Translations under genes and position numbers: made by a program | Part shown: piece by piece, positions 1 to 64,000 of the stretch | Numbering within the stretch: position 1 is the stretch's first letter | How the letters are laid out: each line of letters starts with the position of its first letter | The notes under the pieces: model-generated | Told to the model about the DNA's origin: nothing | The model's database searches: none | What the model saw: the letters and a program-made list of their open reading frames with translations, nothing else | Origin: Guillardia theta CCMP2712 | Lineage: Eukaryota; Protista; Cryptophyta | Direction of reading: 5' to 3' | Assembly (NCBI RefSeq): GCF_000315625.1 | Contig: NW_005434672.1 | Span: 240,006-304,005, forward strand | Length of the DNA stretch: 64,000 nucleotides

Positions 1-320
1 CACCCCCCCCCTCTTCCTTCCTTCTCTCCCCTCTCCTCGTGATCTACTCTCCTCCTTCCCTGCCGCTCTTTCTCAACCCCCCGCGCTCTCATCATTCAAG
101 CAGAAATGCATTGCAGGAGCAGTTACGACGGTTGCAGGCGAAAGAAAGAAATCAAGCGGCGGGAAACATGCAGGAAAAGTTACGACGGGGAAGGGAGGAA
201 GCAGCTGCAGCCCCGTCCTCTCTGCGTGTGTAGCCAGTGAGCTCCTTCTCCTCCTCCTCCTCCTCTCCCCTCCCCCCAAGTCAGCCGTCACTCCCCCTCC
301 TCGTCCTCACCCGGCGCGCT

Positions 321-1106
321 ATGGGACAAGACAATTCCAAGGGAGCTGCCAGAGCGTCTGGAGATCCGTTCGCGGTGTTTCGATGCGCGGATGAGGAAGA
401 TTTTCAATGCTGTCAGGTGGGCTCAAGCTCGAGCTCATGCTCGAGCTCATGCTCATGCTCATGCTCATGCTCATGCTCATGCTCATGCTCATGCTCATGC
501 TCATGCTCATGCTCATGCTGCCTTACTTCTGCTCTTGACTGACCCGCATGCTCTTTTCCCTCGCAGAATCGAAGGGACGATGCCATCAGCTGCGAAGTGA
601 AATCGTCAGCTCCTGCAAAGGCCAAGGTCAACAGAAGAGCGAGCGAACCGACCGTGAGCACGCCTCGGATGTCGTCGAGCATGGCAAACACTGTCCTCAT
701 CGATCCTACCTCTCCCTCCATGCACCAGGCGTCTGCCTTCGGGGATATCGAGAGGATTCAGTTTGAGCTTGACAACGGCTGGCACGGTGACTCGTCCGCC
801 TTGTGTGCTCCAACTGATCGTGCGGTGCCAGTCGACATGACGGACAGCTACGGGAGAACAGCGCTGCATCATGCTGCCTTGAACGGCAACAGCGAGGCCT
901 GTCGCTTCCTCGTCGACAACGGAGTCAGTCCTCGTGCTCTTGTGTACGTGGCATGACGTGTGGGGTAGGCGAGGCTGGATGCGCGAGCGAGAGATGGCAA
1001 GACGCCTTTCAACTACGCGGCTGAGAACTGTAAGGCCGACACGCTGCGATACCTGGACCTCTGCGCGAAGCAGCTGGAGGTGATGATGAGGAGGAGGAGG
1101 AAGGGG

Positions 1107-1147
<41 letters not shown>

Positions 1148-1231
1148 GGGGAGGACGAGGAGGACGAGAGGGAGGAGGAGAGGGAGCAGGACGAGGAGAG
1201 GGAGGAGGACAAGGAGGACAAGGAGGACGAG

Positions 1232-1284
<53 letters not shown>

Positions 1285-1829
1285 TCTGACGTTTGACATC
1301 TCCGGCAGCGGCATAGAAGCTCAGGCAACACCAGCTCGAGTGTTCCTCTCTCCCCTTCCTCTAACCTCAAGGTACTTCCTTCCCCTCCCCTTCCCTGTAC
1401 CTCCTTCTACTCCTTCTCCCTTCCCAACCCCTGAATGGTCAGGATTCGGTCAACCCCCTCCCGTCCTCCTCTCTTTCAACATTCCGCCTTCAACTCCATT
1501 TGCTCCTCCTCGTCCTAGTACATCCTTCCTTCTTCCTTCTTCCTCCTCCCTCCTTCCTCGTTCTTTCTTCATTCTCTCCGTCCTCTCCTGAGTCTGGTCT
1601 TCAGTTGCCTCATGTCAACCACAACGATCGTCCTGCTCATCAGCGTATGCAAGCGCCCTTGACCCCGAGGACTCCGCGAGTGTCGACGCCGCGACGCGTC
1701 ATGACGCCTCGCGCTCCTACCTCGCCTTTGATCCACGACCTGTACACGTCCAGCAACATCCCCGAGCTGCTCAAGTCGCCTCCTCCCTCCTCCTCCCTCC
1801 ATCATGCGAGGGAAGAAGCTCTCATGTGA
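321..1829 (+). CDS. Ankyrin-repeat protein (multi-exon), possible N-myristoylation (MGQDNS)
   Basis: Exons encode DSYGRTALHHAALNGNSEACRFLVDNG and DGKTPFNYAAENCKADTLRYL (ankyrin consensus). Introns hold (GCTCAT)n and (GAGGAC)n. The last exon ends EEALM* at 1829. An upstream exon cannot be excluded. Confidence 0.75.
437..517. repeat. (GCTCAT)n microsatellite in an intron
   Basis: Directly visible perfect hexamer run. Confidence 0.95.
1110..1284. repeat. (GAGGAC)n/(GAG)n purine-rich microsatellite in an intron
   Basis: Directly visible; lies between a GT donor (~1080) and a downstream AG. Confidence 0.9.
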
Positions 1830-1973
1830 CGAGGGGCGTCGGAGGCTGCTGGGACAGCGGAGGAGCGAAGAAACGATAAGATCAGGGACGGGAAACTGGG
1901 TCGAGTCAGGCGGCGCGTCCGTTGGTGCTCGTGGGTGGAGGAGGTTTACTGTGTAGACGACAACCAAACAAAC

Positions 1974-2046
1974 ACTCATTACTGGATGTTGATGAGTTAC
2001 GCTCATTACTGGATGTTGATGAACAACACTCATTACTGGATGTTGA
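1974..2046. repeat. Three copies of a 27-bp-period repeat (core CTCATTACTGGATGTTGA) between convergent genes
   Basis: Cores start at ~1975, 2002 and 2029. Confidence 0.9.
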
Positions 2047-2075
2047 CCCGTGTCAGACTCAATCGGCACGATGAC

Positions 2076-5026
2076 TCAAGCGGATGCTCCGATGATGTTG
2101 CCGTTCTTATCCTTGACTCCGACCATCTATCAAAATCAAACATGTCACGTGAGAAAGTCTGCAGCCTCTCTCGCCCTTACCACACAATATTCATCGAAGT
2201 CAATCTTGCCGTCTCCTGACGTGTCATACTGCACAACAGCTTTCATTCAAAGCACACCTGCACATCCTCCCTCCTATTCATTCCTCCTCTTCATCCCTCC
2301 CCTCCTCACATCTACCCCCACCCTCACTCTCTTGGATGTAAATTACCCACCATCATGAGCACAGCTTTCAGCTGAGCGTCAGTGATGTAAACTCCTTGCT
2401 GCAACGTCGTCAGCCTTTCTTTCCTCCCTGCTGCCCTCAACATCACCAGGCGATATGCGGTCTTGAGCTCCTGAGGCCAAAGTGAGACCAAGAATACACC
2501 AGGGCCTCACATGCCCATGCAACGCCGAGGAGGATCAGGATGGGACGGGGAGAGAACGTTGGCAGCGATCAACAAAGGAAGCAGCTTACCCCGGGCTCTA
2601 TGAAACCTGACCCGTCGGTGTCGATCGCCTTGAAGACTCGTCCTACCACACGCACTTCAACTCCCTCCTCCTACCTCCATCCGCCCTCACGAGCTTCGGA
2701 GAGAGGATCAAACAAATCCCCGACTTGTTGACCTGATACCGTAGTCATTGACCTCTTCTCTTCTTGAAACTAACAAGCAATTGACCTCCCTCAACAGGAT
2801 GCATCTCCTTCTCCCGCACCTGCCAGCCCCCCATCAGCTCCCTCCCTCCTCCCCGCCTGCTGCTTCTGCCTCAATCTGCGGCTTCTCCTGCTCGTCGCCC
2901 TGCACCCATCATGTCACAAGCCCGCAAGCTGCACGCGACAAGCAGAGCATCGAGCAACGCCAAGAAAGCAAGCAAGCCCCCGCAAGCTGCCCCGAGCATC
3001 ACCTTGGATCTGTCCACGATGTGCTCCTGGTTGGGCACCCCTGCAAGTAAACGTCACCTCCTCCTCCTACAAGGCTTCGCCGGCGCCTCTCAACCGTCTT
3101 CAGGAGTGAAGTCATAGTCGTCCAGGCCTCGGATCGCCCCTGAGCTCCTCGTTACCCTCAAGGTCCTCTCCTCCTCCCCACCTCGTCCCCCACATCCCAG
3201 CACCCGAGTCTCACATTGCCCGACGTACTCCATCAGGTTGTAGTCCGGGTTGCACACGTAGTCATACGCCACGTAGCAGTACCCGCCGTCCGCCCACGTG
3301 CTGCCAACAAGCCGTCAGCTCGCTCCCCGCTCAGCCTCAGCGTCTCCTTGCCTGCCCCAGCTGTTCCTCACGATGAAGCACTGGTCGGGGTCGGAGTAGC
3401 TGCCACCCCATCACGTTCGCCCCCTCCTCCCACGAGGCGGCGCCTCCTCTACCCGACTAGCAGCAGCGCATGCGTGCCGTGCTCGGAGGCCTCCGGGTCG
3501 CTGCTGTCGGGCTTGGGAACGTACCCGCTGTTGGCAGCGGCACCTTCAGTAAGAGCGAGCAGTGACGAGGGGAGACAACTTCTTCGCCGGCTTCAAGAAG
3601 CTCTCGGTCAACCGCAGCCCAAACACTATCGGAAACCGTCCGACAGCAAGTCTGCATACGCCCATGANNNNNNNNNNNNNNNNNNNNNNNNNNNNNNNNN
3701 NNNNNNNNNNNNNNNNNNNNNNNNNNNNNNNNNNNNNNNNNNNNNNNNNNNNNNNNNNNNNNNNNNNACATGCCGTCATGCCGCCGTCCTCCAGCGGCAG
3801 GTGCTCCTCGTTGAACACTGAAAGTCACGTGGCGCGCCGACGAGACGAGGCAAGCGAGATGCGCACTGGCTGCATCCGCGAGACGTCCAACGTAATAGAT
3901 GAAAAGCCTAGGAAAGCGCGTCATGCCCTCCTCGCTCCTCCTCGTAGCCTTGCTCCTCATCCCACTTCCGTCCCCTAACCTCTTGTTTCTGCTTCCCTCG
4001 CTCTCCGTCTTGCTCGCTCCTCCCTCGCGCGCCTATTGTGCGTTCTCTTCTACCTCTCCATACTACCTTCCCTCCTTTCTCAACGCCCTTGAAAGGCTCA
4101 CGCCCTTACCTTGAGATGTCTCCTACCGTGTCCCCAGTCTTTTCTGCTTGTCGCTTGCACAGATACTCGTACGCTCCGGCCACGGCGTTGGCGCAGCAGC
4201 TGCGAGGGATCAGCACAGGCCATGAAGCAAGCAGGTCCCTCACGAGTTGGTCACTCCCTGATACTCCACGTCGGTCATCCATCTCCCTGTCATGAGCCTC
4301 CGCTTAGAGGCGTGAAGCATGCTCGAGCAGCACGAGCAGTCCTACGAAGATCCATCCGGTCCGGGATGTCGTGCCTGGGCTTGTACTCCTCGACAGGACG
4401 AGCAGACCCGAGCTTGATCCTCCTGCTAGGAGCAGCAGGCTTCTTGGGAGGGATCTGAGGATGCGGTCAGGGCATCATGCTGGAAGGGACTGATCTAAAG
4501 AGCATCATCATCGTCTTCATCATCATCCCCATCGTCATCATCATCATCATCTCCATCATCGTCATCGTCATCATCACCTCCATCGTCATCATCATCTCCA
4601 TCATAATCACTACATCTCCATCCCCATCATCATCGTCATCGTCATCATCGTCATCATCGTCATCAACATTAACATCATCATCATCATCTCCATCAACTTC
4701 ATCATCATCTCCATCGTCATCATCTCTATCATCATCATCTCTCACCCTTAGGCCTGATCACCATCATCATTTCCGTCAACTTCATAGTCATCTCTATCAC
4801 CATCAGCATCATCACCATCAGCATCGTCGTCGTCATCATCATCTCCATCAACTCTATCATCATCTCCATCATCATCATCATGATTATCGTCGTCTTTGCC
4901 GTCGTCGTCGTCATCATCATCATCATCTCCATCAACATCATCATGATCTCTCACCCTCAGGCCTCTGTTAGCGACGGCCTTGCCATCGACTATGAGGTAG
5001 TGGTGCGAGTCTTCGTTGGACGCCAT
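2076..5026 (-). CDS. Papain-family (C1A, xylellain-like) cysteine peptidase with C-terminal EF-hand pair, copy 1 (multi-exon, spans an assembly gap)
   Basis: Spliced minus-strand reading gives DIPDRMDLR, EYQGVTNS|CCANAVAGAYEYL (catalytic Cys), SRLFIYYVGR, FPIVFGLRL, EHGTHALLLVG (His), FIVRNSWG (Asn), GYCYVAYDYVCNPDYN, then EF loops AIDTDGSGFIE and YDTSGDGKIDFDEY; ends NIIGASA*. Confidence 0.88.
3668..3767. other. Assembly gap (100 N)
   Basis: N run; the paralogous copy has ~428 bp (15728-16155) at this position. Confidence 0.99.
4503..4945. repeat. Degenerate (ATC/GTC)n microsatellite filling the first intron of protease copy 1
   Basis: Directly visible; follows exon 1 (…ANRGLR|GT) on the minus strand. 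Confidence 0.9.
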
Positions 5027-5262
5027 GGCGAAGTTGGGCGGTCAAGTTTCTAAATGACTCTGCAAGAGGGGGGTGCATTGGTAGGGGGGGTACAGCCTAA
5101 CTCCGCGGGCCTCGATGAGGGAGCTTCATTACCAATTTCTGATAGGTCGCTTGTTAAGAAAATGTTGACCTTGAAGCATTCGTTGAGTCTTCTTATGTCC
5201 ACGTGGCGTTCTACCCCACTGGAACTCCTCAAAGTTAATTAATCGAACAATACTAGGGCCAA

Positions 5263-5960
5263 ATCTTTAACTTAACTTTGAGTAAACGATGAAGATTGCG
5301 GCCGCGCGGCCCGCCGCGTTCCAGGGTCTGTGGACGCGGGCCGCCGCGGCCGCGCCGCTCCGGCTCTCAGGGCCCGGTGCCCGGCGGCCGATGGGGCACT
5401 GGCGGCCGCATCATCAGTGCGGCTTTCACACTGTAGCCGGGCCGCCCGCGCCCGGGCCTGCCGCTGCACGGTGCCGCTGCCGCAGTGCGTGACGGTGCCG
5501 CTGTGCGACGGTGCGCAGCCGCCGCCGCAGCCTGTGAGCGGGGCGCCCCTGGCGCTGGCGGGCGGCCGGGCCCCGCCGCCCGCTCTGAGGCCGGGCCGGG
5601 CTCCTGCCAGCCCGGCGCCTGCTCACCGCGCGGGGGGCCGGGCCGCTGGGGACCGTACCGTAGTACCGTGTAGGCTAGTACGGCGGGGGACACTGTCAGT
5701 GTCGGACTGCCGCGGGGGCCCGCCGCCCCGCCGCCGGCGGCCCGTGCCCTCAGCCGCCCCCCGGCGGGGGGCCCCGGGCGAGCGGATGGCTGACAAGGTT
5801 CCGGCCAAACTTCCGCCTGAAGTAAAAAATATCCGGCGGGCCCCCTGCAGTGCGGCTGAGCGAGTGCGGAGTGCGGAACTTTTCAGTCAGTGCCACGGTA
5901 ACGGCGCCCCTCGGTCACATCTCAGAGACACTCATGACCGGCCCCGTTGTCATCAGCGAA
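5263..5960. promoter_or_regulatory. GC-rich intergenic island between the divergent protease and RWP-RK A1, preceded by ATCTTTAACTTAACTTTGAGTAAA
   Basis: Very GC-rich, dense in CCGG/GGCC/GTAC, no credible ORF; regulatory role is inferred from position. Confidence 0.55.
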
Positions 5961-6439
5961 CCAATTCTTCGTGACTCGATGACTCTTCAACAGTCGGAAT
6001 TGCTAGAGATAAGTAAAAGTTTGATCGCTTACACGGTACTGCGATGCATGCGGCGCTGTTAGTAGCAATTCGGAGTAAATGTTGAGGCGCCGGGGGCGCA
6101 AATGTCGGCAGTGAGGGTATCACTTTTATTAAATGCAACACTATTGAAGAACCTGGCACCCCTAGGCTCGCCTCCCGGTGACACACTTCCTCTTAGCGAC
6201 CTCTTAGTCATCCTTACCCTGCACGTGACAAGGACTCCGCCAGATGGAACTTGCAACGGTTCATGTGCCCTTAGTAAAATTGCCCTACCGGCTGCGACCC
6301 ATCGAAACTGGCTCCTCCCTGCAGCGCAACACTTTGCTGCTGCCCTGCTCACCAGGTGACATCCCCTTTCGTCCTGGACTCGATCCGCATCCGTGTCCTC
6401 CTGACTACTGTCTCCTTACCAGAAAACTCACTATAAGTC

Positions 6440-6934
6440 ATGTCATCGACTCCTACAATACGGGTCCATCCCCGAAGAAAGCGCTTCCAGCCCTCCCTCC
6501 CTGGCGATAAAGGTACTCGCGGCGTCAGCCTCGCCTACTCCACCCTGGAGAGCTTGTTCCACCTCCCCCAGGCTCGGGCGGCCTCGTCGCTGGTAAGCCA
6601 GGAAGAGGAGGAGGAGGAGGATGTGGTGGTGGTGGTAGTGGAGAAGGAGGAGAGGGAGCGGGAGGAGGAGGGAGGTATGACGAGGGATGTTTTGCAGGGG
6701 ATCTCGCTGACAGCGTTCAAGAGCGCATGCCGGCGGCTGGGGGTAGCGCGCTGGCCGTACGAGCGGGAGGCTCGGTGCCCACGACAAGGAGGAGAGCCAC
6801 CCGGAGATACGAGGGACGAGAATACAGGACTTGTGCATGCGCAGAATCGAAACATTGAAGAGGATGAAGGAGGGCTGGATCCGGCGTGGATCGGGTGGTT
6901 TATGACAGCAAGAGGGGACTTTGGACTGGAGTAG
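6440..6934 (+). CDS. RWP-RK transcription factor, family A copy 1 (exons 6440-6592, 6698-6934; 129 aa)
   Basis: Splicing GTAAGC…TGCAG gives LESLFHLPQARAASSL-GISLTAFKSACRRLGVARWPYER, the RWP-RK consensus. Confidence 0.9.
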   Translation: MSSTPTIRVHPRRKRFQPSLPGDKGTRGVSLAYSTLESLFHLPQARAASSLVSQEEEEEEDVVVVVVEKEEREREEEGGMTRDVLQGISLTAFKSACRRLGVARWPYEREARCPRQGGEPPGDTRDENTGLVHAQNRNIEEDEGGLDPAWIGWFMTARGDFGLE

Positions 6935-7996
6935 TTGTCGTTTCGCGCGGTTTGCTTCGGGAGTTTGTCAGAGATTGCCTTTATTTGATGAGACAATATC
7001 ACTGGCTGTATGACTTCAAGGATCTCAGAATTTTGTCTTGCACTTTTGATGTACGCACAACCTTCTGGAATGAGGGAGAGCACCAGAGCAATCACTGCTG
7101 TGTTTACTAGAACACAACGAGCACGACAGTCTACTGCTGTCGGCTAGGACCTGAAACCTATTTCCCTACTCGTGCGGGGCACGTTTCCTTGTTCAGGCAT
7201 GGAAACCGATTGCTGGCAGCTTTTCCTCGTTTCCTCCTTACCGTAGTACCACTTTTGTTCATAATGAGGGTACAGATATACAATGATAAAGAGTTCAGGA
7301 AAGTTTGCTTGATCAAGCCTGAGTTTCAGTTTCGCACTACACCCTGAGCCCGAGTGATGCGTCTTGTTGTTGCCTCACTCGCGCCTCAAGAAGCATTGTC
7401 GATCATGAAGCTTCAAGTCACTGTTTCGATGGTTTTAAGAAGGAAATAAAGAGACGGAGGTTGGTCCAGGCCAGGTAGGAGTAGAAAGGCGTTTTTGCTC
7501 AAAGAATTTCGATTTGAATTTCAGCTTGTAATTTTCAACGACAACCATTGAACGATGATCCTCCGGGCCCAACTAAGCTGGAGTCTCGGCCTCGGCTGGT
7601 TAAGTTCGGCCCATGTTGCACCGCGGACTCAGATATCAATCCCCGGTCCGTCAGCATGACCGGAGTCTCCGCCCCCTCAACCGTTGCGAGTCATCCCTGC
7701 ACATGACAGCCGCTAGGGATAACCAGCGGACGATAGACGTTTTGGTGTAAGTCAGATTTTGGGACCCCACCCTCGACCTTTACTGTGCTTGACCACTACC
7801 CCTCCTGACTTCTTCCGCCTAGTAAGCTTCGCCACGTATTTCCGCGCATTTCAACTCTGCCTCCTTCCTGCCCCCTCCACTCTCCGCTCACCATCCCTAA
7901 GTTCCTCACTATCCGACCACTTGAGTGCTGCCGATCTACTCTAAGTTCCTTCCTATCCCACCCCTTGAGTTGTGCTGATCGCTGTTTCCCCTGGTA

Positions 7997-8479
7997 ATGT
8001 CGACTACTGCGATACGGGTTCATCCCCGAAGAAAGCGCTTCCAGCCCTCCCTCCCTGGCGATAAAGGTACTCGCGGCGTCAGCCTCGCCTACTCCACCCT
8101 GGAGAGCTTGTTCCACCTCCCCCAGGCTCGGGCGGCCTCGTCGCTGGTAAGCCAGGAGGAGGAGAAGGAGGAGGAGGAGGAGGAGAATGTGGTGGTGGTA
8201 GTGGAGGAGGAGGAGGAGAGGGAGCGGGAGGAGGAGGGAGGTATGACGGGGGATGTTGTGCAGGGGATCTCGCTGACAGCGTTCAAGAGCGCATGCCGGC
8301 GGCTAGGGGTAGCGCGCTGGCCGTACGAGCGGGAGGATCGGGGTAGACGTGAGGGAGAGATAGGATCGATCGTTGGTGTTGAGGAAGCATTCCTCAAGGA
8401 CAGTCTTGAAGAATCAGGACTGGATCCGGCGTGGATCGGATGGTTTGTGAAGGCAAGGGGGGGTGAAGGACTTGATTGA
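7997..8479 (+). CDS. RWP-RK transcription factor, family A copy 2 (exons 7997-8146, 8264-8479)
   Basis: Same core and intron position as copy 1; different linker. Confidence 0.9.
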   Translation: MSTTAIRVHPRRKRFQPSLPGDKGTRGVSLAYSTLESLFHLPQARAASSLVSQEEEKEEEEEENVVVVVEEEEEREREEEGGMTGDVVQGISLTAFKSACRRLGVARWPYEREDRGRREGEIGSIVGVEEAFLKDSLEESGLDPAWIGWFVKARGGEGLD

Positions 8480-9339
8480 TTGTTGTTGCGAATGGAACGC
8501 ACATGTTACCGGATTTCAATTTAAAAGCCAGATCCGAAGCGAATGTCAGCTCACCATTCGACCCTTGTTCTTTAGCTCATTCTTACATGTATGCTGTGTT
8601 GCACCTGGCAAAAGTTTAGGGTTTCAGTATTGTGGTTGAAGGAAAACGATATGGACCATTAAGCTTATAAACTACCATTCACGCCAGCGGCTTGCGTGGC
8701 TACATTCCAGCCTGCTATTGCCATGCGGGTTCACGAATGCTGATGAAGCCTCGAAAGGTGAATTTCGACAGAAAAGGGGCAAATTTACAGCGAGGAACCA
8801 AGTATGATGTAGCTCCTATAATACTTCGATTTGCCGACAGAATTTTCCGTTTCCAGACAGAATGCTCCGTCTTTTCTCTTCGATTCATCTTACACTGCTG
8901 TGCTTCTTTGTCAGATGTGTCGAACTGCTCCTTTCCTCGGCAACATAGAGCATACTCGTCCATTGAGCTGTAACAGGCTAGGTAGGTCTCATTCGTCGAG
9001 TCCTAAGGACACTTCTTCGAAGTCGTGTTGGAAGTCAGTGTCTCATCATCCGCCGTGAGAAAGTCCATAAGAGGCTTGATGAGAATTCACTGTAGACGAG
9101 TCAAACCGTAAAGCTTCGGTGTGTTAGTGACACATCGCAAAAGGCACAATCGAAGAAACACAAGTGCGTCACGGTACTGGGGCCCAATATGATTGAGCTG
9201 CTGTGCTTTCCTCTTTTGAAGGTTCAGCGAGCCTGCACTGGTTGAACTTGTGGCAGGCTTCCCAGCGCCGCAGTTAGCTTGTGAGTGCAACATTCAAACA
9301 ACCGACTCTGTCAGGCGACTGACGTTGTTCTGACTTCAG

Positions 9340-9770
9340 GAGTGCCATCCGATTTCGGCACCGTGCCACGCTCGGGGCCCGGACGATGTTTCAAGTCACA
9401 CGGTCACGTCGGACTCCAGGCTCCGGACGGCGTCCGTAGGCTCCCCGGCCCCGGGCCCCCGGATCCCCGACTCAGCGACTTCACTTATCACAGACGGTGG
9501 CCCGAGGCCGGTTGGCTCAGATTGGACCTCGGACTCCGGGATGGCCGGCCCGGCGGGCCGGGCGGGCCCGGCCCCCGCGCCGATCGGATCGCGGGCGGCC
9601 CGGCCGCTCACTGCCGGTACGCCGAGTCATCAGATGATCACCGGGGCGCTACTCCGGCCCCGCCCGGGATCTCATGGCCGGGCCCTCGGAAGACGAGAGG
9701 CGGCGCTGCCGCGCCGGGTCAGCGAGGATGACAGTGACTCGTCACGGTCACACGAGTCAGTCGTGTGTAA
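9340..9770. promoter_or_regulatory. GC-rich intergenic island
   Basis: Same composition and vocabulary (CCGG, GGCC, GTCAC/GTGAC, GAGTC) as the other islands. Confidence 0.45.
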
Positions 9771-10518
9771 GCACGTCCGCACACAATCATTCCGATTGAA
9801 AGTTGAGGTGGCAAAATCTGTACTGCCTCAGTACCAGGACATGGCATGCAAGCCTCCGACCTATGTCAGCGTGCAGGAGCAAACTTTGATCCTGTGGTCC
9901 GATCGGGTAAGAGCGAAAGCACGCCATTTCATACCCTATACTTTACAAAGCTCTACTCCGAAATGCTGACCTCGGGTACACAACTGCTCAGTGCTGACGA
10001 ACATGTTCACTTTTGCCAAGTTTGCCTGCCAAATTTTATCACTCAGGCTCTGCCCTTCGCGAGCCTCTGACTATTATGGTCCCCACAGTCGCAAGATCCC
10101 CAATTGAGTAAAATATTTGGGGAGAAGGTTCGGGGGAGGCAGTCGCAATGGCTGGGATTGAAGGTCACGTATTCCTCAATGGGGTTGAGCCTCCACCACA
10201 AGTACCTGAGGGCCTTCGCCTTTCCCACCTAGCGACGCTTTGGATAGGGGGACCCACCCTACCCCTTTATAGGCAATAATGACAAGCGCAACTTGCAACG
10301 TTTCCATTACAACCTCTTAACAAACATCCTCTTCTCCCCCAGCGAACTCAGACACCGCAACAGCAAGCCCTCGCGCTTACATTGCCTCTCTTATCACTCG
10401 CTTTGCTTTCTGGATTGCTAATTCTCTTGCTCAAATCGACACAACATTGAATCTCGACCCCTTGCCTTGTCGTAAACGCTATTGTGAACCAACTGCTTGC
10501 ACCAACGACAAACTTATC

Positions 10519-10986
10519 ATGAGCCTCGCTGTACAAATTCACCCTCGAAGGAAGCGCTTCCAGCCCTCCCTCCCTGGCGATAAAGGTACTCGCGGCGTCA
10601 GCCTCGCCTACTCCACCCTGGAGAGCTTGTTCCACCTCCCCCAGGCTCGGGCGGCCTCGTCGCTGGTAAGCCAGGAGGAGGAGGAGGAGGAGGAGGAGGA
10701 GGAGGAGGAGGAGGAGGAGGAGGAGGGAGGTATGACGAGGGATGTTGTGCAGGGGATCTCGCTGACGGCGTTGAAGAGCGCATGCCGGCGGCTGGGGGTA
10801 GCGCGCTGGCCGTACGAGCGGGAGGCTCGATACAAACAAGGAGGGATAAAGGATCGGGTAAAACCAGCTGATGAAAGTGAGACGGATGTACTCGAGAGCT
10901 GCGAAGGCGTCCTTGAGAAAAGAGGGCTGGATCCGGCGTGGATCGGATGGTTCGTGTCGGCGAGCGGGAATGCAGGGCTTGAATGA
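10519..10986 (+). CDS. RWP-RK transcription factor, family A copy 3 (exons 10519-10665, 10753-10986)
   Basis: ATG at 10519 (MSLAVQIHPRRK); same core; intron contains a pure (GAG)n run. Confidence 0.9.
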   Translation: MSLAVQIHPRRKRFQPSLPGDKGTRGVSLAYSTLESLFHLPQARAASSLVSQEEEEEEEEEEEEEEEEEGGMTRDVVQGISLTALKSACRRLGVARWPYEREARYKQGGIKDRVKPADESETDVLESCEGVLEKRGLDPAWIGWFVSASGNAGLE

Positions 10987-11561
10987 GCTTCGATGATGCT
11001 TGATTTGCACCTTTGTTTTGTGTGCAACTTGCCTAGCACAGTGATTGGTTCTGTAACATATTTGAGTCATCCAGCTTTGCTGGAGGTTTTGTATATTACC
11101 ACATTAGTTAATTTGATTTAGCCTAATGATTAGATAAAGATCGAGTAATGCCTCAACCAGACATTCAACAAGGTAATTATCCTTTAGCATAGAGTGTTTC
11201 GAAGAAACATACAAACAAGAAAAGCCGGAACAAGCTGTCGTTACCATTAATTTCTGCTCTCATTCACAGATTTATTGTTATCGGTGCATCTATGAAACTC
11301 TTGCAACTGTTCCTTCACCTTCGGGCTTTGCCGAGCCTCTCTTTCAGTCAAATGTCACGTGGTGCATGTGTTCGAAGCGAAGATCGAAAAGGTCTAGTTT
11401 CGGTTTCAAACCGTCTTAGCGACGCACTTTCTACCCCCTCCCTCCCCCTCCCCCTCCTCCTTGATAACTCAGGCGAACAAGCACATCGTGATTGATCACA
11501 TCGTGAAGTACCTGCAGTGATATCAGCACAACACAAAACGAGATCAATCATTACCTGACTG

Positions 11562-11950
11562 ATGACTACCACTACTACTGTTCGCGTCCATCCTCGAAGA
11601 AAGCGCTTCCAGCCCTCCCTCCCTGGCGATAAAGGTACTCGCGGCGTCAGCCTCGCCTACTCCACCCTGGAGAGCTTGTTCCACCTCCCCCAGGCTCGGG
11701 CGGCCTCGTCGCTGGTAAGCCATTGGGAGGAGGAGGAAGAGGGAGGAGGAGGGAGGAGGGAGGTATGACGAGGGATGTTGTGCAGGGGATCTCGCTGACG
11801 GCGTTGAAGAGCGCATGCCGGCGGCTGGGGGTAGCGCGCTGGCCGTACGAGCGATTGGAACTCGGGCACATCAAAGAAGGCGGGCCAGGGCTGGATCCGG
11901 CATGGATCGGATGGTTCATGTTGGCGTCAGAATGTGAAGGATTGGAGTGA
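11562..11950 (+). CDS. RWP-RK transcription factor, family A copy 4 (exons 11562-11714, 11786-11950)
   Basis: Two ORF-track fragments join in frame after removing a 71-nt GT-AG intron. Confidence 0.9.
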
Positions 11951-13221
11951 CGAGACTGCAATGTGTTTCAAGCTTATTATTAGTTCAATTAGGCCATTAC
12001 CATCAACGCCTAGTTTGCTTCCTTGTTCTTGATACGTGCCAACAGTGGTGATGGCTGATTTTGAGCAATGGCATAGAAAACCACACCGTTGATCCATATA
12101 TCTATGATGCTTGACGTATTTTAATTCATTGAACATTAGTACTTCACCTTGCGCTGAAGGTTTACCTTGTCTACTTGGGACTACCTCGGAAAAGTTAATT
12201 TCTGTGTCACATGGCCAAAAAGTCGGAGAGACGCATCTTTGTGCGTTTTCGATCATCGGATGACTCCACGTGGCCCTAAGGGAGATCTCCGGCGCCCCTG
12301 CGATGAACGCCAGGGACGCTTTAAACCTGTTGGTTTACACCAAAGAAATCCCTCTGCATTTGAAATTTGAGCGGACCAATTCAACTTATCTCCGGTTGAT
12401 CGAACGACTAGTTGAATGTGACCCCCTTTGTAGTCGTAGCTGTGGACGCTGAAGGCCTCAGTTATGTTAAGTGAGCTCAGTTCTCAAAGCCGTAGGCTCC
12501 TCAGCCTGCTTTTCTAAGGGTACCACCCTCGTTTTCCCATAGGAACTCACCTCGCCCCTGTTGCACCTAGCGCGTGATAAAAGATGCACCCCTTGTGGCA
12601 GTTTTAGCACCCCTACCCTCTTTATCCATGACCCCTCATTCAACATACCCCTAGTTTCACCTTCACACATCTGAGAACAGTACCCCCCCTTTCAGTATTG
12701 GCGAGGCAATGAGGGCTGACGAGGCATGGAATATCTTCTCCTCGCATCTACACCTGCAAGAGGAAACCCACTACCCCTGGTTTCGACATGTACCAGGAGG
12801 GGTGGCTAGATTTAACCCTGCAGATTTCAGCATGTACCCTCACCCCCTGTCCTCCCTGCTCCCGGAAGGGACCAAAATGATCAGGGGAGCTCAACTTGGC
12901 TCGCTTCACTTTCACCCTCTTGTCCCGCTTTTCTTCACCTCCCGTTGCTCCGCCGCCACTGAAATCCCCTGACATGCTTCCTTGTGTACCTTCACCCATG
13001 GTCTCCTCCACTTTCAGCTCAGTCTCCATGCATCCGTCCACTTTGTTTATTTCTGTCCTTGCTTTTTCCTCCTTGATTCATTAGTTGAAAACTTGTCTCT
13101 TGTAACCACAATTGTTCATTAGCCCGGCTATTGCACACACAAAAGAAAGTGATCTATCACAAAGATCTGTGTCCAAACGAATCATCGCTTACTCCTCTTT
13201 TCAGAACCATCTTGTACAAGT

Positions 13222-13660
13222 ATGCCCACCACTACTACTGTTCGCGTCCATCCCCGAAGAAAGCGCTTCCAGCCCTCCCTCCCTGGCGATAAAGGTACTC
13301 GCGGCGTCAGCCTCGCCTACTCCACCCTGGAGAGCTTGTTCCACCTCCCCCAGGCTCGGGCGGCCTCGTCGCTGGTAAGCCAGGAGGAGGAGGAGGAGGG
13401 AGAGGGAGGAGGAGGGAGGTATGACGAGGGATGTTTTGCAGGGGATCTCGCTGACGGCGTTCAAGAGCGCATGCCGGCGGCTGGGGGTAGCGCGCTGGCC
13501 GTACGAGCGAGCAGAAACTCGTTGTGAGCGAGTGGATGAAAAATCGCAAGACATGGAACAGGCGGAGGAGGGCATTGGAGAGGACCATGCGGTAGGAGGG
13601 CTGGATCCGGCATGGATCGGATGGTTCGTGTCGGCGAGCGAGGATGCAGAGCTTTGGTGA
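13222..13660 (+). CDS. RWP-RK transcription factor, family A copy 5 (exons 13222-13374, 13442-13660)
   Basis: Two ORF-track fragments join in frame after removing a 67-nt GT-AG intron. Confidence 0.9.
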
Positions 13661-14142
13661 GGAGATTGACGAAAATTGGAAGATAGAGAGGGAGATATTT
13701 CAGACTCAAGTTAAGGATGTATCGGTATCGTGCATCATGGAAGATATTCATCCGTCTGTGTCAGCAGTTTCCTTTGGCTCATTTCAAGATGCTGACATGT
13801 ATGTTGTATTAGTAATTCATTTGATAACCTGGAAAAGATAAATTTAAATGCCTGTCGCTAATCTGCTTGCTACGTTGCATAATCCCTTTGATAGAACCCA
13901 AGTCAAGTACAGCACTGTCAAGGTTGGGAGAGCTGATGCTTGCACTGCCGATTGAATCTGTCTGAATCACCAATCAATCATCACGGTCATAAACATGTGC
14001 TGAGGGCCGAGCTCTGATGCATGCATCTTCCTGCTCCAAAGTTGCTGCATCAAGGCACGACTGACTTCCACTGCTTTTGCCAAGAAATCATTGTGTCTTG
14101 ACTCCGATTCCAATCTGGGCAAGAAAAATACAAAGTAAAGAA

Positions 14143-17100
14143 TCATGTCAATGCTTGAATGATGTTTCCAGCCTTGTCTTTGATCCCAACCATCTTCGGC
14201 ATAAACATCACTGCACAGCTTGTGCCATCGATTTTCATACCACACAATATTCATCGAAGTCAATCTTGCCGTCTCCTGACGTGTCATACTGCACAAGCAC
14301 CTGTCATGAATCCATCGCTCGAAATAGCCTGAGGCATTATAAACCTCCAATGTATCATTGCCATCTAACTGAAAAACCCTTCTATGCATCATTTCTCTAC
14401 ATCATGACTTACAATCTTGAGCACAGCTTTCAGCTGAGCGTCAGTGATGTAAACTCCTTGCTGCAACGTCGTCAGCCTTTCTTTCCTCCCCTGCTGCCCT
14501 CAACATCACCAGGCGATATGCGGTCTTGAGCTCCTGAGGCCAAAGTGAGACCAAGAATACACCAGGGCCTCACATGCCCATGCAACGCCGAGGAGGATCA
14601 GGATGGAACGGGGAGAGAATGTTGGCAGCGATCAACAAAGGAAGCAGCTTACCCCGAGCTCTATGAAACCTGACCCGTCTGTGTCGATCGCCTTGAAGAC
14701 TCGTCCTACCACACGCACTTCAACTCCCTCCTCCTACCTCCATCCGCCCTCACGAGCTTCAGCAATGATGTCAAAAAGGTCTCCCGACTCCTGACCTAAG
14801 CAGGGTACTAAGATTGGCTTTGAGTTCAGGCAACACTCCTGACCTCCCTCAACAGGATGCATCTCCTTCTCCCGCACCTGCCAGCCCCCCATCAGCTCCC
14901 TCCCTCCTCCCCGCCTGCTGCTTCTGCCTCAATCTGCGGCTTCTCCTGCTCGTCGCCCTGCACCCATCATGTCACAAGCCCGCGAGCTGCACGCGACAAG
15001 CAGAGCATCGAGCAACGCCAAGACAGCAAGCAAGCCCCCGCAAGCTGCCCCGAGCATCACCTTGGATCTGTCCACGATGTGCTCCTGGTTGGGCACCCCT
15101 GCAAGTAAACGTCACCTCCTCCTCCTACAAGGCTTCGCCGGCGCCTCTCAACCGTCTTCAGGAGTGAAGTCATAGTCGTCCAGGCCTCGGATCGCCCCTG
15201 AGCTCCTCGTTACCCTCCAGGCCCTCTCCTCCTCCCCACCTCGTCCCCCACATCCCAGCACCCGAGTCTCACATTGCCCGACGTACTCCACCAGGTTGTA
15301 GTCCGGGTTGCACACGTAGTCATACGCCACGTAGCAGTACCCGCCGTCCGCCCACGTGCTGCCACCAAGCCGTCAGCTCGCTCCCCGCTCAGCCTCAGCG
15401 TCTCCTTGCCTGCCCCAGCTGTTCCTCACGATGAAGCACTGGTCGGGGTCGGAGTAGCTGCCACCCCATCACGTTCGCCCCCTCCTCCCACGAGGCGGCG
15501 CCTCTTCTACCCGACTAGCAGCAGCGCATGCGTGCCGTGCTCGGAGGCCTCCGGGTCGCTGCTGTCGGGCTTGGGAACGTACCCGCTGTTGGCAGCGGCA
15601 CCTTCAGTAAGGGCGAGCAGTGACGAGGGGAGACAACTTCTTCGCCGGCTTCAAGAAGCTCTCGGTCAACCGCAGCCCAAACACTATCGGAAAACCGTCC
15701 GACAAGCAAGTCTGCATACGCCCATGAGACCCTCCATCCCCCTCTCCCAGCCTTATGTCCATGCCCGACCCTCTTCCTCCTCTTATTCCTTCTGTCTCCT
15801 CCTGTCCCCCTCCCATTGGCTTGCCTTCATGGTCTGAAGGTCGAGCGGCACTTTCATGGCATCGCGGATCTTGTACCTCAGCGCCTGCCAGCAGCAGCTC
15901 AGTATCCTCTGCTCAAGCGACAGACGCGAGCAGTAAAGCCAGCACCTCCTCGAAGCAGTGATCATGCGGCTTGTGGTTCACCTTCCCTCATCAAAGTCCC
16001 AGTTCTTCTCAAGGCACGCTCCCTTGCTCTGCCGTCACGCCTGTCATCCCTCCTCTCTCTTTCTCCTCTCGCGTCGCATGCTTGCCTGCAGCGCCTTGAT
16101 CGCACCGTCGACCTGCCCATCATCGCCGTCACTTCTCTCGCCTCCCTCCGCCGCCACATGCCGTCATGCCGCCGTCCTCCAGCGGCAGGTGCTCCTCGTT
16201 GAACACTGAAAGTCACGTCACGCGCCGACGAGACGAGGCAAGCGAGATGCGCACTGGCTGCATCCGCGAGACGTCCAACGTAATAGATGAAAAGCCTAGG
16301 AAAGCGCGTCATGCCCTCCTCGCTCCTCCTCGTAGCCTTGCTCCTCATCCCCCTCCCGCCCCCCCACCTCTTGTTTCTGCTTTTCTCGCTCTCCGTCTTG
16401 CTCGCTCCTCCCTCGCACGACTATTGTGCGTTCTCTTCTACCTCTCCATACTACCTTCTCTCCTTTCTCAACGCCCTTGAAAGGCTCACGCCCTTACCTT
16501 GAGATGTCTCCTACCGTGTCCCCAGTCTTTTCTGCTTGTCGCTTGCACAGATACTCGTACGCTCCGGCCACGGCGTTGGCGCAGCAGCTGCGAGGGATCA
16601 GCACAGGCCATGAAGCAAGCAGGTCCCTCACGAGTTGGTCACTCCCTGATACTCCACGTCCGTCATCCATCTCCCTGCCATGAGCCTCCGCTTAGAGGCG
16701 TGAAGCATGCTCGAGCAGCACGAGCAGTCCTACGAAGATCCATCCGGTCCGGAATGTCGTGCCTGGGCTTGTACTCCTCGACAGGACGAGCAGACCCGAG
16801 CTTGATTCTCCTGCTAGGAGCAGCAGGCTTCTTGGGAGGGATCTGAGGATGCGGTCAGGGCATCATGCTGGAAGGGACTGATCTAAAGAGCATCATCATC
16901 GTCATCATCATCATCATCATCATCATCATCTCCATCATCGTCATCGTCATCATCATCTCCATCATCATCATCATCATCTCCATCATCATCATCATCTCTA
17001 TCGTCATCTACATCTCCATCTCCATCATCATCTCCATCATCATCTCCATCAACTTCATCATCATCTCCATCGTCATCATCTCTATCGTCATCATCTCCAT

Positions 17101-17200
17101 CATCATTTCTATCATCATCATCTCTCACCCTCAGGCCTCTGTTAGCGACGGCCTTGCCGTCGACTAGGATGTAGTGTCGAGATCCCTGTGAAGACGCCAT
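14143..17200 (-). CDS. Papain-family (C1A) cysteine peptidase with C-terminal EF-hand pair, copy 2
   Basis: Same catalytic and EF-hand motifs as copy 1; starts MASSQGSRHYILVDGKAVANRGLR and ends NIIQALT*. Confidence 0.88.
16890..17122. repeat. (ATC)n-type microsatellite in the first intron of protease copy 2
   Basis: Directly visible; about half the length of the copy-1 equivalent. Confidence 0.9.
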
Positions 17201-17482
17201 GCTAGCCTTGTTCACTAGTTAGCAGGTGGGGGAGGAGGCTTCCCTTCACAGTGTAGTAGGGTGAGAGGGTATGGTCGATTTCCTTTTGGTTTACTTAATA
17301 AAAACTCAAGCCTGGGGGCTATACTGCAGGGTCAGGTCTGATGATTTTGTTGGCCTGAGCAGATATCATTACTAGCTGGCGGAGTTTTTTCGGATCTTTT
17401 ACTAACTTAGCTCGATCAGTATCTCATTCTTGTATGTCCTGCACGAAGGCATGTGCGGAGAAGATCGTCAGAACCTTCTTGC

Positions 17483-18075
17483 CTTGTTTGCTACCCACAT
17501 ACGCTGTGATCTTGTTTGCTACCCACATACGCTGTGATCTTGTTTGCTACCCACATATGCTGTGATCTTGTTTGCTACCCACATATGCTGTGATCTTGTT
17601 TGCTACCCACATATGCTGTGATCTTGTTTGCTACCCACATATGCTGTGATCTTGTTTGCTACCCACATATGCTGTGATCTTGTTTGCTACCCACATATGC
17701 TGTGATCTTGTTTGCTACCCACATATGCTGTGATCTTGTTTGCTACCCACATATGCTGTGATCTTGTTTGCTACTCACATATGCTGTGATCTTGTTTGCT
17801 ACTCACATATGCTGTGATCTTGTTTGCTACCCACATATGCTGTGATCTTGTTTGCTACCCACATATGCTGTGATCTTGTTTGCTACTCACATATGCTGTG
17901 ATCTTGTTTGCTACCCACATATGCTGTGATCTTGTTTGCTACCCACATATGCTGTGATCTTGTTTGCTACCCACATATGCTGTGATCTTGTTTGCTACCC
18001 ACATATGCTGTGATCTTGTTTGCTACTCACATATGCTGTGATCTTGTTTGCTACCCACATATGCTGTGATCTTGT
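17483..18075. repeat. 28-bp minisatellite CTTGTTTGCTACCCACATATGCTGTGAT, 21 copies plus a partial
   Basis: Head-to-tail units with only two variant positions (CCC/CTC, TAT/TAC); no spacers. Confidence 0.97.
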
Positions 18076-18264
18076 ATGCTAGAAACTTGTCTTGCAGCCC
18101 TAACCTATTTCCTGCTTTGGTTGTGAAGGACTTGTCGTGCTTAATATGTGACAATACATGCTTTCTTGCTGCGTATGTGTTCTTCGTTGATCAACATTAC
18201 ATCCTCTGTAATCTGCTAACGTCTCATCGTCCTCCATACTAGCGCAGGCGAAGAGGCATCGGCC

Positions 18265-21200
18265 ATGGGGTCCAACAAAGGAGTAGAGAAAGTTGTCATC
18301 AAGGCGGCTCCCTCCCAGTAATGTTCCATGGTTGCTTCTCCTGCTCCTCACGCCACCTCTCAGAGCTCGGCAAGTCTGCGTTGGGGACGAGGTGTCTGTG
18401 CACTACGTCGGGCGCGTTCATGGCGGGCACGTCTTCGACTCGAGCAGGGCGAGGGAGAAGGAGTTCAACTTTGTGCTAGGTGCTGGAGGAGTGATCAAGG
18501 GATGGGAACGTGGACTGCCGATGATGAAAGTCGGGGAGACGGCGAGGCTCGTCATCGACCCAGAGCTGGGGTATGGCAAGAAAGGAATGCCGCCCAAGAT
18601 ACCTCCTGATGCAACCTTGGAGTTCGAGATAGAGGTGTGGCAAAGAAAGATAGATGGGAGAGAAGAGGAGGAAGGAGAAAGGAAGAGGAGGAAGGAGGAG
18701 AAGCGAGGGAGCAGGGGGGCAGCAATGCGTTTCAGATGTATGGCAGGACTTTATAACTCACTTGATTAGGTTCTGAACTCATGCAAGCCCATCGAGAAGG
18801 AAGTTGTAGAGGAGAGCGAGAGCAACGTGGTAGCAAAGGAAGAAGATTATGTCAGGATCAACCTCGTCGTGAAGGATCTAGAGGGAAACGTGCGAGACAG
18901 TTACTTCCAAGACAACACGCTGGAGCTTTACATGAAGCACCATGTTGCCAAGGTACATGCTCCTATTGACGTCTCCCTGCCCAAATTGTTGTTTGCGATG
19001 ATGAGATGTGCAGATGGAGACGAACGGGACCTGGAGGGCAGGTGCGCTGCTGAAAAAGCTCGTGGAACAGGTGCTTGCATTATGGATAACTCAAGTGTTT
19101 TACGCGCTCTACGTCAGATGGTGTTGAACGAGAAGGCTTCCTTCAAGGTGTACGAGCCGATCATGGACAAGCACGGGAACAAACCCTTCTGGGGTGATGG
19201 AGCTGTCGAGCTAGAGGTAGAGTGAGCAAGGACTGTCAGAAGCGTTGTTGCAGATGTGTCTTGCTGAAGTAAAATCTGTTGCAGATCAAACTTGCGGTGA
19301 TAGGAAGGGATGAAGATGTCAACGGAGATGGTGGAGTCGTGAAGCACAAGATGTCAGAAGGGCAGGGATATGAGAAGGGGACTGATGGTGCAAACCTGGC
19401 TTTCCACTTTCGGATCATGAACAAGCTGATCCCGGTTGGTGTCTTGTCAAGAGGGAGTCTACATGTGGCTGAGGCCGGCGGCAGGGCGGGAGGGTTAGGG
19501 AGAAAACGTCAGAAGGAGAATTGCATCAGCATCAACATGCCAACAAGAGAAACGACTGCCTGAGTTACGACAAGTGGGACCAACTGGTCATCTCCGACGA
19601 CGTAGAGCCGCGTGCTGTGTTGCTCGGCTCAAGCCTGTGCAGGGCGACATCATCGACAGCGTTCCTCCTCAAGCGCAGCGAGCTCTTGAGGATGCAGAGG
19701 CTGCCAAGAAGTCAAGGTGACACGTCTTGCTCCTGTTACTCCTCCTTCCCTATCTACTCCTGCTCCCCTCCCACTTCCCTCTTGCTTACCAGCACGCTGT
19801 GTTATCAGAGAGAACGATTCTGCAGTGTACTTCTCAACATGGGAGTCAGTAAGAAAGAAATGCCACTTTGATTGCCATCTGAGGTCTGTCGCTCAGGGAA
19901 AACCTGCCAGCATCATTGCTGGGTGAGTCTTATCATCATCGACATTGCAGCAGAGTTGAAGTTCCGCAGTTTTGGCGAGACATGCGAAGGACTTGAAGAT
20001 GCTCTGATGTCAATGAAGCAAGGAGAGCACTCGGTGTTTACTGTAAGTCGTTGTGCTGCTTTCTTCTCTCACCTTCATCTCCGCTCCTTCTACACGTCTT
20101 TCTCTCCTATCTCTCTGTTGATCGTAAACTTTGAAAGATCCGGGAGGACTACGGGTTTGCGGCCCATGACGGCCAACCTCCTTGCGAAGGACTGCCGGGG
20201 GATTGTGCTCTTATCTTTGAAATTCAGCTGGTCTCGCTTGTTCTTGCTGGACTTGCTGGCATGCTCACTCGTCGCTGTAGATCTCTATCGGGAAAGGTTT
20301 GGAGCACTGGAACTTGTCGTATGAAGAGAAGGTGAGGATCAAACGTCGATGGGAAGTGTTGGAGTTGACAGGCAGCAGCAACGAGAAGGATTGCGCAAAA
20401 GAATGAGGGGGAATGAGTTCTTCAAGCAAGAGAAGTACAGGAGGGCTCTGAAGCTCTATGACGTGAGTTGACCGCGTGTCATTGCCAACGTTCTCATCCC
20501 CTCCGATCTTTCAGCCACTGGTCAGTAAGACAGGATACTTCATGAAGATGCCGCAGGTGAGAACACGCACAGATAATCGTTTTTTGGTCTTGGTTGGCCT
20601 CGCCTCCCCTCTTTCCCCTTCCTTTCCTCTTCGTCATCCTCCCCTTCCCGCTACATCTACCTCCTCAACTACCCTGCACCTATTGCTCTAATATTCTCCT
20701 CAGCGGCCATCGCAAGCGGCGAAGGCTCAACGAGAGGCAGCTGAGATTGCTGGTGAGGTCTCAGGGGCAGTACATTGGTTGTGAACATGTCGAATAATGA
20801 TATCAGTCGGAGAATCGTATTCCTGTTGTTTTATTACAAGTGAAGTAACGCGTTTCCTTCAGGCCACAAGATTCATAACGTAGCAAATGCTGTCGCTCAT
20901 GCGCAGAATGCCCCAGATACAGAGGTTTGAACCAATACGTGCTGAATATCCTGAGAGGATGGAAGGATGGAGGGAGCAGTTGAGGAGAGAGGACAGGCAC
21001 GGTGATGATGTGAATGATGAATCATGCTGACTTTACGCCATGATAATTGAGAGGATTATGCTGTCCATCCACCTTGACGCATTGTTTCACTTTGACATGA
21101 TGGGAACGTTCTCAGGACGAGAAGGCTCTCAAGTTGGAGCTGCAGTTGCCGAGCTTGCTCAACATCGCTGCTTGCAAGTCTGTTCCTGTCCCCTCCCCCC

Positions 21201-22327
21201 TGCTCTGCTTGCTGATTTCTTCCTCTCTTGGCTGCGACATGCTGCAGGTTCAAGCTCGGAGACATGCGGGGAGTCATCGACGCCTGCGATCAGGCTCTAG
21301 ATCTCCAACCTCGTTGTGAGAAAGCTTTCTACCGGCGGGCACAGGCGCATGCAGCCAAGGCTGACTTTGACTTGGTACCTCTTCCCTGCTATCTCCTCTT
21401 CCTCTTCCTCTTCCTCTTCCTCTTCCTCTTCCTCTTCCTCCTTCTCCGCCCTCTGCTCTTCATTCATCGCGTTCCCTCTTCCTGCCCCTCTCTCAGCCTG
21501 CCAGCTCCTCGACTGCCCTGCTTTCCTCCTGTCTTTCACCTCCCCGCTACTTCTCTTGCCCTCCCCTTGCTGAGGTTCTTGCCAGGCCAGGAATGATCTT
21601 CAGCAACTCCTCCAAATCTCCCCGGACAATGCGGAGGCGAAGAGAGAGATGGCGAAACTGCAAAAGATGGAAGACGAGGTCAGGGTCATTTCTCTCAGTC
21701 TGTTTCCTCGTTCCTGTCCTCTCTCCTCCAACAGCATTTGCACCATCACCACTTTGCACCATCACCTATTCTTCCTCCTCTCTAACTCACCCACTACCTT
21801 CTCCGTTTCCTCTTTCTCTTCTCCCCCACTCGCAGCCTGAGCTTTGGGAAATCAGGCAAGAAGGAAAGCAAAGAAGGCCTTTGGGGGGATCTTCAAGAAG
21901 GGCCTGTCAGAAGAGGGGGAGGAAGAGCAGAGGAGCGAGGGAGGGGACGCGTCTTCGTCGCCAGCAGGTCTCTGCTCATTCTTGCCGTTGTTGCCTGCTG
22001 TGACGGTCAAGTTACCAGCCTCCTCCTCCAGCCAGCGAGTCCTGGAGCCGAAGATAGTGGAGCAGGTGGCAGTGAGAGTCTTCTACCCTCCCTCAACCAC
22101 TCGCAGAGAGACTTCGAGGTCGAGCCTAACCCCACAAGGGCGCAAGTCAAGAGCATCAAGAAATTTCAGATCCCTCTCCCTGACGTGGCGCCCAAGGTTC
22201 GGATCGCCGGTATGCTCTCCTCCTCCTCCTCCTCCTCCTCCTCCTCCTCCTCCTCGCGGCTGTTGACTCTGCGATGCCATGAGCAGGGATGTATGGCGGG
22301 GACGACGGCGATGATGGGGATGAATGA
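18265..22327 (+). CDS. Multi-domain FKBP-type peptidyl-prolyl isomerase with TPR repeats (FKBP62/ROF1- or FKBP52-like)
   Basis: GDEVSVHYVGR…FDSSRAR…GVIKGWERGL…LGYG…IPPDATLEFEIE; further FKBP-like exons (EGLEDALMSMKQGE); TPR exons (GNEFFKQEKYRRALKLY, ACDQALDLQPRCEKAFYRRAQAH). Start is uncertain. Confidence 0.88.
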
Positions 22328-22419
22328 GGCTCATAACATGCTGATATGAAATGACCGAGTCACAGGAGCTGCAAGTACTGCCTGACTAGTAACTTGAGTG
22401 AACTTGTTGAGTGCTGCGG

Positions 22420-22935
22420 CGGGCCCGGCTCTCTAATCATTCATAAAATATCATCATGGGTGAACTCCGATCGTCACGAGTCGCGATCCAAGTCCCCCGG
22501 CGCCGTCGCGATCTTCAACGGTTACGGTGGCGCTGCCCGACGGAGCTTGAAACCGTTGAACCCGGGGCAGGCTTACTAACTTGCCGCAAATTCAGTGAAC
22601 CGTTCGCGGACCTCACATGATTGAGCCAGGCGGCTCGGGGCCCGGGTCCGGGGGAAATCCGGCCGGGCCGGACCGGGAGGGTCACACGGCCCCCGGCGCA
22701 TTCAATGATTGGACCCGCCGTGACGGCTCGCCGGCAGCGGCCGGGCCTTCCGGATCGGAGCTTTTACTCAGTGGCGGTGCGCCCGCAGCCGGCACGGTGC
22801 CGCGGCCCGGGGCCCCGGCGGAGCGGCCCGGCCCGGCGGCCGCCGCTGGAACCGGGCCGCCCTACCGTACGGTCACAGTGAGTACGCCGGGGAACGGCTT
22901 CCGGGCTGCACGGCCCCCGCCCCGAAACTGAGTTT
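22420..22935. promoter_or_regulatory. GC-rich island upstream of the NT-C2 gene
   Basis: Composition and position before ATG 23140. Confidence 0.5.
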
Positions 22936-23139
22936 GCGTTAATCTTGAAAGTTGAGGGCTACTCAGGGGTATTCCTACCAAGGGTGGGTATGGGGGTATT
23001 AGATAGGGGAAAAGTTTGTTAAAAGGTGGGGTACAAAGAGGAAAGGAGAAGGTGGGGTTATCCGATGATTGGGGGATATCATTTGTACGGAGGGGTCCTG
23101 GTGGGGGGTGGTGAGTCCCAGGCCCGGAAAGCTGGAGGA

Positions 23140-25083
23140 ATGGCGAGGGAAAGGATCAGATACGAGCTCAAGGTAGATACGACGAAGATCCAAGGGCTGG
23201 AGGAAGCGGGAAGCGAGGCAGAAGAAGAGGAGGATGGGAGGTCGAAGGTAACTTCTTCCAAGGACAAGAGTAAGGAGCAGAAGAATGGAGGGAAGAAGAT
23301 GTTGCTAAGGGTTGAGATGTCCCGAGGAACGAAGGTTGTGAAGAGCGAGGAGTTCACGGTCCCCGACTACAGGTGAGCATGCTGCAAGAGAGATACTGCG
23401 TGATGGGTTCATCATTAGCCATGCCTGACTTGACTCCAGGGCCAGTAGGATCTTGCTGAGGACCAAGCTCGAACGCTCAGCGAATGGGAGAGACTTTGCT
23501 GAGAAGGTATACAAGATCTCCCTGATCAGGGTGAATCACTCCTCTTTCCTTCAAAGAGAAAAGGTACACTTACATCTCTTGCTCCTCGTATTGAAGAGAG
23601 ATGCAGCGGATTGGGTCAGCCATATTGAACCTTGCCGAATACGTGCTGCAAAGCGAGCAGGAGACGAAAGTTTCCATGCAAGTGAAAGGATGTAGCAAAC
23701 CTGTCTGGCTGACTTTGAGGATCTCTTGTCAATCATCGAAGAGAGGACGAGACGACAGTGACACGGTATCTGAAAGGAGCGCATACACGCTATCTGAAAC
23801 AGCGAGCGTAGCTAGTGGAGAAGTTGATGGCAGGGAGGAGGGCGGGGATGGAGAGGAGGAGGAAGGAGGTGATAATCAGGAAATGGGGAGTGATGGCAGA
23901 CAGCAAATTCACCACAGGAAGGGGCATAGTGACGAACTGAGCGAACGTTCTTACGGCATCGGGAACGAGGTGCCGTCAAGCAGCGACCCGACCTACTCGG
24001 CGACTCGGGGAGCGATGATGTCGCAGATCGAGGAGGCGCGAGGCAAGATCAAGGAAGCAGAGGACGCGCTGCAGGTGAAGACAGACGAGATGGACAGGAT
24101 CGACGTGCAGCTCTGCCTGGAAGGAACGCGGAGAAACCTGCTGGAGAGGAGGAAGGTACGTGCCGCAGCGGTCATGTTCTCCCCTGATGACACTCTGCGG
24201 CAGAAGCGTGTTCTGGATTATGTGGACATGCTGCGACTGGATCGAGACAGGTTGACGGAAGGCAGCAGAAGCTTTAAGGAGGCCCCGAAGACAAACGAAG
24301 CTGCTGTCCACCAGATGCTTCAGAGGGAGGCTCGCCGATGGCGCGAGCATCTTGAGAAGCTCAAGACGATGAGGAGTGTGTTGACGCGGCAGCTGGAGGA
24401 AGATGCGGAAGGACACGGCAGGCAGGCAGAAGGAGGGAGCAAAGTCTCCTTGCCGGTCAAGCGGAAGGAAAGCTTGCATGTGAAGCTGCAGAAGGCAATC
24501 GAGGAGGAGAAGGCGAAGTCGAGCAAGTACCAGGGCTGGGCAGAGAAGATCGATGTAGGTAGAGAGTGAGAGGAGATTGGAATCTGATCTGACATGCAGG
24601 AAGCGAAAGCTAAGCTAGAGCAAGAACTCACCATGTTGAGGAGGATGCATGGGCTTGAGCAGAGACAAGCCATCTCCTCCTCCTCCTCCTCCTCCTCTGA
24701 CCTCAAGGCTACGGAGAAAGAGCTTCAGCGTATCACCGCCATGGTCATCAGCACTTCGACATCTCACGCGGAGAAGAGCTTTCAAGTGCTAGAGCTGCAG
24801 AACCAGGTAGTCTCCCCTCCTCCCCGCCTTGATCCCTCCCTCGTTCCGCATCAGTCTTTGTCACTCCTCCCCTCGCACCGGCGGTCCCCACCCGTTGCCC
24901 TGCCACGATTTCCCCCCCTTCTCCCGCCCTTGAAATGCTTTTTTTCTACCTCCTGCTCTCCTGCTCTCCTTACTTCTCTCTCAGAAACGAAGACTTGAAC
25001 GAGCTAACCTCCAGCTCACACATCGACTGAAGGAGGCGGAGAAGAAGCTCGGAGATCTCAGCTCGTTGAGAACAAATCATTGA
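23140..25083 (+). CDS. NT-C2 (EEIG1/EHBP1-type) domain coiled-coil protein
   Basis: EKVYKISLIR…IGSAILNLAEY…VWLTLRIS resembles NT-C2; long charged coiled-coil C-terminus; spliced end …LRTNH*. Confidence 0.6.
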
Positions 25084-25366
25084 AATTTCATGCAAACCAA
25101 ACGTAAAGTATGCGCCTCCTCTGCTGCTTCACCTGTAGCTGTCAAGATTAAGCTCAGTGAGGGCTAGGAAGAAAGTTGGCACGAGATGAACTGCGAGGAG
25201 CGAAACGAAGAGCTTTCGAGGTGATGATACAGAAGAAGCGGAAATCGCTGAAAGAGGGAAGGGAGGGGAGAGGTAGGAAGCGAAGGTCGAGGAGGAGGAG
25301 GAGGAGAGGAGAGGGAGGAGGGTAGTATATAGTACCAGGGCATTCGATGCAAGTCAAAGGTATCAA

Positions 25367-28300
25367 TCACTGCGGAGCTCCGGACGTCGGGTAATCGCTG
25401 CCAGACAGGAGGGAAGAAACGGACGTGTAGGGCGAGCAGTTCCCGTTGATACGACCGTCAGCCCGAGGACCTCTCTCCCCCTCTTCCCTCGTTTCGTCCG
25501 CCTTCCCTTCCTCCACCTCCTTGGCATCATTGTCAGCGTGTCTCGAGATCCTGAGAGTATTGCTGGACCCCTCCAGCACCGTCGACGTTCCCAGCACGAA
25601 GTCATCGTCCCTATGGGTAGGAGGATTCCCCTCCTCAGGCGCCGTGTTAGTCAGGTTGATCCGAAGAAAATTCCTCCCCCCCTCCATGGGATTGACCGCA
25701 GCCATGGCGTCCTCCCGCCTGCTGCTGCCCTTTGCCTCCTCCTCCTGGTGGTACACAGAGCCTGATGCTCTCGATCCCTCCTCACTCTCTTTGCCGTTCG
25801 ACTCGAGCTTCCTCTCCTGTTCCATCTCATCATCGTCCTCGTCCTCTCCTTCGTCGTCGTCGTCGTCCTCCAGGTCAAAGCTGTCGTCGTCGTCCTTGTC
25901 CCAATTCTTAGAAGGAGGACGAGCTCGATGGCTCTTGACGGGGACCCACTCGTTGTCCTCCTCAGTTCCTCCCACGTATCCTATATACATCTCCACATCC
26001 CGAGGGCCCATCCCTGTCCTAGTGTTGAGTACGATGGCCTGCCACCAGTCGCCATCGCAGAGGATCTCCACCTTGTTGCCTGTCTCCCACCAGTTGCCCT
26101 GCCTTCCCTCTGCAATCCTGCCACTGGCTCGCACAGGTTGCGAAGAGTTCCTGTCCTCCTCTCCCGACTCTCCTTTCTGCAAGAGCTCCTTCTGCAGCAG
26201 CCGCCGACGCTTACGCAGCCTAGTTGCATGGTCAACAAGAGGCAGGAAAGACGTTGGAGAAAGTAAAGGCTCTTTTTGTGCTGACAGAAGATAGGAACTG
26301 TACACAACAAGCACAGAGAATGAGAGAGAGGAGGATGAAGATACTTTTGCTGAGAAAAAGGCGGGGCAGGGTAGAGGACAGACAAGCAACAGACGATGAG
26401 CGCTCACCGTCTTTCTCTTTCTGCTTCATTTAGCAGACGAGCACGTTCGTCGTCTCGTATCTTCTGTTCAATCTGTTCCTGCCGTTCCTTCAACCTCATT
26501 TCTCTTTCCCTCTCTTTCTTTTTCTTCTCTTGCTCCAGCCTCATCAGCTCCATCTCCTGCGCCTTGCGCTGTCGCTCCTCTTCCTCCAGCTTCTCTCTCT
26601 CCTCCTTCTCTGCCACTCTCGAGGACCTCTTCCTCGGCATCATCTCCAGCAGCGCTTGCTTCGACTTCGCACGTTCTCGCGCTAGTGCCTTGGAAGCAAG
26701 CTTTGGGCCTTCTTCCTCCACCAGCCACTTAGCAAAGTGCTGGAGCCCGTGCTTCTTCTTCTTCTTCCCCTCCGCCAGCATCTCCTTCCCGACATCCATC
26801 AGCTCGTTGTGGTTGAGAGAGACAGACTGGAACGATGGAGCTCGAGCCTTGTGGCCGGCATGAGGAGGAGACTCCCGGTACAGGATCCCATCGCTTCCCT
26901 CCAGGTACCAGTAGGCGTTTCCATGGCTGTCATGACAGGAGGGGAACAACCTCAGAGCATCTGATGCGCAAGTCAGCCGGATATCATAATCTCCTGATAC
27001 CAACGACTCATCGATTCCATCCTTTTATCCCTTTGATCGCTTTCACACACAACCCATTGTTTCAATGAGGATCAGCACTATAATCAACTTCTCGTCCCCC
27101 TCATTCCCTGCCCTTCTCTTCTCTTCCTCTCCCATCCCTTGCTTGCTTCTCTAGTGTCAACCTTCATAATGTTGCTCTCCTTACCGGCATCGTCCCACTC
27201 AACGTTGGGAAAGTTTGCTGCTCGATGTTCCTCGTTCCCATCTAGCAGGCATTCGCACAGGTGCCACAGGATGAGCGCTCTGATCCTAAGAGGAAGCTGG
27301 TAATATTGCTCGATCCCTTCCGGCATCGGATCCTCTTCGAGGAAGCTGCTCCACTCCGGCTGCACCAAGAGCAGGTCATCCTCCTCCTTCACCTCCTCTT
27401 CCTCCTCCTCCTCATGATCATCATCGTTGACATCATCATTGACATCATCGTTGACATCATCGTTGACATCATCGTTGACATCATCATCGTCGTCGCCATC
27501 GTCGTCGTCGTCGTCATCATCATCATCATCATCAACAACAACAACATCATGATCATCGTTGCTGCAATGCTTAGTATCATCGTCTGAATCATAATCTCAT
27601 CGTTTCCATGATAGATGCAGACTGAAACATGTGGCAACCTCTGTCTTCTCCCATCTTCCCATGTCCTCATCCCAGTAATCCTCCTGCGATTGCAGCCGAG
27701 ATCTCAGCATGTACAGCCTGCTCAGCAAAGTCAACGGGGAGTCGAGACAAGATCGGAGAAAGGACTGATCAAACAAGAAGAAGGGAGAGAGATTATAGTG
27801 TGAAGAACATCGCAGAACTCGAAGAGCAGTCAGGCGGGAGGGAGACCAGCTCTCGTTGTCTGCCATCTCGGGAGCTTTCTTCCGATCCGCCGCCTTCAGC
27901 ATCAGGCGCAAGTGGATCACTTTCATAACAGAGGAGCATTCGAGGAAAGCAGTGTGAAAGTCTTCTGTGGTGAGGTTCGAGACGATCCCAAGGGAAGTCC
28001 TGAAGGCAGCATGAGTTGCAGTTGCAAATGTCGTCAAGACTTGATGATTGGTATCATATTCAGCACATCCTCATCGAATCTGCGATCTGCAATGCTACCG
28101 CAGCCTTCATCGTATCCATCCCTCTCCCCTGCAGCCACCAGCAAGCGTCCCCTATCTCCCCCCCCACTCTTCCTCCATTTGCTCCTCCCTGACTCGTCGA
28201 CATACCGGAAACATCTCAGGAAGTGTTGAACCGCTGCAAGTTCCCAGATCCTGCATGGCAAGTCACCAGAGTCCCTCCGGAACCAAATTCTCCTCACTCA

Positions 28301-29639
28301 TGCAGCATCTTCCTCTGCGACTGCTCGTCCATAGAGCTGAGAGAGACCTGGGGAGAGAAGTCAGACAACAACAGCTGGCAAGCCAATCATCTTCTCACCA
28401 TCCCGTGATGGCTTGCAGGTATTACTTCAATGTCTTCCTCCATGCACCGGAACTCTCCCATCCTCAGCATCTCCATGGGAGGAGGCTGAACGTATCCTTC
28501 ATTCTTCTTGCCACGTTTTTGCGCTCCCTTCTTCTTCTTGTCCTTGCTTGATACCTCTGGCTTCTCCTCTACTTCCCTCCTCTTCTCCTTCTCCTTCTCC
28601 TTCTCCTTGGTCGGTTTGTTCGTCCCACCCTGCCGAAGTTTCATGAACGCCTCTGCTCCCGGTAGTTCCGCAATCGCCTTCTTGATCTTTTCTGTGCTGA
28701 AGCCAAACTGCTCAATCCCTCGGTCGCTCTGAAACATGTTTGCGCTGGAAGCCCGTGAGCTCCTCCTCGTCATGGAGGCGATGTGGTCGAAGACGAGGCC
28801 CCACGCTCCCTGCGACTCACATGTGAACATCTCAACATCCAGGGCACGAAGGGCAAAGGAGCTTGTCTCACATTTGCGGTCGAATCTTCAAACACTTGCG
28901 TCCGATCGTCCTCGCAAACCACACGGAACCGCACTCTGCCATCCTCCCCTTTGATCACCTCGGATGTGTAGACGCCCTTCTTGGATGGGTCCATGATGGA
29001 AGCATGCTTGCGCGAAGATCGAAATCCAACAGGAAAGATGTAATCCTTATCATGAGAACCTTTTAGATCTGCCTGGATCTAGAAAAGCGACATCAGTGTC
29101 GGCCAGAGCTTGCGGAGTGGGCAAGAGCTGGCTTCTCACAGGAAACAACAGCATGGGCGGACCACCGGCACTTATTTCTGAGTTGCAGCAGTCGCACATC
29201 ATATCATACAGTATACATGACTCAAGAACATGCAAGGCAACTGCACACGTGGGACAGAGACTCGATTTCGAGGAGAAATGGAACCAACTTGAAGATGCGG
29301 CAAGCAAGCAAGCCAACCAAAGGTTGCACAGCATATGCCACGGCATTCAAGACTTGTTTGCATGCAGGATACGATCAGACATTCGATCATCGTCATTTTG
29401 AGACCCTTCAGGTACACCATGCCTCGCTCTTCACTGTTCCGGGCGCTGCCCCAACGACCCGCCACTCCCTCCCGACCAGCATCGGCCAGCAAGCCATGAA
29501 AGACGTGAAGACGGAGGAGGTCGGAGGGGAGGACGGGGTTCTTTCTCATCTTACAGTACGGCAGGAACAAGTGTCTCACCTCTCCCAGCGCCTCCAATGT
29601 CACGGCGCCGATCGTGCGCGGAAGCTCTTCTTGCAGCAT
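25367..29639 (-). CDS. Chromatin protein: FYRN/FYRC, DDT, WHIM1, WSD/WHIM-like, coiled coil and Tudor/Agenet-like domains
   Basis: YTSEVIKGEDGRVRFRV, GIEQFGFSTEKIKKAIAELPGA (FYR); IWELAAVQHFL, IHLRLML (DDT); YYQLPLRIRALILWHLCE (WHIM1); DSHGNAYWY (WSD); GNKVEILCDGDWWQAIV…YVGGTEEDNEWV (Tudor/Agenet). Confidence 0.75.
27412..27560. repeat. Intronic (ATC/GTC/AAC)n microsatellite with a 12-bp CATCGTTGACAT sub-repeat
   Basis: Directly visible. Confidence 0.85.
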
Positions 29640-29689
29640 GCGGCGGCGAGCCCCTCCAGGAAGTGAGGCGGGCTCGATCGAAAAACACA

Positions 29690-30190
29690 GGTGAGGCGCG
29701 CCCAGGCTCCGAGGCTCCCGGACCGTCCGATCACGGTCGGTCACTGTACGGTCCGAGTCCGACGGGAGTCACAGGCTCCGGGAGTCACTGCCTGATCCGA
29801 TGATCCCGACGCCGCCGTCCGGGGCCGGCGCCGGATCATCGGCAGCGGTGACGGTGCCGTTCAGACGACCGTGCCAGCCTGGCTCCGCGGCCCGGGCCGC
29901 GGCGTCAGCCGGCCCGGCCTGGTCACCGTGTCACGAGAGTGCAAGTGATTGGGCCGTCCAGGAGCCTCAGGCTGCGCGGGCGGCCGAGACGGCGGCCCGA
30001 GGTAACGGTGAAGCCTTCGGCCGCCCGGCACTTGCTCGGCCGGCCCCGGTAGTAACTTAAGCGGCCTCCAGCGACCGGCCGGTCGTCACGCGGCGCCCGC
30101 CGGCTCACACGGTGCGGCCCGGCGCCCGGCCAGACTCCGAGGCTGCCAGCGGCAGCAGTCCGTGTAGCGCCGCGTGACATCTTCGTCACA
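29690..30190. promoter_or_regulatory. GC-rich island upstream of the FYR/DDT gene
   Basis: Composition; begins ~50 bp upstream of ATG 29639. Confidence 0.5.
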
Positions 30191-30343
30191 GTGACATCTT
30201 GTTTCGGCATCGCCTCATTTACTTGACGGACACGCCCCGTCCGACAGGCATGATACTATACGTTCTACTAGCCATGCATATGCCGCACAAAACAGTGCGG
30301 CTGTCGGCCATGCAGGACGCGAACTGCAACAAGCGTGGGCAGC

Positions 30344-31441
30344 CTATCCCTCACTCTCCTCAATCTTCGTTGATAGTCGAATCTGCTTGCATTCCTTACA
30401 GTTGAATCTGACTCGATCGTGTTCACAGATCCCAGGCCCTTTGCACTCTCTGCATATCGACCTTAGCCTGTCATGTTCACATATACCAGATCCTTTGCAC
30501 TCTCGACAGACAATCCTCCGACGGTTGTGGATGCAGATACCTGCACCTTTGCAATCCTTGCAGACAGAGCGCACTCTGTTGTGCTCACATATGCCTGACC
30601 CCTTGCAATCTTTGCACATGGCCCGCTGTTTCCCGTGCTGACAGATTCCGCTTCCATGGCATTCTCTGCATACATCCTTCCTGCGAAGATGCTGGCATAA
30701 ACTGGAGCCTCCGCATTCTCTACAGACTGAGCGCACACAATTATGTTCACATACTCCAGATCCCCTGCATAGCTTGCATGCAAACCTCACTCGGTTGTGG
30801 ATGCAGATGCCAGATCCTTTACAGTCCTTGCAAAATATCCTCTGCTTCATGTGCATACAGATTTCGGAGCCACCACAAGCTTTGCACCGCGTTCTCCTCT
30901 GCCCGTGTTTGCAGATCTCCGATCCTCCACACTCCACACATCTCGCGCGTTTTTGAAGATGCTCGCATATTCCTGAGCCTCGACAGTCTTTACAAAACGA
31001 CCTCTTGCGGTTATGCTCGCAAATCGCTGATCCACCGCATTCTCTGCAGTCATATTTCGTTTTTCCGTGCATGCATTTTGCTTTGTACTGCTTCTTCCTT
31101 TTCCGTTTGCCCCCTCCTACAGTATCAGTGGCCTGCTGCTCCTCATTTCCTTGCTGCTCATCATTTCCTTGCTGCTCATCATTTCCTTGCTGCTCATCAT
31201 TTCCTTGCTGCTTCTCAACGGTTGCAGGTTTGTCCTGAGCATTACCCTCCCCTTTCATTCTCTCCATTGGCTCCTCTTTCATTGTGTCGATTATAACTTC
31301 TTTCATTGTCTCACTTGAGTGTTCTTTCACAGTCTCAATGGTAACTTCTTTCATAATCTCACCTGATTGTTCTCTCATGCTCTTACTTGAGTTTTCCTTC
31401 ATCACTTCTGTGGACGCCTCGCAATTGCTCCTCTCATGCAT
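30344..31441 (-). CDS. Intronless Cys/His repeat protein (13 x 18-aa C-x-H-x6-C-x2-C-x-G units), basic NLS, putative zinc-binding
   Basis: 365-aa uninterrupted ORF; repeats such as ICEHNRVRSVCKDCKGAG; KRKRKKQ; QQGN(D/E)E x4. Confidence 0.85.
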   Translation of the reverse strand: MHERSNCEASTEVMKENSSKSMREQSGEIMKEVTIETVKEHSSETMKEVIIDTMKEEPMERMKGEGNAQDKPATVEKQQGNDEQQGNDEQQGNDEQQGNEEQQATDTVGGGKRKRKKQYKAKCMHGKTKYDCRECGGSAICEHNRKRSFCKDCRGSGICEHLQKRARCVECGGSEICKHGQRRTRCKACGGSEICMHMKQRIFCKDCKGSGICIHNRVRFACKLCRGSGVCEHNCVRSVCRECGGSSLCQHLRRKDVCRECHGSGICQHGKQRAMCKDCKGSGICEHNRVRSVCKDCKGAGICIHNRRRIVCRECKGSGICEHDRLRSICRECKGPGICEHDRVRFNCKECKQIRLSTKIEESEG

Positions 31442-31469
31442 TCCTTGCTGCGCATTCAGTCTCCGGGCC

Positions 31470-31870
31470 AGTTGACCCGGGACTCGGGAAATCGGCGTGA
31501 CTGTGGCACGGTCTGACCCGCCGCCGGGCAGGCCGGGCCCGGCCCGCTGCCGCCCCGGCGCCGCGATCGGACCGACGCCGGGTCCTACTAAGGTAGGCCG
31601 GGTGATTCAATGTCCGGCAGTGAGGGCCTCGCAGTTCACGCGGCGGCCCGTTCTGATTTTTAACTTAACGGAAGTTTGAGTAAACAAGCGGCCCGCGCCC
31701 GGGCACCGTACTGTGACCGTCGCCGGGCCGATCGGACGGTGCGCCGAGCCTGAGCCCGCCCGGCGGCCGGGCCGAGACTGACCGGCCGCCGGTCAGGCTG
31801 ACCGTACCGGCCGCCGGCCGGCCCGGCTGACCGTGGCGTGCCATGGCCCACTGGCAGGCTCGGACTATGC
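31470..31870. promoter_or_regulatory. GC-rich island between divergent genes, containing a variant of the TTAACTTAAC…TTTGAGTAAA motif (31653-31684)
   Basis: Composition, position and motif match. Confidence 0.55.
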
Positions 31871-32103
31871 GAGCTTTGCTACCGTACCGTTACACAATTC
31901 GTTTCAAAGTGATGAAGGGGCATTGACACCCCACCCTTCTTTTCATATGGCTTCAGACTGGAAACAAAGGGGTATACAAGAGCTGCAGGTGGTTCTCTTC
32001 TTCGGGGGTGGGGTGGATAATGAAACCTGGACATTGTAGGGGGTACTGGTGATGACATCAGACCTTCGAAAAGCCACTCTGACTCCTCGCACCGTCAGGA
32101 ACC

Positions 32104-32914
32104 ATGCGCACCATCCTCTACGGAGTACGTCGCCCCTCCTCCTCTCCTTACTTGCCCTCCTCCTCGTGCTTGCAGCTGCTGTTGATTTCTCAGTCTGATA
32201 TCCATCGATCGTTTTTCACCTGTTTTTGTTTTGTTGGTATCAAGAAACTAGTCGATCATGAGATGAGGTGTGGTGATTTTTGTCGCTAGTGTACGCCTGT
32301 TTCGAGAGCTCGTTTCATTCCATTTGGACTTGATGTTTGATTTGAAGAATCCTGCGAAATATTTCTATTCTATACGGGGAGCCAGTTATCCCCTCATACC
32401 CTTGCTTATCTGCTTCGTGTGGTATCTAACCGAATTGGATGGGCTGGGGCTTGTTTTCCTCCATCCAATTTTCTTGGGGGTTCAATCACATCAGCTGACT
32501 TGAAAATGAAGTACATTCAAAGAAGGATGTTGAGTAGATTATTCTGCTATGTTTCATCTTCTGATGCTCTGTTTCATCACATGTAGTGCACTGTTACAGT
32601 TGTTGATGACGTATTGCAATGCTTTGACTGATGGTTGCAATTTGTTGATACTCTTCCAGCCTGCCTTGTGATTTTCTTATCTTCACATTGATCTCCTCAC
32701 CTTCATTTGATTTTGTTATGTTCGTTACTCTTACATCAATTCACAGAAAAAGGCAGCTGCTCTCTACACCCAGGCTGGTGACTACCAGAAGACTGCCCGC
32801 TTCTACTACAAGAAGGCAGAGGATACCTACTACCAGGCCAACAACTGGGCTTCCTACGATGACTGGCGCCGTGCTCGCGACCAGTGGGACTACTTCTACT
32901 CCCGCAATCGGTAA
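32104..32914 (+). CDS. Small (62 aa) Tyr/Trp-rich hypothetical protein (exons 32104-32124, 32747-32914)
   Basis: ACCATG context, GTACGT donor, TCACAG acceptor; in-frame MRTILYG-KKAAALYTQAGDYQKTARFYYKKAEDTYYQANNWASYDDWRRARDQWDYFYSRNR*; strong TAC/TTC/AAG/CGC codon bias. Confidence 0.65.
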
Positions 32915-32999
32915 GCGACAACGTTTATCGGGGACAAGGGGGGCTGCATGGTTCGGTATCAGTATTGAGAGTCTCGAGAGTTGAGAGACTGGGGGATTG

Positions 33000-35002
33000 T
33001 TTCAAGTCAAAATTAGTCTGTGCACTTGTGCAACACTGGAGCCATCTTTCAAAGCTTTTGTTTGATTACATCAGGATGTTAACATTAAAGATGATCTCCG
33101 ATTTTATCTGTACTGTTATGTTTACATGGGCCCCGTATGCGTCATCAATGCTTGATATTCACAAGACACGTTCTTTCGCTCGAAGTCCCAACTGCGCGTC
33201 AGGTGTTAACATCCTGGGAATAATTTCAACCTGCACGTACATGAAAATCCATCCACCTATGTCACCCGATACAACCCGCCCTGCCCCGTACACAAGTCAA
33301 GGCACTAGCTCAACGGAAGGAATTGCGTACGTGCGTCTGCAGCGACAGAACATACTGATTGCATATGACATGTCATCTCCGCAATACACGTGTCACTAAA
33401 ACAATCCCAAACCTGCCTTTATGTTCACACAGGAAACAAGTGAAACAACGCTTTTCACCCTCACTCCGCAGTCCACAGATCCGGACACAAGTCGTCTGGA
33501 AAGACTGTTGTACTGTTTGAAATGATAAGTTTGTTTGAACAGCGTCAAAGCAACTCACGCAAATCGACCAGATGCTGTCATCATGCCCAATAAGCGTCGC
33601 GAGGCACTCGCCAGTTCGGATATCAAACTTCTTGACACATTTATCACCACTCCCAACAATGATAAGATTCTTCAGAAGATTCTGTCAAATGGTGTTGGAA
33701 GAAAGGCTCGACAAACCTGTTCCTGAATCAAGTCTGCACTAAAAACAGGATTCTCTTCTGTTCCATCAGTGAAGGATAGTCCTTAAATACAAATGAGAAT
33801 CTCACTTTTTAAAGTCCGATTACACAAAACCTGTCTTCTCTGTCCTTAGATCCCAGAGGAGTATTTTTCCATCACTTGAGACTGATAACAGAGACTTTGC
33901 GAAAAGAGCGAATATCAGTCAATCGTGGTAATTCATTACAGGCAGAGGAACAAGGGGCACCTTATGGGGAGAATATGAACTCTCGCCGTTATCCTTCGAT
34001 GCCCGCACGACAAAAACACTGTAAAATCAATGAGCTGCCAATCCTCGGAGCGCTTTAGTTCGCCTGGAATTGTGAGCCTTAAGGGTCTGATAGTTGCTTC
34101 CCGTTTCAAAGTCCCAAACCTGCCATTTTGGTCATGTTGGAGCGATGGGCGCGTAGCTTCTTCAGTTTACCTTGACGGTTGTGTCAGCACTCCCCGAATA
34201 TATGTTTCCTCCATCCATATCACAGCACCAAACATAGCCAGGCCGATGGCCTTTGAGGATTCGTAGGCAACTGCCCTCAGGACTCAGTCTCGCTGACATG
34301 CCGAAAGAGCAATAAGCATTCTTACCTCATAGGACTGGAACTTCCTGAGATCTGATCCACCCCACACTGCCACAACTTCAATGTACTATCGGCTGAGCTG
34401 GTGACCACGTAATCGTCAAATGTCGCAAGATCCCATACCGAGCCGCTATGACTGTTCTGCTCCACCCACGTGCACGTCAAACTTTCGAGATCCCACCAAC
34501 CGATTGTCCGATCTTCACCAACTGTCAAGAGAGTCTCGCCCAGCAACTTGCAAGAATTCACGCTCCCTCTATGCCCTTCCAATGAATGTACGCTGAACAG
34601 GCCGCGTTGCCAGTTGTTGTCAACGACGTGCCAGTATTGATATAGCTTGTCGTAATCACCTTCCTCGATCTCATTCCAACCATTAGATAACGGATGTTCG
34701 TGTGGTCTGCATTCCTCCTTGCCTCCCCATCTATCCACAAACAACGCCTTCCATAGCTGTCTGGAAGATCGACAAATCTCAGAGTACCTCTTGCAAGCGC
34801 ATGACAGCATGCAGATATAGAAGACAGGCAGCTTCATCAAGATTTTGATAACGACTTCCTCTGGCATGAAGTGCAACTCAAGGTTTTTTATCATACACGT
34901 TTCAGCGGCAGGTTGTGACGTAACGTTGGAGCGCTTTGAGTCAAATAATCGCTCGAGTTCGTCGTCAAGATCATCACTTGAGTCTGATCCCCTTGACTCC
35001 AT
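33000..35002 (-). CDS. F-box/WD40-repeat protein (3' end approximate)
   Basis: F-box FMPEEVVIKILMKLP…LSCACKRYSEI; WD repeats LEGHRGSV…IGWWD, HSGSVW…SSADSTLKLW, LKGH…SGSADTTVKVWD, LIGHDDSIW, VSGSVDCGVRVWD. Confidence 0.85.
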
Positions 35003-35954
35003 GTCTCCTGATTGAACTCTACAGACCACTTGGTCAAATTTGATAGGAGATAAATATCATGCAAGTAAGACTTCAAGTCATCGACAGGAAATCCTTTTTT
35101 CGATTTATCAGACTCCTCCACGTTGGAAGGGATACGATTGCTCTGTTGTAATCAAAGCTCGCTCCGTACTGTCTCATGCATTCTCCTGTAGCATTCACAC
35201 TGTCTCTGTTCTCCTATCCCGTCAGTGATCATCCTTTCCGCTCGATGTTCCCTGCCCATATCCTTCCTCCAACACCGCATTCCGCATCTTTGTACTCTCT
35301 GGAAACCCTCATCCCCGCTTGAACCCTCATTTTATTTCCACCTCCCCACGCAGTACCACTGCTATTTTACCTGTAATCCCACCCGTACATTCCTCTTACA
35401 AGAAGGTGGTAGGGGTTATTTCCCCAGACCTCCATATTTGGAGTCCAGCTTTCGGCAACCCCCACCCCACCCATTACAACTCATCGACATGTGACCCCTT
35501 CTCAATAGCAGATTTTACTGGGTACTGATGGTAGATTCTCAAATCCCAGCAAACCGCCACCCCACCCAATCACCAAGTACCCCAGGACAGAATACGATGA
35601 CCTAAGAAATTGGTATGAGGATGGTGATGAACGAGGGGGTACTCGAATTGAAGGTGGGTGCCCCCGGTTTGATCGACAGCTCCAGTGGGGGGTGCTTGGG
35701 GTATGGAGGTGGAGGTGGGGATAGTTGAGTGCGAGGGGTAGGGGGTAGTAGACGGTGGGAAATGGCAGAGACAAAGTCGAGCGCTGGCATGGAGAGGAGG
35801 AGAGGAGGAGAAGGAGGAGAAGGACATGAGGAGACGAGGAGATGAGGACATGAGGAGCGGAGGAAAGGGCTCTGAGGAAGGAGAGAAGCATAGAGGAGGT
35901 ATGAGTGGAACATCATGGGGGTTGGGTCTACGGGTTGTGAACGACTCCCAACTC

Positions 35955-38189
35955 ATGAGAAACCTGCAATGGATCGCACTTTGTTGTGATTGTGCTGATG
36001 GAAGCAAGCAGTGTCCCGAGATGAAAACCATGCTCCATGTTGATGGTTTTCCACGATGGCTTTCAACATCCTGCTGAAAGTGTTTTTTCTTCTTCTTTGA
36101 CTGTTTTCCATTACAGAATGTCAGGTCTGCTCGGATCTTTTGCTGCATGCATTGCTTGCCAGGCTTGCACATGCGTATCATCGAGCATTTGCACCTTTCT
36201 ATGCGGGTGACCGATTGAGATTGATGTCGTATTAGGTGTCTGACTTGCTCTTGAATACTAGAAAACTGTGTTCTGGGAATGACTCTCCAAAGCAAGAGAC
36301 TGTAGTCTCTCGGACATCGAGGTTAACGTATTTCTTCTTGTTCCTAGTTGTGGTGCTGGCAACCTGGGTAAGACCTTTGCTTTTGTTGTTTTAATATCAA
36401 GCTGCGGGCATTCATGGATTGTTTTCAGATTTTCAGAGACAAGGCTCCAGAGTCCTTCACTGGGAACGATATCTTTAGCAAGAGCCTCAACTGTCCGAGT
36501 GATACGAAATCGAATGGATGTGTCGCGCGGTATGCGAGGGGGGGCAGGGCCGTGTTGTCCTTTGACTGGAATCTCGTGTAACAGAGCTTTCGTCTTGCGC
36601 CTTTGTTTCGCGACTTCAGTCTTTCACCTCACACTGGGGCTCCCCACTATTGGTGTCAACGACTACTCAAATCCCCGTGTTGCCTTTCATACAGCTCTAT
36701 GGCCGATCAAGCTGGTGAGAAACGAATTGAAGATGTTGCTTTTATTGATGCAATGTTATTTGAAGGCGTGGTGGGCCATACTGCACTTCATTGTCTTTCT
36801 GATCCCATCGTCGTTCTTCCTTGGATTTGGATGGCTGGCGTTGATTTTCGGGATTCTTTTTATCCTCGTCCAGGTGCCTTGTTTGTGGACAACTCCAAAT
36901 GATGTACTGAAACAATTGAAGATCATCTTGTATATTGAATGGGTGTATCAATTGAATGAGGATTGGATTGCCAGGGTAATGTTTCACATTTCGCCGGATT
37001 CCAATCGAAGATTTTTGAACTGATAGCTTGGCGCAGGATGGAGCGGAGAACATCTCTGGGCCATTTCACATTGCCATTATGATCATTTCTTTCATTTGCT
37101 TTGGCGGGTCTGTTACACTGACAGCATTCATGTTCAAATGGTATCCTTGAACCAATCGATCTGAAGCAGTTTCAGTTACGCCTGTACAGGTTCGGAACAA
37201 GTTCGACGCAGCCCGAGGAATCATGCGGGCTCTACTTGTTTTTCATTTCCTGGAACCTTATTATGTTCGTGTTTCTTACAATCCTTTCGTTTCGCGTAAG
37301 AACAGAAACTCCATCAAGCGTAGCTTGAGGTTTGATGGTCTTTTGCAGGCAACCGAATGGGTTCCTTCGACAGGCCTGCTTCCGAGCACACTCGTCGCGA
37401 TCTTCATGACGTTTAAGGTTCTCAACGCGCTCTACTCGCAGAATACGTGCAACTCTATCAGCGCTGCAAGCAGCACAGGGCCTCCGGAGGTAGCCGGTGT
37501 AGTGCCGTAGCAACATGACACTGACTTCAAGTAAGGTCATTGGTGGGATTTCTATCATCATCGCTGTCGTTCTGGCAGCTTACAATAGCGTATGGATCTC
37601 AAAAGGAATGGACCGTGATGGTCAGTTCTGGGGGCCAACGCACGATAGCGGTGCCCAATCGAACGATCGTTCGGTAAGTGACTTGAAATGTGCTGCGTGC
37701 AAGGGCTTGTTTGCATGTTCATTTTATTTATCGTTGCTGTTGCATGATCTGATTAGGTTCCTCTTGTGGAGCTCGAAGCACAACCAACGAACCACATGAA
37801 CACAGATACTGTTGAACACGGCGAATCAGGTGAAATACCCCAAAGATGGGTCGTCGGTAAGATCTTTGTGTGTAGAAGCTCCTGCGCTTTCTGGACCCGT
37901 CGGCTACAATGTTGCTTTCTTCCATTTCGCAGTAGCATTTGGAATGTGCTACGTCGCAATGCAGGTATGCCTATCCATGCCCTCCTTGTTTCTTTGATTG
38001 TCCTCACCACCCGATTTGTGACATTGCTTGCAGCTTACAAACTGGAACACTGAATACACCGTGAACAGCATCGATAAGAGCACTACAAGCATGTGGATCA
38101 AGATTGTAGATTCTTGGATTCTATCTCTGATGTACGGATGGTCCATGATCGCGCCCAAGGTTTTGACAAATAGACAATTCGAGTACTAG
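35955..38189 (+). CDS. Serine incorporator (Serinc/TMS1 family) membrane protein; start uncertain
   Basis: FVLRLCFATSVFHL…GVNDYSNPRVAFHTALWPIK; YNVAFFHFAVAFGMCYVAM; LTNW…SMWIKIVDSW…YGWSMIAPKVLTNRQFEY*. Confidence 0.88.
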
Positions 38190-38441
38190 AGTCTGTTTTG
38201 TCCTTGTCAGACCTGAAGTTTGTACTTTTAACGTGTGCAGAGTATTTTTATTTTATTCCGCTTTTGCTAAATACAGCAAGTTTCTTGCCGTAGAGTTCTG
38301 TAGTCCATCCATTCGCTGTCGAGCATTTGTTGAAGCAATACATGGCGGGGATGATACTTCACCGAATATCTTTGACTCAAATAAAACTATGATACATCCA
38401 AATCACAGATCTCAAAAGATTTAGATTTGCTCTTGCTAATT

Positions 38442-39026
38442 TCAGATGTTTCCTGCCTCCACTTCAGGCTTTTCAGTGTCGTTCTTTGGGGTTTCCTCTT
38501 TCTCTTCAACCTCTAGCCCGATTTCTTCTTTCACCTGTCAAACCGTAATCATGGAGGTGCCATACTTGGAGGAGGGTAGCAAAATGTCCAAAGAATTAAT
38601 TTGAAGAAGACAGGCAGTCAGAGAGTATGCATTAATATAGGATGGATTGAAGCAGAACAATCTGCAGGAAGGCAAAAGAGGGGACAACGCAGCCTGTAAT
38701 ACTGAATGGAGTCGAGAGAACGGGAGGGGGCATGAAGGTATGCATGGGGAAAGGTAGCATCTGTTATCAGTGGTACATACATCCTTAATGAAGTCATCGA
38801 CGTCGAGGAGGTCGCGCATGTCAAACTCGTTCTTTTGCCTCCATTTGTCCAGCTCCCCCTTCTCCTGCCTGCGTTCACAACAACACAGCGATCAGAAGCA
38901 GCATCGTGCATACAACAGCACTTACAGTCCTGACTCTTCTGCGATCTTGTCTACAGCACCTGATGCCGAGACAGCGCAGACGGCAGTGAAGCTAAAGCCT
39001 CCGATCAACATGGCTTCGATGATCAT
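38442..39026 (-). CDS. Hypothetical small protein with hydrophobic N-terminus and acidic C-terminus
   Basis: Putative exons MIIEAMLIGGFSFTAVCAVSASG…, EKGELDKWRQKNEFDMRDLLDVDDFIKD, VKEEIGLEVEEKEE…GNI* joined by GT-AG introns. Confidence 0.45.
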
Positions 39027-39504
39027 GCCGGTATGCGTTGCAGAGGCGGTATCAAGCGCTATCTATCAATTCAAGGGGGAGAACAGCGGGGTTAGGAACG
39101 TATGAAACAAGGGACGGCGATGAGTAGCGAACCAGCTAAGAGTTTCAAGATGATCGATTCCCAGTGAGGAGGAACGAGCAGGAATGAGGACGAATCAGGA
39201 GGAGGCGGAGTGGGATGAGGAGGGGGTTCTGGTGATAACGTGTCAGGGAGGGGGGGTAGGGTGGTGTGTATTTTTTGGAGGAAGGTGAAAGGTCATCGGT
39301 TACGCTCACCGTTAATTTCGAATTCTAAAAACCTCGGAATCTTCTAAAAATATCTACAGTTTTCCTACAAGCCTAACAAATCGTACCGGTGAGAGTTTTA
39401 ACGTTACTTAAAATGTTTTATCTCATTACTTCCGTACAAATTGTTTTAGTTTAACAACGCTGATATCAGATGAAGTCCCTTGTATGTGGGCGACTACTAG
39501 AGCA

Positions 39505-40217
39505 ATGGCACACAAAACAGCTTCATTCCAGGCGCTCAAGGCAACGACGCTGGACGGCAAAGTCATCGACGCCTCCACCTTCCCCAACCCAGCAGGAGCA
39601 GTTGTGTTCCTCATCAGGAGAATGGGCTGCCCTCTATGCAGGGAAGAGGCTCTCTCTCTCTCTGGGTTGAAACCGAAGCTGGATGCCCGCGGGATCAGGT
39701 TGATAGGTATTGCTGGAGAGCACCTGGGACACGAGGAGTTTCGCAAAGACTTCTGGTAAAGATGTTTGACAATCGACTTGCTCGTTCCTTTAGTCCTTTT
39801 GTGCTTCCCCGGTCGTGTGTTCCTTGCTTCCATTCTGTTCGAACGTGTTTGTTTGCTCCTTGCAATTTTACTGATTCGCTTCAACTCAGGAAAGGAGAGC
39901 TGTACTTCGATCTGGGCAAGAAAACCTGGTATCCGCTCATGGGTGACGGCAAGACACCGACCAACACGTTCATGGGAATCTTCAGCTACTTGTGCGGCGG
40001 AACTGTAGCCAAAAATCTGAGGAGAGTGAATAGCAAAGGGATCCAAGGAAACCTGGCAGGAGAGGGGACGATTCTTGGAGGCGTCTGGGTCGTGGGGCCC
40101 GGATCGCAAGGAATCATCTTCGAGCACAGAGAGAAGTCGTGGGGCGACAACGTTTGCGTCAGCAACATGGAGGACCTCGAGAAAGCGATCAACAGCATCA
40201 AGTCTCCAACCATGTAG
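39505..40217 (+). CDS. Peroxiredoxin-like 2 (AhpC-TSA_2 / FAM213 family) protein (intron 39756-39889)
   Basis: VVFLIRRMGCPLCREEA (CxxC); GNLAGEGTILGGVWVVG…IIFEHREKSWGD. Confidence 0.88.
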
Positions 40218-40318
40218 ATTGCTAACTATTAGGAACAAAGAATGTTGTGTTATGGACTATGTCTATCTTCGCATGTCCATGACAATCTGTAAGTGGAATT
40301 TTGATCTCTTGTACCAAG

Positions 40319-41384
40319 TCATCGCATCTCCATCGCCCCCACTGTTCTCGTAGTTCGGTTGCGCTGTCCTTCTCTCCCTTCCTCCAGTGTCTTTCCCCAT
40401 CTCCGCAGATCTGCGATAAAGCTGCGGATCTACCGTCATGTTGATGGCATGACAGACAAGCTCGATTGCTCACCCAAGATTGGGTTGTGCTCGTGGCCTG
40501 GCAGCGCGTACAAGCTCAAGAGCTGTTAGATTGCGTTAGCCACAATTGAGATGCTTGATTTGACGACACATAATGGGGAGAAAGCATGACGATGGAGCAA
40601 CCACATGCTAGTATCATGCAGCATACGAGAATCTTGTCATTTTAGTCAAGGCATACCTTGCTCCAAGGATAATCCGTCACGTTGCATCAGATATGCGGTG
40701 ATGACCTGCTAGCGTTACTCTCTACCAGATCCTCAGAAACAATGGTGCACCGCAGCAGAGCGGCTCTTTCCTTGGAAGCAGCTCACTAGAATCCCTCCTT
40801 TCTTTGCGCTGGCCTGAATTTACGTGTATCAACGGTATGGAGCCCCGGTGAATGCGGCAACCTCAATGTGCTCGCACAGAGATGGTAAACGTTGAAACAG
40901 GTTCGCATCTGCTTTCTCTTAGATCCCAGCGGCGTCTCCCCATGGTATGCAACATACTTGCCGAGTCTTCAATATCGTTAACAACCTGATATGATATCTC
41001 TGGATCTTTCAAAAACTGAAGCTCGTCATTTGCGAAGGCCAACCGTCATGCGGGCACCTTTTCGGAGCAAAGCACGAGAACGTGCGTGATGCCAAGTTGT
41101 TTCAGCGCTGAGGGGTTCTTGACGCTTCCTATAGAGCCGATGAAGACGTTATGTTTCACCAAGACCTGATACATGGTCTCTCAGAAGCAACGTCCTAGCT
41201 TCGGTGTTGGTACTACCGGCACAGAGTCCTCCAGACAAAACCGACTCACAGCAAGGCTCCTGGCATTCACAGTGAGCATAGCAGGGTTACGAGGAGAGAA
41301 GGCTTGAAAAAGGAGGAGATACCTTAGCAGTCGACCTGTCTTGTTGTCCCTGTTGTCCCTGCCGCTCTCCACTTCTGCTTCCAT
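40319..41384 (-). CDS. Dual-specificity protein phosphatase (multi-exon, not captured as one ORF)
   Basis: Minus-strand exons NVFIGSIGSVKNPSALKQLGITH, DIEDS, ILVSCFQGKSRSAA (CX5R), VITAYLMQRDGLSLEQ, ALELVRAARPRAQPNLG, FIADL. Confidence 0.85.
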
Positions 41385-41878
41385 CCTATCCTCATGTCCT
41401 GCTGCTACAAATTCCCGCAGTTGATCGTTGAAGGGTGGAACCACATTCTTTTTTTGCGGTTTTAAATCCTTTTTCCCTTCAAAAGGTACCAGAAAATATT
41501 GTTTTTTTGGAAGTAATGATGAGCCGTTACCCAATGATCCCCAAAACATGTGAGCGAAGAATCATGCCGAATAAACAATCAATGAGCCCGTGAACACTCA
41601 TGCCTAAAATAAAACAACGAACAAACAACAAACAACAAAAACGAACAAAACAAACTCCGACCTCGCCAATACTATGCTTGACGGCAATCCAGACTGAGGC
41701 TCATGATCAACGAGCAATCTCACCATGCCGGCATATCACGATCAAGCTCGACGGCTAAGCGCTCTCAGTCTCGCCTTGCATCGCTAGCACCCTCGCCATA
41801 TGCAGACATAGTCGTTTATTCAAGTACATCCAATAACATCATGCTCCCGATATCCTACATGCATCCCTCGGCCCTCCC

Positions 41879-42595
41879 TCAATCGCTGCTGTACACCTCC
41901 CTCCGCCTCCCTCCCGTGCTCCCCCGCTTCCCCTGGTGCTTGTACGGCCAGTGCCCTACTCCCAGCCGCCTGCACACCAGCTTCATGGTCGACTTGCCGA
42001 TGCCGATCTTGGCCGCCGCGACCTCGAGGCTCTCGTGGAAGTGCTCTGCCAGCCGCTCCCGCGTGATCTCCACCGGCCCGTCCCCTGCCGTGAGCTGCCG
42101 GGAGTGGATCACGACGACGTCTGGCCTGGTGGGCAGGCTGCGGAGACGGGCAGCTCCTGCGGCTGTGCGGGACGCGCCGAGGCCCTGAGACGCTGGCTCA
42201 GGCTGGTCTGGTGTCGGGGACTCCGGAATCCTGTGGGCGGCGATGTAGCAGCTGTCGAGCTGGTCCTCGGGCTCGTCCGGGATGCCGACGGCGTCGAGGG
42301 CGGCGGCCCAGTCTCCGCCGAGCACGAGAGGGGAGGCAAGCAGAGCGTGCCAGTCTGGCTCGAAGCCAGCCTTACAAGCTCCATGCGCCTTGGGGAGGCT
42401 TGGGATGGGGTATGACTTGAGGGGAGCCTCGGTGGGAGAAGAGAAGGCGGAGGAGGGCTGGGAGCCGGCGGTCGAGGTAGACAAGTCCAGCCAGTCGGCA
42501 CTGGATACTGATGAGCATGCGCTCATGTCATCCTCCATGTCGTAGCTCGTGTCGCTTGGGCTCCACGCGGTTAAGCTCTCGTCGTCAGACCACAT
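41879..42595 (-). CDS. RWP-RK protein, family B copy 1 (intronless; 238 aa from MWSDD, 328 aa if the ATG at 42865 is used)
   Basis: ITRERLAEHFHESLEVAAAKIGIGKSTMKLVCRRLGVGHWPYK; acidic Ser-rich N-terminus. Confidence 0.85.
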   Translation of the reverse strand: MWSDDESLTAWSPSDTSYDMEDDMSACSSVSSADWLDLSTSTAGSQPSSAFSSPTEAPLKSYPIPSLPKAHGACKAGFEPDWHALLASPLVLGGDWAAALDAVGIPDEPEDQLDSCYIAAHRIPESPTPDQPEPASQGLGASRTAAGAARLRSLPTRPDVVVIHSRQLTAGDGPVEITRERLAEHFHESLEVAAAKIGIGKSTMKLVCRRLGVGHWPYKHQGKRGSTGGRRREVYSSD

Positions 42596-43402
42596 GTTGG
42601 AGGGTAGAGTAAGTGTCGTGGGGGAGGTGGTGCACAGATAGTCTGGATAGGGGGATAGGGAGAGAAAGGGCGGGCTGTCTGTCTGTAGCCTGGAGGTTGT
42701 AGCTTGCTGGCCGTGCCTGGTGCTCCGGGCTGAGTGTGCTGGTGGCAAGGCTGCGGACAGAGAGGTCTTGTAGGGGAGGGCGCAGGGGGAAAGTGGACAT
42801 GGAGGCGGATCTGAGGTCACGGGATCACGCTGACGGGAGCATGCTGAAGCGACGCGAGGGTGCATTTTACCTCACGTATCACCAAGCAGCATTCGAAGCC
42901 GCGAGAAGCGTCTCGAGTTGTCTCGCTCTACTCGCGGAGATCAAGTCCGAGAAGGTGAGTGTTTTCGTATTCCTGCTCCGGGCCGGATTTATGACTTGGG
43001 CTAGATCGCATCGCTTGGGCGGCTTCAGAGAATGGAGGCCGGAAAGAGCTGCGTTATCAGGGTTAGCGGACCGTGACAGGTGCTCTGCAGACATATCTCC
43101 TAACTGACTTGGTCGCCAAGCTCCGACATCCAAAAAGGGTGTCCGGCTGGCAAGTGGACGATGCCGACTCAAGACCAACTCCGACCTCGCCAATACTATG
43201 CTTGACGGCAATCCAGACTGAGGCTCATGATCAACGAGCAATCTCACCATGCCGGCATATCACGATCAAGCTCGACGGCTAAGCGCTCTCAGTCTCGCCT
43301 TGCATTGCTAGCACCCTCGCCATATGCAGACATAGTCGTTTATTCAAGTACATCCAATAACATCATGCTCCCGTTATCCTACATGCATCCCTCGGCCCTC
43401 CC

Positions 43403-44119
43403 TCAATCGCTGCTGTACACCTCCCTCCGGCTCCCTCCCTTGCTCCCCCGCTTCCCCTGGTGCTTGTACGGCCAGTGCCCTACTCCCAGCCGCCTGCACA
43501 CCAGCTTCATCGTCGACTTGCCGATGCCGATCTTGGCCGCCGCGACCTCGAGGCTCTCGTGGAAGTGCTCTGCCAGCCGCTCCCGCGTGATCTCCACCGG
43601 CCCGTCCCCTGCCGTTAGCTGCCGGGAGTGGATCACGACGACGTCTGGCCTGGTGGGCAGGCTGCGGAGACGGGCAGCTCCTGCGGCTGTGCGGGACGCG
43701 CCGAGGCCCTGAGACGCTGCCTCTGGCTGATCTGGCGTCGGGGACTCCGGAATCCTGTGGGCGGCGATGTAGCAGCTGTCGAGCTGGTCTTCGGGCTCGT
43801 CCGGGATGCCGACGGCGTCGAGGGCGGCGGCCCAGTCTCCGCCGAGCACGAGAGGGGAGGCAAGCAGAGCGTGCCAGTCTGGCTCGAAGCCAGCCCTACA
43901 AGCTCCAGGCGCCTTGGGGAGGCTTGGGATGGGGTATGACTTGAGGGGAGCCTCGGTGGGAGAAGAGAAGGCGGAGGAGGGCTGGGAGCCGGCGGTCGAG
44001 GTAGACAAGTCCAGCCAGTCGACGCTGGATACTGATGAGCATGCGCTCATGTCATCCTCCATGTCGTAGCTCGTGTCGCTTGGGCTCCACGCGGTTAAGC
44101 TCTCGTCGTCAGACCACAT
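43403..44119 (-). CDS. RWP-RK protein, family B copy 2
   Basis: Near-identical to copy 1. Confidence 0.85.
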   Translation of the reverse strand: MWSDDESLTAWSPSDTSYDMEDDMSACSSVSSVDWLDLSTSTAGSQPSSAFSSPTEAPLKSYPIPSLPKAPGACRAGFEPDWHALLASPLVLGGDWAAALDAVGIPDEPEDQLDSCYIAAHRIPESPTPDQPEAASQGLGASRTAAGAARLRSLPTRPDVVVIHSRQLTAGDGPVEITRERLAEHFHESLEVAAAKIGIGKSTMKLVCRRLGVGHWPYKHQGKRGSKGGSRREVYSSD

Positions 44120-44930
44120 GTTGGAGGGTAGAGTAAGTGTCGTGGGGGAGGTAGTGCACAGATAGTCTGGATAGGTGGATAGGGAGAGAAAGGGTGGGCT
44201 GTCTGTCTGTAGCCTGGTGGTTGTAGCTTGCTGGCCGTGCCTGGTGCTCCGGGCTGAGTGTGCTGGTGGCAAGGCTGCGGACAGAGAGGTCTTGTAGGGG
44301 AGAGCGCAGGGGGAAAGTGGACATGGAGGCGAATCTGAGGTCACGGGATCACGCTGACGGGAGCATGCTGAAGCGACGCGAGGGTGCATTTTACCTCACG
44401 TATCACCAAGCAGCATTCGAAGCCGCGAGAAGCGTCTCGAGTTGTCTCGCTCTACTCTCGGAGATCAAGTCCGAGAAGGTGAGTGTTTTCGCATTCCTGC
44501 TCCGGGCCGGATTTATGACTTGGGCTAGATCGCATCGCTTGGGCGGCTTCAGAGAATGGAGGCCGGAAAGAGCTGCGTTATCAGGGTTAGCGGACCGTGA
44601 CAGGTGCTCTGCAGACATATCTCCTAACTGACTTGGTCGCCAAGCTCCGACATCCAAAAAGGGTGTGCCAGGCTGGCAAGTGGACGATGCCGACTCAAGA
44701 CCAACTCCGACCTCGCCAATACTATGCTTGACGGCAATCCAGACTGAGGCTCATGATCAACGAGCAATCTCACCATGCCGGCATATCACGATCAAGCTCG
44801 ACGGCTAAGCGCTCTCAGTCTCGCCTTGCATTGCTAGCACCCTCGCCATATGCAGACATAGTCGTTTATTCAAGTACATCCAATAACATCATGCTCCCGT
44901 TATCCTACATGCATCCCTCGGCCCTCCCTC

Positions 44931-45647
44931 TCAATCGCTGCTGTACACCTCCCTCCGGCTCCCTCCCTTGCTCCCCCGCTTCCCCTGGTGCTTGTACGGC
45001 CAGTGCCCTACTCCCAGCCGCCTGCACACCAGCTTCATCGTCGACTTGCCGATGCCGATCTTGGCCGCCGCGACCTCGAGGCTCTCGTGGAAGTGCTCTG
45101 CCAGCCGCTCCCGCGTGATCTCCACCGGCCCGTCCCCTGCCGTGAGCTGCCGGGAGTGGATCACGACGACGTCTGGCCTGGTGGGCAGGCTGCGGAGACG
45201 GGCAGCTCCTGCGGCTGTGCGGGACGCGCCGAGGCCCTGAGACGCTGCCTCTGGCTGATCTGGCGTCGGGGACTCCGGAATCCTGTGGGCGGCGATGTAG
45301 CAGCTGTCGAGCTGGTCTTCGGGCTCGTCCGGGATGCCGACGGCGTCGAGGGCGGCGGCCCAGTCTCCGCCGAGCACGAGAGGGGAGGCCAGCAGAGCGT
45401 GCCAGTCTGGCTCGAAGCCAGCCCTACAAGCTCCAGGCGCCTTGGGGAGGCTTGGGATGGGGTATGACTTGAGGGGAGCCTCGGTGGGAGAAGAGAAGGC
45501 GGAGGAGGGCTGGGAGCCGGCGGTCGAGGTAGACAAGTCCAGCCAGTCGACGCTGGATACTGATGAGCATGCGCTCATGTCATCCTCCATGTCGTAGCTC
45601 GTGTCGCTTGGGCTCCACGCGGTTAAGCTCTCGTCGTCAGACCACAT
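44931..45647 (-). CDS. RWP-RK protein, family B copy 3
   Basis: Near-identical to copy 1. Confidence 0.85.
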   Translation of the reverse strand: MWSDDESLTAWSPSDTSYDMEDDMSACSSVSSVDWLDLSTSTAGSQPSSAFSSPTEAPLKSYPIPSLPKAPGACRAGFEPDWHALLASPLVLGGDWAAALDAVGIPDEPEDQLDSCYIAAHRIPESPTPDQPEAASQGLGASRTAAGAARLRSLPTRPDVVVIHSRQLTAGDGPVEITRERLAEHFHESLEVAAAKIGIGKSTMKLVCRRLGVGHWPYKHQGKRGSKGGSRREVYSSD

Positions 45648-46458
45648 GTTGGAGGGTAGAGTAAGTGTCGTGGGGGAGGTAGTGCACAGATAGTCTGGAT
45701 AGGTGGATAGGGAGAGAAAGGGTGGGCTGTCTGTCTGTAGCCTGGTGGTTGTAGCTTGCTGGCCGTGCCTGGTGCTCCGGGCTGAGTGTGCTGGTGGCAA
45801 GGCTGCGGACAGAGAGGTCTTGTAGGGGAGAGCGCAGGGGGAAAGTGGACATGGAGGCGGATCTGAGGTCACGGGATCACGCTGACGGGAGCATGCTGAA
45901 GCGACGCGAGGGTGCATTTTACCTCACGTATCACCAAGCAGCATTCGAAGCCGCGAGAAGCGTCTCGAGTTGTCTCGCTCTACTCTCGGAGATCAAGTCC
46001 GAGAAGGTGAGTGTTTTCGCATTCCTGCTCCGGGCCGGATTTATGACTTGGGCTAGATCGCATCGCTTGGGCGGCTTCAGAGAATGGAGGCCGGAAAGAG
46101 CTGCGTTATCAGGGTTAGCGGACCGTGACAGGTGCTCTGCAGACATATCTCCTAACTGTCTTGGTCGCCAAGCTCCGACATCCAAAAAGGGTGTGCCAGG
46201 CTGGCAAGTGGACGATGCCGACTCAAGACCAACTCCGACCTCGCCAATACTATGCTTGACGGCAATCCAGACTGAGGCTCATGATCAACGAGCAATCTCA
46301 CCATGCCGGCATATCACGATCAAGCTCGACGGCTAAGCGCTCTCAGTCTCGCCTTGCATTGCTAGCACCCTCGCCATATGCAGACATAGTCGTTTATTCA
46401 AGTACATCCAATAACATCATGCTCCCGTTATCCTACATGCATCCCTCGGCCCTCCCTC

Positions 46459-47175
46459 TCAATCGCTGCTGTACACCTCCCTCCGGCTCCCTCCCTTGCT
46501 CCCCCGCTTCCCCTGGTGCTTGTACGGCCAGTGCCCTACTCCCAGCCGCCTGCACACCAGCTTCATCGTCGACTTGCCGATGCCGATCTTGGCCGCCGCG
46601 ACCTCGAGGCTCTCGTGGAAGTGCTCTGCCAGCCGCTCCCGCGTGATCTCCACCGGCCCGTCCCCTGCCGTTAGCTGCCGGGAGTGGATCACGACGACGT
46701 CTGGCCTGGTGGGCAGGCTGCGGAGACGGGCAGCTCCTGCGGCTGTGCGGGACGCGCCGAGGCCCTGAGACGCTGCCTCTGGCTGATCTGGCGTCGGGGA
46801 CTCCGGAATCCTGTGGGCGGCGATGTAGCAGCTGTCGAGCTGGTCTTCGGGCTCGTCCGGGATGCCGACGGCGTCGAGGGCGGCGGCCCAGTCTCCGCCG
46901 AGCACGAGAGGGGAGGCAAGCAGAGCGTGCCAGTCTGGCTCGAAGCCAGCCCTACAAGCTCCAGGCGCCTTGGGGAGGCTTGGGATGGGGTATGACTTGA
47001 GGGGAGCCTCGGTGGGAGAAGAGAAGGCGGAGGAGGGCTGGGAGCCGGCGGTCGAGGTAGACAAGTCCAGCCAGTCGACGCTGGATACTGATGAGCATGC
47101 GCTCATGTCATCCTCCATGTCGTAGCTCGTGTCGCTTGGGCTCCACGCGGTTAAGCTCTCGTCGTCAGACCACAT
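46459..47175 (-). CDS. RWP-RK protein, family B copy 4
   Basis: Near-identical to copy 1. Confidence 0.85.
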   Translation of the reverse strand: MWSDDESLTAWSPSDTSYDMEDDMSACSSVSSVDWLDLSTSTAGSQPSSAFSSPTEAPLKSYPIPSLPKAPGACRAGFEPDWHALLASPLVLGGDWAAALDAVGIPDEPEDQLDSCYIAAHRIPESPTPDQPEAASQGLGASRTAAGAARLRSLPTRPDVVVIHSRQLTAGDGPVEITRERLAEHFHESLEVAAAKIGIGKSTMKLVCRRLGVGHWPYKHQGKRGSKGGSRREVYSSD

Positions 47176-47986
47176 GTTGGAGGGTAGAGTAAGTGTCGTG
47201 GGGGAGGTAGTGCACAGATAGTCTGGATAGGTGGATAGGGAGAGAAAGGGTGGGCTGTCTGTCTGTAGCCTGGTGGTTGTAGCTTGCTGGCCGTGCCTGG
47301 TGCTCCGGGCTGAGTGTGCTGGTGGCAAGGCTGCGGACAGAGAGGTCTTGTAGGGGAGAGCGCAGGGGGAAAGTGGACATGGAGGCGGATCTGAGGTCAC
47401 GGGATCACGCTGACGGGAGCATGCTGAAGCGACGCGAGGGTGCATTTTACCTCACGTATCACCAAGCAGCATTCGAAGCCGCGAGAAGCGTCTCGAGTTG
47501 TCTCGCTCTACTCTCGGAGATCAAGTCCGAGAAGGTGAGTGTTTTCGCATTCCTGCTCCGGGCCGGATTTATGACTTGGGCTAGATCGCATCGCTTGGGC
47601 GGCTTCAGAGAATGGAGGCCGGAAAGAGCTGCGTTATCAGGGTTAGCGGACCGTGACAGGTGCTCTGCAGACATATCTCCTAACTGACTTGGTCGCCAAG
47701 CTCCGACATCCAAAAAGGGTGTGCCAGGCTGGCAAGTGGACGATGCCGACTCAAGACCAACTCCGACCTCGCCAATACTATGCTTGACGGCAATCCAGAC
47801 TGAGGCTCATGATCAACGAGCAATCTCACCATGCCGGCATATCACGATCAAGCTCGACGGCTAAGCGCTCTCAGTCTCGCCTTGCATTGCTAGCACCCTC
47901 GCCATATGCAGACATAGTCGTTTATTCAAGTACATCCAATAACATCATGCTCCCGTTATCCTACATGCATCCCTCGGCCCTCCCTC

Positions 47987-48703
47987 TCAATCGCTGCTGT
48001 ACACCTCCCTCCGGCTCCCTCCCTTGCTCCCCCGCTTCCCCTGGTGCTTGTACGGCCAGTGCCCTACTCCCAGCCGCCTGCACACCAGCTTCATCGTCGA
48101 CTTGCCGATGCCGATCTTGGCCGCCGCGACCTCGAGGCTCTCGTGGAAGTGCTCTGCCAGCCGCTCCCGCGTGATCTCCACCGGCCCGTCCCCTGCCGTG
48201 AGCTGCCGGGAGTGGATCACGACGACGTCTGGCCTGGTGGGCAGGCTGCGGAGACGGGCAGCTCCTGCGGCTGTGCGGGACGCGCCGAGGCCCTGAGACG
48301 CTGCCTCTGGCTGATCTGGCGTCGGGGACTCCGGAATCCTGTGGGCGGCGATGTAGCAGCTGTCGAGCTGGTCTTCGGGCTCGTCCGGGATGCCGACGGC
48401 GTCGAGGGCGGCGGCCCAGTCTCCGCCGAGCACGAGAGGGGAGGCCAGCAGAGCGTGCCAGTCTGGCTCGAAGCCAGCCCTACAAGCTCCAGGCGCCTTG
48501 GGGAGGCTTGGGATGGGGTATGACTTGAGGGGAGCCTCGGTGGGAGAAGAGAAGGCGGAGGAGGGCTGGGAGCCGGCGGTCGAGGTAGACAAGTCCAGCC
48601 AGTCGGCGCTGGATACTGATGAGCATGCGCTCATGTCATCCTCCATGTCGTAGCTCGTGTCGCTTGGGCTCCACGCGGTTAAGCTCTCGTCGTCAGACCA
48701 CAT
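47987..48703 (-). CDS. RWP-RK protein, family B copy 5
   Basis: Near-identical to copy 1. Confidence 0.85.
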   Translation of the reverse strand: MWSDDESLTAWSPSDTSYDMEDDMSACSSVSSADWLDLSTSTAGSQPSSAFSSPTEAPLKSYPIPSLPKAPGACRAGFEPDWHALLASPLVLGGDWAAALDAVGIPDEPEDQLDSCYIAAHRIPESPTPDQPEAASQGLGASRTAAGAARLRSLPTRPDVVVIHSRQLTAGDGPVEITRERLAEHFHESLEVAAAKIGIGKSTMKLVCRRLGVGHWPYKHQGKRGSKGGSRREVYSSD

Positions 48704-49514
48704 GTTGGAGGGTAGAGTAAGTGTCGTGGGGGAGGTGGTGCACAGATAGTCTGGATAGGTGGATAGGGAGAGAAAGGGTGGGCTGTCTGTCTGTAGCCTG
48801 GTGGTTGTAGCTTGCTGGCCGTGCCTGGTGCTCCGGGCTGAGTGTGCTGGTGGCAAGGCTGCGGACAGAGAGGTCTTGTATGGAAGGGCGCAGGGGGAAA
48901 GTGGACATGGAGGCGGATCTGAGGTCACGGGATCACGCTGACGGGAGCATGCTGAAGCGACGCGAGGGTGCATTTTACCTCACGTATCACCAAGCAGCAT
49001 TCGAAGCCGCGAGAAGCGTCTCGAGTTGTCTCGCTCTACTCTCGGAGATCAAGTCCGAGAAGGTGAGTGTTTTCGCATTCCTGCTCCGGGCCGGATTTAT
49101 GACTTGGGCTAGATCGCATCGCTTGGGCGGCTTCAGAGAATGGAGGCCGGAAAGAGCTGCGTTATCAGGGTTAGCGGACCGTGACAGGTGCTCTGCAGAC
49201 ATATCTCCTAACTGTCTTGGTCGCCAAGCTCCGACATCCAAAAAGGGTGTGCCAGGCTGGCAAGTGGACGATGCCGACTCAAGACCAACTCCGACCTCGC
49301 CAATACTATGCTTGACGGCAATCCAGACTGAGGCTCATGATCAACGAGCAATCTCACCATGCCGGCATATCACGATCAAGCTCGACGGCTAAGCGCTCTC
49401 AGTCTCGCCTTGCATTGCTAGCACCCTCGCCATATGCAGACATAGTCGTTTATTCAAGTACATCCAATAACATCATGCTCCCGTTATCCTACATGCATCC
49501 CTCGGCCCTCCCTC

Positions 49515-50030
49515 TCAATCGCTGCTGTACACCTCCCTCCGGCTCCCTCCCTTGCTCCCCCGCTTCCCCTGGTGCTTGTACGGCCAGTGCCCTACTCCCA
49601 GCCGCCTGCACACCAGCTTCATCGTCGACTTGCCGATGCCGATCTTGGCCGCCGCGACCTCGAGGCTCTCGTGGAAGTGCTCTGCCAGCCGCTCCCGCGT
49701 GATCTCCACCGGCCCGTCCCCTGCCGTGAGCTGCCGGGAGTGGATCACGACGACGTCTGGCCTGGTGGGCAGGCTGCGGAGACGGGCAGCTCCTGCGGCT
49801 GTGCGGGACGCGCCGAGGCCCTGAGACGCTGCCTCTGGCTGATCTGGCGTCGGGGACTCCGGAATCCTGTGGGCGGCGATGTAGCAGCTGTCGAGCTGGT
49901 CTTCGGGCTCGTCCGGGATGCCGACGGCGTCGAGGGCGGCGGCCCAGTCTCCGCCGAGCACGAGAGGGGAGGCAAGCAGAGCGTGCCAGTCTGGCTCGAA
50001 TGCAAATTGATCGATTTGGTTCAGTAACAT
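49515..50030 (-). CDS. RWP-RK protein, family B copy 6, with a short alternative N-terminus (171 aa)
   Basis: ATG at 50030; MLLNQIDQFA fused in frame to FEPDWHALL…. Confidence 0.7.
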   Translation of the reverse strand: MLLNQIDQFAFEPDWHALLASPLVLGGDWAAALDAVGIPDEPEDQLDSCYIAAHRIPESPTPDQPEAASQGLGASRTAAGAARLRSLPTRPDVVVIHSRQLTAGDGPVEITRERLAEHFHESLEVAAAKIGIGKSTMKLVCRRLGVGHWPYKHQGKRGSKGGSRREVYSSD

Positions 50031-50534
50031 TATGATTTTAATGTGTGTTCTTCAATGTGATGTTTCCTTTCTGATGTTGTTTCAGACACTTGATGCTCTT
50101 GCTTTGCTGTTGTCCCCTTTCCCTGTCTACAGTCCTTGAAAAGGGTGGCCATGGAGCGTTGCGAGTTTTTCGTAGGGGTCACGGGACACACATTGAGGTC
50201 ACGGGATAAAGTTCGAACGGTCGAGAAACGTCTCGTCTAGCCCTTCGTTTCAACGGTCGGTTCGGAGCCTGACTCCGATTATTATTACTCAACAAGCTTC
50301 CGATTCTGGCCGTTGGGGAATTTGTCCGAGTCACGTTACTCCGGGGCTCCAGGCGGCCAAACGACGTGAAAACTGTTTGAGAGCCCATGTGCCTTGTCAG
50401 CACCTTATCTGTCTGATCTTGTGCCGGCTCCCTTCCCCACAACTCGCCACTAAAACAAACTCCGAAACCTTCCTTCCTACACAAACAAGAAGCGGTAACC
50501 ATCGAACACGATTCAGCCATAAGATACAACACTC

Positions 50535-51242
50535 ATGTCAACCAGCGAGAAGAACAGTTACAAAGATACGCATTCGGCACACAATATCCCTTCCAATTCC
50601 CTATCAAGCTACTTAAATGACGCCGACTGGCTGGACTTGTCTACCTCGACCGCCGGCTCCCAGCCCTCCTCCGCCTTCTCTTCTCCCACCGAGGCTCCCC
50701 TCAAGTCATACCCCATCCCAAGCCTCCCCAAGGCGCCTGGAGCTTGTAGGGCTGGCTTCGAGCCAGACTGGCACGCTCTGCTTGCCTCCCCTCTCGTGCT
50801 CGGCGGAGACTGGGCCGCCGCCCTCGACGCCGTCGGCATCCCGGACGAGCCCGAGGACCAGCTCGACAGCTGCTACATCGCCGCCCACAGGATTCCGGAG
50901 TCCCCGACGCCAGATCAGCCAGAGCCAGCGTCTCAGGGCCTCGGCGCGTCCCGCACAGCCGCAGGAGCTGCCCGTCTCCGCAGCCTGCCCACCAGGCCAG
51001 ACGTCGTCGTGATCCACTCCCGGCAGCTCACGGCAGGGGACGGGCCGGTGGAGATCACGCGGGAGCGGCTGGCAGAGCACTTCCACGAGAGCCTCGAGGT
51101 CGCGGCGGCCAAGATCGGCATCGGCAAGTCGACGATGAAGCTGGTGTGCAGGCGGCTGGGAGTAGGGCACTGGCCGTACAAGCACCAGGGGAAGCGGGGG
51201 AGCAAGGGAGGGAGCCAGAGGGAGGTGTACAGCAGCGATTGA
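50535..51242 (+). CDS. RWP-RK protein, family B copy 7, inverted, with an alternative N-terminus (235 aa)
   Basis: ATG at 50535; MSTSEKNSYKDTHSAHNIPSNSLSSYLND fused in frame to ADWLDLSTST…. Confidence 0.75.
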   Translation: MSTSEKNSYKDTHSAHNIPSNSLSSYLNDADWLDLSTSTAGSQPSSAFSSPTEAPLKSYPIPSLPKAPGACRAGFEPDWHALLASPLVLGGDWAAALDAVGIPDEPEDQLDSCYIAAHRIPESPTPDQPEPASQGLGASRTAAGAARLRSLPTRPDVVVIHSRQLTAGDGPVEITRERLAEHFHESLEVAAAKIGIGKSTMKLVCRRLGVGHWPYKHQGKRGSKGGSQREVYSSD

Positions 51243-51471
51243 GGGAGCCTCGGAGGGCCGAGGGATGCATGTAGGATAACGGGAGCATGATGTTATTGGA
51301 TGTACTTGAATAAACGACTATGTCTGCATATGGCGAGGGGGCTAGCACATTGAATACAGAGTTTGGGGGACAGTAGTCGGCAGGATTGGGTTTGGTTCTC
51401 GCTGTCTTTTCTCTTCTCGCCGTTTGGCCTGTGCGACAGTGTCAGGGTCAACTTCCGCGGCGGCCTCCTCG

Positions 51472-52200
51472 ACTCTCCTGATTGTCCTCGTACTGATTTT
51501 TAACTTAACTTTGAGTAAAAGAATACAGAGGCGAGCCTGACGGTTCTTAGCTTTGATTCTGATATNNNNNNNNNNNNNNNNNNNNNNNNNNNNNNNNNNN
51601 NNNNNNNNNNNNNNNNNNNNNNNNNNNNNNNNNNNNNNNNNNNNNNNNNNNNNNNNNNNNNNNNNAGCAGTGACGGTCAGCAAGCCCTATGAGTGAAGAC
51701 TCAAGACTGAGTTAACGGTGGAAACGCCCGCAGGGGCCCGAGGCCGAGCCCGCGCGCCGACGCGAGCACCCAGGGGGCCACGACCCGACCATACAGGCTG
51801 CGACGGCGGCTCGGAGATCCGGCATCATACCGAAACCGGGCGGTCACCCGGTGACCGTGCCCCGGGCCCCCCGGGCTCGGCGCGGCCCGGGCCGGGCCCG
51901 GCGGGCCGGGTGCCGCCGCCCGGCCGCCGCCCGGGGCCCAGTGCCGGGCGGCCCGGCCCAGTGCACTCACTGAACTGAGCCGGGTCACCCGGGTGGTCGG
52001 AACTCCTCCGAGGTTCAAGTTTCACCGCCGGTCCGTCACTGGCACGGCGTGACGGGTATCTGGCACTGAGCCCGGGACGACGCCGGTCGGACGGTCACGC
52101 CGCGGCCGCCGCCGGGCTGTGTCGGTGACTCAGTGTAGGCTACAGTTGAACCTTTACTCAAAGTTAAGTTAAAGATCAGTACCAGGACAATCAGGAGAGT
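51472..52200. repeat. 48-bp inverted repeats (51472-51519 and 52153-52200, 46/48 identical) enclosing a gap and a GC-rich island
   Basis: ACTCTCCTGATTGTCCT(C/G)GTACTGAT(T/C)TTTAACTTAACTTTGAGTAAA on opposite strands. Confidence 0.85.
51566..51665. other. Assembly gap (100 N)
   Basis: N run. Confidence 0.99.
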
Positions 52201-52755
52201 TTCCGACCACACAGGAGGAAACTTGTCTTCAGTTTACAGCTCTCCATTTGTGACTGTGAAAGGTTCCGAAAACACAACTTTCCAAGGAGGTAAATACGGC
52301 CAATGCACTATTTTCGAAAGTCCGGTCCATTTTTAAAATGTCAAGAGCCATATTGTGAAGTGCGATTGTGATAAGGGGAATTTTACACCCTCACAACCAT
52401 GGGTAGGGGTACCAACCCCCTCGATTCATGCAGGGATCTGACAAGAGTTCGACCTTCGACGGGGGAGTCAACCTGGAGGAGATAGGGGTGGAGGAATATG
52501 TAGTTGAGATGGTGGGTGTAAAATAGAAGATGAAAGGGGGTGGGGGTAGCAACGTACGTGGGGGTGGGGGAGTGGGGCTGGGGAGATGAGGCCCTTGGCG
52601 ACTGGGAACGAGGCAGTGGTACCAAACTGAACGATGAGAATGTCGAGAGTGAGCGAGTCAAGTGACAATCAGATGATAAGATCGCATGGATTAGGATGAC
52701 GTGAGGTTCAATGGGGTAAGATTGGGTGGGGCAGCACTGGATGGGATTTGGGAAC

Positions 52756-52837
52756 AGGAAGTGGAGTAGGAAGTGGAGTAGGAAGTGGAGTAGGAAGTGG
52801 AGTAGGAGTAGGAAGTGGAGTAGGAAGTGGAAGTGGA
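52756..52837. repeat. (AGGAAGTGGAGT)n 12-bp repeat upstream of PLGG1
   Basis: Directly visible, ~6 imperfect copies. Confidence 0.85.
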
Positions 52838-52990
52838 ATGGGATGAGACGGTGGTGGATTAGACGAGGTGGGATGGGATGGGATGGATTCTCGTCATTTT
52901 GACCAAATGATAGAACTCTGCACGTTTTGTTGAACTTTGTTCGGAAAGGACTTAGTTTCAGGTGCACTTATTTCTCAAATTTGTTCGCAG

Positions 52991-54847
52991 ATGACCAGGC
53001 CGCAAATCTTGGTGGGAATGGCTCTGGTGGCATGCATTCCTCACAGCGTGGAGGCCATGCCGGCTTCCTTCATTACTCATGCTACTGGCCTTCACAAACC
53101 ACACAACTTGCATCGACATTTCGGAGGACAATGCCGCTCGGATGCAGTATGTAAACCGATCCGGAGCCCAAGCAGCTTGAAGCTGCAATCTAGTGGCGCA
53201 GCAGGAGGAGATGCACAACGAAACATCAGACAGGAACCGTTGTCGAGCTCACGGTTTCAATCTTTGATGCAAAGGGGGATTCAGATCTCATTAGGAGCGG
53301 CTCTGATATTTGCTTTCGAGAGGAGCATATTTTTGTTGGGCAGGTATTTAGGGCAAAGAATCCCCTCGGCCCCAGTTGGAATGCTACTCGTTTTCCTTAT
53401 TCTCCTATCAATCCATGCATTCAATCCCGATGCTTCGCATAGATTGACACAATGGTTCGAGCCTTCTCTTCTCTTCTACAACAAAGGAGTGCCCCTGTTC
53501 TTCTCTCCTCCTCTTGTTCAGCTGCCTCTCTCTCTGGGAGCCATCCCCTTCCTGAGCTCCGCAAAGCTCCTTCTGGTCATTTTGTCCGGAACTGTTGTCT
53601 CGATGATCTTGACAGGTTTGGCAACGAATTTTCTGGTTTCAAACAGCCCACACGAAGAGAGGCCCAAGGTTGTTTTGGATCCAGACGATAAAGAAACGCT
53701 CATCCAGCCGCTCGAAAAAGTAGCTCCAAAGACCTCTCCAGTCTTGAAAGCTGCAATGGTCATGACTGTTGTCAGTGCAATCATTCAGAGCGACTTCTTG
53801 TTCTTAATTTCGTTCAGTATAGCAGCACTTCAGTTCGGAAAAACGTTCTCTCCAGAAATCAGAACATTCCTGCCTGCGATTATCACATGCTCAGCTTTAA
53901 CTTCTTCAATGGTGTGCGCTCTTGGATGGCTGCGACTGGATGGAAATTGGGTAGCTGCACTGCAGGCGTACAAGACCTCAAGTGGGGGAATTCTCGGAGG
54001 CACCGGTGTTGGAGATGTCACCTTTGCACTTGCAGCTCCTGCCATTGTAGCCCTCGGTCTGACCTGAAATGATTGTTGTGATGTTTACTCACTAAGACAA
54101 AAGGCTTCCGACTTTATGAGCAACGATATTTACTGAAGAGAAACATCATCCCCATGCTCGGTACGGCTCAGTTTCTATCTCAAACTTAAAAGTCACTCCT
54201 TGCGGATCAGGTGGAAGCGCAATCACAGCAGTCCTCTCTGTTGCCTTCACTGCATTGGTGCGGCAGAGCCGTGCCATCGAGGAGAATTCTGATAATCCTT
54301 TTCAGGCAAGCAAGCTGATTCGCCTTCCATCGGAGCTCGGTCTCAGCCTAGTGACTCGTTTTGTAACGCTTCCTATGGCCGTTCCCATCGTCGAATCTGT
54401 TGGAGCGAACCTTGGCATTGCTGCACTTGCAGTCTGTCTGCAGGTGAAATTGTTACGGATGCTGCTGCGCGATTCTGATTTGCATGGGATTTTCTTTTTC
54501 GGTCTCTGCAGGGTATTCTTGGAGCGACTTTTGGCACGAAGCTGCTTGATCTTGTGGGAGTTCGCGATACCATCGCCAGAGGGGTAGCAACAAGTCACGG
54601 CTGCTTGCTTCTCTGCTCACTTGGCTGTCGCAGGTGGCCATGGGTGGAACCTCGCATGCTCTAGGCACCGCATCGGTTGCATCTAGTGAGCCCAAGATTT
54701 CGCCACCTTCTGCTGTTACGTTCCTACTATCGGGCAGGTGAGAGATGTTGTATCGGGAGGAAAGTACTTGACTTGATTCTCAGCTTTATGGTGGCCTTCA
54801 TGCAAGTGACTTTCATTAGAAACTTTGTCGTTGCGCTATTTGCATGA
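52991..54847 (+). CDS. PLGG1: Plastid glycolate/glycerate translocator (LrgA-LrgB fusion, PLGG1-like) with bipartite targeting presequence
   Basis: IPSAPVGMLLVF, VPLFFSPPLVQLP, APAIVALG, SLVTRFVTLPMA, ARG…AMGGTSHALGTA; N-terminal hydrophobic signal then …ASF and a Ser/Arg/His-rich transit-like segment. Confidence 0.85.
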
Positions 54848-54944
54848 TATTCTTTTATTTGTAACATTCCCCATGCTATTCAAAATGATACTTGTAATAT
54901 TGTTGTATCTTCAAAATTATGAATCCTGATAAAAGTTGTCGCGA

Positions 54945-56339
54945 TCATGTAGTCTTCCGCTTCATCATCTCGGCCATCAAGTTCATCTGCATATTCCTGG
55001 GGTGGAGCTGCATGAGATAGCATCCTTCTTGTAACAGCAAGACTCACCTCCTTTCGTCCTCAGGTGTTCGTATCGCCCTGACAACTTCCTTGGTCTTGCC
55101 AAAGTAGACTTCATAAAGAGCATCCCGCATCCTCCCTTCCATCTCTTCCACCATTTCTCCCATGTTCGCCACGTGACTTGTCTGCCATCTGCTCAGCAGT
55201 TGCCCACAAACACCATCGTTATGTTGACCTTGTCTGAGAAAGATTTCTCACGCTCCATCGTCCGTGTTAGCGAGCCTGACAGGTCAAACTCCGAGCTCTT
55301 GCCCTAGAGGGAGGGATGAGAGGAGAGAGGGTGATGGGTTTCCCCCCTCTACCTGGTAACTGGCATCGAGCGATAGCATGACGGTGGTCGTCAGTTTGTA
55401 CCTGACGGGGCAGTAAGGCAGGCAGCTCAGGTAACAGCGTTTCTAAGCTCACTTTGCCCGCTTCTCGGCATCGGAGACCTTAGCTTCGATGACGTGGATG
55501 GAGTTCCATGTACCTGAAGTGACAGCCGCTTGCCTGCAAGATCTGGTGAGAAAGACTCGAGCAACATCAACATCTCTCTGCATCATCGGCTTACGCTGGG
55601 TCCGCGTTCTCCGGCATCGGGACTGGAGAAGTCGGGCAGCTTTCGCAGCACGTCATTGACTTGGAAACACTCAGATGGACATCGTACTCTTTGTGGATCG
55701 CAATACAGCATGCAAATCCTCCTGCATCCCTGTAAGGACCCCAGCGCGTGCACAGGTGACACAAGACCTTCGTTGTCCCAGAAGTATGTCGAGGATACCC
55801 CCCCGTCCTGCCCTGGGTCACTTGCAATCTAGATCCCAGCAGCGACATTCTCACGTAGTACAATGCTCTGTACTGATCGAACGCCTCCAGCGCGCAAAGT
55901 TCAAGTGACCTGTGGCAGAGCAGGCGCATGAAACTGTCATCTACTACTCGATCAGCAAGAGCGGGAAATGCCTGATTTCCTCCGATGGCACGATGCCGTC
56001 CTCCAACGGGGGGACGTACTGGTTCGACCATGGCGATCTGCTCAGATGCATGAGGCGCGAGAGCTTAGAGAGCATCTCTTGACCGGTAAGAGTCTCCGTC
56101 CCTGTTGTAGTCACAGACGATGAAGTCTGCCAGTGCGATCAGATAGCTAGGGAGGGTCAACCTACTAGTCAACAACCTTTCCCCGAGGATGGGCACTTGA
56201 GGACCTTCAGCGGCTGGTCGACAGCAGAAAGAAGGTCGTCGACGAGGTCAGGAACAAGCACGAGCATGTCGCTCAGGTCCTGCTCCACGTGCCTTGGACG
56301 CATCCTCCTCGTCAGATCCATCGCCGCTTGGAACGCCAT
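54945..56339 (-). CDS. CAPZB: F-actin capping protein subunit beta
   Basis: AAMDLTRRMRP, DDLLSAVDQPLK, DYNRDGDSYR, SPWSNQYVPPLEDG, AFDQYRALYY, GGVSSTYFWD, TWNSIHV, HVANMGEMVEEMEG, EVYFGKTKEVV. Confidence 0.93.
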
Positions 56340-56625
56340 GTCACCGGCCTGAGATACAGATGACGAGGGGGTGGGGTACGTAAGAAGGGTGGGTGGTATC
56401 TACAATTGTGCATAAGAAAGCGGGGTGATGGGGTCCAAAGAACGGGTGGTCAGGCAAAATGAGCAGGGCGCTTCGAAAGTACGAAAAAGCAGAATGAGAG
56501 GATCGGGAGGAGGAGGAAGGGGAGAAAAGGAGGAAGATAACAAGCTAGGAGTGAGAGGTTGACGATGTTGCCCTCTCGTTCTGGCGAAGCTCCACGTGAC
56601 GAGTGATCGTGAAGCTCTGTGGGAC

Positions 56626-59194
56626 ATGGACGAGAGCACATTGCTAGTTATGAGGGAGTGCCTTGCTTGGATGTCGGAGCTATCAGCAGAGGATCTCATG
56701 CCCGAGCACGGAGACCTCGCTAGAGATGGCGATCCTTCCTCAACTGCTATCCTCCAGAAGTTCTACAAGGCTTCGAAGAATTTCGCAGCCATGGCGCAAG
56801 GCGGAGAGGAGGGTGAAAAGAAGAATCGCGCGCTTCAAAGTCCCGGGAGGTGAGATGTTGTTCTTATGCTATCGGTATCAACACGATTCTCAAAGAGAAG
56901 AGGTGGAGGCATGCTACCTCGGAGTGGTGAAGTGAGTTCGGTCACTTCCAGCCAACGTAGTGGCACTGATGACTTGACAGGCTCTGCATGGGAGAGCTTT
57001 GTGAGCAGGATGGGGCATGGCAACGTGAGTGCAGACAAACTTTATTGCATCTGAAGACATGGCCACGATAGGCGTGAAGATGCAGTGGAGGGTTGTCTAC
57101 AACGTCGCATGCACAATGAAAAGTCTAGTCATCTTGCTTCAAGCACAGTGATATGTTTGTTACACAAGTGACGTGAACTGAAGCGCCGTCGGACAGGGAG
57201 GACGGCATCAGTGGTGAGGAGCTAGACGAAGAGATCAAGACTTCCCTTCGGCTTCTTGACATGTCTCTGATATCGTGCATCGACCTCCCTGTTGACACCA
57301 GGCTCCGTCTTCTGTCAGTTCTACTTCTGTCGGTTGAGGATGGTGACTTCGTGTGGCAGGCAGCAGAACTTAGCGCAGTCACTTCATGAGTTTCTTGTTG
57401 GTCAATGTGCATTGAGGAAGAAGAATGGGAGAGAGGAGGAGGAGGAAGAGGAGGCAGTATGGCAAGATTATCCGTCGAAGAAGTTTAAGAGCAACTTGTC
57501 ACCCTCAACTGAAAACACAAACAGCGAAGCTTCAGTATTGTCACCGGCATCGTCGAGATTGCCATCCGTCAAAGAGCAACTCTTGGAGCAGGACGAGCGA
57601 TGGTTTAAGATGCTTTCTCCACTTGTTTGCTCTGCTGGATCTGTGAGTCCTCGCACGACTGATGGCTGACTTGATGCTTGTCCTCCCCCATCCCCCTAGA
57701 ATCCACCGAGGCGCCAGCAACCCTCTCTTCTATCTTCGTGCTCTACATCGCCTTCTCCTCGCTCTACCTCGCTGATCGTTACTCCCTCCGAGCAGGGAAT
57801 GGCTGTGGACACTATCAGTGCAAAGGACCTCCAAACATTTCGACAATATCATGTCAAGGTGTGGAGAGGAGAAACGAATTGAAACTTCTGATGCAAGAAT
57901 GGTTCAGAGAGAACCGGTTGTCTTGTCCGAAATGACATGCGACTGGCCTGCCAGAGAGCTATGGCTGAAGGTGCTTGATACGATGAATCATAATTTTGCA
58001 TCAACTGAAAATCGCAACTTGCTCGATCTCCATCATCTCTATCATCCCAAAAAGCATTCATATCTTTCATCACGAGTGTTCTGCTGTGTTAGACTGATGT
58101 AGCTCTAGGATGATTACCTCAAGAGGGTTGCCGGGTACCGCACAGTCCCTGTTGAGGAAGGAAGGTGATTCATACTGCACTTTATCCGCCGCATGACATG
58201 ATACGCTCAGGTATACAGACACAACAACGCGTACTCGACTTGCCCGAGTCGATCACATTCTTTACCTGATGCAGGTTCAACTTTCTCGCTCTTACTGCAC
58301 TGACCCACTCATGACGTATGTGGCGCAGGAGGAGCAGGAGGGAGGGGAACAGGAGAAGCTCTATCTCGCCCAGCATCTCCTATTTGAGCAGGTGATGTCT
58401 CTATGTACTTCCCTTCCTCATCGCCCGGTCAGATCCCCCAGCTCAAGGCTGACCTCCTCGTCCCTCCCATGTGCCTGGAGTCAGAAGAAGCAGTGTCCAT
58501 GTGCGAGCAGAAGGCCATGCACAAAGATACCAAGAAGGAGGGAAAGGAAAAGAAAAATGAGGAGGACGAGGACGAGGACGAGGACGAGGACAAGGACAAG
58601 GACGAGGAGGACGATGACGAGACAAGGAGGAAGTCAAATTTGGCAGGGAGTGGCACACTCGTCAAAATGAACGCGTGGTTCGGCCCGAGAGGTTGGTAGG
58701 AAGTGCGAGCAGAGCTGAAGGTTAAGTTTGCCCAGGAACAATCTCCCCCCTCCATCAGGACCCCCAGGACAACATCCTGTGCCAGGTCTACCCTGGCTGC
58801 TGCTCAGCTCCTGCTGGGAGACTCGAGTGAGACAAGGAGCAGGTGAAGGGCGTTAAGTACGTGAGACTGTACGGGGTGGAGGCGACGGGACGTTTGAAGC
58901 CAGGAGGAGCTAATCTTTCCAATACGAGCTCCCTTGAGATTGACCTTGACTTGAGTGCGATGCCAAACATCTTCACTTCTCCTGCTACTCCTCCTGCTCT
59001 TTCCTCTCTTCCTATGTGTTTCTTCCCATTCTTCTCCATCTCCTCCTCGTCCTCTCTGTGAGCACCTCAACTCCTCTTGCTTTGCGGACTCTCCTACCCG
59101 CTCTCTTAAATCATTATCACCTCTGCATTGGTATTCACTTGCTACAGTTTCTTCATCCAGAGACAACCAAGTTCCCGAGCAACTTCCCTTCAGG

Positions 59195-59258
<64 letters not shown>

Positions 59259-59471
59259 CTACTTCCCCAGACCTCCCAGTTTTTTTTACGTTTTCCCCGT
59301 CCCACGCTTTTTCACCGGCCTTTCCCTCACCTTCATCTTGTATTTGCCCCTAAACTCCTTCCTTGTGTTGTATCAGTGATCCGAATATATTTTCTTCTCT
59401 CCTTTCCGCCTTATCTTCTCATCTCTTCCCTTCTTTGTTCTTCTACTCCTGCTCCTGCCCCTGCCCCTGCC

Positions 59472-59502
<31 letters not shown>

Positions 59503-59696
59503 GTCCTACTTATATTCCTCCTCCTCCTGCTCATCCTCCTCCTCCTCCTGCTCTGACGAGTGTGACTAGGGAACTCATCCTCCATCAAGGAGACGCTCTC
59601 TTCATTCCTGCTGGGGTCTGGCACTACGTACGCTCCCTCTCCTCCTCCATCTCCGTAAACTTCTGGTGGACCAGCAAGGCGAAACCATGTACATAA
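56626..59696 (+). CDS. JmjC (cupin_8) hydroxylase, JMJD5/KDM8-like
   Basis: DWPA…W, [80 protein letters not shown]…SVNFWW (HxD…H triad). Confidence 0.9.
59196..59257. repeat. (CTCCTG)n intronic microsatellite (second run at ~59445-59500)
   Basis: Directly visible. Confidence 0.9.
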
Positions 59697-59769
59697 AACC
59701 AAACGGCAACACATCCTCCCTTCTCCTGCTTCTCCTCCTCTTGCCCCATATTTTCTTCCTCCTCCTCTT

Positions 59770-62700
59770 ACTACCACGCTACCGTCTTTGCCACGTCCAC
59801 GTCTCCAACTCTTGCTGCTCCTGCTGACTTTCTTGATCAAACGATTTTCAGCGTCTCCAACCCCTAGAGCAGTTCGATCAGCTCCCGGCAAAGAGCTGGT
59901 GAGAGAAAGGGACGAAGGAAGGGAAAAGAGAGAAGGGGACGAGGGGAAGAAAGCATGGAGAGATGTAGAGAAAGAAGAGGGGAGAAGTAGAGGAAGGAGA
60001 TGGAGGACAGAGCAAGGGAGAAGAGAGACAAGACAAGACAAGACAAGACAAGGAGAAGCGACAGCAGTCGAGGTCACCTGGTGTGAGTCCATAGGGTAGG
60101 CCATGCCGGGGAAGAGCGAGTCTGCCTTCATCATCCTGTAATCTTCCGCCTGGGGAAGTAAAGCTCCGCTCATTCTCGGGGTAAAGTACTCCTCGTACAT
60201 GGGCAGCTTCTGCGAACTCCGAGGAATGGAGAGGCTCCTGCGCTGCAGGACAACCTACTACGTCGTAAGGTTCCTCTCCTACAACTCGTCCAGCAGTAGT
60301 CCACTTCCTCCTTCTCCATCTCCTCACACCACCACCACGACCTCCTCCTCTTCTCCCCCCCTCCCCCTCCCCCTTCCTCCTCCTCCATTTTCTGATCACC
60401 ATCATCACAAGCTTTCTGGCAACCATCCCCCACCCCCCAACTCTCCCCTACCACTATCGCCTTTCAGTCCTCCTCCTCCCCTTCACCTCAAAAGTTCGGA
60501 TTGCTGAGCCCGTGCGAGCAACTTCAATGGCAACAGTGGTTCCGTCCATGCCGAGCAGAAGGTCCTTCGCCTGCATGGTGATAAGGAAAGGAGAAGAAGA
60601 AATGGAGAGATGAGGAGAGACAGTTGGAGAGAGCAAGAGAGCAAGAGAAAGAGGACTCAAGGCAATGAAGTTAACGAAGAGGGGAGGGGGGAGGGGGGAG
60701 GCAGAAAGGCGGAGGTGGCGAACGAGAAGGAAACGTGAAGAGAAGCAAAAAGCCAACAGGGAGGGAGGGAGAGGAGGGTAACAGGATAACGGGGGGGTAA
60801 CAGGATAACGGGAGATGAGAAGGGAGGGTGGTTGGGAAGGAGGAGAGAAGCAGAAAGGGAGGACGAGGGGAGCGAGAGGAGCCAGAATGGAGGAAGAACC
60901 TGCTGCAGTCCAGAGATGGACATCCCGTCGACCTTGAGTATCAGATCTCCGACTTGCAGTCTGCCGTCAACATCGGAAGCGCTGTCCCTCTGGATCTTCT
61001 CGATCACAACGTTGCTGCTTGCTGTCTTCTGGTTCAACTTGAGCCCCACCCCACATCTCCCGCTCCCCCACGTGACTGGTCGAGCTGCCTCCTGCAGGTA
61101 CTCCGGAAAGTGCTCGGGGACGAAAGGTCCCCCTCCTATCGTCTTCCTCTGTACAGGCAGCGAGTGGATGGGTTGGTTGAGGGGAAGGGAAGGAATCGGT
61201 GCGAGGTGATCAGGAGGGAAACGGTAGATGTCAGCTGCATCTCTGTTAGGGTGAGTGGAGAGGGGACTTGCCTGCAACGAATGTCAAGGAGATGGGAGAA
61301 GAGGGAGAAAGAGACAATAGCGATGTGAAGAGGGGTGAACGAGGAGTAAACGAGGAGGAGGAGGTTCGCACATCCTTTCAGGATACTTTGGGGGGGAAGT
61401 GAGAAGGCAGGAAAGACAACGACCTAGAGAGGTCGAACAAGAGACGAGGAGGAGAGAGAAGCTCAAGGGAGGGAGGGCAGGTGGAAGGGGGCGGAGAGGG
61501 TTGAGGGGGAGGGGGCCAGCAGAGGTTCTGACCTTGATGCTTGGTAACTCCTCTGGAATCGTATCGATCACCATCTCCGTCCTCGACTTGTAGGCGGCGA
61601 TCGCCGCCGGGTCGTCGCAGACAAGCAGCTGCAGCGTCGACTGATACCCGTCGTAGCCGATGACCTGAGGGGGGCTCACTAAGGGCGCCAGGGCAGCCCA
61701 CATCGCGTCTTACCGAGGCCCCGTCGAGTTTGAGTTGGAGGGAGACAGGGAGTGGGTCCTTGTACTTGGAGGCGTCCTTAAGGTCCATCACCGTCTCGCC
61801 CATCACCTTCGACTTGCTCGGGTTCCAGTCGAACACGCGAACTTCGATGGGCTGATCTCAAGTCAGATAGGCTGCACAAAGCACTTGGGTTCCGAGTGAA
61901 GTCAGCCTTGCTTTCATCCTCTTACCACTGCAATCTCCTCCTCCTCCTCTGCCATAATTCTCCTTACTCCTCCTCCTACTCCTACTCCTACTGCTCCTCC
62001 TTAGCTCTTCCTGTTGCCCTCCTCTCCTGCCCTCCTCCTCAAACCTTGTCCTCTGTCTCTCCCGAGCTTCAAGCAGATAGAGGGAGGCATACCACAGACG
62101 AGGCGTTTGAAGGAACCTTGAACTCTCCAATCTCCTGCTCCCATTGCGGGTCGAAGGTGCTCAGGAGGGTCTTGGTGATATGATTCTGCCCTCCAAAGTT
62201 GAGGACGACGTAGGGGTTGGGAGGGGCAGAGGACGTAGACGGCAGGTGGGCAGCGGAGTCGACCGATAAGTAGAGCTTCGTGAGCTCCAGTACCGACGTC
62301 GACTGCTCTTGAGGAGGAGACGACTGGCTCTGCGTCATACCTCCTGGATCCTTCTCGCCATCCTTCCACAGCCCCTCGTATGAGATGGTCCCGTCGCTCC
62401 TCGTCAAGATCCCGTAGCCATGCATTCTTCCCTCCTGGAACTCTCCACTGTAAGTGCTGCCCTCCGCAAACCTGCAAGGCTGTCAACAGGGAATCTCGTC
62501 CCCCGCCCTCGTCTTTGTCGCAGCAACTCTTCTCATCCTCCTCCTCGTACTAACTCCCTGCTGTACGGCCTCCGTCCCTCCTCCCTCTCCCTCCACTCAC
62601 CGGCACTTCCCGCGACCATGGGGTAGGTTACCCATCCATTCTCCCTCGTAGATGTTGCCGTCTGCATATGTGCAAAGTCCCTCGCCCTGCCTGTTGCCCA

Positions 62701-64000
62701 TGTCCCAACAGCCTTTGTACCTGGGCAGAAGGAAACAGACGGAGGGTCAGAGACGAGAGCAGGAGAGAAGTCAGGAGACGAGAGACAACATTGCGCATGC
62801 AGGAAAGGACACCAAGGATCAAAGTCATAATCAACATCAGCAACCTGCACCTCAATGCGAACAGATCCGTTCTCTCACCATGTGCCGTCTGTGTACTTGT
62901 ACTCCCCGATCCCATGACGCCAGTCCTGCGACCACTCTCCTGTGTATGCCGCGCCATCCGGGTAGCTGATGGTTCCCTTGCCGTGCCTTCTGCCGTCCTT
63001 CATCTCCCCCTCATACTGCGATCAATCATCAATGGTGCGACCTCTCTCGATCCCGTCAGACTCACTCTTTTGCCATCCGGCCAAACCTTGACGATAAACC
63101 CATTGTCACTGTCGTTTCCATTCCGAACATTCTGCGCAAGGAAGGCTAATCACTCGGAGCCTGCACCCGCCGAATAAATCTTCACCTCCACGACGGGAGC
63201 TTGGTTCACTTTGTGAACGACCTGTCTCAGTTAGTGAGCAAGTGAACAAGCAGACTTTCTTCTCGTCAAAGTGGTTGATTTACCAGGGGTGACGGCACAG
63301 CCTATCACAAACATCACAAGTGAAACAAGGAGGAAGGTGTGCCTTCACAGACCTGGGGAGGCGGAGGGGGAGGGGGAGGAGGAGAAGCTTGAGGCAGCGA
63401 AGCGCCAAGCACCTGAAGAGAAACATCATGTAAGAGCAAAGGGAGCTCCTCAAACAGATTTCCCTCAGAAGATCAGAGAAAAGAGCCAAGGGAGCAGTCA
63501 GGTCACCTGTCTGCGAGGGGAATCTTTCACCGGAGTTCGCTCGGCATCGCGAGGTGTTATCTTAGTGATCTGCGCCCGCTCATCAGCTCCACACATCCCG
63601 ACAGTGTCAAGCTCTCACATTGGCGGGCACCATCGGAGCGTTGGGTGTAGTCGGCGAGTCTCGCACTTGCGTCCCAGCCGCCTCTTCCTCAGCAGGTCTC
63701 GCCTTCGGGGTGGTTTCGTTGGAGTTGGCCGACTTAAGCGCCGTTTGTGCATTTGCTGACTGTGCTGGGGAGTTGCTCAAGCTCTGTCCTGGTCCTCTAG
63801 GCAAGCCTTCATAGGTGACGACTGCTTCGTCCGCCATCACGATGTGTTGAGACGGCGTGGCGGGTGAGGATGCGGCATCTGGTTGCTGAGCATGCGGAGA
63901 GGCAGGCTGCACAGGAGGAGTGAGGACCTCCAGCTTCACCTTGGTATCCTTAGGGCCTTTGATCAGGTCCACGACGTCACGGATGGGAAGTCCCTTCACG
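59770..64000 (-). CDS. PDZ, MORN-repeat, C2 and PDZ domain protein (5' part beyond the window; 3' end approximate)
   Basis: VVDLIKGPKDTKVKLEV (PDZ); YEGEWMGNLPHGRG, YSGEFQEGRMHGYG (MORN); NPYVVL…TFDPQWEQ, VFDWN…MGE (C2); GVGLKL…DGRLQVGDLILKVDG (PDZ). Confidence 0.8.

Follow-up and report, generated by a model that had tools for sequence, protein, structure and literature searches.

The five RWP-RK genes studied here very probably form an old local array of RKD-type genes that has been subject to mosaic concerted evolution by gene conversion. They lie at positions 6440-13660 of the window, by which we mean the whole 64,000-nt stretch of Guillardia theta DNA that was analysed. Gene conversion is a known process, and many other clusters in the genome have the same pattern as this one. 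All five genes are intact two-exon genes on the + strand, each with an ATG, open frames and an identically placed GT-AG intron; they encode proteins of 105-129 aa. In every copy the sequence GLDPAWIGWF is followed by a 10-aa tail and a stop. Coordinates are positions within the window, and the copies are numbered 1-5 along the + strand:

Copy 1, 6440-6934, + strand: exon 1 6440-6592, intron 6593-6697 (105 nt), exon 2 6698-6934; 129 aa; linker 6767-6871 (35 aa); motif 6872-6901.
Copy 2, 7997-8479, + strand: exon 1 7997-8146, intron 8147-8263 (117 nt), exon 2 8264-8479; 121 aa; linker 8333-8416 (28 aa); motif 8417-8446.
Copy 3, 10519-10986, + strand: exon 1 10519-10665, intron 10666-10752 (87 nt, with a GAG repeat), exon 2 10753-10986; 126 aa; linker 10822-10923 (34 aa); motif 10924-10953.
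Copy 4, 11562-11950, + strand: exon 1 11562-11714, intron 11715-11785 (71 nt), exon 2 11786-11950; 105 aa; linker 11855-11887 (11 aa); motif 11888-11917.
Copy 5, 13222-13660, + strand: exon 1 13222-13374, intron 13375-13441 (67 nt), exon 2 13442-13660; 123 aa; linker 13511-13597 (29 aa); motif 13598-13627.
Homogenised block 1 (in copy 1), 6464-6601, + strand: final 129 nt of exon 1 and 9 nt of the intron donor; codes for the first strand and the helices of the RWP-RK domain.
Homogenised block 2 (in copy 1), 6665-6766, + strand: final 33 nt of the intron and 69 nt of exon 2; its sharp 3' edge coincides with the RWP-RK domain end.
Motif block (in copy 1), 6872-6901, + strand: GLDPAWIGWF.

Exon 2 alone passes the Pfam PF02042 (RWP-RK) cut-off of 29.3 in all five copies (30.6-35.1 bits). 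The literal RWPxRK signature is absent, each copy reading RWPYER, and the profile matches regardless; most of the sampled G. theta members of the family depart from RWPxRK likewise. A Pfam search of both exons returned RWP-RK only, and the hallmarks of NLP/NIT2 factors, an N-terminal GAF-like nitrate-sensing region and a C-terminal PB1, were absent. The rule for RKD as worded in TAPscan v4 is an RWP-RK domain without an NLP domain (PMC11712027); all five copies fall within this class, which is operational and does not denote orthology to plant RKD or MID. The proteins are thus predicted from their sequence to be small RKD-type transcription factors, with DNA binding and regulation as their expected functions. 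They resemble RKD/MID-type factors in their small size and in carrying a single RWP-RK domain that passes the Pfam cut-off, without extra NLP domains, and differ in having RWPYER where those have RWPxRK and in their C-terminal W[IL]xW[YF] motif. The G. theta genome yields 571 first-look RWP-RK candidates, whereas the species in the TAPscan table row consulted have 1-14 RKD genes each (PMC11712027).

Folding and homology work was done exon by exon, with a Hanusia phi relative (P0081) modelled in place of the spliced G. theta proteins. The P0081 model has three helices with a pLDDT of about 96. Among solved structures it comes closest to bacterial helix-turn-helix domains, a weak likeness (Z up to 4.3) with no significant match; exon 2 folded from its single sequence gave a low-confidence model. 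A sequence search of the PDB found no solved RWP-RK match, and the ferulic acid esterase that it did return (E 0.24) was taken as chance. Neither the unspliced copy-3 frame nor copy-1 exon 2 recovered any homologues when used as a query; a profile built from exon-2 frames did. The two closest Hanusia phi proteins have no genomic contig on record.

An earlier reading of the sequence only had described three nearly identical nucleotide blocks in the five genes. This description holds for the exon-1 core, where the 0-5 pairwise differences in 129 nt are confined to the 5' edge, and for the exon-2 core, with 1-4 in 69 nt. The motif block is identical in protein and less homogenised in DNA (0-3 differences in 30 nt), and the tail differs at 6-17 of 33 nt. 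Synonymous divergence, which the same reading had proposed to follow along the genes, is not uniform: synonymous p is 0.00-0.08 in the cores, 0.30 in the motif block and 0.57 in the tail. Over the final 114 nt of exon 1 the five copies do not differ at any site, synonymous ones included, and the identity of exon 2 ends 14-24 nt past the start of the Trp codon. Across the 25 four-fold sites of the exon-1 core there are zero differences, against a four-fold divergence of 0.61 between clusters; the chance of this for one pair is about 6e-11. Because the intron ends are common to the copies and the intron is retained, the donor of the shared sequence was DNA.

The segments between and around these blocks have diverged much further. 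The linkers, of 35, 28, 34, 11 and 29 aa, are unalignable, in frame and free of stops, as had been claimed: their alignments give z of -1.0 to 1.7 against codon shuffles, the probability that all five lack stops is 0.0004 under base shuffling, and the chance that the same frame is kept across them is about 1/81. From linker to stop the net charge is -4 to -11. The flanking DNA is likewise unrelated, with alignment z of at most 1.0 over 300 nt. The mosaic sharing reported between copies is clear for copies 4 and 5 at the 5' end (92% identical) and for the tails of copies 3 and 5 (6 differences in 33), while that between copies 1 and 3 at the linker start is weak, covering about 8 nt that copy 2 shares nearly as well. 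In a four-gamete test, 12 of 28 informative site pairs were incompatible, which indicates sharing that is not tree-like.

Base composition and other clusters point in the same direction. The GC content of four-fold sites is 0.80 in the core and 0.38 in the linker. Across clusters it is 0.81 where a domain has a near-identical neighbour and 0.49 where it has none (p = 4e-6); codon bias could account for part of this contrast. Of 36 clusters, sampled from top search hits so that the fraction is not a genome-wide rate, at least 15 contain a pair that ceases to be identical no more than 50 nt from the Trp codon, in most cases at 14-21 nt; such sharp-boundary pairs occur in direct and inverted orientation. 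One cluster, L008, has two paralogue types with identical cores and with linkers set apart by 32 mismatches and 105 gap positions. The linker of an L008 paralogue differs from that of its orthologue in a metagenome relative by 15 mismatches and 21 gap positions, and the orthologue core differs from both paralogues at 2 synonymous codons. At L008, with its single orthologous copy, paralogues are thus closer than orthologues inside the tract and the reverse is seen outside. In the array itself, position 10617 in the wild relative X8 gives a hint of a strain-specific synonymous change shared by all five copies, and the X8 variants are suggestive of the same pattern. Taken together, the identical synonymous and intron sites, the four-gamete conflicts, the raised GC and the L008 comparison strongly support the segmental conversion of the DNA-binding block that the earlier reading had proposed, with repeated short, GC-biased events at the DNA level, as read from the sequence pattern, keeping the block identical.

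Near-identical cores within unrelated flanks might also arise if the DNA-binding block had been copied recently as a mobile unit, or if whole genes had been duplicated recently and replaced very fast elsewhere, and some clusters are truly recent whole-unit duplications (41.6-51.3 kb of the window). In the five genes, however, the motif, the 10-aa tail and the stop are in register throughout; homology between the tails can still be detected, their divergence being intermediate (z up to 8); and the sharing is mosaic. Identical cores are found among neighbours only, other loci being at most 76-88% identical over the core, and the block edges carry, by inspection, no terminal repeats or target duplications. 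We consider recent copying improbable on these grounds. Nucleotide-level selection without conversion, acting on codon use, splice signals, RNA structure or a DNA element, has a slightly poorer claim. The intron ends do hold splice signals, and some motif codons are common to another cluster; but the same protein segment shows 45-61% four-fold divergence between clusters, even where the amino acids are equal, and the synonymous states that are fixed within a cluster are particular to it.

The constant-variable-constant anatomy with sharp edges, and linkers that are always in frame and stop-free, had suggested a hypervariable segment and active cassette exchange or targeted diversification, in which the linker would be swapped or hypermutated between constant blocks to give a variable repertoire. 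Against this, a genome search, which can miss sequences, found no second match for the linkers of copies 1, 2, 3 and 5; four linkers were queried because that of copy 4 (33 nt) is too short for a DNA search. The wild relative X8 carries the copy 2 stretch from linker to flank with 8 differences in 547 nt and the copy 5 linker with 3 listed substitutions, two of them synonymous. Since these linkers are the same in the wild relative, at a divergence like that of the flanks, the linkers are old and not hypervariable. The flanks are as unalignable as the linkers, so that age alone explains both, and the listed pieces of a separate DNA run, X1, contain no alternative linker. Cassette exchange is therefore a very unlikely source of the linkers, and we abandon both suggestions.

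That the identical blocks are a consensus artefact of collapsed reads is scarcely credible, even in a draft assembly with short-read contigs that break at shared blocks, because X1 confirms the layout of copies 2-5 with difference-free contigs that pass from core into linker, motif and flank, because the depth of the shared exon-1 block (294, against 52-80 for unique parts) fits about five true copies, and because intron lengths and several core sites vary between copies. Within X1, the pieces 10800-11442 (copy 3) and 11825-11916 and 11888-13275 (copy 4) have no differences. The RNA-type run X6 adds splicing and copy-specific sequence for copies 1, 2 and 5: a contig with the copy 1 tail, the copy 2 5' end at a depth of 402 together with a contig joining its exon 1 to exon 2, and a contig spanning 13480-13800 for copy 5. 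The linkers of copies 3 and 4 were not seen among the X6 contigs, and a raw-read run yielded 16 reads only. At least three of the five genes are transcribed, and expression, on which the sequence-only reading had made its proposal depend, is established for these copies.

The decapeptide GLDPAWIGWF shows no amino-acid change among the five copies. The earlier reading had suggested that it may be an undescribed motif. It is not special to this cluster and is the local form of a family-wide motif, [LI][DE]xxW[IL]xW[YF] (a consensus from 94 database proteins), present in 71 of 125 sampled gene hits, in the 94 proteins and in Hanusia phi orthologues. The suggestion stands to the extent that we found no paper describing a W[IL]xW[YF] motif. 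Among proteins that could be named, W[IL]xW[YF] occurs in cryptophyte-labelled ones only, and the ESM Atlas gave no usable match. In the consensus the motif has an aromatic and large hydrophobic core and sits in an acidic setting near the C-terminus, and in the Hanusia phi relative it is a predicted helix. By composition and analogy it most resembles an acidic-aromatic activation helix, and we lean slightly towards activation as its role; packing on the domain or dimerisation is a distinctly weaker candidate, a corepressor function weaker again, and a degron weaker still. The AHA motifs of plant HSF and HD-Zip I proteins (PMC3060862) share the Trp/Phe core, the acidic context, the position near the C-terminus and a poorly conserved region between motif and DNA-binding domain; they differ in consensus, family and lineage, and the resemblance is taken as analogy.

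In our reading the genes were duplicated long ago, so that the flanks and the acidic linker, which is probably disordered, have diverged beyond alignment. Purifying selection would keep the DNA-binding domains alike enough to serve as substrates for ectopic recombination between neighbours, and repeated short GC-biased conversion tracts keep the block and adjoining intron ends identical, each tract ending at the domain edges, where the homology itself runs out. Protein-level selection probably maintains the tryptophan motif, which would have been converted more rarely or further back in time. The proteins would most likely be minimal activators: the DNA-binding domain is common to all, the acidic spacer would tolerate change, and an amphipathic helix at the C-terminus would dock on a cofactor. 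A further step, which we hold to be doubtful, is that each array is a selected repertoire, in which conversion is favoured to hold one DNA specificity and disfavoured in linkers and promoters, and in which a single cofactor docks on the W[IL]xW[YF] helix, a site peculiar to cryptophytes. If this were true, hundreds of mini-factors would adjust the output of common targets through their promoters, spacers and stability. The earlier reading had likewise conjectured a repertoire with different partners or stability.

The scale of this concerted evolution is unusual, in that neighbours within a family of hundreds are held to a single DNA-binding sequence as their promoters and spacers drift apart. 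The family thus offers a natural setting in which to study how far conversion restricts or postpones the divergence of DNA specificity. Trees or dates based on the RWP-RK domain would misread old paralogues as recent duplicates, and the conserved tryptophan motif provides a testable handle on how cryptophyte RWP-RK proteins contact the transcription machinery.

Domain-restricted gene conversion has been described for the linked homeobox genes Dlxa and Dlxb of Capitella teleta (PMC3199776), where concerted evolution of the hexapod engrailed family is also cited. As in G. theta, a tract of about 150 bp covers part of the DNA-binding domain and the adjoining intron, another, shorter tract measures about 30 bp, and the rest of the genes is highly diverged; the G. 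theta array differs in its five direct-orientation copies, and in this unicellular alga the pattern is seen again at many clusters of the same family, which numbers hundreds of genes. In mammals, mosaic concerted evolution is likewise known from the pairs BMP8A/B, DDX19A/B and TUBG1/2, with TLR1/TLR6 also discussed (PMC2720389). There, too, some segments evolve in concert and others diverge, converted segments have higher third-position GC, and binding regions have been proposed to stay similar while others diverge. The mammalian tracts do not clearly match functional domains, whereas the tract ends in G. theta coincide with the edges of the RWP-RK domain.

The five RWP-RK mini-genes named by the sequence-only reading (plus strand, window 6440-13660) are present with the anatomy described. 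Each has an ATG, an exon 1 of 147-153 nt and a GT-AG intron, always placed at one and the same codon boundary; exon 2 stops ten codons 3' of the motif GLDPAWIGWF, and the products of copies 1-5 are 129, 121, 126, 105 and 123 aa long. By itself, exon 2 of every copy scores above the Pfam RWP-RK cut-off; each exon was searched separately, and joined spliced proteins were used for local alignment only. The last 114 nt of exon 1 do not differ among the copies, the exon-2 core differs between them at 1-4 of 69 nt, and the intron ends (first 9 nt, last 33 nt) are nearly identical around a slipping GAG repeat. The 300-nt flanks are unrelated to one another. The linkers between the RWP-RK end and the motif (35, 28, 34, 11 and 29 aa) are no more alignable than codon shuffles (z <= 1.7), as had been claimed; all five are nevertheless stop-free (P = 0.0004 under shuffling) and in frame (chance about 1/81), which shows selection on every copy at the protein level. 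The motif block, said to be nearly identical among the copies, is so only as protein: it has no amino-acid change, but its synonymous p of 0.30 exceeds that of the cores (0.00-0.08). With 0.57 in the ten-residue tail, synonymous divergence is uneven along the genes.

The introns of copies 1-3 (window 6593-6697, 8147-8263 and 10666-10752) are in frame and stop-free, and if retained would add a poly-Glu stretch inside the DNA-binding domain; in copies 4 and 5 the intron is out of frame. On both sides the cluster is flanked by the copies of a duplication of about 2.5 kb (window 2178-4755 and 14238-17138; 93-96% identical, direct orientation).

The identical blocks are not an assembly artefact and the genes are expressed in part, which removes two objections that the sequence-only reading had foreseen (assembly consensus, no expressed copy). 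In the DNA run X1 (window 7900-13800), copies 2-5 are covered by contigs that extend from the core across linker and motif into the flank with no difference; depth is 294 in the shared exon-1 block against 52-80 in unique parts. In the RNA-type run X6, one contig has exons 1 and 2 spliced together across the predicted intron, and other sequence is specific to copy 2 (its 5' end, at depth 402), to copy 5 and to the copy 1 tail. X6 did not show the copy 3 and copy 4 linkers, which is not proof of silence; a raw-read RNA run held 16 reads only. We regard the five copies as real, intact and partly expressed genes. One X6 contig covers all of window 8307-10581, from copy 2 exon 2 to copy 3 exon 1, apart from a 59-nt GT-AG intron (9281-9339) that is spliced out; a long 3' UTR, read-through and an unannotated transcript are candidate explanations.

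The pattern of identity supports the proposed segmental gene conversion. Within the cluster, 25 four-fold sites of the identical segment are without change, whereas between clusters such sites are 61% diverged, and 45% in pairs with the same amino acids; protein-level selection therefore cannot explain the identity. Sharing among the copies is not tree-like: the four-gamete test is violated by 12 of the 28 informative site pairs. Four-fold sites have a GC content of 0.80 in the cores against 0.38 in the linkers and, across clusters, 0.81 in domains with a near-identical neighbour versus 0.49 in those without (p = 4e-6), as expected under GC-biased conversion, for which raised GC is a criterion (PMC2720389). 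At another RWP-RK locus, L008, a metagenome orthologue made a paralogue-versus-orthologue test possible: two paralogue types have the same exon-2 core, from which the orthologue departs at two synonymous codons; for the linker, the two types are further from each other than one of them is from the orthologue. Retention of the intron, with homogenised ends, points to DNA, not cDNA, as the probable donor.

The rival view, a programmed variable system fed by cassette exchange, is not supported. For none of the four linkers of searchable length did the genome give a match other than the linker itself, and X8, a freshwater metagenome with a wild relative a few percent diverged, keeps the linkers of copies 2 and 5: 8 of 547 nt differ in the copy 2 linker-to-flank stretch, and three sites, two of them synonymous, are listed for the copy 5 linker. 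The linkers are thus fixed and orthologous, evolving at about the rate of the flanks, contrary to the suggested hypervariability. Under gene conversion the cores would repeatedly be made young and the linkers left to diverge, and only for that reason would the linkers look hypervariable. We consider the cluster a clear, unusually sharp case of a known process.

An X8 contig over window 10499-10666 carries the copy 3 N-terminus with the majority paralogue state at synonymous sites 10542, 10545 and 10551; at 10617 it has a synonymous G that all five reference copies lack. The contig, with a depth about 2-4 times that of unique sequence, hints that a conversion boundary has shifted and that one change is shared strain-wide; it may also reflect another arrangement, since its upstream part differs from the window.

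The genome (87.1 Mb, 669 contigs) yields 571 first-look RWP-RK candidates; one intronless member of the family matches a protein named from Guillardia theta CCMP2712 without a difference, which establishes the organism. In 40 stretches sampled around other matches the family is arranged in local clusters. At least 15 of 36 clusters, picked from top matches and so not giving a genome-wide rate, hold two neighbours with a near-identical DNA-binding block, in direct or inverted orientation; in these, the identity breaks off no further than 50 nt from the Trp codon, mostly at 14-21 nt. Some other clusters are plain recent duplications. Further features of the window are:
41646-51347, second RWP-RK array, six tandem units of ~1528 bp plus one inverted copy
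30344-31441, minus strand, 365-aa frame with Cys/His-rich repeats of CxxCxGxxICxH type
17343-18221, minisatellite of 28-nt units
The units of the second array are 99-100% alike, flanks included, and its proteins carry 23 aa beyond the Trp and no tryptophan motif; unlike the five-gene cluster, it is a recent whole-unit expansion. At loci L003/L004 (G000:C104:89500-104800) RWP-RK genes of two types, ten in all, alternate convergently and share identical cores; in two copies of one type the protein stops 24 aa past the Trp, and the motif is lost.

Searching the genome for further motif genes with D-x-x-W-I-x-W-[FY] gave 37 matches (reversed control, 1), of which at least 30 lie no more than 400 nt from an RWP-RK match. 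In a looser form the motif is present in 71 of 125 gene matches in the sampled loci (a few double-counted in overlapping loci) and in 94 database proteins; the consensus is [LI][DE]xxW[IL]xW[YF] followed by acidic residues, and the proteins that carry an organism name are all from G. theta or Hanusia phi. For P0081 from H. phi, the closest full-length relative of the five copies, a structure predicted from a 60-sequence alignment has an RWP-RK core of very high confidence (pLDDT ~96); the linker is of low confidence, and residues 110-119 form a helix. AHA activation motifs likewise have Trp/Phe in acidic surroundings near the C-terminus (PMC3060862), and by this analogy our leading guess is that the motif may be a transcriptional activation element. 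In another RWP-RK subfamily, a second C-terminal class, roughly L[LM]EEALxHV, takes its place (loci L020, L026, L029 and L030; proteins P0029, P0031, P0032 and P0034; G. theta and H. phi). The suggestion that the motif is undescribed stands as far as the literature search reached: neither it nor this RWP-RK expansion was mentioned, although most subscription journals lay outside the search and absence is not proof. We regard this lineage-specific motif as the new, testable part.

A Rhodomonas salina preprint mentions 56 RWP-RK-like genes in passing. By the TAPscan rule the five copies fit the RKD type, and they do not fit the NLP type. In its mode of evolution the cluster works like the linked Dlx genes of Capitella teleta, in which a 150-bp homeodomain-plus-intron tract was converted (PMC3199776), and resembles mammalian gene pairs with mosaic evolution (PMC2720389).
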